Shown: in pieces, positions 1-64,000 of the stretch
Layout of the letters: each line of letters begins with the position of its first letter
Position numbering within the stretch: the first letter of the stretch is position 1
Assembly: GCA_977020255.1 (NCBI GenBank)
Contig: CDROCS010002508.1
Coordinates: 620,001-684,000, forward strand
Direction: 5' to 3'
Length of the DNA: 64,000 nucleotides
Source of the DNA: Obrimoposthia wandeli
Taxonomy: Eukaryota
Notes under the pieces: generated by a model
What the model saw: only the letters and a program-made list of their open reading frames with translations
Database searches by the model: none
What the model was told of the DNA's origin: nothing
Position numbers and translations under genes: made by a program

Positions 1-274
1 TTGCTCATTAGCTCATTTTTGCCGACCTCCAACGGAGGCTCGTTGCGGCGCATGTAAGTGGCACTCATGAGTCTCTGGTTGGTGGTAACGTCCGCGGATG
101 AAGACGGGCCTGTCGAGGTGGTACCGGACTCGGGTCGATAGCGACCGTCCTCGGAGCCGACTATCACCACATCATTGGCTGCTGCCGACGCTATCGAGTA
201 GCCGGGATTGGACAATTGGCGCTCTAGTTCACCCGTGGAGTCAGGGAACCCTGGCCCTGAGACTGCCATGTTAC
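1..274 (-). CDS. KIF17: KIF17 exon 6 (partial, runs off the window); low-complexity stalk region
   Basis: CAG acceptor at 277-275. The phase-1 junction with exon 5 (G|GT=Gly) gives an open frame GNMAVSGPGFPDSTGELERQ...PPLEVGKNELMS to position 1. GC-rich like exons 2-5. Assigned from phase and composition, not from a motif. Confidence 0.7.
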
Positions 275-418
275 CTGTTTGAGACAAGTTTAAAGTTAAT
301 GGTATCATCTAGTTGACGGTGTTGATATGGGGTGTCCATTAGCTCTAACATTAGCCCCCATGTTTCTATCTAACCTGGGTAACTACTTCAATCCAAGGGT
401 TTATAAGAGATATGTAGA

Positions 419-1493
419 GAGGTTGTTGCATAATTAATGTCGGTTTTCAATACAACTTTATACCAGTTTTAACAAACCAAACAATTTTATAATTTTTATA
501 TAAGAAAAGTGACTCAGAATTTGGTATAAAACAGAACCAAAGACGAAATATTTTTACATGAATATAAATTAGGTCACACAGCAGCGGAAGCATTTAGAAA
601 TATAAATTTAGCGTTTGCTGAAGGTTCTGCTGACGAAAGAACCACTCAATGAAGGTTTGAAAAGTTTAAATCGGGCATCACTGACTCAGAAGATCAAGTA
701 GGTCGTGGAGCTCATATTACCATAGATAAAGACGACCTGAAGCAAGTTGTCAAATCAAATCTCAATAGTAAGTGTTGAGAACTCGCAATTATTATTCAGC
801 TACACTACTCAACCATTTTCAGGCATTTGTCTGCAATGGATATTGTGAAAAAGTTAGAAAAATGGGTAGAATTAACAGAATCGTAAGAGATTTACGATTT
901 ATTCGTCTTTTTTATTTAGACAAAATAAATTTAGTTTTTTGAAACGTCTGATAACTTGTGATGAAATCTGGATAAATTTCAACAATAGGAGACGTTCATA
1001 TCAGTGGTGTGAAGCGGATGAAGCACCACAGGCATTACTGAGACCAGCATTCCATCAAAAAAGTTATGATTTCTGGTTGATGGTCTATGGTGGCTTTTAT
1101 GCACAACATATTTTTGAATGTAGGTGACACAATTAATTCAGACTCAAAATTGTTATTAAAAACAACTCAGATCAGCTAATCGAAAAGAACCCATTTTGCT
1201 CCACGGTAATGTCAGACCACATGCTTCGTTTCGAACACAGGATAAATTTTACAACTTCTATCCAACCGATTTTCATCATTTCAACATTTATAGTTATTTC
1301 TGAATGAAAGATGTTTTGATTATATAGAAAGTATAAAGTCAAAGGTACGCAACTTCTTCAAATCGAGAAATCAAGAATTCTTTTAAACATGTTTTGAATC
1401 TCTTAGAAAGCGTTGGAAATGTACAGAATCAAAAAGTATTATTGTGTGTATTTTTATTTATTAAAAACCGCAATAATTATGCAACAACGTAAT
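419..1493 (+). mobile_element. Decayed mariner transposon (Hsmar1-like TIRs), in KIF17 intron 5
   Basis: TIRs GTTGTTGCATAATTAATGTCGGTTTT (from about 422) and AAAAACCGCAATAATTATGCAACAAC (1463-1488). Remnant transposase IFLHEYKLGHTAAEAFRNINLAFAEGSADERT (HTH) and LITCDEIW (TGDEKW motif), with stops and frameshifts. Confidence 0.85.
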
Positions 1494-4400
1494 AGATGGC
1501 ACTTATCTAATTTTTCATAAAGAGAACCACCAATTTTTTTAAAAAATACTGTCGAAAGAAAATTATCCTTCCTAGATACCTTATATAATAAATATCACAC
1601 AATAAATGTGAAACCTAGATATACAGGAAACCGATTTATTTATCACACCATCGAGCTTTTGTGATTCAAAATAGGCAATTAACATGAAGATTGGTCTAAC
1701 TAACAGAACCTTGAGGCTCTCGTTCACATTTCATTTAGCAATTCACGATATTTATTCAACTGAAGACAACGGCTACTCAGATTAAATGTGTTTTTAAATA
1801 TTCCAAAATGGCGATTATCAGGTTTTACGATCCACTAACACAAAAAAGAAAGAGTCAACGATCTCAATATTTTATTATCATTAAGATATAAAGAATTTCA
1901 AAGTCAACCCAATTTCCACGTCTCAACATATTCTAAGTATGATTAATAACAGATCTAAACCCCTCATTAAACTGAAACCCACATCCCTACAAGTAATTTG
2001 TATTATATTGACGGAATGATAAATGACTAGATAATCAATACAGTTTATTTTAAATGTGACAGCTATTTTCTTTTTTAAATTAAATTATTAGTAATTTTAT
2101 AATCGATAATTTCCTTACCATACCGCATTGTTTACCAATTTGAAGCGTGATTTTTTAATGTACATAATTTGTATCAAACTGATAATTCTACAGAAGTTAG
2201 ATTATCTGAAGCACCTTATTGACTGGAATTCAATACCATCCCTAATAAAAATACTGGGAGTGTTGATGAGGTCAAACATGGTAAACTGAGAAAGAAAGTT
2301 CGCAATGAAAAAATGTGACAGCCGTTGAAGCAATGTGAGATATGGGTAATAGATTTTCTATACAAAATGCTGCTACCGTATTTTATGGGATACCTCAAGG
2401 ACTTTCTGTGAAAGACGTATCCCTGTACTTTTGTCGATCACCAAAATAAAGTGTATAGTAATATATTATTATGGCACCTCACATGTTTTCTTGTCATGAC
2501 TCATGAGTATATAAATCATACGTTGGCGAAACATCACGCCACCTCAAAATAAGCATTGGTGATCATTCATAACACAGTGATACGAAATCAATATAAAAAA
2601 ACCTTCAATTTCTCTAAAAACAGAACAATTAAACTTAATAAATTCAAATTCTCAATAATAGATTGTAATTTTTAGTGATATTATCGAAAAATTATTGCCG
2701 AATCAACATTCAGCTTGATGCAAAGTAATTGTTACATCTATTTATTTGATTGCTTGTAAAATCTGATTGATACACTGTTTAATTTTCTGACAGTTCAATC
2801 AGTTTTTAGCAATTCCTGAGAATGGCATTTAATACCTCGAAATAAATCGGAAATTGTATAAAAAAGACTCACCTTCTACTATAGTGATAACATATACACA
2901 TACATGTGGTCCTCGGAAAATGGCGTTTTCACTTCATGCATTACCTACCTGTTAGCTTCCTTTTAATGATTTGTTAGTAAAACAATAACAACTTTTAATG
3001 TTGTCATTTTCGCGTTATTGGGCATTGCAATTCACTAAAAACAAAGCAAACCATTTCACACAGCAAATACAAACAACCACAAATCATCTAAAAGTGCATT
3101 AAAATATACAATATGATATCATTTTAAAAATAAATATGTAAAGATTATTTAACAACGAAAAGCAGTATTATTTCTTATACATGAGTTGTTCGGAAAGTGT
3201 ACGGATTTTACTTAAACACTTTTTCCAAACAAGATTTTATTTCGACGAAAGTACCAGATTGGGTAATAAATTGGCTTTCATATGTTGACTTAATGAGGAA
3301 ATTGTAACCGTTCTGTCACATCTTTGTCACAACGCAAAGGGTCGTAGTAAGCGTCCAGTTTGTCATGTTTATCTCTCCATTCGCTGCTGGCGTGGAAATG
3401 CTTGGAAATTGATAGAACTCACAATGGCCTATATGACGCTTAAAAAGAGTTGCAAAAATGTCGTTACTAAGGTTTTTATCTTAATCAGTTTCAGATCACT
3501 TACCTGAAACTGTAACTTCATTTGATTGAACTTTGCATAACATTCCAGTGGGTTTTTCAGAAAGCAAAGCATCCTTGCTTTCGAATGATATCACAACAGT
3601 GTGAAAGAGTTTATTATTTTTGAAAAAGGTGCATGGAGAAGCAAACGACGAAAAGTTTCATTATTCTCATCAGACAGCTTCGGGCTTTGAATTTATTCTC
3701 ATTGGATATTTTTAGCATATTAAGCACATAGGCCGCTGATTGTCTTTGGGTGACATTATAAATCCATGCTTCAGGTATCCTATATTGTATTGCATACATT
3801 TCTTTAGTTCTGATGGGTTTGTTGAAGTATTTTCCTCTGAAGCAAAATATGTATGGATTCTGAAGGCTAAACAAATATTGCAAATACTGGTTAAGATACT
3901 TATCGAGAAAAATGCAGCTAACCAGTTAATATGTTAAACTTTAAAAAAGTCAGTAAAGAATGAAATTTTTAAATTGTAAGTTTTGAATTTTTATCGACAA
4001 AATAATTTTTTACACAAAAATTTTAATAAAATTAAAAATTTCGTCAAATGAACCGAGAAATAAATAATTTATTTTATTGGCACTTATTTAATAAATTAAT
4101 TTGTCAAGGAAAGGGCTGTGGCTTCATGTTGTATCTTAATACCCTCTAAGTAATTTCACTGTCACTTTGAGAACCAAAGTGTGTTCTCAAAAGTTCCGCC
4201 AAAAAATTAGTTTTTCCGTCAGCTTTTTATTTATTTCTGTTATCTAACATTTTGTTTGTTCTATTATATGATTTACGTATTTTTCAATGTATACGATTTT
4301 TTTAAAACTTCCATGAAAGTAAATAAAGTTCTATGTTCGAAAACAATATTTAATATCTCATTAAAGTTTGATAAAACTGGGTTCATTCATAAAAATAAAA

Positions 4401-4884
4401 AGGGATTCCGCAAGCTATGGAAAACCTTATAAGGGTTCCACAGCTAAAACAGTCTGGGAACCCCTGAACTAGACAGTTGACTGGATTTAAGATGTAAAAT
4501 ACATTTCTAAATATTGTCACATGTAATAAAAATGAATGTGGGACGTTTCGGACTTACCTGATTTTTGGTAGAAAATTGTGTTCTTTCTTTTAGTTTGTTT
4601 TGATCAAATTAAAAGAAGTAAGTTAGTCAAAAAAAATTAGATTGGAATCAATTTATAAGAAAATTGTCTGAAAACTAAACATTTCTTATAAATTTAACCC
4701 CCCCCCCAGCTCCCCTAAAAAATCATAATAGAAAGAACACTATTCTCTACCAAAGAAGTTCGAAACATCCTACTTTAAAAGAAGAACTGGACAAATATCG
4801 CGAATCACTTGTATATGAAGCAATTAGTGAGGCCATAGGTCTTCAGACTCGCATAGAAATATAAAAGCTAAACGAACCATATTA

Positions 4885-5600
4885 TATATGAAAAACAGTG
4901 AAGATTTTTATTATTCGAATTTACTTCCATTCACACCGATACACTTTCTCCAACAATCAATCATTGAGTTGAACCCATTTTCAAAGAAATCCTTTAGTTC
5001 TTTTCTAATTGAAACCTTTGACATCATGTATATTTCTTTATATGATTAAGCAATTATACATAACTAGGTCTGAGATCTAGATTGTATGGTATTGATATGC
5101 ACAAATCCAGATCTTCCAATCGCTTCCAGTGTTCGAAGACCCATTCCTTTGATTGTTGTTTATAGTGCAGAACATCTAGGCTCAATATTTGACAACAAAC
5201 GCAAGACCAATCTTTTCTAAAAGTTGAAGATTGCTTTCACAAGTCACTTTTTGTCCGTGCATCATCTAAGCAATTAAAATCTGTGGCACAAACCATCTAA
5301 ATAATTTTCTAATGCCAATTTGATTCAACATGTACTGTAGTGCTACTTTCCTTGCACTTAGTTGCAATAATAGCTTCCATTGTGTACTTTTCTTCTTATC
5401 AGTAACAGTTCTCTTTAATTTTTCCATCTCTCCGTCAACTTAAAGTGGTTGACCGCGCCTCCCGTTTTCAAAATCCTTTCTTTCTTATCGGATTACACTG
5501 CGAAATTCGACGATGTCATAAATTGTTAAAATAAACATGCATTAATACACCAACAAAGTTGAAAAATAAACTCCATACGTTCATTGTTTTATATAAATAA
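4885..5600 (-). mobile_element. Decayed mariner/Tc1 transposase remnant
   Basis: Minus-strand remnants EFRSVIR (N-terminus) and RWFVPQIL (WVPHEL-like), with many disruptions. Boundaries approximate. Confidence 0.5.
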
Positions 5601-5919
5601 TTTGGCTCATCTAGGTTTTATATTTCTATGCAAGTCTAAAAATATGAGTCTCACCACGTACATTGCTAAATATATAGCATATGCGTTTTATCAAGCAAGA
5701 CTGTCAGATCCTTATTTTGCATGCAGAATTCATCTTAAATAATCCCCAAAGACTTGAAAATTATCCACAAAATTATATGTTTTTAGGAAGTTCCAAAGTC
5801 AAATAATATCCGAAATGAATCTTAAAAAATGAAAAGTATCTTTGTTGTGACAGATTTTTAACTTTTACAGTACTACATCTTTTATTAAAATTAATTCAGC
5901 AAACAAAAACAAAACTTCA

Positions 5920-7440
5920 TATCGGCTTACTGTTACTAATCCGGCTGACGTTCGAGTTTTCAATTATCTTCAGAACTGTACAGGTAAATCAATGTCTAAT
6001 TAGGGTGGTACAAATCACAGGACAGTACAATATTTTTTCTATAACTTGTTCAAAAAAGCTATAATTAAATAATGAAAATAAGACAGCCAAAGGACCGGGC
6101 AAAATTAGAAATACTATAGACCATCTGCAGAATAGGCAAAATATTTTCGTTCACAAATACAATCTACTTTCTTTCAAAATATCCTCAATACTTAAAAAGA
6201 TGTTCCTCAGGGTTCGATTTTGATCCAAGCATATGTTCAATTTATATTTCATTAATCGTAGCCATTATAAAGAAATATAATATTCATTTTCTCCTTCATG
6301 TTCATAATATACAACTTAATGTTGATTTTTATTGTAAAGACTGAAGTCACATTTTTAGAAATAGAAAATTATATTAAGATTCAAAATAAAATATTTTAGA
6401 GATTTAGGAGAATATATAATCATTCTAGAGTTATAATAGACAAGCAATGAATACAAAGCATGTACCAAGTGGGCAAAATGTACATAAATCGACATAGTCT
6501 ATAATTGATTTTTTGGTTCATCCCAAATAGCCAGTTCTGATTACCAAAAATGGCCAACGAGACATTCATATTAAATCGGGCGACTTCAATGAAGAAAGCC
6601 ATAAATCGTTCCCATTTGAAGTTGGAGAATAAGTCGAGGACCTTTAATCATTCGCTTTACTAGATACAACTAGGCTCCAAGTGCCAGCTATGCTGAGGGA
6701 AACTTCGAATGACGTTTTGAGTTTATATTATCACAAAATAAAATTAGACTCGATTTGACCTCCGGTTAGATTGTATCGTTTCTGGTCTATTCACTTCTTC
6801 ATTACCATCTCCAGCTTCAACGTAATGTTTCAAAAATCTCTACTGATGGGAGATAACGGTGTTGCTTTCCAAAGCACTGTATTTCGGAAAATTCACCGTT
6901 CAACTGTCAGAAACGTTATTTTTGGAATGATATTGTTGAAACGGTATCCCAAACAAAAATAGGAAAATCTTTGAAGTAAATAATGTCCAATTCTTTTCTT
7001 ATGGATTATCTTTGCATGGTGGTGGGAATAATAAAGGAGGTGAAATATACAGAAACATCTATCAATATTCGATGAGACAAAGTTAATTGAGTAGATGTAT
7101 AAGAGAAAACGAGCTATTTGTATACTAAAGACTTGCTTCAGAAAAGGACCAACATCATTTTACACGAGGCAATGACTCAATTACAAAGATTAAGGATCAC
7201 ATATCATATAGTAACAGCATGTACTGGACTTTGATGGGTTACTAACGACTCTCCGGCTAATAAATATTTTATGGTGTGTATGGACCGAAAATCTATCAGC
7301 GAACCCATGTTCATATGTATGAAGGACGCTCTGAGACCGAACTTTAAAAGTACTGGGGGACAATATTAGAAACTGGCCCAATATGAAGAAACTAGATAGA
7401 TACGAAGAAGAATTATTCCATCATAAAAAACTTATTGAAA
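5920..7440 (+). mobile_element. Decayed non-LTR retrotransposon (CR1/L2-like) RT remnant
   Basis: YRP (about 6116), DVPQGSIL (about 6200, GVPQGS motif) and TRGND (about 7163, TRGH-like C-terminal motif) occur in the expected order. Boundaries approximate. Confidence 0.5.
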
Positions 7441-7590
7441 GTCAAGCATGAAATTAGCAATTTATCAAAGATTACACTTACTTAGCCTATCTAGGGTGGG
7501 GTAAATTAAAAAAAAATTCCTCTCTTTTTCATAATCCCAAAAATATTTGAAAGATAAAAATCAAATTGAGTTATTCTCCTAGAACTATAC

Positions 7591-7744
7591 CTTCATCAGA
7601 CTTCGCGATATTCCGGATATCAAGATCAGTAAGCTTCTGGTCGTAGTATCGCTTAAGCCTCTCCATGTCCATTTGCAACTTCTCCTTGTCAGCAGCTTCC
7701 GTCGAGTAAAGTCTCTCCTTCTCTGCCAACTTGGCCTCGTACTC
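7591..7744 (-). CDS. KIF17: KIF17 exon 5 (coiled coil)
   Basis: TAG acceptor 7747-7745, GT donor at 7590. Reads EYEAKLAEKERLYSTEAADKEKLQMDMERLKRYYDQKL, continuing ...SIRE as in the KIF17 IREEYE..L coiled coil. Confidence 0.85.
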
Positions 7745-8417
7745 CTACAACAATTAACCGAACATAAGTACACACTATTCAACTAACTTTCGAAATATTG
7801 CGACAAAACGGGCTTAACAAATAATTACTTTTATTTTTCTCTTTAACAAATAGCATATTTCTATCCTTTACTGAACAATTTAAATATTCTGACAGCAGCA
7901 TTGAACAATATCCAAAATATAGTGAGCTTATGCAAATACACCAGTACTGATGACAGATTTTCATACCTGAAACTTGTTTGTAATATATTTTTTAATTTAA
8001 ATAGCGTATCTCTTAATTTTCAACCAACTTGAATATTTTGTTGTTAGTAAATTGAGACAAGGCTAAGCAACGTCCCTTCATCTCAAACTTTGTACAATTT
8101 ATCATAAATCACACTAACTTCTGTACTTATTTTCCATTGACGACAACAAGTAATTAATGAATGGAAAAAATGAAACTCACTGCAGCTATGAGTTGATTTA
8201 AATTATAAAAAAAAACAATTAATAGATAAATAGTGGAGATTGTTAAAAATTAAGGAGTGTCAAATTTGTATTGTTCTTTGTAAATATTCTTGGTTTTAAA
8301 CACTCTTGATAACCATCTGAATGTCGCCTGAATATGTCCTAAACTGGGTGGGTCTCATGGATCGAAAGTGCGTGACAGACAGAAGAAAGCGAAATAGAGT
8401 CAACGAGATCCACTGAC

Positions 8418-8738
8418 CTCTCTGATGCTCTTTCTCTCCTGCTCAATGAGTTGCTTCTTCTCGGTAGGATTGAGGGTATGCTGTACTCTATCGCCATCAG
8501 GCCTCGCTGGATCGACCTGCTCGATCCCACTGGCTGCTAACCTTTGTTTCAGCCGGTTGATCTCCTCCTGGAATTCGCGCAACATCGCATCCTTGGGATC
8601 CTCGTTGATCTTCGGCTTGTTCTGGATGTTCTTGGCTCGATTAGCGTATCGCAGTGTGCTGAGGCTCTCGTCGAAGTTGTTGTCGGCCGGACTCAGGCAT
8701 GCGATCATCAGAGTCTTGGTGTTGCCGCCCAGTGAATC
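8418..8738 (-). CDS. KIF17: KIF17 exon 4 (motor C-terminus and neck)
   Basis: CAG acceptor, GTCAGT donor. [60 protein letters not shown] (kinesin-2 neck). Confidence 0.95.
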
Positions 8739-8982
8739 CTGTAGTGAAATTAAGTAAGTGACTAAGTGACTATGACTGAGGAGACTAAATGATTAATTGA
8801 GTGAGTGCGATAAGGGTAAGAATGAGTGTATGGGTGAGTGAGGGAGAGAGTGCGAAAGAGTTAATTATAAGTGAGTGAGGGTGAAAATGCTACTGAGAAA
8901 GTGCTCGAGTAAGTGAGTTAGTAAGTGAACGAGATAGTATGGTAGGGAGAGTGAGTCGAAGACAAGTTAGTCATGTAGTCAC

Positions 8983-9339
8983 CTGCAACATCCGAGTCAA
9001 TTTGCTGTCTCGGTACGGTACATGCTTGCTCTTGCCATCCACCAGAGCAGAGATCACATTTCCCAGTGCAGAGAGACTCAGATTGATCTTGGTGGCCTCT
9101 TTCAGTCTGTCCCCGGTAGACCCCGTCTTGGATTGTCGCTCAGAGCCGGCCAGATCCACCAGATTCAGCTTTCCAGCTCGGATATGCTTCTCCTTATCGC
9201 CCTCCTTATCTTTGTCACCAGTTTCCTCGCTGTCTATCATCTCCAGATAGATAGTGAAGATGGAATGCGAGCGGCTGCTGTCCACGTTCATCAAAGTGGC
9301 TCCGGTTGACCGGTTTTTCCAGCCGCGTTCCATGACAAC
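8983..9339 (-). CDS. KIF17: KIF17 exon 3 (switch I/II)
   Basis: CAG acceptor 9342-9340, GTGACT donor. [42 protein letters not shown]. Confidence 0.95.
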
Positions 9340-9369
9340 CTGTGAATTGAGGGCAACGCGCAATTCAAC

Positions 9370-9890
9370 CAGTCAGTCAGTCAGTCATCCATTAATCAAA
9401 AATGCCGACATTCACACAATAATATAGTCAGTCAACTAGTCATTCATTCGTTCAGTCAATCAGTAAGTCAGTCAATCAGTAAGTCAGTCAATCAGTAAGT
9501 CAGTCAATCAGTAAGTCATCCGTAAACCAGTAATGCAGACAGTCACAATCATATAGTCAGTCAACTAGTCATTCATTCGTCCAGTCAATCAGTAAGTCAG
9601 TCAATCAGTAAGTCATCCGTAAACCAGTAATGCAGACAGTCACAATCATATAGTCAGTCAACTAGTCATTCATTCGTCCAGTCAATCAGTAAGTCAGTCA
9701 ATCGGTTAGTCATCCGTAAACCAGTAATGCAGACAGTCACACAATCATATAGTCAGTCAACTAGTCATTCATTCGTCCAGTCAATCAGTAAGTCAGTCAA
9801 TCGGTTAGTCATCCGTAAACCAGTAATGCAGACAGTCACACAATCATAGAATCCGTAAATTAGTCATTCAATCAGTTAACTAGTCAGTCA
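9370..9890. repeat. CAGT/CAGTCAAT-based tandem repeat: 16-bp units nested in about 100-bp units
   Basis: Repeats of cagtcaatcagtaagt, and 4-5 copies of gtcatccgtaaaccagtaatgcagacagtcacaatcatatagtcagtcaactagtcattcattcg. Confidence 0.9.
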
Positions 9891-12533
9891 GAAGATATTT
9901 ATTAAATATTAATAATGCAAGTAAATTATTTTCATCAGTTTTTTTTATCAAAAGTATAATTTTTTCCACTCTTTGTTAAACTTTAAATGTATTTTAAAGA
10001 ATAAAATTAGAAAGTAATATAAATATATAACCTGGCAATCGGATTTCATCGCATATAGTTAGTAAAAGTGTAAAAAACTAGAATACAAACCAGCTAAACT
10101 AAAAATAAAAAATAAAGCAAATACGTTGAATTTCCAATAAATATAGCATGCATTTATTCGAATAAAAAAACATTTAGAAATAAATCAATCATTTTAAAAA
10201 AAAGCAGAACTCTATTGCTATAAAACACGATTTATTAAATAAATAATGGAATTATATGATTCTTTGCTTAATTTTAGGCTGCATATTGGGATAAAAATTA
10301 AAAAAATGTTACAACCCTTTCAACCTGATAGGTTATACTACCTTCCAGATAGACAGAGCAAAGAAGGGTGATCTATAGTTAATTGACGACAACAAGATTG
10401 ACTACAGATATTAAAAATTAACACGCAGATTTTTCGTATCAATTTAATTGGAGGAGTTTTATTACACTAAAATCATAATATCGAAATTATATTAATTTTT
10501 ATTAATTTTTATTACTTTAAATACTAAATTTTACATTTTTTTCAATCAATTTCTACCATATTTTTGTATAACTATGAATATTTTTATGATCCAATTTTCG
10601 GTGTAATACTATCTGGTCCCGCCGCTTAGAATTAACTCTATCCCTTCAAAATATATTTTCATTTTGGGCCTTTTAAACATGAGTACTGATAAATTTGATA
10701 ACATACTAAATTGAATAAATTGAACATACTACACCCTTAAAATGAGAATGTGTAATTTTGAAGAGAAGCCATGAATACAAACTTTGTTAAGAAACATTAC
10801 AATGAACTAATGACATATTCTCAAAGACCAAATTGTCCATAGCAAATTTTTATAAAATCCAAATTAATTTATTAGTTCCTTGCAATTATATTAGATTGAG
10901 TCACAATTAATAACATTTAAAATTAATGGGAAACTAAATATAAAACATTTTGTTCAATGATACCATTCTTCGGAGTTAGAATCAAAATCCTGTGGAAATT
11001 CCATTTCAACACCAAAAAGACTACAATCACGCAGAACCAGGTATGGACTTTAGTATGGATTGAGTTATAATTCTTGACAGCTGATTCTTATATTTTGTCG
11101 TAGGTTCTTTTTGAAATATATGAACGAGCATTATTGTGTTAAAGTTTCCCTCGCTCACTAATCACTAAATCGGGGTAATGTTTAGTTGAAACTTTATTTG
11201 TTCTTTCCAAAAAAATGTCAATCTCGCTTAGCCACAGAAAACAGCAGTTTATCCTTACCCAACCATTGGCCAATTTGTGAAGGATTTCATAAATAAATCC
11301 CCTTTTCATCTATGGTAACGATTTGTCTCAGAAATTATCCTCTTTAAAATGTTCAAGCAGTTTCCTACAAATACCATTTCTGAATTTGTAAGGTAATTAA
11401 TCTCCCTTTATCTCCTAGATTAAAATTTTTCCCGGATCTTTATAATTTATCCTGTGAATGGTTTTGATACAGTATTCATAATAAAAACATTAAAAAATTC
11501 CTGCAGGGCATATACTTTCCAAGATATAAGGTGTTGCCATATGATGACATATGACCTAAAAAATAAATGTTTATTTAAAAAAAATAATTTTAAAATATTA
11601 TTTTGGCGTTGCCATATGGCAACGCTAGGAAATAATGGGTTAAGTTTTGATGTATTTCATTTGAGCGTCTTCTATTCTTTTCCCATAGATGCAAACGTCT
11701 GGTGATTATTCGTTGGAAATAACTAAGTTTCTTTGATAGGTTTGGTTCACACTCAGGTCTCCTCTAATATGGTCTCAACCGCAGAGCCACGTTTTCTTTC
11801 AAGACCCATATCGCTACTATTACACTTTTGATACCGACGACGAACCATAAGATAAACCTTCTGCTTCATTGATTTTCTCACAATATTGTTGATTTTTTGT
11901 CGCATTGACCACTATTGGAAAACGCTTATTTACCAGTCTTTGATACAGATAAACAAACATTAATGTTTTCTAGTAGATTTTTATTATCATAATAAATTGT
12001 TAGTAAAAGTTATTGAGTAAATGTTTTATAAATACTTTCACAAAGAATATTAAAATTAAACGTAGTTAAAATTTAACACTTATAAAGTTTTAAATAAATA
12101 CACATGTCTTTTAAATTGTTTATAAATTAAGATGATTTATATTTAATTTATATTATTCCGCTTTAAATCTAATTATTGTGTTATTATTTAACAAAGAACA
12201 AGTAGTCAATTTTTAAAATTTAAGTTATAAGGAACGATTCTACCAGCTTCAGCTTCAGCTAGTCTAAATGCCCCATTTGCCTCTTAATACTGTCTAAACA
12301 GTTAAATTTTTAAAAATATTTTTTCCCTTTACAACTGAAACATAATAATAAAACATTGACAAAAAATCATTTTAAAAATGCTAAAAAGGGAAATTTTATA
12401 CGGTATAAATCGAAATGTTGACAAATCAGATATTTAAACAAATTCAATGTTCACATTATAGGATAATTCTAAAATATTTTAAAAATGAATGAAAATATAA
12501 TAATTATAAAAAATTTAGTGTTCACAATCAAAT

Positions 12534-13794
12534 TCAGTAAGTGTTTACGTTATGAAATTTATTTAATAAGAAAATGCAAGCCTCAAATTTTAAAATGTTC
12601 ACATTATACACTGTACTTTTACCTATTCGTGCTCTTTCTCTTTCCACTTTCTTTTTGTCCAACATATTCTTCTCGTTTAATATTCCCATATCTTCCAATG
12701 CCGAATTTACTATGGCAGCTGTAGCTCTACAACTTACTCCATATCTATCTGCTGTAATAGCTAAATTTTTATATGAAAATCTATTTTGGTTGTTTTCCTG
12801 AAGCTCAATATCTGGAACAAAGTCAATTTCTTCAATTTCTTCACTGCTACTATTAATTTCACTGCTTCTATCAAAACCAGAAGCATCATTAGTTGACGGA
12901 GCATTCATATCTAATTTTAATTTAGCCTTCCTCTCTTCCAATTTTATGTTCCTATTTTCCGTTCTTTTTCTGGCAGATGTAGTAAAACGGTCTACTGGGC
13001 CTAACTGATTAGTCCGTTCCTTTTGTCCCACAAAACTTTCCCATTCATTAACTGGAATTCTTACTTCACATCTGCAATCAAATCGCTTGATATTTTTGTC
13101 ATAACAGTTACAAGTGCAAATATCAAACATTACATTATATGTTTTTAGTTTCTCCTGAAAGGTGTTAGTTCTTTGTTTCGAAGGAGTTTTGTTTAGTTTC
13201 AATGCAGATTCTACCAATCGTTCAACTTTTAGGACAATCCCATTAAATTTAATATGTGGGAAAGAAAATATATTCCAAACCTTTTCTACATCTTTAGCAA
13301 CCTTTCTATAAACTTCTTTTGCAGATAGAGTGCCTTTAGATGTTACCTCTTCTCTTTTTCTGACAAATAGATAATGTCTAAACACATCAGCCTTTGAAGG
13401 GGTCATAGATGGTGGAATTTCTGCAGGTTGTCCAAATGCAGAATTCTGAGTTTTGCTTCTTGTTGCCATAATTATATTTTTGTAGTATTTATGATCTTAT
13501 ATAATTTAGTTAATCTGAAAATAGATGAAATTAATGAAAAATAAATATAATTTACCTTTTAATATATTTTTAATAAACAAAATGTCTAAAAAACTAGAAA
13601 ACCAAATAAAAATAAATAAAATATTATTTAAACAAATTAGAAAATTGATTTTTTTATAAAATGGATGTATGCTAGGGGTAGGGGGGGTCGCATATCATTA
13701 AATTTTATGTATGATGCCTGCATAATCCTTCTGCACCCCATGCATAGTGTGGAATTGGAAAAACTGAAAAAAAGATAGGTTTCGACCCGGCCTA
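12534..13794 (-). mobile_element. 5' half of a DNA transposon (hAT superfamily, probably hATm-like) with a 311-aa transposase N-terminal ORF (12534-13469)
   Basis: FDICTCNC...C.C..RIP..E..F..Q and TADRYGVSCRATAAIVNSALEDMG motifs. Terminus TAGGCCGGGTCGAAA at 13794. The catalytic half and the second end are absent. Confidence 0.55.
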
Positions 13795-16700
13795 TTATAC
13801 AGGTTTGATGGTAATAAAAACACATGGATTTTGTAAAATTAATGTCAAAGAGTTAAATAATGAAGCGTTTTTTTTAATGTGAAGTCTTAAAACAATCCTC
13901 CTCTGCATTTACTTTTACTTATTAATTAGACTTAAAGTGGGATAAATAATATATGCTGACTTAAGTAACATAGGATCATAATTATGTCACTCGGTCTGCA
14001 GTTTCGTTCAAAAAATAATGATCTCGATCTTTATTGAAAATTTAATCTTCATCTCATAATATACTATTTATTTTATAAAATGACATACATATACTTAATA
14101 TTTTCTAATTTTAGGCCATGTGTGAAAAGATACTGGAAAATATTCCTTACAATTATTATTTATAAATCTATTGTTTAATGTGTATGAATATGAAAAACGA
14201 TGTTTCATTCCTATGATTAGATATTTATAAATGCGGTTAACTTTTAAGAATTCCTTCATCTTAGTTATTTTACACATCAGTGCATACATGTAGAACTATC
14301 GCTAAAGAAATCTTTATGTTAGTAAGAAAACTCGTATGGTTTGACAATAATTAAATCCCAAATCGACGAGATCCACGAAAATAAAATCTTTTGTTGAGTG
14401 GAAAAATAATCGAAAAGTTCAATTAATAAATATGAAAAACTTTTTATTTAAAAATGCCATAATATTTATCTTGCTATGGTATTTAAAATAGGTTTCGAAA
14501 ATGGATCCATTCATTCAATGATGAAAGTAATGATATTCCTAATCATTTGATCGAACTATTGAAAAGGTGTGTAGGGTTATTTTTGTATTGTAATGAATTT
14601 TTCACTTTTATCAGTATTAAAGCATCGACTTATCCACAGCATTTAAGATACTTTCAACGACTATTTTCAGATAGTTTTTACTCCCAAATGACTCTTTATT
14701 TCTAATGATATTTTATTTTTACTCCAAAATACGATTATTGTCTAAAACAGAATTTTCCCACTAAAATTCAAGGTAATTTACTAATTAATTCTGGGCAAGG
14801 ATATTTGGTTTACTGTGTAATGGAAGCTGAAATCAATGCTTTCACATATTATTCTTACCAAATAACACAAAATTAGGATTTAGTTCGAGATTGAACTCGT
14901 TAAAGATGTATTGAAATATATTTCCAAGACGATGGTGGGGATGATCTTCATACACACACCCCAGCATAGCCAAATCTAACCCGTTATTATCTCTTTTCTC
15001 TATAAACCATTTCTCCGTTGTCGACTAAAATACTTATTTCTCGTTCTACACATGTTTGCTCGATAATTATTGTAACTGCAAAGAAACAATGTTTATCAAA
15101 GCTAAATAAGCCACAAAATGCGGAGATGAAACATATAACATATGGCATCTCCATCATGTATCTGCGGTTCGAGAAAAATTGAACACATCCCACCATAGCT
15201 CTGGAAATTTATTCAACACCATTGTTCACGCAATATTATATATCGAAAGGAATCTCCCCTATAAAGTGTGCCAAGTCACATTATAGCAAAAATGGCAGCT
15301 TTTCGCCCTAATTATCGCATGAAGGCAATGTTAAATTAAGTTTTCCACAAAACAAATTTCATACGACTTTCCTAGCGGTCAGAAAAGCGGAAAATTGACT
15401 TAGAATCTGAAAAATTACCATCTTCCTAAATCATTCTTTGCATTAAGTTTAATGTACTTCCAGATTTAAAAGAGTCCAAAGGGACTACACTTTCTCCATA
15501 TTGACGTCACTCACACTTTATTGGGTGAGATTCTTTACATACACCCTTTAATCTATATAATTTAAAAGATCTACTGCTAAGTTGACTGAGGCAAATTGTG
15601 TAATGTTTGGCAAGACTAATCCGATATCGAAGCATTGATTTCTCATTCCAACTGCTTCATCTATGTTGGGAATGGGTCCACTTACAGTAAATGCCTGGGC
15701 CATCTAAATTTTTTTTAAATTAGTAATAAAATTAATGTTAAATTGAATTTTTAATAAACTTTACATTGTTGAGCCGAATTACCCTGCCCATTTACCCATC
15801 AAATCCGGGGTCACATGCCACAGCTATTATAACTTATAACGAAGACCTCAGATAGATTAAAAAAGAAATTGCATTCAGATAGTCAAATGTGGGGTACGGA
15901 ATTGTATAAATTGGGATTACCTGACATACTGGGGCTTCAAATTTTAGTAAAGCACTTATTTGAAAGCTACAACGTGACCCAAACGGTAAAATTAACAACA
16001 ACAAAAAGTCCTGTACTATCAGGATTTGCTCCCAACATCCCAATCATATTATTCAAACTAAAAGTAAACAATTTGTCATAAAAACTTAAAATTTCTAAAT
16101 TACATGTTTTTTTTTAAAGTCAGTTATAATAAAAAGCGATGTAAATTTCTACCACAGTCACAGTACAATGATAATCAGTCTAATAAATCTCCCAAAACTT
16201 AATCGTACTTATCTATTTCTAAATTTTAAATTACCGATTAATTCTGTTAGTTGAGTTTCAGAAAAACTATACTGCCATTTTTGTTTGAAACAAACCCACA
16301 TATTACATGAAGTGGAAATCACAAATCTTCTTCGTATTGACAAAAAACTCTCAAAATATTTTTCAGAAACAATGTTAAATTATAAGTTCCCTTAAAACCT
16401 CATAGGAAATATAAATAAATCAAAATATTAAATTTATGTACAAAATAATGGTTTAAATGTTATATTTCATAAATTTATGCATTTGAAACAAATTGCAAAT
16501 GAAAATAAATCCTCTTAAATATATAAACTTTCAAACATACTGAGGTTGAAAAAATTATCATGTGATATTTATTAAGAAAGTTAAAGTAATTAATAATTAA
16601 AATTTTAAAAATGAGGATACATTCGTTACAATTTTAGCTTAAACAAATAAATAAGTGTAAAAATGTTTAAATATATCTTAAAATTACAAGTATGGTTGAC

Positions 16701-17109
16701 AAACATTTGGTAAATCAACCTATTTTCACCTTTGATAACAACCTTTGTTAGTCAATCGAAAATATGGAGATAGTTTTTAATTCTTTTATCAAAATTAGCG
16801 TTTAACGGTAGTAAAATGTTTTTAATATATATTTCAGATGAATTTAAACAAAGGGGATTTAGATCATTCGACAAGGAAAGTTGACTGAAAGAGAACTACA
16901 AATAGGATACAAATTTGCAAGTAATCAAAGGAATTTTACCTCTATAATGTGTGTACAATTTGTGTTGGCAACTTTTAATATTTTATAACTCCGTAAATTA
17001 AAGTTATGACATCTCAAAAACGTCCAAGCTAAAGAAATCTTTTTTTAAAAGTCAATACATTTTTTCTCCAATATTTATTCATAAAAATCCCTGTTCATTC
17101 CAATAAACA

Positions 17110-17503
17110 CCTTGACTTCAAGGAACTATCAGCTAAGAAGAGATTGATACGATGAAGCAGCAATTCCAGTTGTTGATAGTATCGTTGCATATCGCAGACC
17201 AAGTTTTGCTAAGAATGGATATTTCCTACAGATTATCATTCAAAAAGATCCAAAATCATCGGGACACGAGTTAGGATAGGAAAATATATTAGTCACACAT
17301 GTTTCCACCTCTAACGCTTGAAGCTTTTTAAATCCAAGAGTTGGAGCACCATTCAAAACAGGGGGAACTGAATTCGTTTGGTAGTTATAACAACATGCTG
17401 GTTCCAAAAACAATCCAGAATTAAAAATACAGCAATTAACACTACTTTGCAAATGTCCAATTTGTATTTTTCTTCTGATTTTAAAATATGATTTTCTAGT
17501 CAA
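17110..17503 (-). mobile_element. hAT C-terminal dimerisation-domain remnant
   Basis: ...CPDDFGSF*MIICRKYPFLAKLGLRYATILSTTG resembles the D-PL.WW...YP.LA.LA..YL.IP.TS pattern. Confidence 0.4.
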
Positions 17504-18071
17504 TTCGTATAAGCTGATCTCAAAAATAACATCCCAACAATTTCCAATTTTTAGAGATAAATCAAAACAAAGATTTTTATCTTAACATTTATTATACTGA
17601 TTAACTAAAAAATAAACTTAAAGTAAAACATTTATTTGTTTGATATTAACCAGCATAAATCAACCATCATTCTCTCATCTGCTCTTCCTTGGTATATGTA
17701 TTCCAAATTTCGAAGTGTGGTGAAAATGTTTCCCATGTTCATCACTGAATTTACATAGGTCATTACAATAAAAATTTAATGACATTTTAGAAAATGGATT
17801 TTTAGTGACATATTTACATTCATAGCATGAAAACATTCCATCAAATCTTTCACAATTTCTCTATAGTTCTCTGATCTATGATTTTCTTTTGAAAATAAAT
17901 AAGTTCTTATCAATAAATTACTAATTCCTGGCCTAAATCCCATCCTTTTAACTCTATAAAACTCAGAATTAGTCTAAAATCAACCCTTTTCAGTGTTGTA
18001 TTTATCTGTAGCCATACAAAGATTTTTTTGTTAACTTTAGCTGAAGATACTTTTACTTTTTTTTAACAGTT

Positions 18072-18660
18072 TCATAGGTTCTCCGTCTTTATTTCGAGCC
18101 TTAAATTTTTAATTAAGCTCAACTTTATGTACAGTAGCGGTAATAAAATATTTTCAATTGGAACAAGAGATGAGTTACTGATATTACAATCATCTACGGA
18201 ACGATTTATTTTGTCAGACCAGCCATTTGGAGTACAGTGATATAGACATATAAAGCATTTGTATTTAGTATATCCTGATTGCATTCCAGTGAGCATATCT
18301 ATTACTTTAAAATCGCAACCAATTATGATCTTAATGGATCTTAATTTAGTAGTTCTAGATTTATTTTTCAAAAAGCCGTAATTTTCTTTAGATTTCCTGG
18401 AATTTGCTACGGGAATGGATGAATAAACTTTATCACTATGCAGTAGAACAGTTTTTAGACTAATTTTAGTAGCATCAATAAACAACCACAAGTCATTATA
18501 AGTTGTTGGGAACTATGATGTTAGTAACAATCCAATAATATCACTGCAATATACATTGTCGAACTCTTCATTATTACTAAAATATTGAACATAAGATTGA
18601 CTGGATTGATCTCTTCATGACATGGGTGAACTTCGTCAATTTTCTCAATGACCACATGGA
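18072..18660 (-). mobile_element. Chapaev3-like (CMC) transposase remnant
   Basis: WLFIDATKISLKTVLLH and GCDFKVIDMLTGMQSGYTKYKCFICL motifs. Confidence 0.6.
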
Positions 18661-18725
18661 TAATGTTGATAAACATACTTTTTTGGATAATTTTTAGGCA
18701 AATTTTTAAACTTTAAACTGAAGTT

Positions 18726-18890
18726 GTGCATGAAGCTAATGTTAATCGTAATACTGTGATGGAATGGGCAAGTTTTTTAAGAGAGGCATGTGAGCAGCAC
18801 ATTGGGGATAATCCAGTGGAACTTGGAGGTTTTGATGAAAATGATGAACCTATAGTTGTGGAAATAGACGAATCTAAGTACTTTCATTTA
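18726..18890 (+). mobile_element. Merlin/IS1595-like transposase fragment
   Basis: TVMEWASFLREAC...LGG...IVVEIDESKYF. Confidence 0.7.
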
Positions 18891-20149
18891 TGTACTTTCA
18901 TTTCGGCCTTGAAGCATTTGATATAATCATGTGATTTAGTTACTTTCTTTGTTTCCGCCCTGTAACTTCATTCAGATATGAGACATGTTCAGTTATATCC
19001 ACAACAAAGGTAAGATCAGAGATCCTTTCATGATCTTAATATTTTAAATGTCTTCTATCACAGACCCACATAAACGTTTGGAGAATCATATGTGGCCCGT
19101 GGGCCGCGTGTTTGACATGCCTGATTTAAACCATACCCTATTAAATTTTTTTAAGCCATTTGTTTTTTTGTCTGTTTATTTTACATACCCCTCAAGTTTG
19201 TGAAAAATGGTTGGAACGTTAATATTAAAATTAAGATAATGAATCATTTTGAAGGGTGTTCTTAAATGTTTTTTAATTTAATAACGTAATTATTTATTGA
19301 TTAGTAGCTTAAATAAATTTGTATAAAGATACAAAACTACAATTATATTATTCCTCAGGATTATCAACCTGTAGTCAGACAAAACTCTGAATAACATTTT
19401 TACTGTTATTAGATTTCTCATATGTGCTAAAATATTACCATCAGTATACCTTACAGAGTTGGAATTATCTTTATATTAAAAATATTGATATACGTAATTT
19501 ACTACTTTAAGTAAAAGGTAATACATTTATGCATAAGTTAATTTTCATAAATTAAAAGCTCAGTTAAACTTTCAAATTTTTTGAGATCAAGAATGTCATA
19601 ATATACCAGTCGATATTCGCCGCAAAAACTGATTTAATACCCATCACTTCAAAAGGTACGATGATAAATTAAATTTTTTAAAACCATTTACGTATCAAAC
19701 AAGATTATTATCTAATTTTTAAACCCTTAAATTATAAGCAGTACAATCTAAAATACGAGGAAGAAAACTCATGACACCAAGCATACTATAACTGTGGTCG
19801 AAAAGCCGTGATAGGTATAGCGAATATTAAGAAGTAACTTTATAATGAGAAAAAACATGGATACTGTTTTTACCTTGAATGCCTTATTCGTGGTACCTTC
19901 CAAATTCTTCAAATATAAAAAGTGAATAGTGTGAATAGATTAAAAATATTGTTATTATTATTAAACTATTTTTTCCGAATACTTAACCCAGTGACAGCCG
20001 AACAGGTTTTGCAATAAATATCTGGCTTTACATTATATTTACGATGTTTTCATAAAAAATAATGGTTTATAAATGGATATACATGGCAAAACTGTTATAA
20101 AATATATTATTTTGGGGGATATTTCTTCAAAAGTACTATAAATACCACC

Positions 20150-21460
20150 GTAGGTTGTTGGACTTCTGAATTGTATTTCATTGAAGTGGTTCACTATCGA
20201 TGTTCCCAAAGTGAGAACATATGGGTCACTGGGCTAAGAAAATATGTTGAACGGGAACAGCAATGTGAATAATGGGTACCTTATTTACCGTGAACAATTC
20301 AGTACGGGCAATTGTTATGGTTTTAATTCTAAAATGATTTATGAAAAGAAACACCCTGCTCTGTTTTCAAAGCTTATGCAAAGAACTTTGAAAATTGCTC
20401 CTACCTGAGTTGTCCACGGTCATCTGTAGAGATACCTTTACCTCAATAGAACGGCGGATAATAATTAAACCGTTGCAAAATTTGATTCAAGTAGAAACCC
20501 GAAAGATTTATATGTACAAGTCGAAGCGAAAAGAAACTCTGATAGAAGACCAAAGTGTGTTTGACGTGCAAATCAATCGTCGGACATGCATCAAGGAGTG
20601 TAAGATATATAATATCTGGTCAGTCTGAGATTTAGAACGTAGTATAGCAAATGATTAGAAGTACTGGGGATGTAATTCCCCCAACTTATTCTCATTCGCA
20701 ATAAATGGTGCAACTCCAACGAAAATAGCTACTCATCGTGGCCATTTAAAGTTTGGGAATATGCAAAGGACGTTACATTCCCAAAACCTGTAATCATTTG
20801 CTTAACCAGATACTACATGCCAAATTGTTCGATAATTAGCGACATAAATGTTGTCAGTTTCTTGGTTTATAAGTCTTTTACGCTTTCTGATCTTGCCTTG
20901 AAAACCATATGCAGTAGAGCATCTTCTCTTAATTGACGAGGTTGACAAATAGGTGTATAGAAATTGCCGTACAGTCACTGCAAAGTGAGGTAAAAACCAC
21001 ATAAACCACTTTGTACTGGCTAGGTCCAATTCGGAGGTATTAGGCATAGAAAAAGTTCCCTGCATTTCCAAATAGTTACGGCCATTAACGTTTCGATTAT
21101 CACCAAAACGAAAGGAGTGATTGAGAACATAAAACCAGACGGACACTTTCTGACTTGCTTTTGTTTTCCTGTCTAAGAACCAGAGAGGATTGTCCTTTGA
21201 CTAAAGTACTCATTTATGTATATTCCTTACACCATTAATATAGAACGCGGCTTCGGGTTTGTACTTTCTTTCTTCTGAAACCACCCACGAAACCATTCCG
21301 AGGTCGGAATCATCTTCTTAGAGATTATGAAGGATTGTGGGCTTATAGGGATGATATATTCCACCCAGGTATATCTCCAACCTGATGTGACACTGTTATT
21401 GACTTAGGAAGCGACTTCAAAACGTTTTGCTGGACTTCTGAAACATCCTATACCAAGCGT
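20150..21460 (-). mobile_element. Decayed piggyBac-like transposase remnant
   Basis: Degenerate FSMPN (YMPNKP), VTVRQFLYT (VTxDNFYT) and GKIRKRK (GT+RKN) in the correct order. Boundaries approximate. Confidence 0.4.
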
Positions 21461-21742
21461 GATCATCGTCAAATTAGAATAAAATAGTTAAGGGAAAATT
21501 ATTGAACGGAACAATTTTTAGTGATAAATTTAGAATTCTGGATAATTTTTGTTTTTCAAAATGGTACATGATATCAGATTCTTCTCCACTCTAAACAAGT
21601 CCTGTGCTAATAGCATCCCACCTCAGGTATTGACAATGTCATACAAATGTGTCAAATCAAGTTAGAATGTAACCCGAACCGTTTAAAACTTGAAAACTTT
21701 CCGAATGATAAGCCGAAGATGCAGTTAAACATGAAAGCTCAC

Positions 21743-21953
21743 CTGACAATCTGAAACATTGGACACTTTGTGCATGGACAGGCCAGCTACATAGACTCCC
21801 TTTTCTGGATGCTCCTTCAGGTCCATTTTGGCCTTTGCGTCTTTGCCCAGCAAGTCACGAATTTCTTCGTTGTAGATCTCGAGGTAAGACGCATGCACCA
21901 GGTACTTGGTGTTCTCCTTCACTGATATCGTCTCGAATATGTGGTCGAACGCT
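21743..21953 (-). CDS. KIF17: KIF17 exon 2
   Basis: CAG acceptor (AG at 21955-21954), GTGAGC donor at 21742. (R)AFDHIFETISVKENTKYLVHASYLEIYNEEIRDLLG...LKEHPEKGVYVAGLSMHKV (KIF17-type). Confidence 0.95.
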
Positions 21954-22496
21954 CTGCGAGTAATTGACAAAACGAATTATGAAACACACACAGAGTAGGG
22001 AATAGAAAACTAGGTCCATCAATTGATAGAGGAATTAAACAATATCCAGCTCACTCAACAAAGTCTTTCTCTCAACTTGTGGAATTAGTTTAAACGTTTC
22101 ATGCACAACATACATCGCTAAAAATGGAAATTAGATCAATTAAGACTATTTTCGTATCCGATTCAGACATCTATTCACCAGCTGTTTGATTTCTTGATGA
22201 AAACCTCACAAACCCACATGTTGACACCTTCGAGGTCAACTGCATCTGTTTCTTGCGACGCATACTTCACCGCAGGCCGCATATCATTACATATACTTGA
22301 AACACATTAACATTTTCAGTAAACCTTATTTTATTAAAATAAACATTGCAATAAATAAAATTTACTACTCAAAGTTGCTGATTTTAAGAGTGTACTTGAA
22401 TAATAACTCCCACAATTAAATATATGTTATGCTATTTCAGTTTAAATTGTATTTAAAATGAATTATTGGTCTTTACAGGTTACAAACACATCTAAC

Positions 22497-22843
22497 CTTG
22501 GAATAACACCTCTTTGACAGTCAGGGTTGTTGACGCCTTGCATAGTGTATGATTTCCCACAACCTGTTTGACCGTATGCAAATACTGTACCGTTGTATCC
22601 TTCTGTAACATTCTCCACCAAAGGATAAACAATATCTGCATACATCTGTTCAGTAGCGCTGTCCTGGTTGTAAGCACCATCAAAGAAGAAGCTTTTCAAA
22701 GGTGCTTTACTGTCATATGGATTCTTTATGGAGCACTGTCCACGGGACATTTCTATATTTACAACATTGTTGCATTTCAACCCATACTCGCGCTCATTTA
22801 ATGGTCTAACACGAACCAAAACTTTAACTGATTCAGATGCCAT
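22497..22843 (-). CDS. KIF17: KIF17/OSM-3 kinesin-2 exon 1. Model: complement(join(<1..274,7591..7744,8418..8738,8983..9339,21743..21953,22497..22843))
   Basis: ATG at 22843. MASESVKVLVRVRP, YPLVENVTEGYNGTVFAYGQTGCGKSYTMQG (P-loop). GTTAGA donor at 22496. All junction phases are consistent. MASE.VKV, EGYNGT and ERQSKTG match KIF17 rather than KIF3A/B. Confidence 0.92.
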
Positions 22844-24665
22844 CAAACAAAAAATGTATTTTTAAATATCTGATATTAAAATTTTCACAATTAAATAATT
22901 AAATAATTGATCTAATTTTTAAAAGTTATAAAATATGACAGTCTTTATAGAATTCAAAATTTAAGTCGATTATTTAATTCTTGCCATAGATACATACAAG
23001 TAACTAATATTGTAAAACAAAAAGAATAAGTAATTCTCAAATTAGATATTTGAAATAAGAGATAAATCACACTTTTATCGTAAATAAAATTCAAAAAGAT
23101 TAATAAGTATGGTAACTTGTAAATCATTATAATAAAGGTAAAAATAATAATACTATAATAAAAAATCATCTGCACAAAATTAATTAATTTCTGTAAAAAC
23201 ATCTAACAAAATATTTTCTATATGAAGTAATTTAGTTTAAAGTAATAATATACTTAAATATAATTATTTGAAATAATTTTATATGAAATAAATTTAATTT
23301 TTGTGTAAAATGATATTAAATAAAACAAGACTAGTTCCAAATAAAGTTTTATCTTAAAGATACTAAATGTTCATAATTTATAGAAAATTTGGGTATCTGT
23401 AGGCCTCAAATTGACAGAAAATTCTTTGAAAGTGTTTTATACAGTACTAAAAGGTTACTCAACGACCAAAGATATTTTTTACGAATTAACTGAACAATTT
23501 TCATAAATATAAAGAAAAAGCGTATTTAACAAAGTTACATACTTTTAAATCACATTTTAAATTTATATTCCAGATAATTTTTTGCATAAAAATTATAACA
23601 TGTTTACATTTTGTTTTACAAATCTCATACAAGTTCGTATATTATTACTTAATACACTTTTATTAATACTTTCAGTCACATATGAAATCCTTATTTCGTA
23701 TTTTTCTTGATATTTTTCTCTTAACTAATAAATAGCTTCCTTTTCATTTACAACTTAATTTGCTTTTATCAATTAGTCTTGAAGATTAAAATTTTTTAAA
23801 GTATTGATCGTTTCTATTGAAACTCTATCTAGAATCCTCGTATGGAAGCCCTCAACGTGAGTCCAATAGAAATATGTCTTATTGATGGTCTTATACTACC
23901 TAATCTTATCAAGCCTGAATGTTTTTAGGTTGTGTATGTCTACTGTATACAATTATCCAAATTATAACTTTACAACTATTGTGGTGTGATATAGGGATGG
24001 GAAGAAGCCGGTGAGGCTAAATGTGATGTCGAATTAAAAATAGTATGGTAAAACCTATACTAAGAAATTGGGCACACTATAAGCCGTACGAATTGACCTT
24101 ACCAATATATGGTATGGGTTTTTTCTAGTAGGTTGTGTCTGCACATATGGATTAATATTTTACTTTATTCTCATTAAACTTTACTGGTTTGGTTCCCAAT
24201 AACGAATTCGACTAGGGAGTTGAAAAATGGAAAGTTAGCAGATTAAGAATACTTATTTATTTCATTGTTACAAGTTATACGGGTATGATAACTGTATTCA
24301 CGTTACACTAAAATGTTCTCTGCTACACAAAATTACTAACAACTACATTTTATACTAATAGAGACATTTAAAATTTCTATTGGACTTGTTAATTTTAGTA
24401 AGTAATTCTCTCTTTACTGAATAGCCATTGGAAATTATACGAATAATAAATGCTTTAATCAGCTTAAATTTTAAAAATATTCGGTGATGAACAATATATA
24501 CTTCAATGAATAATAACCTATATATATATTATTATTCAAACGGTAATTTAACAAGTTCTCAAACGGATTTACAATTCAATGACAATTAACCAATTTAAAT
24601 ATTATTATCCAACGATAACATATGTAAATAAGTAAATTAATCATAATCATGTATATAGAATACCC

Positions 24666-24759
24666 GAAGACTGCCCAATATTGTTATAAGATATTGATGT
24701 ACGAAGAGCAGAACCCAATACCTACAACCACCTATATCACAAGGAATGTCTTTCACAAT
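24666..24759 (+). pseudogene. RING-H2 remnant, 5' half (continues at 45058 after the insertion)
   Basis: Joining across the CACAAT TSD gives EDCPILL*DIDVRRAEPNTYNHLYHKECLSQ|WIIICCNR, a RING-H2-like H..H..C...W pattern. Confidence 0.55.
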
Positions 24760-25960
24760 AGTAGGTAGAAGGATGGAGTCTAGACCACTTGACCCCCCCT
24801 AAAGGGTGTCACACCATAAGGATGTCTTGCCACACCATAAGAGTATATGTTGCCTCACCTATGGTGAGGCAACATATACTCTTATGGTGTGGCAAGACAC
24901 CCTTATGGTGTGACACCCTTTAGGGGGGAGGGGGAGGGGGTCAAGTGATCTAGTCTCCACCCTTCTTTTTGTGGTCTAGTCTCCACCCTTCTTTTGGCTA
25001 ACCACTATGATCGTCCATAATTCAAAGGGTCAAGTGGTCTAGTCTCCACCCTTCTTTTTGTGGTCTAGTCTCCACCCTTCTTTTGGCTAACCACTATGAT
25101 CGTCCATAATTCAAAGGGTCAAGTGGTCTAGTCTCCACCCTTCTTTTGGCTAACCACTATGATCGTCCATAATTCAAAGAGTCAAGTGGTCTAGTCTCCA
25201 CCCTTCTTTTGGCTAACCACTATGATCGTCCATAATTCAAGTGGTCTAGTCTCCACCCTTCTTTTGGCTAACCACTATGATCGTCCATAATTCAAAGGGT
25301 CAAGTGATCTAGTCTCCACCCTTCTTTGATATACCACTATGGTCGTCCATAAATCAAAGGGTCAAGGTCAGTTTTGACTTGAAACTTTGAAGGTATAATT
25401 AAGGTCATGTGAAAGTTCACACTTAAAAGTTAAGGAATGTATGACGTAATCATACACACACTATTATATGTGAAAATCAAGGCTAAAGTTCACTCTTATC
25501 AGTTAAGGAATGTGGTTTTTAACACACACACACTATTCTATGTGAAAATTTAGACTAAAGTTCACTCTTATCAGTTAAGGAATGTATTACGTAATCACAC
25601 ACATACTATTCTATGTGAAAATTTAGACTAAAGTTTTTCCTAGGCTTACACATTTATAGAATTATGAAAAAATTTCTTTAAATAACTTCAATTATATATT
25701 AAAATAAAAAATAAAATAAGAAAGAAGTCAGAGAATAATACAAAATTAAACACATTTATTATGTAATTTCATAATATCATCTTCAAACTTAAGTGAATAA
25801 CATTTACAAAGTAAGAAAGTCCATTCTTTATACATTCTTTTCGTTTCAACGACTAAGTTACAACGGAATTAATAGAAAAAGGAAAAAAAAAAACAACACT
25901 AAGTTTAACGCTATGAATGAAAATTAGTAAAAATATTAATTTATTTGAATATTCGAATGA
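24760..25960 (+). repeat. Left TIR with terminal hairpin (24768-24965) and subterminal tandem repeats of about 60 bp
   Basis: Near-perfect palindrome with TAT loop at 24860-24862, followed by repeated GGGTCAAGTGGTCTAGTCTCCACCCTTCTTTT units. Confidence 0.9.
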
Positions 25961-26039
25961 GAGTTTGAATAAATGAGAGTTAGAATGAATGTAAATGAAT
26001 AAAATTATGCATGCAAGTATGAATGTCATTTACAAGTAA

Positions 26040-27060
26040 GAGTCTTAGCAAGTGAATGTAATTTTAAAATAAGAGTGTCAATAGTTTGATTGAATACAAG
26101 TCTAATTTAGACTATAAGTAAATTAAAATAAAGTTTTCGTTGAATAAATTATAGTTAGATTGAATGTAAATGAATACAAGTATGAATGCAAGTGAATGCT
26201 AGTATGAATTTCAATACAAGTAAGTGTCTTAGCAAGTGAATGTAATTTAAAAATAAGAGTGTCGATAGTTTGATTGAATGCAAGTGTAATTTAGACTATA
26301 AGTAAATTAAAATAGAGTTTTCGTTGAATAAATTATAGTTAGATTGAATGCAAGTATGAATGCAAGTGAATGATAGTATGAATTTCAATACAAGTAAGTG
26401 TCTTAGCAAGTGAATGTAATTTAAAAAATAAGAGTGTCGATAGTTTGATTGAATGCAAGTGTAATTTAGACTATAAGTAAATTAAAATAGAGTTTTCGTT
26501 GAATAAATTATAGTTAGATTGAATGCAAGTATGAATGCAAGTGAATGCTAGTATGAATTTCAATACAAGTAAGTGTCTTAGCAAGTGAATGTAATTTAAA
26601 AATAAGAGTGTCGATAGTTTGATTGAATGCAAGTGTAATTTAGACTATAAGTAAATTAAAATAGAGTTTTCGTTGAATAAATTATAGTTAGATTGAATGC
26701 AAGTATGAATGCAAGTGAATGCTAGTATGAATTTCAATACAAGTAAGTGTCTTAGCAAGTGAATGTAATTTAAAAATAAGAGTGTCGATAGTTTGATTGA
26801 ATGCAAGTGTAATTTAGACTATAAGTAAATTAAAATAGAGTTTTCGTTGAATAAATTATAGTTAGATTGAATGCAAGTATGAATGCAAGTGAATGCTAGT
26901 ATGAATTTCAATACAAGTAAGTGTCTTAGCAAGTAAATGTAATTTATAAAATAAGAGTGTCGAGAGTTTGATTGAATGCAAGTGTAATTTAGACTATAAG
27001 TAAATTAAAATAGAGTTTTCACTGAATAAATTATAGTTAGATTGAATGTAAATGAATACA
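26040..27060. repeat. Satellite-like array, 174-175 bp unit, about 6 copies
   Basis: The marker atagttagat ends at 26344, 26519, 26693, 26867 and 27042. Confidence 0.9.
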
Positions 27061-28829
27061 AGTATACATTCAAGTGAATGCAAATACGAGTAAGAGTTTC
27101 AGCAAGTAAATATAAAAGTCTGAAATAGTGACAGTATAAGTGACAGTGAAAATAAGAGTGTCGATAGTTTGATTGAATGAGAGTGTAATTTAGACTAGAA
27201 ATAAATTAAAATAGAGTTTTAGTATGAATAAAGTTATGTTAAGTTACAGTTAGATTAATAACAAGTAAGCAACTATAGGAAGCAGTGATATTGAAGTATG
27301 TTAAAAATTAGAACGACTAAGTTATGGCAAGATTAATAGAAAACAACACCAAATTTGACAGTATGAATGAAAATTAGTAAAATATTAATGTATTTGAATG
27401 TAATTGAAAGATAGTTTGAATAAATTACAGTTAGATTGAATGTAAATGAATGCAAGTATGATTGAATGCAGGGTCAAGTACAAGTAAGAAAGAATACGCA
27501 ATATGCAAGTACGAATGCCAATTATGAATGAAAATTAGTAAATATATTAATGAATTTGAATAATTAAAATGTCTTATCTCGTTTGATAAAATTCCTAATT
27601 GAAATATTTTTAAAAAAATTAGTTAAATTTAAATTCTTTATTTTTAAATAACTTGATTATACAATTATATTCGGAAATATAATTGAAATTATCATTATTC
27701 GTTTCTCTTTTTAACTATTCGAAACTGTTTTTATATATACAAATTTAGTAAATTAACTCAACAAACAATTTTATTTTTAATTACTTGATATTTTTACCAT
27801 TGTCTTATTAATATAATATGAATATTCAATTTATTTCTTCAAAAATTCATTTTATATGTTAAATAATTTTTCTTTACCACATTATTGTGGTTTTTATCAA
27901 GTGATTTTAACCTCAAACTATAAAAATATTTTAATTATAAAGTTAGTAGCTGTACTACGCCCACTGCATATAACATAAATTTCAAATATAAAGTACTATT
28001 AAATGTATTCTTTCAAATAGTAAATGTTTTTTCGAGTTATTTCATTTTGTTTACTAAACATTTGAAAATTGACTTGTAAACATAATATATTTTTTTGTTG
28101 TTGTTGCATATTTTCAGTTTAATATGTTGTAAGTTATTCGAACTTGTGTACTTGTACAAAATTTGTAGATATTTCAATAATTAAAAGCGATATAAAAGTT
28201 AATTATCAAATAATAAATAAAAAATAGTTAAATTAAATCTAATTTATGATATTGCAATGCTAAATTCTTCTTTAAAACCAATGTTTAACATGAAATACTT
28301 AAAATCAATGGGTTTTTTTTTTAAAAGTAACTTTATTTAAAACGTATAGGTATATGATTGATATAATACAATACTAAACTAATGTAAATTTCAGTTATGA
28401 GTTGTTCAACTATGAATATTTTTAACTTATTTCTTGATTTTTACAACATTTCGAATAGTTTACTTAATAATCATAATATTAATGATTTGTACATTTATCA
28501 CTTACTGAATACGATTGGTTATATTATAATTCAATAGTTTCTTTATTGTAGGTTATAATAGTTTACTGTTGTTTACACTTTCTGGTAAGTAATTTTGGTA
28601 TTAATTGTTTTTAAACTAGATTAACTTCGTATAACCTCATTTTTTTATCTTAAACTAAAATACATTTTAATATCCTTTTATTATATTAATTTATTTTGCT
28701 CAAGTATTTTAAACATTAAATGTTATATAAAAGTTTAATAAAAGTTAATCATTGAATACAAGAACACAAATTCTAATAACTTAAAACGTATTAAAGTAAA
28801 TATATGCATAAATATATTATGTTTACAAG

Positions 28830-30595
28830 TAAATTTATAGTAAACGACAGTAAACTATGAATTACTTTTTATGTAATGAAATATTACAGTATTAACTTAC
28901 AATATATTAAATTGAAAATATGCAAATTATATTATGTTTACAAGTTAATTTATTGATCAAATCATTAAAATTATGATTAATAAGTAAATTACTTGAAGTT
29001 TTGGTTGTAAATTATATTAAAGTAATAACTTACAACATTTTAAACTGAATATATACAACAACAAATAAATATTGTAGTTTACAAGTAAATTAATTGAAGT
29101 TTTTGTTGTAAATTATATTAAAGTAATAACTTACAACATATTAAATTGAAAATATACCAAAATAAATTATGTTTACAAGTCAATTTATTGATCAAATCAT
29201 TAAAATTATGATTAATAAGTAAATTACTTGAAGTTTTGGTTGTAAATTATATTAAAGTAATAACTTACAACATTTTAAACTGAATATATACAACAACAAA
29301 TAAATATTGTAGTTTACAAGTAAATTACTTGAAGTTTTTGTTGTAAATTATATTAAAGTAATACCTTACAACATATTAAATTGAAAATATATCAAAATAA
29401 ATTATGTTTACAAATCAATTTATTGTACAAAACATTAAATTTATGTTTAATAAGTAAACTACTTGAAGTTTTTGTTGAAAATTATATTAAAGTAATAACT
29501 TACAACATATTAAAGTGAATATATGCATAAATATATTATGTTTACAAGTAAATTAATTGAAGTTTTTGTTGTAAATTATATTAAAGTAATAACTTACAAC
29601 ATATTAAATTAAAAATATACCAAAATAAATTATGTTTACAAGTCAATTTATTGATCAAATCATTAAAATTATGATTAATAAGTAAATTACTTGAAGTTTT
29701 GGTTGTAAATTATATTAAAGTAATAACTTACAACATTTTAAACTGAATATATACAACAACAAATAAATATTGTAGTTTACAAGTAAATTACTTGAAGTTT
29801 TTGTTGTAAATTATATTAAAGTAATAACTTACAACATATTAAATTGAAAATATATCAAAATAAATTATGTTTACAAATCAATTTATTGTACAAAACATTA
29901 AATTTATGTTTAATAAGTAAACTACTTGAAGTTTTTGTTGAAAATTATATTAAATTAATAACTTACAACATATTAAAGTGAATATATGCATAAATATATT
30001 ATGTTTACAAGTCAATTTATTGTAAACGATAGTAAACTATCAATTACTTTTTATGTAATGTAATATTATAGTAATAACTTACAATATATTAAATTGAAAA
30101 TATGCAAATTATATTATGTTTACAATTCAATTTATTGAACAAATCATTAAAATTATGATTAATAAGTAAATTACTTGAAGTTTTGGTTGTAAATTATATT
30201 AAAGTAATAACTTACAACATTTTAAACTGAATATATACAACAACAAATAAATATTGTAGTTTACAAGTAAATTAATTGAAGTTTTTGTTGTAAATTATAT
30301 TAAAGTAATAACTTACAACATATTAAATTGAAAATATACCAAAATAAATTATGTTTACAAGTCAATTTATTGTACAAAACATTAAACTTATGTTTAATAA
30401 GTAAACTACTTGAAGTTTTTGTTGAAAATTATATTAAATTAATAACTTACAACATATTAAAGTGAATATATGCATAAATATATTATGTTTACAAGTCAAT
30501 TTATTGTAAACGATAGTAAACTATCAATTACTTTTTATATAATGTAATATTATAGTAATAACTTACAATATATTAAATTGAAAATATGTTAAAAG
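28830..30595. repeat. Very AT-rich higher-order tandem array (subunits of about 70-80 bp)
   Basis: Recurrent ttatgtttacaagt and gaagtttt.gttgtaaattatattaaagtaataacttacaacat blocks. No ORFs. Confidence 0.85.
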
Positions 30596-30631
30596 TCCAA
30601 AAACTTGCAAACAACTTTTATTCAATATATA

Positions 30632-30850
30632 TCAGGATCAATTTAATAATTTTTAAATTTTTTGTAACTGTAAATTTCTCGTTTCGAATAAATCAGGATC
30701 AATTTAATAATTTTTAAATTTTCTGTAACTGTAAATTTCTCGTTTCGAATAAATCAGGATCAATTTAATAATTTTTAAATTTTCTGTAACTGTAAATTTC
30801 TCGTTTCGAATAAATCAGGATCAATTTAATAATTTTTAAATTTTCTGTAA
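30632..30850. repeat. 60-bp tandem repeat, about 3.6 copies, cut by the LTR
   Basis: tcaggatcaatttaataatttttaaattttctgtaactgtaaatttctcgtttcgaataaa three times, plus a partial copy. Confidence 0.9.
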
Positions 30851-30860
30851 GATTGATAAT

Positions 30861-31644
30861 TGTTAATAATAATTTTTGTTACTGAATCAGATTCTCTAAT
30901 ACAAGCTATTTATATCCAATTGGTAAATATCAAAATCCAGTAAGAGACACATGAAATAACAAAAACGCTGCCCACTACTGGAAGCGCGAAATCATGCCCA
31001 CATGCCAATCGATTATAGCGCATCTGGGAATAGGTAGAAAACGATCACACTTGCAAACTGCCCATCTGTCCGCAAGAATCGTATCTGGACAGAGAGGAAA
31101 ATAGATTTGTATAAAATACACACACATACACAAAACTGAGAGTAGGTGAGTGAGTACAGAGAATAAGTGAGTGAGTACAGAGAATAAGTGAGCGATTGAG
31201 TGAGTAGTGAGAGTGAATGAGTGAGTTGAGTGATGTGTTAATGTTGAGTGAGTGTGTGTGTGTGTGAATGGTGCACTTGCGCACACTAACACCACATGTC
31301 GACGATATTCGTCGGCACATGAAAGGGGGAATCTTTCCCTCTTTTCCCTGGCTTTATTATTGTTATCTCTGGCTTCGCGGAATCCACCGCGAAGTTAGAG
31401 ATAACAAACCATCTCCCTGATGAACCCGGCAGGGCGAAACGGGCTTTTTTCCCGTCGGAGATTGATCACTCTTGAGACTAAAATGCCAAAGTGCACAATT
31501 TTAAAAATCGGAACTTTTCCCTAATTAAGGAAAGTTCCCAATTAATTTTTAATTAATTAATTCCCTTTTTTCTTTTATTTCTTTAAAAATTTTATATTTT
31601 TATTTTTCTTTTTTAAAACAATTATTTAATATATTTTCCCAACA
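30861..31644 (-). repeat. 3' LTR (784 bp, TGTT...AACA)
   Basis: The minus strand starts TGTTGGGAA at 31644 after a weak purine tract (GGAGGA) and ends ATTATTAACA at 30861, where the 60-bp repeat is interrupted. The TGTTGGGAA start is shared with the 50086 copy. No partner LTR is available to confirm the boundaries. Confidence 0.65.
31411..31462 (+). ncRNA. Type I hammerhead ribozyme (intact core), antisense to the retroelement
   Basis: Stem I ATCTCC/GGAGAT; core CTGATGA (31417-31423); stem II CCC-GGCA-GGG with an A.C 10.1-11.1 pair; GAAA; stem III ACGGG-CTTTTTT-CCCGT; GTC triplet with predicted cut after 31456. Confidence 0.88.
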
Positions 31645-32000
31645 ATCCTCCGGGTCATAAAAGTCTCTGTCCTCAGAATCATAATTTATATCTTAATTAT
31701 TAGTTAAACTATTTTGTCTTGTTTCTATTGTTACCTAGTGTTGTTTGTATGTTACAACTGATCAATGTTTTATTAATCACAATCATGTCTGGTTAAATAT
31801 CGTTAAAAATTTAGACAAGAATGAAAACAGAAATAAAATAATAACAATACTACCTTAATCCAACAAAATCGGGGAGTTTTGTGTACCGGACTCCGAGTTT
31901 CCGGTCTTATGCGAGAACGATGAACTGGGGTTGTTCTCGCAAGATGGTGGATTCATCACCTCGGTCAAATCAAACTCTCTAATCAACATTTCCTCCTTCA

Positions 32001-33020
32001 TTATGAAAATTTTTCGGGTGTGATTTGCATCTTTTTAGTGTGGACTCCTTTTTGTGTTTCTATATTTAAGTATTTCCGCACCATGTTGGCGAGTCCAATA
32101 TTTGGGTGATTGTGATTTAGTTCTGATTTTATGCTTTTGGATATTCCTAAATCAACAATGTTGAATAACATCCATTTCTGTAGGCGTAAAGCTTTTAAAT
32201 CATTTGTTAGTCCCACACCTACGATGATGTTTCCATACACAATGTTTTTTACTTCCTCAATTACTTCATCAGCATCTCTACATCCTTGTAACTTTCTATC
32301 CGACAGTCCAGTTATTCTAGTAACGTAATTTCTTACTCTGTCTCTAGTTACGCACAGTGTATCTATAATTACGTTACCTATGTAATTTATAATAGAAACA
32401 CTTGCTAACACTGGCTGTTTATCTACTGATATCACCATTTCGCAATTGAGGAATAAAATTGCTGGTTTCTGTGCGTTTTTTAATTCAAAAAGGGCTATTT
32501 GTTGAGGTTCTTCTGCTTTTCTTATTTTTTCTATAAATAATAGATTTGGTCCTCTTCCTAATTTTATGCTATATTGATTTTCTAATTGAGCTGCTTGTAA
32601 GGTGTAGGTGTGATTTCCTATCATCAGAAAGTTTAATGTCTTATCTGATTTGGTTTTTAAATGGGCTACTCCTAGTACCACGTGAATATCTATTTTTTCA
32701 CAATTAATGTTGGGGAATATTTCACTGAGAGCCATATGGGTTGGTCTTTTTTCATTGGAAAAAATAAGTGCGCTAGTTCTTTCTTCTGTGGTAATTTTTA
32801 ACTTATTAGGAAGAAATGTTTGATTTGAAAACATTTTTCTTCCTCCGTTGTTTCTAAAGTATGCACTGCTAAACTGACGCATCTTTTGATACAAGAATTT
32901 TGCTAAAAACCACCTTTCTGGCATATTTTCCGTTTTTCCTCTTTCTATTTTTGCTGTGCTTTTTGTTTGATCTGACCGAGTGAGCTGGTCTGGAGTCGTA
33001 TCCAGGTGATTGTTATCCAT
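32001..33020 (-). CDS. Retroelement accessory ORF (339 aa) with a C-terminal DEDDh 3'-5' exonuclease domain (REX4/ISG20-like)
   Basis: LNCEMV..., LASVSIINYIGNVIIDT, YVTRITGL, IIVGVGLTNDLKAL and IQ/TQKGVH-type motifs of the REX4/ISG20 family. The first Asp appears as Asn. Confidence 0.75.
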   Translation of the reverse strand: MDNNHLDTTPDQLTRSDQTKSTAKIERGKTENMPERWFLAKFLYQKMRQFSSAYFRNNGGRKMFSNQTFLPNKLKITTEERTSALIFSNEKRPTHMALSEIFPNINCEKIDIHVVLGVAHLKTKSDKTLNFLMIGNHTYTLQAAQLENQYSIKLGRGPNLLFIEKIRKAEEPQQIALFELKNAQKPAILFLNCEMVISVDKQPVLASVSIINYIGNVIIDTLCVTRDRVRNYVTRITGLSDRKLQGCRDADEVIEEVKNIVYGNIIVGVGLTNDLKALRLQKWMLFNIVDLGISKSIKSELNHNHPNIGLANMVRKYLNIETQKGVHTKKMQITPEKFS

Positions 33021-33187
33021 TCTGCTTTAATAGATTTGTTAGTTGAATAAAATAATATAATTATTTCACAGTCTTAAAGTTATAAAAATATCAGTCTTAT
33101 CCATGCAGTATGTGGGATTTGTCATGAAAATAAACTTATTAACAAAAGTTAGACAATTTGTACAAAAGAAGGATGTATGATTATAGT

Positions 33188-33583
33188 TTAACCAGAATTT
33201 TGTTCACCAATGTTTATATCCGAGTCATATCCATCATCAAGTGTTGTATTAGTTGGGATAGTAGGATTAATGGTCAAATAAAAGTTTATCATGTCGCTAT
33301 AGGTCATCATTTGTCTTCTTAATGAGGCTATAGTTGATCGTTGACTTAAAGTTTGTTGTATTAAATTGTCTATTCTGCCAAAACTATGTGCCAATCTCCC
33401 TTCTAGTTCGTCAATTGTTAAATCATTATTCAATTTTTCTTCCACACTTTGTTTTATTAACTGTTTCAGTGATTCATTTTGAGTTGTGATCTTTATATAG
33501 TAGTCGTCATGCTGTCTGGAAACATCTCGAATCTTTTTCTCTAATTTTTTGCATTTTTTACAAGTTTTTGCCAATCTGTTCAT
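33188..33583 (-). CDS. Retroelement accessory ORF (131 aa), coiled-coil-like, unknown function
   Basis: Intact ATG-stop ORF co-oriented with pol. CKKC motif followed by a heptad-like region. Confidence 0.5.
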   Translation of the reverse strand: MNRLAKTCKKCKKLEKKIRDVSRQHDDYYIKITTQNESLKQLIKQSVEEKLNNDLTIDELEGRLAHSFGRIDNLIQQTLSQRSTIASLRRQMMTYSDMINFYLTINPTIPTNTTLDDGYDSDINIGEQNSG

Positions 33584-33756
33584 TTTTATATCTAAAAATA
33601 ACCATTATTAAATTTCAGGATGCGTTTCCTGGTGATTTTATTTTAATATTATTTCATTAAATCGTCTTTAAAAATATATATATATCAAATTTTTATTCTA
33701 TTTCCTAATTAATTTAGATTTACATAATAGTACTAACATTTTTTGTTACTTAAACG

Positions 33757-36700
33757 GTTTTATCCAAAAAGATTTGATTATTGTGTTATATTTCTTTTTC
33801 TATTTTCTATTACAGTATTTATGGATAATTCTGAAGAATTATCATCCTTGGGAATAATATAAATAGTAAAAGGACCTGGGGGCCCACAAAAGTGTTTTCG
33901 TTGTTTTGTTTCTATCCTTTTTGTATGTTTCAAAATTAACATTTTCCATGATATTTGATTTATAAATGTAATTATTTCGATTACTATAACTATTATTATA
34001 AGTTCTTCTTTATTTTCATTCTTTGAATGTTCTTGTTTACTATAGTGCATTTTTAAACTTTCATTAAATGATTTATAGGATATTATTTCTGTTGTTTTTA
34101 ATTTTAATTTAATTCTTATTTTTTCCGTAATTTCAACTTGATTTGTAACTCTGTAAATTTTTGATGTAAATGTTGTGGTATGTAGCAATTGTTTTGTGGT
34201 TATATTTTTAACATATTTCTTAATTTTTACTGTTGACCAACGACCACAAAAAATTGTAGGTTGATATAGTTTGGATATCTTATTTCCTAAAATTGTTAAT
34301 TTTGTTAGATTTTTATAACTTTCAAACTTTTGACTCCATTGTCTGTACATTATTGGTTTATTAGTGATTACGCATTCTCTATTGTCTATTATTATTTTCT
34401 CTGGATATCTTATGTTTTCTATGGTTAAATTTGTTTTAGTTTGTGTATTTTTTAATTGTTTTTCTGAGTCTTTCCAAAAATTAGCATTGTGTCCTCTATA
34501 TCTAATTCTAATGAGGGCTTTATCTAAGTCATCTATTTTTAGTTGAAATTCCCATTTTATCATTATTTTATGTTTTGATATATATTTTGCTGTTGTTTTT
34601 AATATTGATGCTAGGTATATGTGAGTTTCTATAATTCTTTCATAGAGTGTTATATTTTTTAATTTCGACTTAATTCTTATTTTATATTGTGTTTCTGTTC
34701 TTAAAAATGGTATTGTATATTTTTGTGATTTTATTCCTGAAATAACTATATTTTGTTTTCAATCTGTTTGTGTGATTTGCACATTTCCTGTTTTGTTTGT
34801 AAGAAGAGAAATTTTTAACTTTATTGATGTGATTTCAGGTATTATTGTTATTAATCCAAAATTTTTTATGAGATGAGTTGTTGAGTCGAATTTATTTGTT
34901 TGTTGTTGTATGATTGATTGATTGTCATTTATGTTTGTTGCGTTTACTTTCAGTAGGTTATATTTTATTATAAAATATATTATCAATAACATCATTATTT
35001 TACCAATTTCTTTTATTGATATTTTTATTGAATTTCTGGTTTGATGACTCAAAATAGTTTTGTTTTGTTTTTGTGAGTTTTTTATTGTCAACATTTGTAG
35101 AACTGTATTATCATTAGTTGATCTTAAGTTATATTTGTGACTTTTTACTTTTGTATTCTCCTCAGGTATTTCTCGACATCTGTTTATATGTGCTCTTATT
35201 TCTTTTGATTTTGGTTCATTATCTAGTTTAGCTGTTATGTTGGTTCCGTTGGTACTAATGACTGTATATGGTCCTTTGTATGGTTTTGATAATTTGTGAG
35301 ACAATCCTACATTAATTTGTGGATTGTGAATCATCACTTTACTTCCGCTTTTTATATTTGATGGCTTAGTTCTTCTATCATAATATTCTTTGTAATTTTC
35401 TTGTATGTTTTTTACAAATAGTTTAGCTTTTTCGAATGCTAGTTTTATTCTTTCTCTAATTTCTATTTTATATTCAGGTATTTCTAAATATTGTGTAGTA
35501 GGTTGTAGTAATGTTAGGTCAATAGGCATTTGAGGATCTCTGAGGAACATAAGATAAAAAGGTGTTTCTCCTGTGGATGCATGTACTGATGTTCTATATG
35601 CAAAAAGGCATGAGGTATGTGTAAATCCCAATCTGTTTGATTGTTGTTTGTGTATGATGCCATCATATCTTCGAGGGTTCTATTAAATCTTTCTACTAAC
35701 CCGTCAGTTTGAGGGTGATATGGTGTTGTATTGATCTTTTTTATGTGAAAAATTTCAGCTATTGACGCTAATACATTATTTATAAATTCAGGACCTTTGT
35801 CGGTTAATAATTTTCGGGGTGCACCGAAAGTAAAAATAATTTTTTTGACTAAAACCTTCGCGATGGTTTCAGCCTTATGATCATGTGTTGGAAAAGCCTC
35901 TGGCCATCTTGTAAAATAATCAGAAAATACTATTATATATCGATTTCCTCGGGGTGTTTCAGGTAATGGTCCCATTACATCCATGGCAACAGTTTCCATG
36001 GGGGCTGATGGATAAGGTATTGGCTTTAAAGGTATTTTTGTGGTACGTAAAGTATTTTTCCGTTTAAGACATATTTCACATGTTTTATCCAAAAAAGATT
36101 TGATTATTGTGTTATATTTCTTTTTCTATTTTCTATTACAGTATTTATGGATAATTCTGAAGAATTATCATCCTTGGGAATAATATAAATAGTAAAAGGA
36201 CCTGGGGGCCCACAAAAGTGTTTTCGTTGTTTTGTTTCTATCCTTTTTGTATGTTTCAAAATTAACATTTTCCATGATATTTGATTTATAAATGTAATTA
36301 TTTCGATTACTATAACTATTATTATAAGTTCTTCTTTATTTTCATTCTTTGAATGTTCTTGTTTACTATAGTGCATTTTTAAACTTTCATTAAATGATTT
36401 ATAGGATATTATTTCTGTTGTTTTTAATTTTAATTTAATTCTTATTTTTTCCGTAATTTCAACTTGATTTGTAACTCTGTAAATTTTTGATGTAAATGTT
36501 GTGGTATGTAGCAATTGTTTTGTGGTTATATTTTTAACATATTTCTTAATTTTTACTGTTGACCAACGACCACAAAAAATTGTAGGTTGATATAGTTTGG
36601 ATATCTTATTTCCTAAAATTGTTAATTTTGTTAGATTTTTATAACTTTCAAACTTTTGACTCTATTGTCTGTACATTATTGGTTTATTAGTGATTACGCA

Positions 36701-38410
36701 TTCTCTATTGTCTATTATTATTTTCTCTGGATATCTTATGTTTTCTATGGTTAAATTTGTTTTAGTTTGTGTATTTTTTAATTGTTTTTCTGAGTCTTTC
36801 CAAAAATTAGCATTGTGTCCTCTATATCTAATTCTAATGAGGGCTTTATCTAAGTCATCTATTTTTAGTTGAAATTCCCATTTTATCATTATTTTATGTT
36901 TTGATATATATTTTGCTGTTGTTTTTAATATTGATGCTAGGTATATGTGAGTTTCTATAATTCTTTCATAGAGTGTTATATTTTTTAATTTCGACTTAAT
37001 TCTTATTTTATATTGTGTTTCTGTTCTTAAAAATGGTATTGTATATTTTTGTGATTTTATTCCTGAAATAACTATATTTTGTTTTCAATCTGTTTGTGTG
37101 ATTTGCACATTTCCTGTTTTGTTTGTAAGAAGAGAAATTTTTAACTTTATTGATGTGATTTCAGGTATTATTGTTATTAATCCAAAATTTTTTATGAGAT
37201 GAGTTGTTGAGTCGAATTTATTTGTTTGTTGTTGTATGATTGATTGATTGTCATTTATGTTTGTTGCGTTTACTTTCAGTAGGTTATATTTTATTATAAA
37301 ATATATTATCAATAACATCATTATTTTACCAATTTCTTTTATTGATATTTTTATTGAATTTCTGGTTTGATGACTCAAAATAGTTTTGTTTTGTTTTTGT
37401 GAGTTTTTTATTGTCAACATTTGTAGAACTGTATTATCATTAGTTGATCTTAAGTTATATTTGTGACTTTTTACTTTTGTATTCTCCTCAGGTATTTCTC
37501 GACATCTGTTTATATGTGCTCTTATTTCTTTTGATTTTGGTTCATTATCTAGTTTAGCTGTTATGTTGGTTCCGTTGGTACTAATGACTGTATATGGTCC
37601 TTTGTATGGTTTTGATAATTTGTGAGACAATCCTACATTAATTTGTGGATTGTGAATCATCACTTTACTTCCGCTTTTTATATTTGATGGCTTAGTTCTT
37701 CTATCATAATATTCTTTGTAATTTTCTTGTATGTTTTTACAAATAGTTTAGCTTTTTCGAATGCTAGTTTTATTCTTTCTCTAATTTCTATTTTATATTC
37801 AGGTATTTCTAAATATTGTGTAGTAGGTTGTAGTAATGTTAGGTCAATAGGCATTTGAGGATCTCTGAGGAACATAAGATAAAAAGGTGTTTCTCCTGTG
37901 GATGCATGTACTGATGTTCTATATGCAAAAAGGCATGAGGTATGTAAATCCCAATCTGTTTGATTGTTGTTTGTGTATGATGCCATCATATCTTCGAGGG
38001 TTCTATTAAATCTTTCTACTAACCCGTCAGTTTGAGGGTGATATGGTGTTGTATTGATCTTTTTTATGTGAAAAATTTCAGCTATTGACGCTAATACATT
38101 ATTTATAAATTCAGGACCTTTGTCGGTTAATAATTTTCGGGGTGCACCGAAAGTAAAAATAATTTTTTTGACTAAAACCTTCGCGATGGTTTCAGCCTTA
38201 TGATCATGTGTTGGAAAAGCCTCTGGCCATCTTGTAAAATAATCAGAAAATACTATTATATATCGATTTCCTCGGGGTGTTTCAGGTAATGGTCCCATTA
38301 CATCCATGGCAACAGTTTCCATGGGGGCTGATGGATAAGGTATTGGCTTTAAAGGTATTTTTGTGGTACGTAAAGTATTTTTCCGTTTAAGACATATTTC
38401 ACATGTTTTA
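33757..38410. repeat. Direct tandem duplication of about 2325 bp (integrase plus FN3-like ORF)
   Basis: GTTTTA microhomology at 33757, 36082 and 38405. The copies differ only by a few homopolymer/dinucleotide indels and rare substitutions. Confidence 0.92.
33778..34995 (-). CDS. Putative FN3-like type I membrane protein downstream of integrase (one frameshift near 34760); second copy at 36104-37321
   Basis: Signal-like MMLLIIYFIIKYNLLKVNA, YTIPFLRTETQYKIRIKS (FN3 F-strand-like), IMIKWEF...RIRYRG...W, C-terminal hydrophobic ELIIIVIVIEIITFI. Confidence 0.5.
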
Positions 38411-39259
38411 CACCAATTTTTACATCTTCTTTCATGTCAATCCAATAGTATTTTAAATTTAATCGTGAATGTGTCTTTTTTGATGATAAATGTCCTCCTA
38501 GGGCTCCATTATGATATTGAAGAAGTAATTGACACTGAATTTCTTTAGGAATAACTAGTGAATATAGATTTTTGTCATTTAAATAATATAATATTTCATT
38601 ACTATATTTGTATCGTGATTCGTAGATTTTTAAATGTTTTCTTAATTTTTCATCTGTTGGTACTTCGTTTGTGCTAATGTATTTAGTTATTTGCTGAATT
38701 TCATTATCTTTGCTTTGAAGTTTAGTAATTATTTTTTCATCATATTTAGGTTTAATTTTTGGTAAAAAATTTAATTCGATGTCATTTGCAGTTATTTCGT
38801 TTATTTCTTCTCTTATTCGTGATAGACAATCTGCATTAGCGTTAGATTTTCCTTTTCTATATTTTATTTCAATATCATATTTTTGTAAAATCAATGCCCA
38901 TCTCATTAATCTAGATGTTGTATCCTTATGATTTAAAAGCCATTGTAATGGTCTTTGATCTGTGTAAACATAAACCTTTCGACCTAATAAGTAATGTTTA
39001 AAATGTTCCATTGCGAAACAAATAGCTAGGCATTCTCTTTCTATCGTTGAGTAATTCTTTTCATGTTTTTTAAGACCTCTGCTCGCATATGCTATCACAT
39101 GATCTTTTTCGTTATTTTCCTGTTGTCCTAAAACTGCTCCTAACGCATAACCACTGGCGTCAGTCATAACTAAAAATGAGTTATTAAAATTAGGATATCT
39201 AAGTATAGGTTTTTCGATTAGTTTTTGTTTTAAATATTCATAAGATTCTTGTTGTTCTT

Positions 39260-41575
39260 TTACCCATTCAAATTTTTCATCTTTTTAATAAGTTTATTTA
39301 ATGGTATTGCTATTTGTGCGAAATTTCTAATAAATCTTCGATAATATCCTGCAAGCCCTAAAAATTCCTGTATATTTTTTACTGTTTTTGGGATTGGAAA
39401 ATTTTTAATCTTTTCTACATTACTCTCGTCTGGTTGTATTCCTTTTGCTGATACAGCATGTCCTAAGTAATTTACTTTATCTTTTATCCATTCACATTTC
39501 TTTGGTTTTAGTTTTAATCCTGCTACCTGTAATCTTAAGAATACGTTTTCTAAATCTTTTAAATGTTCTTCAAAATTTTTTGAAAAAATAAGAATGTCAT
39601 CGATATATACCATTACGTGATCTGCATCCATTAAAATATGGCTCATACATCTCTGAAATGTTGCTGGAGCTCCGGTTAATCCAAATGGTAAGACATTGAA
39701 TTCATACAATCCTTCTCCTGTTGAGAAAGCTGTTTTATATTTATCTGACTCCTCAATTTCTATTTGCCAGTATCCACTCTGTAAATCTAAAGTTGTAAAT
39801 ACTTGTGCATTTTTTAGTTTGTCTAATATTTCATCAATTCTTGGCAGTGGATAAGTATCTTTGTGAGTGACTTCGTTTAGTTTTCTGTAGTCTACGCAAA
39901 ATCTCAAAGAACCATCTTTCTTTTTAACTAAAACAACAGGTGATGTCCATGCAGAAAAACTTCTTCTAACAATTTCATTTTCTAACATTCCTTTTATTTG
40001 TCTTTGAGCCTCATCTCTGTAGGCATATGGAATTCGGTAGGGTCGTTGTTTTATTGCTGTGTTTGTTGTTAACGGAAGACCATGTTTTATCAAATTTGTT
40101 CGACCTAAATCGTATTCATTTTTAGCAAATATTACATCATATTTCTCCGTTAAAGTTTTAAGTTTTGATTTTTCATAATCATTTAATTTAATATCGTTAA
40201 AATTTATCGTAGGTTTATCTTCTATTTTTTCATTATCTATTAATTCAATATTTTCAATAACACTTATTTTTCCAAGACGTACTCCTTCCTTGAGATGAAT
40301 TTCATTAATGTCTGCATTTAGGATTCTGATTGGTATTGTGTTGTTTTTTATTTTACAAATTATATTTGGCAAAACGTAGTTCAAGGTTTCTTGTTGATAT
40401 TTATAAGGTTCAAATAATACATCTTTTTCTGTGATTATGTTAGTTTCTAGTTGTAACATTGTTTCTGTTCTTGGTTGGAGAATGATATCTCCTTTTATTT
40501 CTAACTCGTATTCATCTTTGGCGTTAGGTCTGTAAATGTCTTTTATTTGATTTTTTTCAAAATCAAAGTGGAAATTATTTCCTAATCTTCTTAATGTATC
40601 TATTCCTATGATCATTTGGCAAGGACAATTTTTCATTATTCTTGTAGGTATTTTTATGAATTTATTTCCTATTTTAAAAAGACAGTCTAATTTTCCTATT
40701 ATATCTACGGGTTGACCGTTTGCTGCTGTGACTTGACTATTTTCCTTAAGAAGAAGTAATTTTTGTTGTGTTTTTAAGAAAGATTCGTCTAAAACTGTTA
40801 CGCTTGATCCTGTGTCAATTAAAGCTTTAAGTTTATATTCGTTAATTTCTACCTTTACATATGGTCGTTTATCGTTATCTTTTTGATTTATTGTATATAT
40901 TGTTGGTGCAGTTGATTTTTGTATAGTTGTTTTATCTATATATTTTTCTAAATCAGGATATTGTGAAGATTCCGTTTTTTCTGTTTCTTTGGTATTTGTA
41001 ATTTTTTGTATATTTGTTTCTCGCATTTCATTTGATAATGTGTTTACTATGTTTTGATGATGATTAAAAATAAGGAATTTTGCCAAAAATGGAAAACATC
41101 CTAAGATTAATTTCCATGTTAATCCTCCAACTTTATAAATATAATATGTTGATAAAATTTGACTTAGAAGAATCTTAAAGCAAATTAGTAGAGCATATAT
41201 TCCAACTAATCCAGAAAATGCTTGTCCAAAAATAAAAAATTTACCCCATATTTTTGACATGGTGTTTTTAGTGGCTTTTATAAAATGATTTGGAGAAAGT
41301 AATAAGTCATAATCGGGACGGCTAATTCCGTCAGGTACTGATCTTTCTATGATTTGTGTTAAAATTCTGGATCTTATTTGTGGAAATAAAATTTCTTTTC
41401 TTAACTTATCTATATCTTCCTGTATATAAATTCCTTTTGTGTTTAATTCGTTATCTGATTGTATATTGATGTCGTTGCTGAGAGTGGTTAATTGTAATTT
41501 TTGTGGTTCTGCGACAATATCTCTTCTTGGAAGTGAAATCCAAATATCTTTTGAAATTTGATAATGAGGTGCCAT
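39260..41575 (-). CDS. Env(gB/chuvirus-like C-terminus)-protease-RT polyprotein segment (771 aa)
   Basis: A single frame contains GIYIQEDIDKLRKEILFP, a TM region FFIFGQAFSGLVGIYALLICFKILL...GGLTWKLILGCF, then DTGS, a dUTPase-like spacer and RT YIDD. The same frame extends upstream to 41740 across one stop (YQCKKV...CTK*LPISYKNNSLFVEPITRI). Confidence 0.85.
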   Translation of the reverse strand: MAPHYQISKDIWISLPRRDIVAEPQKLQLTTLSNDINIQSDNELNTKGIYIQEDIDKLRKEILFPQIRSRILTQIIERSVPDGISRPDYDLLLSPNHFIKATKNTMSKIWGKFFIFGQAFSGLVGIYALLICFKILLSQILSTYYIYKVGGLTWKLILGCFPFLAKFLIFNHHQNIVNTLSNEMRETNIQKITNTKETEKTESSQYPDLEKYIDKTTIQKSTAPTIYTINQKDNDKRPYVKVEINEYKLKALIDTGSSVTVLDESFLKTQQKLLLLKENSQVTAANGQPVDIIGKLDCLFKIGNKFIKIPTRIMKNCPCQMIIGIDTLRRLGNNFHFDFEKNQIKDIYRPNAKDEYELEIKGDIILQPRTETMLQLETNIITEKDVLFEPYKYQQETLNYVLPNIICKIKNNTIPIRILNADINEIHLKEGVRLGKISVIENIELIDNEKIEDKPTINFNDIKLNDYEKSKLKTLTEKYDVIFAKNEYDLGRTNLIKHGLPLTTNTAIKQRPYRIPYAYRDEAQRQIKGMLENEIVRRSFSAWTSPVVLVKKKDGSLRFCVDYRKLNEVTHKDTYPLPRIDEILDKLKNAQVFTTLDLQSGYWQIEIEESDKYKTAFSTGEGLYEFNVLPFGLTGAPATFQRCMSHILMDADHVMVYIDDILIFSKNFEEHLKDLENVFLRLQVAGLKLKPKKCEWIKDKVNYLGHAVSAKGIQPDESNVEKIKNFPIPKTVKNIQEFLGLAGYYRRFIRNFAQIAIPLNKLIKKMKNLNG

Positions 41576-41740
41576 TATGTTTGAGCAGTTTATTTCTTTT
41601 ATGCTAAAAGTGTTAAAAAGTATGATTCTAGTGATTGGTTCTACAAATAATGAATTATTTTTGTAAGAAATTGGTAATTATTTTGTACATTTTTGATGAT
41701 TTCTTATGTTAACTATTACTTTTTTACATTGATAAGTGTA

Positions 41741-42960
41741 AGTAGGTAGAAGGATGGAGTCTAGACCACTTGACCCCCCCCCTAAAGGGTGACATACCAT
41801 AAGGATGACTCGCCACACCATAAGAGTATATGTTGCCTCACCTTCGGTGACCCAACATATACCCTTATGGTATGGCAAGACACCCTTATGGTATGACACC
41901 CTTTAGGAGGAGGCGGGAGGCGGGAGGCGGGGAGGGGAGGGGAGGGGTCAAGTGATCTAGACTCCACCCTTCTTTTGGCTATAATCTATGGTTGTCCATA
42001 ATTCAAAGGGTCAAGTGGTCTAGTCTCCACCCTTCTTTTTGTGATATACCACTATGAAAGGGTCAATTGGCTTAGTCTCCACCCTTCTTTTTGAGATATA
42101 CCACTATGAAAGGGTCAATTGGCTTAGTCTCCACCCTTCTTTTTGAGATATACCACTATGAAAGGGTCAATTGGCTTAGTCTCCACCCTTCTTTTTGAGA
42201 TATACCACTATGAAAGGGTCAATTGGCTTAGTCTCCACCCTTCTTTTTGAGATATACCACTATGAAAGGGTCAATTGGCTTAGTCTCCACCCTTCTTTTT
42301 GAGATATACCACTATGAAAGGGTCAATTGGCTTAGTCTCCACCCTTCTTTTAGTGATCTAGTCTCCACCCTTCATTTAGTGATCTAGTCTCCACCCTTCT
42401 TTTAGTGATCTAGTCTCCACCCTTCTTTTTGAGATATACCACTATGAAAGGATCAAGTGGCTTAGTCTCCACCCTTCTTTTTTTGTGATCTAGTCCATAA
42501 ATTTAGGATAAAGTTCACACTTACCAATTAAGAATGTATGACGTAATCATACACACACTATTCTATGTGAAAATTTAGGCTAAAGTTCTCTCTTATAAGT
42601 TAATGAATGTATTACGTAATCACACACATACTATTTTATGTGAAATTTAGATCAAAGTTTTTCCTAGGCTTTCACATTTATAGAATTATGATAAAATTTC
42701 TTTAAATAACTTCAATTATATATTAAAATAAAAAATAAAATAAGAAAGAAGTCAGAGAATAATACAAAATTAAACACATTTATTATGTAATTTCATAATA
42801 TCATCATCAAACTTAAGTGAATAACATTTACAAAGTAAGAAAGTCCATTCATTATACATTCTTTTCGTTTCAACGACTAAGTTACAACGGAATTAATAGA
42901 AAATTAGTAAAAATATTAATTTATTTGAATATTTGAATGAGAGTTTGAATAAAATGAGAG
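41741..42960 (+). repeat. Internal third copy of the left TIR (diverged; 49-bp subterminal units), truncating the env ORF
   Basis: AGTAGGTAGAAGGATGGAGTCTAGACC at 41741; hairpin loop TTC; GAGATATACCACTATGAAAGGGTCAATTGGCTTAGTCTCCACCCTTC about 6-7 times. Its left flank (AGTGTA) has no matching TSD. Confidence 0.88.
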
Positions 42961-43014
42961 GTAGAATGAATGTAAATGAATAAAATTATGCATGCAAGTA
43001 TGAATGTCATTTAC

Positions 43015-43963
43015 AAGTAAGAGTCTTAGCAAGTGAATGTAATTTTTAAAATAAGAGTGTCGATAGTTTGATTGAATGCAAGTGTAATTTAGACTATAAG
43101 TAAATTAAAATAGAGTTTTTGTTGAATAAATTATAGTTAGATTGAATGCAAGTATGACGAGCAAGTGATTGATAGTATGAATTTCAATACAAGTAAGTGG
43201 GTTTAGCAAGTGAATGTAATTTTAAAAATAATAGTGTCGATAGTTTGATTGAATGCAAGTGTAATTTAGACTATAAGTAAATTAAAATAGAGTTTTTGTT
43301 GAATAAATTATAGTTAGATTGAATGCAAGTATGACGAGCAAGTGATTGATAGTATGAATTTCAATACAAGTAAGTGGGTTTAGCAAGTGAATGTAATTTT
43401 AAAAATAATAGTGTCGATAGTTTGATTGAATGCAAGTGTAATTTAGACTATAAGTAAATTAAAATAGAGTTTTTGTTGAATAAATTATAGTTAGATTGAA
43501 TGCAAGTATGACGAGCAAGTGATTGATAGTATGAATTTCAATACAAGTAAGTGGGTTTAGCAAGTGAATGTAATTTTTAAAATAAGAGTGTCGATAGTTT
43601 GATTGAATGCAAGTGTAATTTAGACTATAAGTAAATTAAAATAGAGTTTTTGTTGAATAAATTATAGTTAGATTGAATGCAAGTATGACGAGCAAGTGAT
43701 TGATAGTATGAATTTCAATACAAGTAAGTGGGTTTAGCAAGTGAATGTAATTTTAAAAATAATAGTGTCGATAGTTTGATTGAATGCAAGTGTAATTTAG
43801 ACTATAAGTAAATTAAAATAGAGTTTTTGTTGAATAAATTATAGTTAGATTGAATGCAAGTATGACGAGCAAGTGATTGATAGTATGAATTTCAATACAA
43901 GTAAGTGGGTTTAGCAAGTGAATGTAATTTTAAAAATAATAGTGTCGATAGTTTGATTGAATG
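43015..43963. repeat. Satellite-like array, 177-bp unit, about 5.5 copies (variant of the 26040 array)
   Basis: The marker ends at 43142, 43319, 43496, 43673 and 43850. Confidence 0.9.
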
Positions 43964-45051
43964 ATCAAATATTCAAATAAATTAATATTTTTACTAATTT
44001 TCTATTAATTCCGTTGTAACTTAGTCGTTGAAACGAAAAGAATGTATAAAGAATGGACTTTCTTACTTTGTAAATGTTATTCACTTAAGTTTGATGATGA
44101 TATTATGAAATTACATAATAAATGTGTTTAATTTTGTATTATTCTCTGACTTCTTTCTTATTTTATTTTTTATTTTAATATATAATTGAAGTTATTTAAA
44201 GAAATTTTATCATAATTCTATAAATGTGAAAGCCTAGGAAAAACTTTGATCTAAATTTCACATAAAATAGTATGTGTGTGATTACGTAATACATTCATTA
44301 ACTTATAAGAGTGAACTTTAGCCTAAATTTTCACATAGAATAGTGTGTGTGTGTTAAAAACCACATTCCTTAACTGATAAGAGTGAACTTTAGCCTTGAT
44401 TTTCACATATAATAGTGTGTGTATGATTACGTCATACATTCCTTAACTTTTAAGTGTGAACTTTCACATGACCTTAATTATACCTTCAAAGTTTCAAGTC
44501 AAAACTGACCTTGACCCTTTGATTTATGGACGACCATAGTGGTATATCAAAGAAGGGTGGAGACTAGATCACTTGACCCTTTGAATTATGGACGATCATA
44601 GTGGTTAGCCAAAAGAAGGGTGGAGACTAGACCACTTGACTCTTTGAATTATGGACGATCATAGTGGTTAGCCAAAAGAAGGGTGGAGACTAGACCACTT
44701 GACCCTTTGAATTATGGACGATCATAGTGGTTAGCCAAAAGAAGGGTGGAGACTAGACCACAAAAAGAAGGGTGGAGACTAGACCACTTGACCCTTTGAA
44801 TTATGGACGACCACAACCCTTTAGTGGTTAGCCAAAAGAAGGGTGTAGACTAGATCACTTGACCCCCTCCCCGTCCCCCCTCCCCCCTAAAGGGTGTCAC
44901 ACCATAAGGGTGTCTTGCCACACCATAAGGGTATATGTTGCCTCGCCATAGGTGAGGCAACATATACTCTTCTGGTGTGGCAAGACATCCTTATGGTGTG
45001 ACACCCTTTAGGGGGGGGTCAAGTGGTCTAGACTCCATCCTTCTACCTACT
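43964..45051 (-). repeat. Right TIR
   Basis: Reverse complement of the left arm; hairpin loop ATA; ends CCTACT followed by the TSD CACAAT. Confidence 0.9.
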
Positions 45052-45204
45052 CACAATGGATAATAATCTGTTGCAATCGAAATACTGATACTTATTCTCA
45101 TGCACTACTATGGAAAAGATTTTTTTTTCAAGTATATCTCAATTTATCTATCCAAAGAAGAAATAGAAGGAAAAATGAAATTTTGATTGAAGAACGTGGG
45201 CGAG

Positions 45205-46036
45205 TGTTGGTGTTTTTTTGCATTACAATAGATTTTAGTCTATTTAAATTGACATTTAATTAAAATTACCATGCTAACAATCGGTAAGGTAATTTTTATC
45301 AGCCTCCGGCGGGGTAAAAACCCCGTTACGCCTTGCCAGACTGGTCAGGAAGTCGACAGACAAATGAATTTTTTGATGGGCAGAACGGAGATAAGATAGT
45401 ACTTTTATCTGACTGGAATCTTCCGTCAAGCTCTCTGGTCCTCCCAGCGGAATTGGTCCTCCTCCCCTTCCCTCCCCATCCTCTTTTCCCGTCATCCCAG
45501 TCACCAGCTTAGGAGAAAAATCGATGTCACATACATACACTGCTGTGACTGTGTGTACAATAAACTCTCGTGGATCCCCGACAAACAATTCAAGATCAGT
45601 CCCCAGATTCACCCTGTGTTTTTCTCTTACCTGCACAATTTTAAATCGATTAAATGACACTGTCTGTATTTATGTGTGTGTGCCTCTTTCTCCCTTATTT
45701 TCTCCTCTGTCCAAAAGCGGAGATGATCTCTGTAGCCCACACATACACAAGTTTGTCCCAGACACTCCAGAGGTGATGTGCACTTACATGTAGAACGAGG
45801 AAATATTTTCCCAATCAGTTGTAAGCACAAAACCTGCCACTGTTGTGCTCCCGTTCTACGATTTATCTGTTTCTCTGACGATATAGACTGGCAGATTATA
45901 GATTTCCTTTCAAAATCTGAAATTTATTAAAAATAGTTTACAATTTAATATAAAGAAAAGACTTAAGAAATTTATGACAATACTGATAACTTGGAAATAG
46001 AATATTTGAACAATTTATATTTGGATAATTTATAAC
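45205..46036 (+). mobile_element. Divergent LTR-like segment (old relative of the 30861 LTR)
   Basis: Starts TGTTGG after the purine-rich GAAGAACGTGGGCGAG. Aligns with LTR1 across the ribozyme (ATCAGCCTCCGGCGGGG...CCCGTTACGCC) and at tatttt.tcctctgtcca. The right end is a guess (TTATAACA). No TSD. Confidence 0.5.
45302..45354 (-). ncRNA. Degenerate type I hammerhead (likely inactive)
   Basis: GACTTC-CTGACCA-GTCT-GGCA-AGGC-GTAAC-GGGG-TTTTTA-CCCC-GCC-GGAGGC. Same topology and GGCA loop II as the 31411 copy; core substitutions at G8, A13 and U16.1. Confidence 0.65.
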
Positions 46037-46109
46037 AAAAAGCCCCACACAACAACAACCAAACTTCAACTGAGTCCATGCTCAACATCACTTCACCTCA
46101 CAACAATGC

Positions 46110-46240
46110 CTGAAAACTGCTCTATATATGCTATGAGATCATCCGCAACTGACATGCGAAGCCCAACAACTGCAGCCACTGATTTCACATCAGTTGTCTC
46201 TAGACATGGTTGCCAATCGTCAATACGGCAAACCCGTTGA
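46110..46240 (+). pseudogene. Second RING-H2 remnant
   Basis: LYICYEIIRN*HAKPNNCSH*FHISCL*TWLP: C-x-H-x2-H-x2-C-x3-W spacing with stops. Confidence 0.5.
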
Positions 46241-46937
46241 CTTCACATCCTACCCAATGTGCTGAGCTACCTGCTCGATGTACCTTATTGCAGACCGAAC
46301 CCGGAATCATGTATAGGAGCAGGTGGGTGTTCCCAGTCTAATTCACACCATACTCTTAAGGAGGCACATATGTCCTTTAAAACCGTGCATGTGTTTAAGG
46401 AGTGACATTTTGTGTATCTGTGTAAAAATACATACATATTCAAACATTTTCAAATTAAAACATGCATATATTTTTCATCCGAATAAAAGCAATTTACTGG
46501 ATGCGGATGACACAACGGTCAAAGTGGTGAACTGAAATTGAAAGATTAAGGGCAGAGGACATTTGAATTCCATCAAAAACAAGTTCGAGTGGGTACCTGT
46601 GATTCTTTGCCTACCATTTAAGTTAGCTTCTGAAATTAATAAGTCCTCATATTTACAGACTGAACTATACCAACGACACTAAAGCAATATACGAAACTAT
46701 ATTAATATGAATGATATGCAAAAAATTAAAGTACTGTGTTTTTAAAAAAAACACAATCCCCCTTTTCCCCACACAGATCAGAAAATGTATTATGAGCCCT
46801 TTTAAATGTCTCAAGGCTTCCAAACGTTTGAGATTCGAAAGGTCATCTAGCTTCGCTCGGAGAGCCATACGAGCATATGCAGGTCTTTTGGAGCCAAAAA
46901 TTGCAATCCACAATTCTTGATACGACAGTGTTTCAGC

Positions 46938-47084
46938 AGGTTACCCGGCCATTTCTAGCTAGGATTGAATACTCGCTGATACTGCCATTGTAGTGCGCGG
47001 GTGGCCCCGGACATCCAAGGGCATCACAGGCCTGTTATTGCTCCATCTCATTTGGCTAAAAGCCATTGATTCCTCTAAGAAGTC
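46938..47084 (-). rRNA. 18S rRNA fragment (dispersed pseudogene piece)
   Basis: ACTTCTTAGAGG...GAGCAATAACAGGCCTGTGATGCCCTTGGATGTCCGGGGCC...CTACAATGG...GGGTAACC matches the conserved 3' region of 18S, with substitutions. Confidence 0.85.
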
Positions 47085-47114
47085 AGTTTGTGCTACTTAT
47101 CACACAAATACTAT

Positions 47115-47247
47115 NNNNNNNNNNNNNNNNNNNNNNNNNNNNNNNNNNNNNNNNNNNNNNNNNNNNNNNNNNNNNNNNNNNNNNNNNNNNNNNNNNNNNN
47201 NNNNNNNNNNNNNNNNNNNNNNNNNNNNNNNNNNNNNNNNNNNNNNN
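47115..47247. other. Assembly gap (133 N)
   Basis: Run of n. Confidence 1.
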
Positions 47248-49303
47248 ATATGACAAACATACAATATTTTTTCTACCGTCACACAAACATCCATAGCCCA
47301 AAATGTTAACAAAATACTTCATTTTTAAAAAAGTGATTTGAATACCATGCTTCTATTGGACGATTGAAAATTAATACATTATAATTAGTTTTATTTTTTT
47401 ATTTTGTTTCCTAATATTTGTATCGTGTTTAAATATATTTTTTAAATAAACATTTGTCTTTTTCAATCAGTTTTATATTTAGAATGAATCATCTTCGAAT
47501 TTTTTATTACTCTGAAAGATATTTAAAAAGGAAACCGTGTAATAAATTAAAAAGGCATCAAATTATACGTGTTATCAATCATGTGAAAAATCAAAAGTTG
47601 AAAATAAATATTTAATTGAAACTTAACCACATCTGATATCGATCAATTCAAAATTATTTTGGAAAATTTACATACCTGATTATGTATAAAAAGGAAATTC
47701 TTTTAAGATTGAAGCCGATCCCTGTCTGATTTTTAGGGATGACTTTGGTTATTTGATTTGTCCACATTTAGATGGGTTAATATAGAATATCGCAATATGG
47801 CTTTATGGATACTATGTTGCTGGTGATAAAAAATAAATAACCTCTTTGGACTTTGAGTGTAGCTAATATAGTGTTTTATATTTTATATTTGAGTTGATTT
47901 AATAAATATATTGAAATTTATTTTTGTCTTATATTTTTGTTTTTTTCTATAAACATATAAGTCTCACCTACATATTTTATTATCCATCTACTCTTAACGG
48001 GTATAAAAAATGTAGCAATTTATTTATACTTAAGTATCATCTAAAATCTCGTCTGTGACAATTCGATACTGACGAGGTCAATAAAGCTATCTGGATTCCT
48101 GTAGTTTTCTATAATCACTTTGATATATATTTTTAGTACTTAGATCCATCCGTGGATATCAGGTGTGAAATTCATAAAGAAATTTACGAAATTTCACTCC
48201 AAACACACATGTAGGGGTTGGATTAGACCGGACACATCCACCTATTAGTAAGTCCTAATCGTTCACTTCAGGAAGTACATATCCAATTGGTGGTGTTCTT
48301 TCTGCATATGTAAGGTATCCTCAAAGTTTTATATATGATGTACACTTACAATTGTAAAATTTTATATCTGAAATCACGTACCACTATCATTGAAGTTAGG
48401 GGTAACAAATACGAATTATATAGTGCCACCCCCTAGAAACAGTTGTAATTAGGTATTGTAACAGAGTTATAACTGTACTAATTGTTGTGTTTATAATAAT
48501 AAAAATAATTAACCTCAAAACTTGAAAAGTTATAATAACCCAACTTCTAGCGCTGTTCAAAAACTCAATTCATTTGAAAGCGACTAAAATATTGTCCAAA
48601 GCTGAGACTAAACCTACTAGAAAAGAACACATAATAAGAAGGTCAATTCAAATTAAGTCGACAGGCTTATCATTTGTCCAATATCTTATTCGGTTTTGGT
48701 ACAACAGGTTCTTTTTCAGACTTACATTACACTACAATAGTTTTAGGGATATAATTCGGATCATTGAACACAGCACAACTATACAGATTTGATAAGACTA
48801 TATAGGCCAAGACAATCAATAAGACTTAAATCTATAGGACTTACGTTGGGGGCCTTCATACGAGAATTCTACAACCATTTTTGATAGAAAATCCCCACAA
48901 AATAAATACCTTGATGTAGACTACCTTTGGCCTGACTCTGCATCAAGCTAACTTAAGTATGAAAATATTGAAAAATTAATAGAAAGTGCTGTAAGCAAGA
49001 GTTGCAACACTTTGAGTACTGCACATATTAGGAAAAAGGAAGATATTGTAATTACCTCAAACAGAAAATTTATAAAAGTAATAATGAGAAAAAACTCTCA
49101 ACCAATTGAAGAAAAGGATAAAATATTATCCAAAGAATTAACTGGACATTGATGAATTCATCATAAAATTACACAAATTCTTATTATTCTTTTGAAGACT
49201 AAGAAGTAATTAGCATGAATTTTATCAATAAAAACTAAATATATCTAATTGGTTAATTTTATTTCGTTGGAAAAATAAATTTCTCACTCTTCGTGATCAA
49301 AAA

Positions 49304-50086
49304 TGTAAGCAAAATGGAAAATAATGATTCAGAAAATTGTATTTCAAATAATGTGTGCCAAATTTGCCAATATATAACTTTTAAGAAGAAGATAATCCAA
49401 TAATTTGTTTTTGTCCAAATTTTCTGCCGACATTGGCTTAAATTTCATTGTGCAAGTGCACACAAACACTGCACAGTGTAATTAGGGAGACAGCTGCGGC
49501 TGCAGGGAGACACACATCGGCACAGCCCTGCAGAAAGAGAGAGAGATTGTCACTGTCTGAAGATTGATGGCAGTGGTTGCCGATAACATGCAGAAGACCG
49601 CCGCCACCGAGAGAAGAGAAGGCAGGATCGCATCCAGGGAAGGCGGTCTGGTCAGCAGAGGTTGTCGAGCGATGGCAGAGAAAATCGATGCCAGTTCATC
49701 TGGCCGGATCTGATTGGCGAGTCGAATGGTCAATGAAGGAAGGCAAGACAGGAAGGTGTGGATGGAGGTTCGGAGCTCTGCTACCCGCGCCAAGGCAGAT
49801 CGCAGGAGTGGGGTGGTTCTGTGAAACCTGGACGACTTTGTGCAGGTAAGTGTTTTTCCTCTAATCTGTTTATTATCTCTGACTTCGCAGGCATTTTGCC
49901 CACCGCGAAGCCAGAGATAAATCTGCAGTCCCCTGACAAACCCTGCAGGGCGAAACCGGTTAAGCCGGTTGGGGACTGACAAAGATTATTACAAATGCCA
50001 AAGTGCATTTTGAAATTCACCTCACTAACAATTTTCCTAATTAAAAAAAAATTCAATTAAAAATTGCCCACTAAACATTCCCAACA
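49304..50086 (-). mobile_element. Divergent solo-LTR-like segment with a hammerhead remnant
   Basis: The minus strand starts TGTTGGGAA at 50086. Shares TGCACTTTGGCATTT, the TTATCTCT...AGAGATAA hairpin and the ribozyme with LTR1. The tentative end GCTTACA at 49304 gives 783 bp versus 784 bp, but no TSD was found. Confidence 0.55.
49926..49978 (+). ncRNA. Degenerate type I hammerhead
   Basis: CAGTCCC-CTGACAA-ACCC-TGCA-GGGC-GAAA-CCGG-TTAAG-CCGG-TT-GGGGACTG. All three stems pair; G8->A and GTC->GTT changes, both in former CpG contexts. Confidence 0.78.
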
Positions 50087-51004
50087 CATGCAAAACATTT
50101 TAAAGAAATTAATTCTTCTTTACATCTGTGTCAAAAACTTTTATAAGTTAAAATAACTAAAAATATAGGAAAAATAAGCCAATTTTATAATGAATAAAAT
50201 ATTCTAATAATTTAAAATATACTCTTTGATAGATAAAATTAAACAAAATAACATTTAAATAGTTTGCACACATCCAATTATTTTAAAAGCTGTTGGCCAA
50301 AGGAGTTCATTGAACTATTAATCGAATAAATATACTGATTTAAGATTTAAGCACATTCGTATTGTAAATTATGTAAGTTGGTGTACATACGAGTACAACA
50401 TATCATTCTCAACACATTTGGTATATTCAATTATTCTTTTTTTATTGTTCTTAATAAAATGTTACATTACAATGTTATTTTTCAAGCGATTTTTATGTTC
50501 TCATATTTCTGTGAATTTTATTAGTCACATATTTTTATTTCTGTTTATAAAAATAATATTATATTGATATTGATAAACAATGTTAATGTCTATTAAACAT
50601 AAGTCATGCCAATTATGTTATACTAAAAACACTAGAAATTTAGCATAAAATATTTCTCTAACAACAAATATTGAGCATTTAAAATTATACTTACTGGATT
50701 TTTATGATCTTATCAACTTTACGTGTTAAAAAAATATCAAAATATGTATCGAAAAAAAGAAAATACACATAATGATGTAGTGAGAAATAAAATGTTATAA
50801 AAAAAACCTAAACATTTCGAACTGTAAAAGAATTATTTCAGATTTATAATTAAAATATTAAAATGATTTATTAAATTGACGAAATTATATCAACTAAAGA
50901 AATTATAAGTTTTATTAAAATTATATCATGTGAATTTTATTATTTTTCTTTTAAAAAATTAATAAATTTGAATATCTGTTAACTTTTGTTCGAAATAAAT
51001 AACC

Positions 51005-51165
51005 ATGCAATTCATAAAAATAGCAAACTATGATGTATTCGGTTGGAGTGTATCTGGAAACGAAACTACTGTTGTAGTCAAGCAGAAAAATGACCGCTTA
51101 AATGTTGCTTTTGATATAGGCATTTCTCCGCCGGCTGTAGTAAATTGTGGCCATGTTTTAATTAG
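51005..51165 (+). CDS. TM-type tRNase Z-like metallo-beta-lactamase, exon 1. Model: join(51005..51165,51202..51403,51544..51837,59292..59429), 264 aa
   Basis: GWSVSGNET...VAFDIG (TM/plant-type N-terminus). A 36-nt GT-AG intron (51166-51201) is removed to give VLISHGHTDH. Confidence 0.85.
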
Positions 51166-51201
51166 GTATTGCTTTTTAATTTTCATATTCAGCTTATTTA
51201 G

Positions 51202-51403
51202 TCATGGTCATACTGACCATGTAGCCGCTTTGCCATTACACATTCGAAAGAGAAATCTAGTAAAGTCTCCACCTGCTGTATACTATATGCCTCAAGTTCT
51301 AGTTGAGCCAATGAAAGCCGTTTGTAAGGGATTCTCTACCATGGATGAAAATGACACAACCAACGTGGAGTTTATTGGAGTTCGCCCGGGAGATAAATTC
51401 AAG
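51202..51403 (+). CDS. tRNase Z-like exon 2
   Basis: HGHTDH (HxHxDH), PPAVYYMP; GT donor at 51404. Confidence 0.88.
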
Positions 51404-51543
51404 GTTTTCAGATGATTTCGACTAATTTTGCAGATTATTTTGAATAACTCAAATATTTTGAAATTAAACAACATCTTAATACCTTTACCATATTTATTTT
51501 AGTATGGATAATGAGTTATATCGTTTATATAGATTATTTTCAG

Positions 51544-51837
51544 CTCAAAGACAACTGGAACGTGGAAGTGATTGGCACAAAGCACCGGACTAGTGAGAGT
51601 GTGGGCTATCTGCTTTTCAACAGCCGCATCAGCCTCGACAGACCTGAAGTCGCGTATCTGGGCGACACCACATTTTCCATATTCCACCCACAACCGACTC
51701 ATCCGGCTCTGTTGTACTCGCGTCTGCTCATAACCGAGATGACCTTTGTCACTACAGACAGTCGACGTCGGGAATCCTGCGTGCAGCACGGCCACAGCTG
51801 TCTCGCTGACTTCCAAGAAAACCCCGACATCTTTCAA
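51544..51837 (+). CDS. tRNase Z-like exon 3
   Basis: CAG acceptor; KHRTSESVGYL, PEVAYLGDT, ITEMTF (ExT), HGH (HxH); GTTAGT donor at 51838. Confidence 0.85.
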
Positions 51838-52504
51838 GTTAGTCACATTCGCAATCGACAGCTCATCGACCTTTTACCGACACAATTTAAATCCTATACA
51901 GGAATGAACGCGCAAATTGGCGTATAGAGAATTCATCTGTAAGAAAGATATCATGATCAATCGATATTTAAAGAATAACAATGCTGTGCAAGGTTTAAAA
52001 GTAGTTTCCTTAAACGAGGTCCCATTGAGTGTCTGATTTCTTTTTGTATGCTAAAAAACAGCGAAATCTTCAAGAACTCAGAGAAACTATCGCAGATCCA
52101 CTTGTAACTGTTGGCATTGCATTATGTTTGTGGCAGATTGCAGAGGCACATACAACACGAAGGCAAGTAGTTTGAAAACTTGGAATAGATTCTGTTTATG
52201 TTGTTTTGAACTGTTGACGTCTTTACTATTGATGTGTATCATATAAGTTCAATAAGTGGTTGATTACAAAAGAGTGTTTGTTTGAACATGAAGGTCGGGG
52301 GAAACTTTCTTATCACCCTGTAAAAGGTTTGGGATCTGTTTGCATTATTACAAAAGTATGTGAATTCTCAAAATGCGTGTTGTACTTATTGTCTTGTCAA
52401 TTTAAAAAATATATACTAAGATATTTCAAATATGATACAGTAATAAATTATACTTTTTAGTTATAATGTTCTTTATTTTATGATAATGGTTTCTTACTCC
52501 CTTC

Positions 52505-52710
52505 GAGATGTACACTTTCTGCTAATTAATTTTATTGTGATTGGAGATTTGACATTGACACAAACAAATGAAGAATCGCATAAACACGATCAAAACATTT
52601 TCTAGTGCATTCGGATTTTACTTCGGAATGAAGAAAGGTTCTGGTTATCTCGCGTAGTTTGTGGTGCTTGCAGACCAAGGTTAGAAGGATGGTTCAGAGG
52701 TAATATAAAT
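52505..52710 (+). mobile_element. Chapaev3-like transposase N-terminal remnant
   Basis: ...FWLSRVVCGACRPRLEGWFRG resembles the W.PH.VC..C...L..W..G motif; disrupted. Confidence 0.45.
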
Positions 52711-52799
52711 TCCAACTCATTCATTATTTCAAGGATTTAGACAGAATGAAGAAATCATGTTGATGTCTGTTATTGTAGATATTTTTTGATTTATAGTAC

Positions 52800-55740
52800 A
52801 AAAGGAAGATAGACGAAACCCAATTTTATATGATGTTGAACGGAAGAACAGTTGGAGGTCAGGCGATGTGCAATGTAGTTGTGGAAGATGGGTTAGTAGT
52901 GCAATTGTTGTTGAGATTAAAGGGAGGTTTAAGTGACAAGGAGATTTTAGAACAAGGAGTACGACAGAAACGCGTAGAAAAAGGGTTTTTAACGAGAATA
53001 CGAAATAAGTATTAGCTAGCTTAGAGAATCCGGAGATTAATGAATTAAGACAAGAGTACGAATATTGGTGCCTCTAACTTGTGGAGAAATGGACGGGGTT
53101 TGTAGATTTAGCGAATAGATTGGATAATGATCAGATGGCAAAACAGTTTGAGGATGAGTTAGCAGCAATCGAGAGTAAATACTATGAGTTAGAGGAAATA
53201 TGGGGGACATTTTATCAAAGATAGAGTTGGGAGATCAGTGAGTGTGCGCTTTAGTATTCCAGATCTTAGTATATTACATCAACCGATTGGATAAGGGAAT
53301 TGCGGTAGATGTTAGGCCAACTGGAGATTTGAGGAGGTTAAGAAGTCAACATTTTCGATTTTGGTGGTAAAACTAAAGAATATGAGAGATGGAGTTCAAT
53401 ATTTGATGCCTGTATTGGGAATGTGATAGGAAATAAAGTGGAAAAGCCGTTACACTTGCGTAAATACTTAAGCGGTGACGCATTGAAGTTAATTTAGATT
53501 ACAGTTCCGAAGCATATACGGCTGCATTATTACGAATTCATAATATGTATGGTGGTACAGAAAGAAGCTATTCGAATTTAGTAGAAGATGTTGAAAGGTT
53601 AAGAGTTATTAAGTATGGAGATTGTAAAGATATGGAGCGTCTAGTAGAATTGTTAAAATAACAACAATGTGTTTAAAAGAATTAGGCAGGGAACATGAAT
53701 TAGGGAATGGATTTATATTACAAAATATGCTACAAAAGCTCTCAGAAGCCGAAATCGACAATTGGGAAAGCTGGAATGCAAAGATAGGTGGAGACCAAAC
53801 AGTAGAGAAGCTAATGATCAAAATCGTAATAAAGAAGACATTAATACGTAATAGAAAAATGAGTGGCTAAAGACATATTTCAATTGTGGAAAAAATTATT
53901 ATTTAGACCAATGTTTTGGTTTTAATGATACATCTCAATGATAAATGGAAGGTAGTTCAAGAAATGAAGTTATGTGGTAATTGCTTGCGAAAAGGTCACC
54001 TAAGAAATGATTTTAGACGCCAAAGATGTGTAGACAGACGACTTGCAGATATAAATATCATTGGTTATTGCACCCAATTAAAGAGAACATGAATTTCAAC
54101 CAAAACAGTTGTTATGATGATGTAACAATATAGGTTCAAGTAGAAAGAAGTAAGAAGATACGACAAGGAGGGATGGTGTTGCGGACGGTGCCGATTATAT
54201 TAGAAAGTAGAGGAAGAGCTCTTCAGGTAAATGCTCTTTTAGATGATGCAAGCACCACAAGTTATGTAAGTCTTGATATTGCACGCGAATTGCAGTTAAA
54301 TGGTAAATCTACTTATGTTCCAGTCGGAGTGATTGGTGTACGGACAGAGAGAATGTAGGCGATGCCTGTAGATAAAACGACGTTAAGCATAAATAGAAAG
54401 TTATAGACAAGATTGCACGCGTTGGTTGTAAAGGAAGTAACTTGGGATCTTCAGGTGATTAATTGGAAGACGGATGGTTCAAAGTGGCATTTTAATTCAA
54501 TTAGATTTGCATTACTTAAAGGAAAGAACACAGCAGATATGCTCATTGGTGCAAACCATATTCAACTACACAAGGCAATATGGGAAATAGAAGGGAAATG
54601 GGATGAACCAATAGCAAGGTTAACGCCCCTTGGTTGGACCAGTGTTGGGAAAGTAGAAGATAGTGCTTTGGTCAGACATTAAACTAATTTTATAAATAAA
54701 TTTCACACTAACACTCGATTGGAAGAGCAAGTGAGAAAGTTTTGGGAAATAGAAGAACTGATTTCCCCTTTTAAGCAGCCGTCGATTAATGACAAGAAAG
54801 TCATGAATAAGACAATCGAGACAATTAAATTGGAAAATGAAGATACCATGATAAGAATACCATGGAAGCTAGATCGAAAAAATATTTTGACTAATGAAGA
54901 AATGTTGCTTTTGACTAGAACTCGGTTATATGGAATTGAACGTAGACTTAAAGAGATCTGCAATGGAAAAAGGAATACATCTCAACGATAGAAGATCATA
55001 TCAAAAAAGGTTAAGTACGAAAACTCGATGGGGAAGAAAGGAAATATATACTAAGTGGATGATTCCGCATTTCTAGTAGTAACAGTTCGGATTATATTTG
55101 ACGCTGCCGCAAAGTGCCAAGGAGTTTGTTTATGTGACAAAATAGAAGCTGAATGAAAACTTCAAGGAGATTTATTTGATATATTGTTGCGTTTCCGTAA
55201 ATTTGAAATTGCACTGGTGTGTGACATATCGGAAATGTATTTACAAGTGTCATTGAAACCAGAAGATCGTTTTTTATGGCATGACGATTTGTGAGATGTT
55301 TGTACCTATGAGTATTGTTGTTTAGTTTTTGGAATTAACGCATCACCGTTCTTTGCTCAGTTGGTATCCCGCAGAAATGCAGAAATTAATCATGACATTT
55401 TTCAGAGGGCTGCAGAGACAGTATTGCGCCTGATGGTATAATTAAAAGAATTGTGGGAAAGAGCAGGAATGGTAGCGCGAAAATAGGTAACCAATAGGAG
55501 ATCTGTGTTGGCGCAAATACCTGAAAAGGACAGACCACAAAGATAAAGATTGAAGATCAGGAGAAACGTTGGGTATGAGTTGGCGGTGTAAGGAAGATGT
55601 ATTTAAGTTCAATGCTAAGTTACCAAGGTTGAAAAGATAACAAACATTTCTTAGGTTTGTTATCTCGTGTTTTTGATCCAATGGTTTTGTTGTACCTGTT
55701 ATTATCTGAGCCTTGATATAGCAAGAGCTATGTGCTTCGG
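52800..55740 (+). mobile_element. Decayed BEL/Pao LTR retrotransposon (UBL-gag-PR-RT-partial RH); no LTRs recognised
   Basis: F.G....Y.RW...F and L..L..YLSGDALKLI (gag), CGNCLRKGH knuckle, ALLDDASTTSYV (PR), [49 protein letters not shown] (Pao RT). Many stops. Confidence 0.85.
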
Positions 55741-56364
55741 GAGTGGGATGACATGAAGCAGCTTTAGAAAGTTTGTTTAATATGTCAAAGATGCCGCAAA
55801 AGCAATAATAGATGTGTGACTATGTATGAGACCTAATTCGATAGGATGCAACGAGATACAATCGAAAAGCTGAAAGAGTGTTCATTATGATGTTAATTAT
55901 TCATTTAATATATACTTGGATTTTAGAAAATGTGCATAAATTTAATTATTTGTGCAATAATTCCGAAAAATGAATTGAGCCATAAATTGGGGAAATACTG
56001 AAATACTGAGTAAATATTGATAACTAATAATAATCAATTGAAAAATTCAGATAACTAATGAATATTTCTTGTCAGTATAAATAATTAGTTTCAAATTCAT
56101 GAAGAATATTTAATTTTAGTTTGAAAATGTAATTTTTTTTCTCCTTTCCTGCCAAATTCTTTAGCCCGTAGTTTTATGTGTATTTTATTATTCTCTTCAA
56201 ATATTGACAGCATAGAATTATATAATGTCAAGATATTTGGGTGACAGCGGAGATTGGATGTTTTCCAAATCTAAAGACGATAGGACTTATCAAGACCTAC
56301 AAGTGTTGAGATAAGTATTTGATGAGTGCATAATCCTTAGTTGTCCTATCGGGGGAGATGACGA

Positions 56365-56435
56365 GTCGTGATAGTTCAGTGGTAGATTACGCAACTTGCA
56401 ACTAGTGAGGCCCGTTGTTAATTTCCGGTCCTTAC
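56365..56435 (+). pseudogene. Degenerate tRNA-like sequence (tRNA-Gly-like or SINE head)
   Basis: AGTTCAGTGGTAGA (A box/D arm) and GAGGCCCG...ATTTCCGG are collinear with tRNA-Gly. The T-loop is broken. Confidence 0.4.
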
Positions 56436-56874
56436 AACACATGTTTTCTTGAACAAAACATAATTTATAAAATTAATTATAATGTAAATTTATAAAATGT
56501 AATGTGGAAACGTGACCAAAGATTCGTGCCACATCAATCAGAACCGCCAAAGAGTTAGAAAAAGAAGATTCTAGGTCATCATCAAGAGTTATAAATAGTC
56601 ATCTCGCTGAATGTTTAGTCCAAAGAACATCTAAAAGTTTGTTTAATATGTTCAAATTTGAAATATTGTAAGATTAGAAAAATTTAGTAACGCAACTGAA
56701 ATTAATTATGTTTTAATAGTTGTGTCTTCGATAGTTTCCTTTATATAAAGAGAGAGATATTCTATATATAGTCTGCATATACACGTCGATACAGGATATT
56801 TAGCTTATAACTTCTATTTAACACATCGATTCACTGACATATTCACACAGTTACAGAAAGCTTGTTGACTAAAT

Positions 56875-57783
56875 ATGAAGATGTATACGCCACAATTGAT
56901 CGCAGTCTTTGTATGTTGCTGGAAATGCTTGGTTGCACTGAATTCGTGTTTAAATTTTCAATGTAGTGTTTCAGAGAGTACTTTGTACTGTGGAACTTCT
57001 GACTCAAATCCAACTTTAACTGGGAATGTGGAAATTTATTGTGCCGGATCAGTTGTGCGCATATGGTCCATATCCAATGAGAAAATAGAGTATATCGATC
57101 GAGATACAATTGACAATATTGTTAATGAAAATGAATTGAGTTTTTTAATTTTCTACATAGAAATAGAAAATCTGACTCTTACGTCAAATTCAAAGTTAGA
57201 AGCATTGGCGATAATAAAACCGAAATATATCGGTCAATATTCTATTTCAAGTATAATGAATCCAAGTCACTTTAAGTTAGCTATCTCTTGTTCCACAGAC
57301 TCTCACAAATTTCATGGATTCAAAATGCTGAAGTCATCATGGGCAATAACAATTTCAAACTGCAAATTCACGGTTTATTGTGTAGAAGACAACGAAGGTT
57401 ATCTTAGTGTTAAATTGAATGCAACACTGAATACATTTTCTAATCAGCTTTTGAACAATGAGAATTGTACAAAGTCATCGCAGCTCCAAGCGCACATTAT
57501 CAAATCATCGACTTCGCCGTATTCTTCAAGAGTCACCACGAAAGATCCCATCTCCAGCGGTAGTGAGAAGGGAACAAATTCCGGGAATCGTTCCACCGTA
57601 GTTGTCCAATTGAAAAATAATTCTCCCAAAAGTTCCTTTGACATATTCTTAACTGTCATTTTTGGGGTTCTTTTTATTTGCGAAATTGTTCTGGTTCCCA
57701 TCAGCATTTATGTAAGTTTGCGGGCCAAGAAGCGCCGCCAAACTGTTCCAACAATGCCGGCTAATTTGGATTTGGTTCTATGA
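56875..57783 (+). CDS. Intronless 302-aa predicted type I membrane protein, nested in tRNase Z intron 3
   Basis: Signal-like N-terminus, Cys-containing ectodomain with several N-x-S/T sites, S/T-rich stalk, TM IFLTVIFGVLFICEIVLVPISIYVSL, RAKKRR stop-transfer, short tail. A 909-nt intact ORF in AT-rich DNA. Confidence 0.7.
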   Translation: MKMYTPQLIAVFVCCWKCLVALNSCLNFQCSVSESTLYCGTSDSNPTLTGNVEIYCAGSVVRIWSISNEKIEYIDRDTIDNIVNENELSFLIFYIEIENLTLTSNSKLEALAIIKPKYIGQYSISSIMNPSHFKLAISCSTDSHKFHGFKMLKSSWAITISNCKFTVYCVEDNEGYLSVKLNATLNTFSNQLLNNENCTKSSQLQAHIIKSSTSPYSSRVTTKDPISSGSEKGTNSGNRSTVVVQLKNNSPKSSFDIFLTVIFGVLFICEIVLVPISIYVSLRAKKRRQTVPTMPANLDLVL

Positions 57784-59291
57784 TGAACGACGAAGGTGTT
57801 GGTGTCGTTATTTCATTCAATTTGGCTATAACTTGCTGTTTAAAGTTGTATTTGTGGAGTGTATTCCCATTTTTGACATTGTAAACTCTCCAAACCTGAA
57901 GATATACGCCAAATTATCTTTGGTTTTTTCTATATCTTGAAAATCTATTTATTTTCGACAACAATTATACCGATATCATCATAATATCGAACAATAAAAT
58001 GCGCCCAATCGTTATTTTTCAAATTCCCCACGTTTTTATCTAATTTTAGATATTTTGACTACATACAGCTCTGTGTTAATTACTAAGAAATGGTTATTTT
58101 GAGATAAATTTTTAACAAATCTGCTATTTACAAATTATAAATGCATAATCCACATTCAGAAATTCTTAGCTAGGTCATGAAGATGGATGAGCATTTGCTC
58201 TATCGGGACTTTAGAAAAATACTAATACTTTCAATTTCACAGTACATCTAACTCAACAATATTTATTCTCTAACGAAGTTCAAATTAGTATTTCTTTATT
58301 TTGTTGATGTTTCTTGCTCAAAATGATTTTGTTAACCCAACTGCAAGAAATTTGAATAACATGAGCCTCGTAAATAGTTCCTGTTATCAACTGTTTAGCT
58401 GGAACTTGATATTTTTAGATAAATTGCTATTTGTGATCATGAAACAGTCAATAGTTAATCTGTTAAACCCCTGTGTATGGCGGGGAGGGTCTCTGGCATG
58501 GCCTTGTCAATTATAAAGTTTACACCAACAAATAGATAATTTAAAATCGCAAATAATAAAACTTTTCTGCTTTTTGTATATCGTCTTCAGCTTCAGGGGC
58601 CTAAAGTAGATCAAATAGTTAATTGAAATAAATTGAGGCAAATTGACTAAAAAATGTTTGAAATGTTTGAAAAACGATCCAAAAAAATTAAAATTAATCA
58701 CGAAAAGTTATTTTAAAGTTAGAGCTACCACTCACAAACATGGTCCTCTTATCAAAACCCTTTATTATACAAAACTGACTAAGCAAGTAGGAGGAAACAG
58801 GGAAGCAACACCCAAAACAAGAAGGTTTACTAATGGTTGTGATAACTTGGAAACAAAGAAAAATCAATGGGTGTACCCCCTCCGCCGAGCAATAACTGTC
58901 AAAACAGTTCATAAATGTAGGTCAAATTTCAGCTGAATAAGCCGGTCTTGTCATGGAAACCAGCTAATGTGATATTCATCAGCCCAAAACAGGCGTATTG
59001 TAGTATATTTTTACCTTAGAATGTCCTTAACCCTGAAAATCATATACACTTTAATAAAGCATGACATTGACCCACTCGTCTGAAATTTTATCTACATTTC
59101 TGAACTGTTTCGGCAGTATCCTTTTACATTTGAAGTTCCAAGGGCATCCTATAGCGACCTTATGCTCACATTAAAAGTGCATGTGTACTTTTGGTGCCAT
59201 TGGATATAAGAAACAGTGACTGTTTATTGTATATATTATTATTAATATTGTGTACCAAAGAAATGAGCCTGTGTGTGTAACCTTCTGTTAG

Positions 59292-59429
59292 GATGTGGAA
59301 AATCTCGTGTTCATCCACTTTTCGGCGCGTCACAACTACAGCGAGATCCACAGAACCGTCTTTTCGGGGTTGCCAAGTCTCCGGGAGAAGATCCATTGCT
59401 TGACAACGGCCCAGGAGACACTCTACTAG
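59292..59429 (+). CDS. tRNase Z-like exon 4 (terminal)
   Basis: TAG acceptor 59289-59291, phase 0. DVENLVFIHFSARH (motif V, HFSxRY-like)...QETLY*. Lies 7454 bp after exon 3. Confidence 0.85.
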   Translation, partial: DVENLVFIHFSARHNYSEIHRTVFSGLPSLREKIHCLTTAQETLY

Positions 59430-59799
59430 TCTCACATTCTGAGCTGTCTCGGCTACTGTGATTTGATACCAATGAGCCGGCCTATTACATGTTTTTCATC
59501 ATTGTCTGATCGATTTCACTCTCATAGGGATTTGGTAAAGTGCCTGGGAACCGTTATCTACACAGTAGGAGCGGTATAATTTGACATCTGCCGTCCTCTT
59601 TCTGTGTGCTCCTTTAAGTAAAGCACACTGTCGGGAAATGCAGGTAGTTGTGCAATAATATGAAGACAATTAGTTACTCAATCATACAGGTACAAACATT
59701 CAATTTATTAGTTTATTGTGAGATTATAATTATAGTTATTTACCTAACATCCCTCTCACTTAAAGGTTTTAGCCATTCAAAATTTCTTATTTTGTATAT

Positions 59800-62700
59800 C
59801 CATTTTCATCTGTTAATTGAAGCTTCTATGATGTGATTTATATGGTCCTTCATATCTCATATCTTGTTAATTTCTAACGTCAATTTTTACCAAAACATTA
59901 TCATATATTTCAAAATTTCTTAAATTGCCTTTCACTTTCATATGTTCTTTCCAATTCTCAAACTATCACTGCTGTCTGAGGATAAAAAATTATTTTTCTT
60001 CCAAAAAGCAATTTCAGCAGGACTGGTTAATTTACGATTGCATTGTATTGTTCAATGTATATTCAATATTCGGTAGCGCCTCTTCCCAATTTCTGTGAAG
60101 CTTATCTTCTAAACAACATACAATCCAGTCTCTAATTGTTCTAAATTGACGTTCTACATGACCATTGTTTTGATGATGATATGGACTTGAATAATTGATT
60201 GTAAAATTACATTTCTTCGCCAGGTCTAACAATAATTTGGATTCAAAACACTTTCTTATATCCACGTTAATTTTCTTTAGAGCATCAAACTTCAATATTC
60301 ATTTATTTACTAATATATTTATAACAGTATTTTCATCTTGATTTTGAACTGACTCTAATACAATATATTTAGAAAATTGATCTATTGTTGGGGTTTCTAT
60401 TTGAAAGTCTTATTCAAGTAGATTCTCTTCTGGAGGGCCCCAGCGTGAGTTCTGTTGCAATAGGGCTTACAGCTGGATGTGGCCTATTTAGGTTTTGTCT
60501 TACTTAACTTAGTCTCAAGTCTGAAGGCTTTTGTGTTAATGTAGTGCGAGTTGTGTGCAGAAGATACTAAAATGGTTCCCTTATTGTGGTGTGTGGAGGG
60601 ATTTGTGTTTTTCTATTCCTATGTGATTGTTAACCGAAATAACTCTAATCGATCTGTAGAAAAATTCTATATTACTTTACTAACTAAAACGGATTTAACA
60701 AGTTGACAAGTAGGTTATAAATAGAGATGACCCTCTATTAATTTTACGTTCTTTAACCAAATTTACTTAGTTAATTTAAATTGTTCTTTAGTTCCAACTT
60801 TGGTTTCTTCAATATAGGTTCTAAAACTTTTATTTATTTTGAATTAACTTCACCTAATTTACCAGTTCGAATTCCTTCGCCATATCGATTCTAAAAATTA
60901 TGATCTACAACTTTTTATAACAGGTCACTTTACAATAACCCTTTTACGATAAACTTTGTAATTATACAAACTGTTATACAAACTTTAGGATAATTTCTTA
61001 ATTACACAAATTATCTCAACTTTTAAGATAAATTGACAATTATTTCAACTTTTAAGATAATTCACAATTATTTCAACTGTTATATAATTCACAATTCTTT
61101 CAACTTTTAAGATAGTTCACAATTATTCCAACTTTAAGATAAATTCACAATTTAACTTTCTCTAAGTTATCTAGATACAAAATTCTCACCAAGATGCGTG
61201 TTTGTTTGTCCAGAAAGTGCTTTACGATTATATATGTATGTGCTAGTCCAGAAGATGCTCTACGATTATATCTGTCTCTGCTTGTCCAGAAAGTGCTTTA
61301 CGATTATATCTGTCTCTGCTGATCCGATTGTGATTCAATTGTATTAGATCAATAATTTCTACTAAATCTCAACTCTAGTTTCCGTCTTTTATAAGAAATT
61401 TTACCTACAATAGGATAGATTTCTTTTTACTTCTTGGCCTCCATAAGTGGCCGCTGCAATTGAATGATTTCCCCCTTTGCTGGTTTGAAATTGAACAAAT
61501 TCAAGCTCCCAAGGTCGCGAAAGTCACTGTTCAGGCCACAATCCCGAAGGCACTTAACTCAACGACTCCACTTACCCAATTTAAGTGCTCCTGCCCTACT
61601 CCCAGCACGATCGGAGCCAACTGGAAATCGGCCGGCCCAGCTTCTAGCGCCTCACATCAAGTGCCTCCATCTCGCCCCTCAATGGAAAATAATAAATGGA
61701 CTGCACTTAACTTAACTGCACTTACCACTAGACGGCTGGCTGCTGGCATGTTTCCAGTTGCTGGCAGATAGCCAAGTTCCCAACGATGGTAAATTGATTT
61801 TGTTTTTTTGAAAGTCTTGATAATGGCAATTTTTGATATTTTCGTTTTATTTATTTTTGGGATTATCTTAACTGGCCCTTTTCTGCTTTCTAAAATTTCT
61901 TATATATCTCACAACACACATGACTTCTTAAGGTCCTTAAACTTATTTTAATCTTATTAAACTCAATTTTAAATTAAAAAAATAATTATTTTATTTAACC
62001 TTGCTTTCAGGGTTCTATTTTTCGAAATATATATAATTAATTAATTTTATGAATCCTAAACCTAACACTATTATAACCAAAATATATTTTTTTCATTGAC
62101 TGTAGTCTTGAATGGGCCACAAAAACCTATGTATAAACTTTTGTATGGCTCATTTGTAGATAATGTTTCAAGTTTTTCTATAGTATATCCTGTATAAGTA
62201 TTTATTATCTGACAAATCGTTCATGATTTAACTATACTTTTGGTCATATTTTCCAAATCATTCATATAAAAACTATTTTAATCTGACTTAATACTTTCTT
62301 TCTGCCAGCATGACATAAATCTTTGTGAAACTGTCCAACAAAAGCTGACCTCTCTTCTAAAGGGATGTAAATTTTCCCACTACGATAGATAATATCAGAA
62401 TTAATACTGAATTCACAGTTTTCATTATTGTCAATCTGATTTCTGATATAAAATATATCTTGAAAACTTTTGTAATTCGTAAATTTTTGATTGTTATGAT
62501 ATAACTAAAATTTTCGAAATCAACTTTTCTGTCTTTGGATCTATATGCGTAAAATTACATTGTTTACATGTGTCAATATTCATCCATGACAGAGCATCAA
62601 CATTTCTATGCAAGTCTCCTTTTCTATATTCTAACTTAATATCAAGACTACTCAAGAAGTTCATTCAATTTTGAAATTGTGATGTAATCGGCACTTTTGT

Positions 62701-64000
62701 TGTCATCATGAATGTAATTATGATTAATTATCCGTTCTCAGAATAAACTTTTTCCAATACAAATCATGTTTAAAGTGCTGAGTAACATGAAATACTGATA
62801 AAAGTTCCTATACAATAACCAATTTCTTGTTTACTCATACTCTTCGATCCATACGCAATGACTCTTTCATTGCCATTTTCATCTAACTGCGATAAAACTG
62901 CTCCAATTGTGACGAAACTGGCATCTGTATCTACGATAAATTATTCTTAAAATTAGGATGAGCTAAAATTGAAGATTTTAACATTTGCAGTTTCAAATTC
63001 TCAAAAGCATTTTTACATTGCTCGTTCCATATCAATGTTTTCTTTGTTGTGGTAGTCAAACTTTCTAAAAGCTTGGAGAATCGCGAATAATTTTTGATGA
63101 ATTTTTTATAATAATTCATAAAACCCAAAGTGCTTCGTAAGTGTTTTACACATGATGGTTTCTTGAATTAAACTAATGACTTTATTTTTTCCTGATCAGT
63201 TTTTATTCCTTCTTCATTTATAATGTGTCCAAGAAACTTCAAATCATCAATACAAAATTTACATTTTTCTGGATTAATCCTAAGTCCCTCTGCTCATCGT
63301 CCAAATAATTTTCACAATCTTATTTTATGTTCTTCTATAGAATTAGTAAATATTAAAATAGCATCTAAATATACTAAAGCTTCAGTCCAAATTATATTTT
63401 TAAGATAATTGTCATAAATTTTTGAAATGTTGAAGGAGCTGCTGTAATTTTGAAAGGCATTCTATTGAAGCATGTGTCCAAACTTCTTAGATAAAACTGT
63501 TTTCTGTTTACTTTCTTCATCTAATTCAACTTGATAATAAGCACTTTCTAAGTCTATTGATGAAAAGTATTTTGGGCCATAATGTGCATCAAGCATTTCT
63601 TCAACATTAGGAATTGGGAAAACAGGTTTTACGGTATTTTTCTTCAATAATCTGAAATCTAAGCACATTCTAATATCTGTTGTTTTTTTCTTTTTTACGC
63701 ATACTATTGGTGAATTCCACAGTGATTCACATTTGGATATTTTTCCATTTTCATTAAGATTTTCAACTCTTTCCAGATTCTTCGTTTCATAGTGCATTGG
63801 TTGTCGACGAGGTTTGATATTTATTGGAGTACATTCAGTCAATATTCTATGTTTTAGTACCTCGGTTTTTCCTATATCCCATTTATTTTTCATAAATATA
63901 TTTCTAAATTCTTTACAAATTGGTACGACTTTCTTCATATTTACGGAACACGATTTCAAAAATGTTTTCCAACGATCATCTTGACTTACTGACAAACCAA
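59800..64000 (-). mobile_element. Second, decayed Ty3/Gypsy pol (RT-RH-IN), interrupted by a solo LTR and running off the right edge
   Basis: WNSPIVCVKKK, MCLDFR, FSSIDLESAYYQV, VYLDAIL (YLDD broken), DTDAS...IGAVLSQ, IDQFSKY, PYHHQNNGHVER, GPY. Confidence 0.88.
60386..62067. mobile_element. 1682-bp solo LTR inserted in the integrase
   Basis: TGTT...AACA ends and a 4-bp TSD CTAT (60382-60385, 62068-62071). Removing it restores LVIIDQFSKY. Internal repeats of about 28 bp (61000-61160) and about 40 bp (61190-61330). Confidence 0.85.

Follow-up and report, generated by a model that had tools for sequence, protein, structure and literature searches.

Several LTR retroelements that carry an env have been described. 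Burro (GYPSM1), an element of dugesiid planarians, encodes one polyprotein with CCHC knuckles, in which an env matching mononegavirus fusion glycoproteins stands in frame between gag and protease (Arkhipova & Yushenova 2019, PMC6431247); RNAi against smedwi-2 raises BURRO1 RNA in Schmidtea (PMC8532177). GAG-ENV-POL elements with a gB-type ENV are known from Platyhelminthes, Bryozoa and Nematoda, those of different phyla not being monophyletic, and include six from Schmidtea (Chary & Hayashi, eLife, PMC13524379). These 'ancient errantiviruses', among them Smed_errantivirus_1-6, combine a Ty3/gypsy pol with a gB-type env between gag and pol and are multicopy (45 copies of Smed 1, 215 of Smed 2). 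ENV also precedes POL in the nematode non-canonical endogenous retroviruses cited in PMC13524379. The same glycoprotein superfamily was captured by Anakin and other mosquito BEL-Pao elements (Dezordi et al. 2020, PMC7642597; PMC13524379).

The element described here resembles Burro in encoding a single polyprotein whose env is placed in frame between gag and pol. With the Smed errantiviruses it shares a Ty3/gypsy pol, a gB-type env in that position, many copies and, as is likely here, a flatworm host. The novelty that the first-pass annotation implied for env upstream of pol in one frame is not supported, as that layout is published for Burro (PMC6431247) and for GAG-ENV-POL elements (PMC13524379); with flatworm and nematode precedents, ours is a good new example and not a new kind. 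A 44-residue Env stretch of Smed_errantivirus_2 is 24/44 identical to ours, as counted by eye, and the Smed 1-4 regions of 14.5-14.9 kb include 3-kb flanks and would therefore hold ~8.5-8.9 kb of coding DNA, compared with 8.67 kb here. PMC13524379 assigns no primer tRNA to the Smed elements, whereas it is tRNA-Trp in our element. Nothing in the available text of that paper addresses the continuity of the frame, processing by signal peptidase, a membrane cassette behind integrase or an ORF for an exonuclease, and the terms 'signal peptidase', 'fibronectin' and 'Burro' have no occurrences in it. Burro exceeds 30 kb and encodes 4,873-5,140 aa, in contrast to 13.9-15.0 kb and 2,889 codons here; no Pfam match to its cargo (Bcl-2, BIR, RING, MATH, ankyrin) was found in the parts of our element scanned, and a separate exonuclease ORF is a feature of our element, unlike Burro. 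Anakin has a BEL/Pao pol with env after integrase, whereas here RT is nearest Ty3 and env precedes protease. The nematode elements have nematode hosts, unlike the likely flatworm host here. They are said, in work by Sacco et al. from 2022, to have a continuous gag-env-pro-pol frame.

The window, i.e. the whole 64,000-nucleotide stretch of DNA analysed, contains a broken Ty3/gypsy LTR retroelement of which the 3' two-thirds remain. The first-pass annotation had proposed a chuvirus-like, class III (gB-type) glycoprotein fused in frame upstream of protease and RT. All of the motifs it listed were found at 41021-41740 (-), but the segment is not unbroken: an in-frame stop at 41678-41680, between 'YQCKKV...C' and 'LPI', had been overlooked. 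Between 39260 and 41677 (-) env, protease and RT share an open frame of 805 codons, in which Pfam places PF24664 (Monjiviricetes_fusion) at residues 1-245 (E 8.7e-38 to 9e-37, 130 bits against a cut-off of 27), an aspartic protease at residues 274-364 and RT at residues 584-741. The stretch 41021-41740 (-) corresponds to the C-terminal third of a chuvirus-like class III glycoprotein.

Along the minus strand, the C-terminal part of the gB/chuvirus-type Env ectodomain (41228-41740, PF24664, 5'-truncated at 41741) is followed by a predicted single-pass transmembrane (TM) helix (41153-41227; from hydropathy, and one long helix in the structural model), by a second hydrophobic stretch predicted by the model to be a membrane-apposed helix-turn-helix and not a second pass (41063-41128), and by a cytoplasmic tail or linker in open frame leading to protease (40859-41062). 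The aspartic protease (40586-40858, PF13975 E 1e-8) carries DTGS at ~40805-40816, and the RT core (39455-39928, RVT_1 E 2e-39) carries YIDD. RNase H (38877-39191) and the integrase zinc finger and core (38035-38552), both identified by Pfam, lie downstream of RT in shifted frames in this copy. Beyond them are a post-integrase cassette (36107-37321) of signal-like stretch, ~310-aa beta-rich domain, TM helix and short tail, here broken by stops; ORF2 (32001-33026), an ISG20/REXO4-like DEDD 3'-5' exonuclease by its RNase_T and ISG20L2 matches, here damaged and ending early; and the 3' LTR (30587-31644), which has TG...CA ends and internal tandem repeats and is preceded by a purine-rich tract. This copy is unable to make the full polyprotein. 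Its env stop recurs at the same position in one other copy on another contig (L016), which implies that defective templates are able to spread and that Env is not required in cis on every occasion.

Retroelement homology stops at 41740, where a long inverted-repeat element starts (41741-45051), with arms of ~1.2 kb and a tandem core of 177 bp. Its left end interrupts env; it is not part of the retroelement, and we take it to be Polinton-like from its end features alone. The same six bases, CACAAT, flank both a Polinton-like left end at 24760 and the right end (45051), whereas no duplication accompanies the inner left end (41741), and the retroelement fragment sits inside the unit 24760-45051. 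Recombination between the right ends of a nested and an outer Polinton-like copy would explain the lost 5' half. The segment 36082-38410, from integrase to cassette, is followed by a 99.8% identical tandem duplicate (33757-36087, -); this 2.3-kb duplication (33757-38410) is absent from the other copies compared and is either a local event or an assembly artefact. Elsewhere, the window contains a second, decayed gypsy pol (60071-63998, -; 29% identical), a stretch at ~46780-47115 that by eye resembles a divergent 18S rRNA fragment and adjoins a masked stretch, and metallo-beta-lactamase-like exons with an HxHxDH motif recognised by eye (50999-51927, +).

Searches of the same genome placed this fragment in a large family. 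The env-protease junction was spanned in 40/40 scored DNA matches at 99-100%, and a protein search yielded at least 150 copies with 98-100% amino acid identity (150/150 scored matches, so that the count is a lower bound). Eighteen regions were examined, and in 11 of them both ends of the element were recovered, giving a length of 13.9-15.0 kb with LTRs of 1.0-1.6 kb; substitutions between paired LTRs amounted to 0-0.7%, and a 4-bp target duplication was present in 10/11. All 18 regions had a primer site complementary to host tRNA-Trp(CCA). A tandem array of tRNA-Trp(CCA) with a 207-bp period on contig C5734 (143,000-151,000; L096) is the likely source of the primer; ARAGORN reported six tRNA-Trp genes in it, and no tRNA in 3/3 scattered loci. 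The family is young and high-copy, the product of a recent burst.

One natural copy reads without interruption for 2,889 codons up to the last TM segment. Its order is gag, a basic stretch, a signal-like stretch, the Env ectodomain and TM, then protease, RT, RNase H and integrase, and finally a second membrane cassette of a signal-like stretch, ~310 residues and a TM segment. This full copy locates gag, whose position the first-pass annotation had left to be recovered, upstream of env and in the same frame, and together with the order of Pfam domains it bears out the proposed order env-PR-RT-RH-IN in one frame. Gag has three CCHC-type knuckles (by eye) and weak but concordant matches to Retrotrans_gag (E 4.2e-5, at the cut-off) and to the Arc2 capsid (E 5e-4). 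The pol order PR-RT-RH-IN is that of Ty3/gypsy, and in a ranking by similarity the best PDB match of RT was Ty3 RT (E 2.8e-74), followed by an entry at E 8e-46 and foamy RT at E 5e-41. LTRs, target duplication, primer site, pol order, RT similarity and capsid place the element in Ty3/gypsy (Metaviridae).

The continuity of the frame was scored across junctions in 29 copies, four of which had been chosen for their long frames. The TM-to-tail stretch was open in 28/29 and tail-to-protease in 22/29, and integrase continued in frame into the cassette in 13 of the 14 copies covering that junction. The gag-env junction was open in 13/27 scored copies and shifted by 1-2 bases in the other 14. In a control stretch inside the ectodomain, 12 of 24 copies were open, 11 shifted and one had a stop, which argues that scattered one-base shifts in A runs are background. 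As the shifts at the gag-env junction occur at differing places and the ectodomain stretch is equally often shifted, we read them as homopolymer error, although a minority true frameshift at this junction is possible. In four sequencing runs, their type unrecorded, only a minority of the depth at the junction (13-26%) had lost a single base. Env was covered no less deeply than gag or pol, and no joint skipping env was among the 15 listed out of 32. The even depth and the lack of an env-skipping joint argue that env-less reverse-transcribed copies are not common.

An Env model built with a 75-sequence alignment had a mean pLDDT of 90. Foldseek against PDB listed only herpesvirus gB (best E 6e-13, TM-score ~0.4), and the best match in BFVD was a chu-like G (E 2e-43), which, with the PF24664 profile, upholds the class III, gB-type and chuvirus-like identity originally proposed. 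A sequence search of PDB with the Env profile returned weak gB matches only (best E 0.02). As modelled, Env is a gB-type class III fold with signal and TM. In 13/13 sequences listed, a hydrophobic stretch with a small last residue precedes an Env start of the form x-x-(A/G)-(Y/F)-D-C; a hydrophobic stretch closing on a small residue is the pattern of a signal-peptidase site. After one long TM helix, which is conserved in fused and stand-alone glycoproteins, the model has two short helices, 7 and 10 residues long, that are interrupted by Pro. With a hydropathy of 1.69, the second hydrophobic stretch could be a second membrane pass; as it forms short helices and is also present in stand-alone glycoproteins with short tails, we favour a single TM pass, which would leave Pol in the cytosol.

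Selection on Env is purifying and as strong as on RT. Variants common to at least two of 16 copies were 3 non-synonymous and 20 synonymous in the Env ectodomain and 1 and 10 in RT/RH, counts that are not independent given the mosaic nature of the copies; against diverged subfamilies, pN/pS was 0.08 for Env and 0.06 for RT. The post-integrase domain showed 20 non-synonymous and 6 synonymous shared variants compared with 7 and 38 in the core (Fisher p 4e-7 over the same 16 mosaic copies). The resulting cassette ratio of ~0.8 is compatible with relaxed and with diversifying selection alike.

Among the 1.84 billion representatives searched, there were 1,358 matches at E 0.001. Env is followed by protease in one protein in 12/19 relatives scanned, five of the 12 also containing RT/RH, and the env-protease frame is kept in relatives at 26-49% identity. 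In a FastTree phylogeny of a 248-column Env core, 14 fused Envs formed one clade (support 1.0) apart from 36 stand-alone proteins. Our Env groups with the fused retroelement Envs and lies within LTR-bounded copies, and on both grounds a non-retroviral chuvirus insert was rejected.

Some relatives carry further domains. In P0001, P0002, P0010 and P0019 a Bcl-2-like domain stands directly before the Env signal (Pfam E 0.001-0.05, all below cut-off), and the Env signal could there double as the membrane anchor of that domain. A Bcl-2 remnant between gag and env of our element was considered and rejected, as neither Pfam nor a profile of these four relatives gave a match. Two or three protease domains follow Env in P0003, P0004, P0005, P0013 and P0151. 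The same genome also contains a 23-kb Burro-like family (contig C76, ~450,000-473,000, L062-L064; also C6390 and C2337), with frames of 5,301 codons (one internal stop) and 4,335 codons. Its order is gag, a Bcl-2-like stretch (by alignment to P0001), gB Env, protease, BIR, RING, a second protease, RT, RH, IN, a dual-specificity phosphatase and several TM segments. The Env of this family is sister to that of our element (support 0.91), and its phosphatase is not among the Burro features in the available text of PMC6431247.

The host is likely a rhabditophoran flatworm, judging from the code and divergence of cox1. In the dominant animal cox1, AAA stands for Asn, ATA for Ile and AGR for Ser (mitochondrial code 9), a code that echinoderms also use, and a contig with a copy of the element bears an 87% match to this cox1. 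The assembly is mixed: bacterial-type cox1 genes are numerous in it, and a second animal mitochondrial cox1 uses code 5.

Relatives P0003, P0006, P0014 and P0151 likewise end, beyond integrase, in cassettes of a signal-like stretch plus TM. For the cassette of our element, Pfam gave nothing above noise (fn3 at E 0.3), a homologue search found none at E 1, pairwise similarity to the relatives' cassettes was not significant, and the structural model (pLDDT 37) had no Foldseek match at E 0.001; a search of the P0006 cassette against the genome of our element gave nothing useful. The top named Atlas matches of our cassette were FN3 (0.88-0.89, below the tool's own bar), and the same held for P0006. 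An FN3 fold is a weak lead. The separate ORF2, 391 codons long in other copies and located before the 3' LTR, matched RNase_T at E 1.3e-7 and ISG20/ISG20L2 at E 1e-8 to 4e-8. The gypsy-like LTR elements Juno and Vesta of bdelloid rotifers likewise have a separate DEDD exonuclease ORF after pol; their ORF3 is RNase D-like (DEDDy) and replaces env, whereas ours is ISG20/REXO4-like and coexists with env (Rodriguez et al. 2017, PMC5408684). A literature search, with subscription papers, Repbase and Grohme 2018 outside its scope, found no account of a post-integrase cassette, signal-peptidase processing or an ISG20-like ORF in such elements.

We consider it fairly probable that this one-frame gag-env-pol-cassette element is processed at the ER membrane, with signal peptidase freeing Gag, Pol starting on the Env tail and the element's protease freeing Pol. 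Host signal peptidase would cut Gag from Env co-translationally at the Env signal, and Gag, anchored through the Env signal sequence, would remain on the cytosolic side. The ectodomain would enter the ER lumen and a single TM pass would bring the chain back to the cytosol, where Pol would begin on the Env cytoplasmic tail; on the predicted topology such tethering is reasonable. Trimers of Env may gather protease copies at the budding site and so activate the protease, which would probably release Pol, and Env clustering could bring Pol to the capsid with no need of a Gag-Pol frameshift. Beyond integrase, a second signal would direct a further glycoprotein into the lumen, and enveloped particles may carry the element between cells.

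Packaging of Pol as Gag-Pol is the rule in all well-studied gypsy elements and in most retroviruses, and internal signal sequences can be used inefficiently. Functional Pol might accordingly come from a minor Gag-Pol route, with env spliced out or the internal signal skipped and Env-tail Pol a by-product, and the gag-env junction is indeed shifted in 14/27 copies; however, relatives at 26-49% identity keep the env-protease frame, and the even env depth and the 15 of 32 joints listed, none of which skips env, point the other way, albeit from DNA and not RNA. We regard this route as rather unlikely. Somewhat less probable still is a non-infectious Env that acts as a membrane scaffold co-locating Gag and Pol at the ER, in an element moving within cells only. 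When everything is made as one polyprotein, Pol depends on an Env that keeps the frame and folds, and this alone would remove stops, but the amino acid constraint across the whole ectodomain equals that of RT and exceeds what frame-keeping needs, the same-frame post-integrase cassette is far less constrained (20/6), and the model retains the full class III fold. The fusion of env to protease could in principle have arisen locally, by a rearrangement or an assembly error that put a chuvirus-derived insert next to a gypsy pol, given that the window copy is rearranged (the cut at 41741, the 2.3-kb tandem duplication, several stops and shifts). That reading is refuted and scarcely credible: the junction recurs in 40/40 DNA and at least 150 protein matches on separate contigs, in copies that have LTRs and target duplications, and in public assemblies unrelated to this one.

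The architecture as such was known already; the literature searched contained no description of the post-integrase cassette or of the ISG20-like ORF. The element is compact (14 kb) and very young, and its copy number of at least 150 allows good statistics. Constraint on Env equal to that on RT speaks for a working fusogen. The cassette, which recurs in relatives and changes fast, is a possible second surface protein; if it is FN3-like, a fast-changing second glycoprotein beside the conserved gB may be an attachment protein or a host-receptor decoy, and the ISG20-like nuclease might blunt RNA defence. At its fullest, the proposal would make these elements enveloped reverse-transcribing viruses with a flavivirus-like polyprotein threaded through the ER and cut by signal peptidase, Pol delivered on the fusogen tail, an FN3-like second glycoprotein and an ISG20-like nuclease against RNA defence, a combination we put forward as speculative and doubtful as a whole. 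How Pol is packaged once Gag has been cut off at the ER is apparently unexamined in the available text of the literature on such elements. Foamy viruses make a separate Pol, and delivery of Pol on the Env tail, if true, would be a third route beside theirs and Gag-Pol fusion.

Follow-up and report, generated by a model that had tools for sequence, protein, structure and literature searches.

The window, that is, the whole 64,000-nucleotide stretch of Obrimoposthia wandeli DNA analyzed here, contains three hammerhead motifs, two of them in decayed solo LTRs and one in the 3′ LTR of a truncated Gypsy element (Table 1). By rechecking coordinates and strands we established that the motifs lie where the earlier note had placed them, with the stems it had described, and that each is antisense to its LTR. 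Judged from sequence, these motifs are real type I hammerheads for which cleavage is predicted. A scan of the window with Rfam gave no match at gathering score and missed all three.

Table 1. Coordinates of the features discussed in the text (positions in the window)
Feature	Position	Strand	Remarks
3′ LTR of Gypsy element	30587..31644	-	preceded by purine-rich tract ending GGAGGAT
TATA-like box in 3′ LTR	30907-30914	sense strand of LTR
Hairpin of ~22 bp, directly 5′ of copy 1	31360..31408	+	z -7.6 for hairpin plus ribozyme
Hammerhead copy 1, type I	31411..31465 (core motif 31411-31462)	+	predicted cut after 31456; U1.7 at 31463
Accessory ORF, 3′-5′ exonuclease (RNase T/DEDD type)	32001..33026	-
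Integrase and downstream ORFs	33757..38410	-	2.3-kb tandem duplication, 99.8% identical, frameshifted
Fusion glycoprotein of Monjiviricetes type (C-terminal part), sharing a frame with protease and RT; RNase H follows	38349..41740	-
Solo-LTR-like copy enclosing copy 3	45205..46037	+	TGTTGG...TATAACA
Hammerhead copy 3, type I, decayed	45302..45354	-	G8>C, A13>U, U16.1>C, one stem I mismatch
Solo-LTR-like copy enclosing copy 2	49265..50414	-	internal TGTTGG at 50086, outer TGTTGAG at 50414, end CCAACG
Long hairpin, directly 5′ of copy 2	49873..49920	+	homologous to hairpin preceding copy 1
Hammerhead copy 2, type I, decayed	49926..49978	+	predicted cut after 49970

Motif copies and LTRs in the window

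All 12 core bases of copy 1 are intact, and its two deviations (G10.1>A and an upstream GCC changed to ACC) are private to this copy. Copy 2 differs by G8>A, G10.1>A, a loop II G>U change and the loss of one C from stem I. The replacement of G10.1 by A in both copies breaks the first pair of stem II; among the kin of copy 1, 28 of 30 have G here. In copy 3 the stem I mismatch (A-G) and a C>T wobble in stem II are private decay. When the ribozymes were folded alone and compared with shuffled sequences, only copy 2 beat the shuffles (z -3.7; copy 1, -0.07; copy 3, -1.4), and the minimum-energy fold of copy 1 taken alone is not a hammerhead.

The LTR around copy 2 has no clean target duplication and no primer binding site (PBS) nearby. 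The TGTTGG start that had been assigned to it fits most of its kin, but the repeat of its own sub-subfamily extends to the outer TGTTGAG, a start common to 3 of 30 copy 2 kin. A kin locus with the same termini as the copy 3 LTR has a 4-bp duplication, whereas the copy in the window has none. A 167-codon ORF at 49482-49985 gave no Pfam match. The Gypsy element itself ends truncated at 41740, with gag and the 5′ LTR absent from the window.

Genome-wide abundance and the autonomous Gypsy carrier

Exact matches to the core plus stem II number 8,207 in the whole genome, compared to 8 for a reversed-pattern control, and the genome holds at least 10,085 copies of the motif, or one per 134 kb. The three copies within 19 kb, which had been taken to suggest either an abundant family or local clustering, thus mostly reflect abundance. 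LTR sequence surrounds 28 of the first 30 genome matches; the flanks correspond to validated Gypsy LTRs, six being those very LTRs. The LTR association claimed in the earlier note therefore extends to the genome-wide matches, and the same flanks speak against a Penelope-like pseudo-LTR, which would be linked to a Penelope RT and lack true paired LTRs. Two pairs of motifs were rejected as LTR pairs: one spaced by 39 kb (contig C3282) is a segmental duplication, and one spaced by 2.5 kb (contig C1743) is in inverted orientation.

The carrier of the motif is a very abundant, still-active, autonomous protein-coding Gypsy LTR retrotransposon that bears an envelope. It spans approximately 14 kb and encodes gag, an in-frame viral fusion glycoprotein, protease, RT, RNase H, integrase and an exonuclease. 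The Gypsy order of gag, protease, RT, RNase H and integrase is preserved, with a gag match that is weak (E 0.0006, below the cut-off), and the fusion protein shares a single natural frame of 1,789 codons with protease and RT. All 15 complete elements recovered have the motif close to the 5′ end of the LTR and antisense to pol. In each of seven elements chosen by LTR similarity, paired TG...CA LTRs both carry the motif antisense to pol, flanked by a 4-bp target duplication that, as read by eye, is exact in six and has one mismatch in the seventh. Among ten pairs selected by motif spacing, eight have the motif antisense to pol in both LTRs, the ninth shows pol antisense with no LTR repeat reported, and the tenth consists of two unrelated LTRs. 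The predicted PBS behind the 5′ LTR starts TGGTGAGC, and a GGAGGAT or AGGAT purine tract (PPT) precedes the 3′ LTR. The three closest public proteins to the polyprotein share 42-49% identity and the same domain set; a search of viral contigs found no relatives of the polyprotein. No complete type C element was recovered, and this type is linked to coding elements through an adjacent antisense exonuclease ORF at 3 of 30 loci.

Conservation of the motif among subfamilies

Paired LTRs are 95.8-100% identical, so that calling the family old was an overstatement; it has nevertheless diversified, since the RT genes of different subfamilies share 85-87% nucleotide identity. Among the kin of copy 1, which are young, 27 of 30 have an intact 12-base core, as have 12 of 27 for copy 2 and 12 of 30 for copy 3. 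Intact cores across subfamilies had been set beforehand as a check, and with no core change fixed among kin the core substitutions of copies 2 and 3 are indeed best read as decay after insertion. An excess of CpG sites among the decay changes was inconsistent (7.4% vs 6.6% and 15.6% vs 8.3%).

To read the following numbers it should be kept in mind that the core is fixed by design in pattern-selected samples, that counts represent copies and not independent events, and that the motif parser picked registers maximising pairing. Among 129 of the 132 parsed motifs, the stems vary among pair types at 8 positions, each of 14 positions is paired in 117-129 motifs, and the pair types differ between subfamilies. 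At the tolerant position N7 the motifs have T (78), C (44) or A (7). U stands at position 1.7 in 125 motifs, this position is unpaired in 125, and the last base of loop II is A in 124. A hand tally of wobbles on the ribozyme strand gave 134 G-U cells vs 22 A-C cells, and three G-U pairs but no A-C pair are subfamily-wide. This asymmetry favors the antisense strand.

LTRs of different subfamilies align only from about -10 to +48 around the core. In some pairs of subfamilies the alignment also takes in the hairpin upstream, a short motif downstream, the TATA palindrome or the end of the LTR; of 16 comparisons involving type C, 11 yielded no alignment. By this sequence comparison, the putative ribozyme is nearly the sole alignable segment between subfamilies and the most conserved part of a fast-changing LTR. 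Covarying stems in otherwise nearly unalignable LTRs, together with the G-U bias toward the antisense strand, bear out the proposal of the earlier note that the ribozyme was selected across divergent subfamilies. Its description of the stem differences as compensatory holds insofar as pairing is kept across subfamilies, but some of the differences it quoted are private decay of copies 1-3 instead of subfamily covariation.

The predicted fold comprises a 6-bp stem I, a 4-bp stem II and an unpaired U1.7 that faces the last A of loop II. Types A and B probably also form a GGC/GCC pseudoknot, as GCC occupies the corresponding position in 6,277 of 6,832 motifs with a GGCA loop. Covariation of this pseudoknot is absent, with a compensating change in 2 of the 100 listed among 130 motifs with an altered first loop base; an apparent compensatory change in copy 2 is not general among motifs. 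The conserved U1.7, loop II A and GCC recur in 12 phage and metagenome matches, which are type III permutations with UGA or UAA at the same place, outside the search pattern. Pseudoknots and U1.7 contacts are described as activating in passages of two published studies (PMC3088659, PMC9217987).

The hairpin upstream of the motif is more stable on the ribozyme strand in types A1 (20 of 21), B (31 of 40) and C (21 of 30); in type A2 (0 of 11) the sense strand gives the more stable hairpin. Of 109 contexts, 24 have a TATA-like box at 305-654 bases inward of the motif, a raw count with no shuffled control. This arrangement places the motif in U3.

Known hammerhead carriers and possible roles of the antisense ribozyme

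Known hammerheads occur in Penelope elements and non-autonomous retrozymes, and in the published accounts found, as far as their relevant passages go, retroelement ribozymes process the transcript of their own element. Plant LTR retrozymes likewise have a hammerhead in each LTR, a PBS, a PPT and Gypsy-type 4-bp target duplications (PMC4918200; 10.64898/2026.07.22.740005, in part). As described there, they differ in being short, non-coding and non-autonomous, with type III hammerheads borne on the RNA that accumulates (PMC4918200), whereas the carrier described here spans ~14 kb, encodes its own enzymes and has a type I motif antisense to pol and PBS. With a full pol between its LTRs, it is not a plant LTR retrozyme. 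Penelope-like elements, Terminons and metazoan non-LTR retrozymes share the type I fold, the location in an animal terminal repeat and thousands of copies, according to the sections concerned (PMC7229834, PMC6431247). In contrast to these, the LTRs of the carrier are truly paired and its protease-RT-RNase H-integrase is of Gypsy type; it is not tandem, and its motif has a full 4-bp stem II and tertiary-contact features. In the giant planarian Gypsy element Burro, too, a mononegavirus-like fusion glycoprotein lies in frame between gag and protease, and the section describing it reports no ribozyme (PMC6431247). By that description our carrier is set apart from Burro by its size (~14 kb, not >30 kb), by the exonuclease ORF and by BIR, ankyrin and MATH domains, of which we found none in the ORFs scanned. 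Pseudoknotted hammerheads are known from phages and bacteria (PMC3088659); the phage and metagenome matches obtained here share stem II, the loop II GGCA with its GCC partner, and a 6-bp stem I followed by UGA. They differ in being type III and located upstream of genes in high-GC contigs. The motif is so short that shared ancestry with phage hammerheads and convergence look the same. The literature searched gave no report of a hammerhead in an autonomous Gypsy element, and an LTR hammerhead antisense to the genes of such an element seems to be an undescribed arrangement.

How might such a ribozyme serve its carrier? Since genomic RNA holds only the complement of the ribozyme, action is possible on antisense RNA only. 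From sequence conservation we infer that the motif may be kept for cleavage; judged from its position alone, the most likely purpose would be counter-silencing. Specifically, we give an even chance to the proposal that the U3 hammerhead cuts antisense RNA in cis and thereby limits long antisense transcripts of the coding region. The substrates could arise by divergent transcription from the promoter of the LTR itself, or as host transcripts reading in from the 3′ flank. Cleavage would occur ~60-180 bases before the antisense RNA exits the LTR, so that what continues beyond the 3′ LTR into the element body, or beyond the 5′ LTR into the flank, would be an uncapped 5′-hydroxyl fragment. Fewer long antisense transcripts could in turn lower the amounts of double-stranded RNA and of antisense small RNAs directed at the family. 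A wider version, in which an endogenous retrovirus-like element recruited a fast hammerhead as an anti-silencing device that cuts any antisense transcript at the 3′ LTR, ahead of the coding region and with a 5′-hydroxyl end left behind, small-RNA precursors that read through an inserted copy included, is possible at a distinctly lower probability. Ribozyme cleavage does not always halt the polymerase, and downstream antisense RNA may therefore persist, which counts against the proposal. The missing pseudoknot covariation, the minimum-energy fold of copy 1, the strand of the A2 hairpin and the low frequency of the TATA box also weigh on this side.

Somewhat less probable still is that the ribozyme forms the 3′ end of an antisense non-coding RNA of ~400-600 bases, which would begin close to the palindromic TATA box, end in the long hairpin plus ribozyme, and be useful itself or through small RNA from its hairpin. 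This would agree with the long hairpin preceding the motif in types A and C (shorter hairpins in B), with the occurrence, in 5 of 19 stretches shown, of a splice-donor-like site on the ribozyme strand, and with a near-palindromic TATA box that is identical in two subfamilies with otherwise unalignable LTRs. The sequence from TATA box to hairpin is however unconserved between subfamilies, and the sense-strand preference of the A2 hairpin does not fit.

We consider it unlikely that a ribozyme captured from a Penelope element, a retrozyme or a virus persists as a passenger or in a non-catalytic capacity, for instance as a DNA-binding site or through a structure that its sense strand forms for reverse transcription. 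Given the relatedness of the subfamilies, part of the conservation is descent; activity is a prediction, and one related element lacks the motif. On the other hand, the set of invariant positions coincides with the catalytic one, while N7, the stems and loop III vary; the wobble asymmetry points to the antisense strand, and the flanking LTR sequence has completely turned over.

The presence of a single ribozyme in each LTR, with both oriented alike as plant retrozymes have them (PMC4918200, in part), would also allow antisense RNA to be cut at both LTRs into a unit-length, circularising piece. This is very improbable, because the RNA that accumulates from retrozymes is a ribozyme-bearing, non-coding transposition intermediate of 0.6-1 kb, whereas the piece here would measure 13 kb and, being opposite to PBS and PPT, could not be primed as an LTR template. 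Least credible of all is that cleavage triggers cap-independent translation from an antisense ORF, as type I hammerheads do in fungal virus 5′ UTRs according to part of one report (PMC13725137), since no antisense ORF of at least 110 codons is common to the 9 elements scanned and none of 150 codons occurs in the window element.

What makes this antisense hammerhead unusual is its autonomous, envelope-bearing carrier, a feature absent from the earlier note. Since the ribozyme faces away from genomic RNA and is the most conserved part of the LTR, antisense transcription through U3 must be of consequence for the element. The thousands of natural intact and decayed copies provide built-in controls on the purpose of genomic hammerheads. 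If true, the wider version of the counter-silencing proposal would represent a use of ribozymes other than processing the element's own RNA, and could help explain the spread to over 10,000 LTR copies. The host genome would then be seeded with thousands of orientation-specific RNA cut sites, predicting strand-specific cuts in host transcripts.

Hammerhead motifs in the window and across the genome

The stems that an earlier note had listed for three hammerhead copies are all present in the window (Table). None of these copies reaches the Rfam gathering score in a scan of the window; folded in isolation, copies 2 and 3 adopt a three-way fold (z −3.7 and −1.4, respectively) and copy 1 does not. 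The case for a hammerhead rests on the whole family. The pattern CTGANGAG-N10-CGAAAC matches the 1.35-Gb genome 8,207 times, compared with 8 matches for a reversed control pattern, and the commonest stem II forms, allowing up to two mismatches, account for at least 10,085 copies genome-wide, or one per 134 kb. The earlier note had proposed an abundant family or local clustering: the family is indeed abundant, and at this density the three copies in 19 kb therefore mainly reflect abundance. LTR association of the matches had been set as a check beforehand. Among the first 30 matches in contig order, the flanks agree with validated LTRs in 28 (6 lie in those very LTRs); the other two are a chance match and an unassigned one. 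The hammerhead motifs are real, abundant, and conserved.

Features of the window and of outside loci (window positions unless a locus is named)
Feature	Position	Strand	Remark
Type I hammerhead, copy 1	31411-31462	+	In 3' LTR of Gypsy element
Type I hammerhead, copy 2	49926-49978	+	In solo-LTR-like copy
Type I hammerhead, copy 3	45302-45354	-	In solo-LTR-like copy
3' LTR holding copy 1	30587-31644	-	Window Gypsy element
Separate accessory 3'-5' exonuclease ORF	32001-33026		Between integrase and 3' LTR
138-codon accessory ORF without family	L093:3311-3724	-	Between integrase and 3' LTR
2.3-kb tandem duplication, 99.8%	33757-38410		Integrase region, inside element
AT-rich satellite	28774-30587		Adjoins element's 3' LTR
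Repeat family containing palindromes and tandem arrays	24760-27500, 41740-45050		Inverted copies
Splice-donor-like GTGCAG/GTAAG site	49843-49853	+	Ribozyme strand, upstream of copy 2
Same site	45627-45637	-	Upstream of copy 3; also in some kin
Presumed diverged 18S rRNA fragment	46780-47115	-	Adjoined by a run of N; no Rfam match at gathering score in window scan
Host gene	51000-51930	+	Apparent introns just ~31-36 bases (read by eye)
22.6-kb Gypsy relative	L204:4306 to L206:8931 (G000:C3282:84306-106931)		LTRs 2 kb

Neither a PBS nor a clean target duplication was found for copies 2 and 3. The proposed TGTTGG start of the LTR agrees with most kin (genome copies chosen by LTR similarity) at the 50086 site of copy 2, but its own sub-subfamily reaches 50414. 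Among kin selected in this way, the full 12-base core survives in 27 of 30 for copy 1, in 12 of the 27 motif-bearing ones for copy 2 (30 taken), and in 12 of 30 for copy 3. The two older groups show 9 and 17 different core substitutions, each in at most four copies. Because these changes are scattered, those in copies 2 and 3 are post-insertion decay, as had been suggested. Copy 1 retains an intact core, yet carries private changes at G10.1 and in the upstream GCC that probably weaken the predicted ribozyme.

The carrier element and conservation across subfamilies

The motif is carried by an autonomous, envelope-bearing Gypsy LTR-retrotransposon. In the window element, a Monjiviricetes-type fusion glycoprotein shares one reading frame with protease and RT; RNase H and integrase follow, and the element ends prematurely at 41740, where a copy of the palindromic repeat family truncates it. 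Its accessory exonuclease diverges fast (39–53% identity between subfamilies). Seven of eight listed same-strand LTR pairs were taken for element structure, and all seven are complete elements of ~14 kb, one being longer owing to an insertion. Their LTRs are 95.8–99% identical and end in TG...CA; every element has a PBS, a purine tract, and 4-bp target duplications (read by eye; six exact, one with a mismatch), and bears the hammerhead antisense to pol in both LTRs. When 10 further pairs were picked by motif spacing, 8 proved to be complete elements from other subfamilies, with the same orientation and LTR identities reaching 100%, in agreement with the antisense placement first noticed in the window; one has pol antisense but no reported LTR repeat, and one consists of two unrelated LTRs. 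The integrase-region duplication was not found in the complete copies examined and is either a recent event or an assembly artefact. On contig C4902, a similar AT-rich satellite lies on both sides of a Gypsy element. A third type by sequence, type C (118 copies, with GTCC/GGAC as stem II), shares the LTR ends of the other types; an exonuclease ORF on the opposite strand adjoins its motif in 3 of 30 loci, and no complete element was recovered among the loci examined.

RT sequences of different subfamilies diverge by 13–15% at the nucleotide level, and cross-subfamily LTR alignments are reduced to about −10 to +48 relative to the core, some adding a hairpin upstream, a short motif downstream, the end of the LTR or a TATA palindrome; with type C, 11 of 16 comparisons gave no LTR alignment. 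Counting copies rather than independent events, and with a parser biased toward pairing, we found each stem position paired in 117–129 of 129 parsed motifs (132 distinct), pair-type changes at eight positions, a variable N7, and, by hand tally, 134 G-U against 22 A-C cells on the ribozyme strand. This excess argues that the antisense strand is the one whose structure is maintained, and the proposal that pairing persists while the stems change is borne out. In 125 parsed motifs an unpaired U comes after the six pairs of stem I, and A is the last loop II base in 124. Of 6,832 motifs whose loop is GGCA, 6,277 have GCC directly before stem I, where the two may form a pseudoknot; passages in PMC3088659 and PMC9217987 describe pseudoknot and U1.7 contacts in hammerheads. 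Speaking against this pseudoknot, its testable pair shows no covariation: compensation occurs in only 2 of 100 listed copies (130 total), and 120 copies are altered on the other side only.

Position and possible role of the motif

In most copies the motif starts 109–225 bases inside the LTR 5' end, and in 24 of 109 contexts a TATA-like palindrome lies 305–654 bases farther inward, which places the hammerhead in U3. Genomic RNA bears only the complement of the motif; therefore, the predicted ribozyme would act on antisense RNA alone. A divergent LTR promoter or read-through from the host could supply this substrate, and its cleavage would leave an uncapped 5'-hydroxyl fragment. RNA ends of this kind load poorly into small-RNA pathways. 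Our preferred reading, to which we give an even chance, is that the predicted ribozyme cleaves antisense RNA and thereby limits its amount across the coding region.

A possible but clearly less probable alternative is that the motif forms the 3' end of a defined antisense RNA carrying a long hairpin. This hairpin favours the ribozyme strand in 20 of 21 cases of type A1, 31 of 40 of type B, and 21 of 30 of type C, but in none of 11 of type A2. That the motif is kept non-catalytically or as a passenger appears unlikely, and that it yields an antisense circle very unlikely. Initiation of translation by motif cleavage seems the most improbable; translation driven by a ribozyme is treated in part of PMC13725137, and no antisense ORF common to the elements was found among nine scanned.

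Comparison with known systems

Plant retrozymes, like the Gypsy carrier, have one hammerhead per LTR, but they lack coding capacity, their motifs are type III, and the ribozyme is part of the RNA that accumulates (sections of PMC4918200 and 10.64898/2026.07.22.740005). Animal type I hammerheads are described from Penelope elements, Terminons, and non-LTR retrozymes in parts of PMC7229834 and PMC6765202. In planarian Burro elements, gag and pol flank an in-frame envelope gene (a passage in PMC6431247). This architecture, together with genome size and low GC, makes a planarian the probable host of the Gypsy carrier. The 22.6-kb Gypsy relative (47% identity over protease-RT), with ORFs for a fusion glycoprotein, a RING finger, and a dual-specificity phosphatase, is nearer Burro in make-up. 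No hammerhead was found in either of its LTRs, which suggests, from this one outgroup, that the motif was gained in this clade. Three proteins from public metagenome assemblies (P0001–P0003) are polyproteins of 3,200–3,800 residues that share the fusion-protease-RT-integrase layout (42–49% identity).

Type III permutations that share stem II and the loop contacts with the Gypsy motifs occur in twelve high-GC phage and metagenome contigs (L191–L202); the pattern that found them included GCC and stem II and left out the 6-bp stem I and UGA, and their loop I reads UGAYGCC or UAAUGCC. These hammerheads sit directly upstream of apparent genes. The literature listings and opening lines of abstracts searched contained no report of a hammerhead in an autonomous Gypsy LTR; a prior mention in subscription journals, repeat-database entries or supplements is possible. 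The antisense orientation of the LTR hammerhead calls for a function unlike that in other ribozyme-bearing retroelements.
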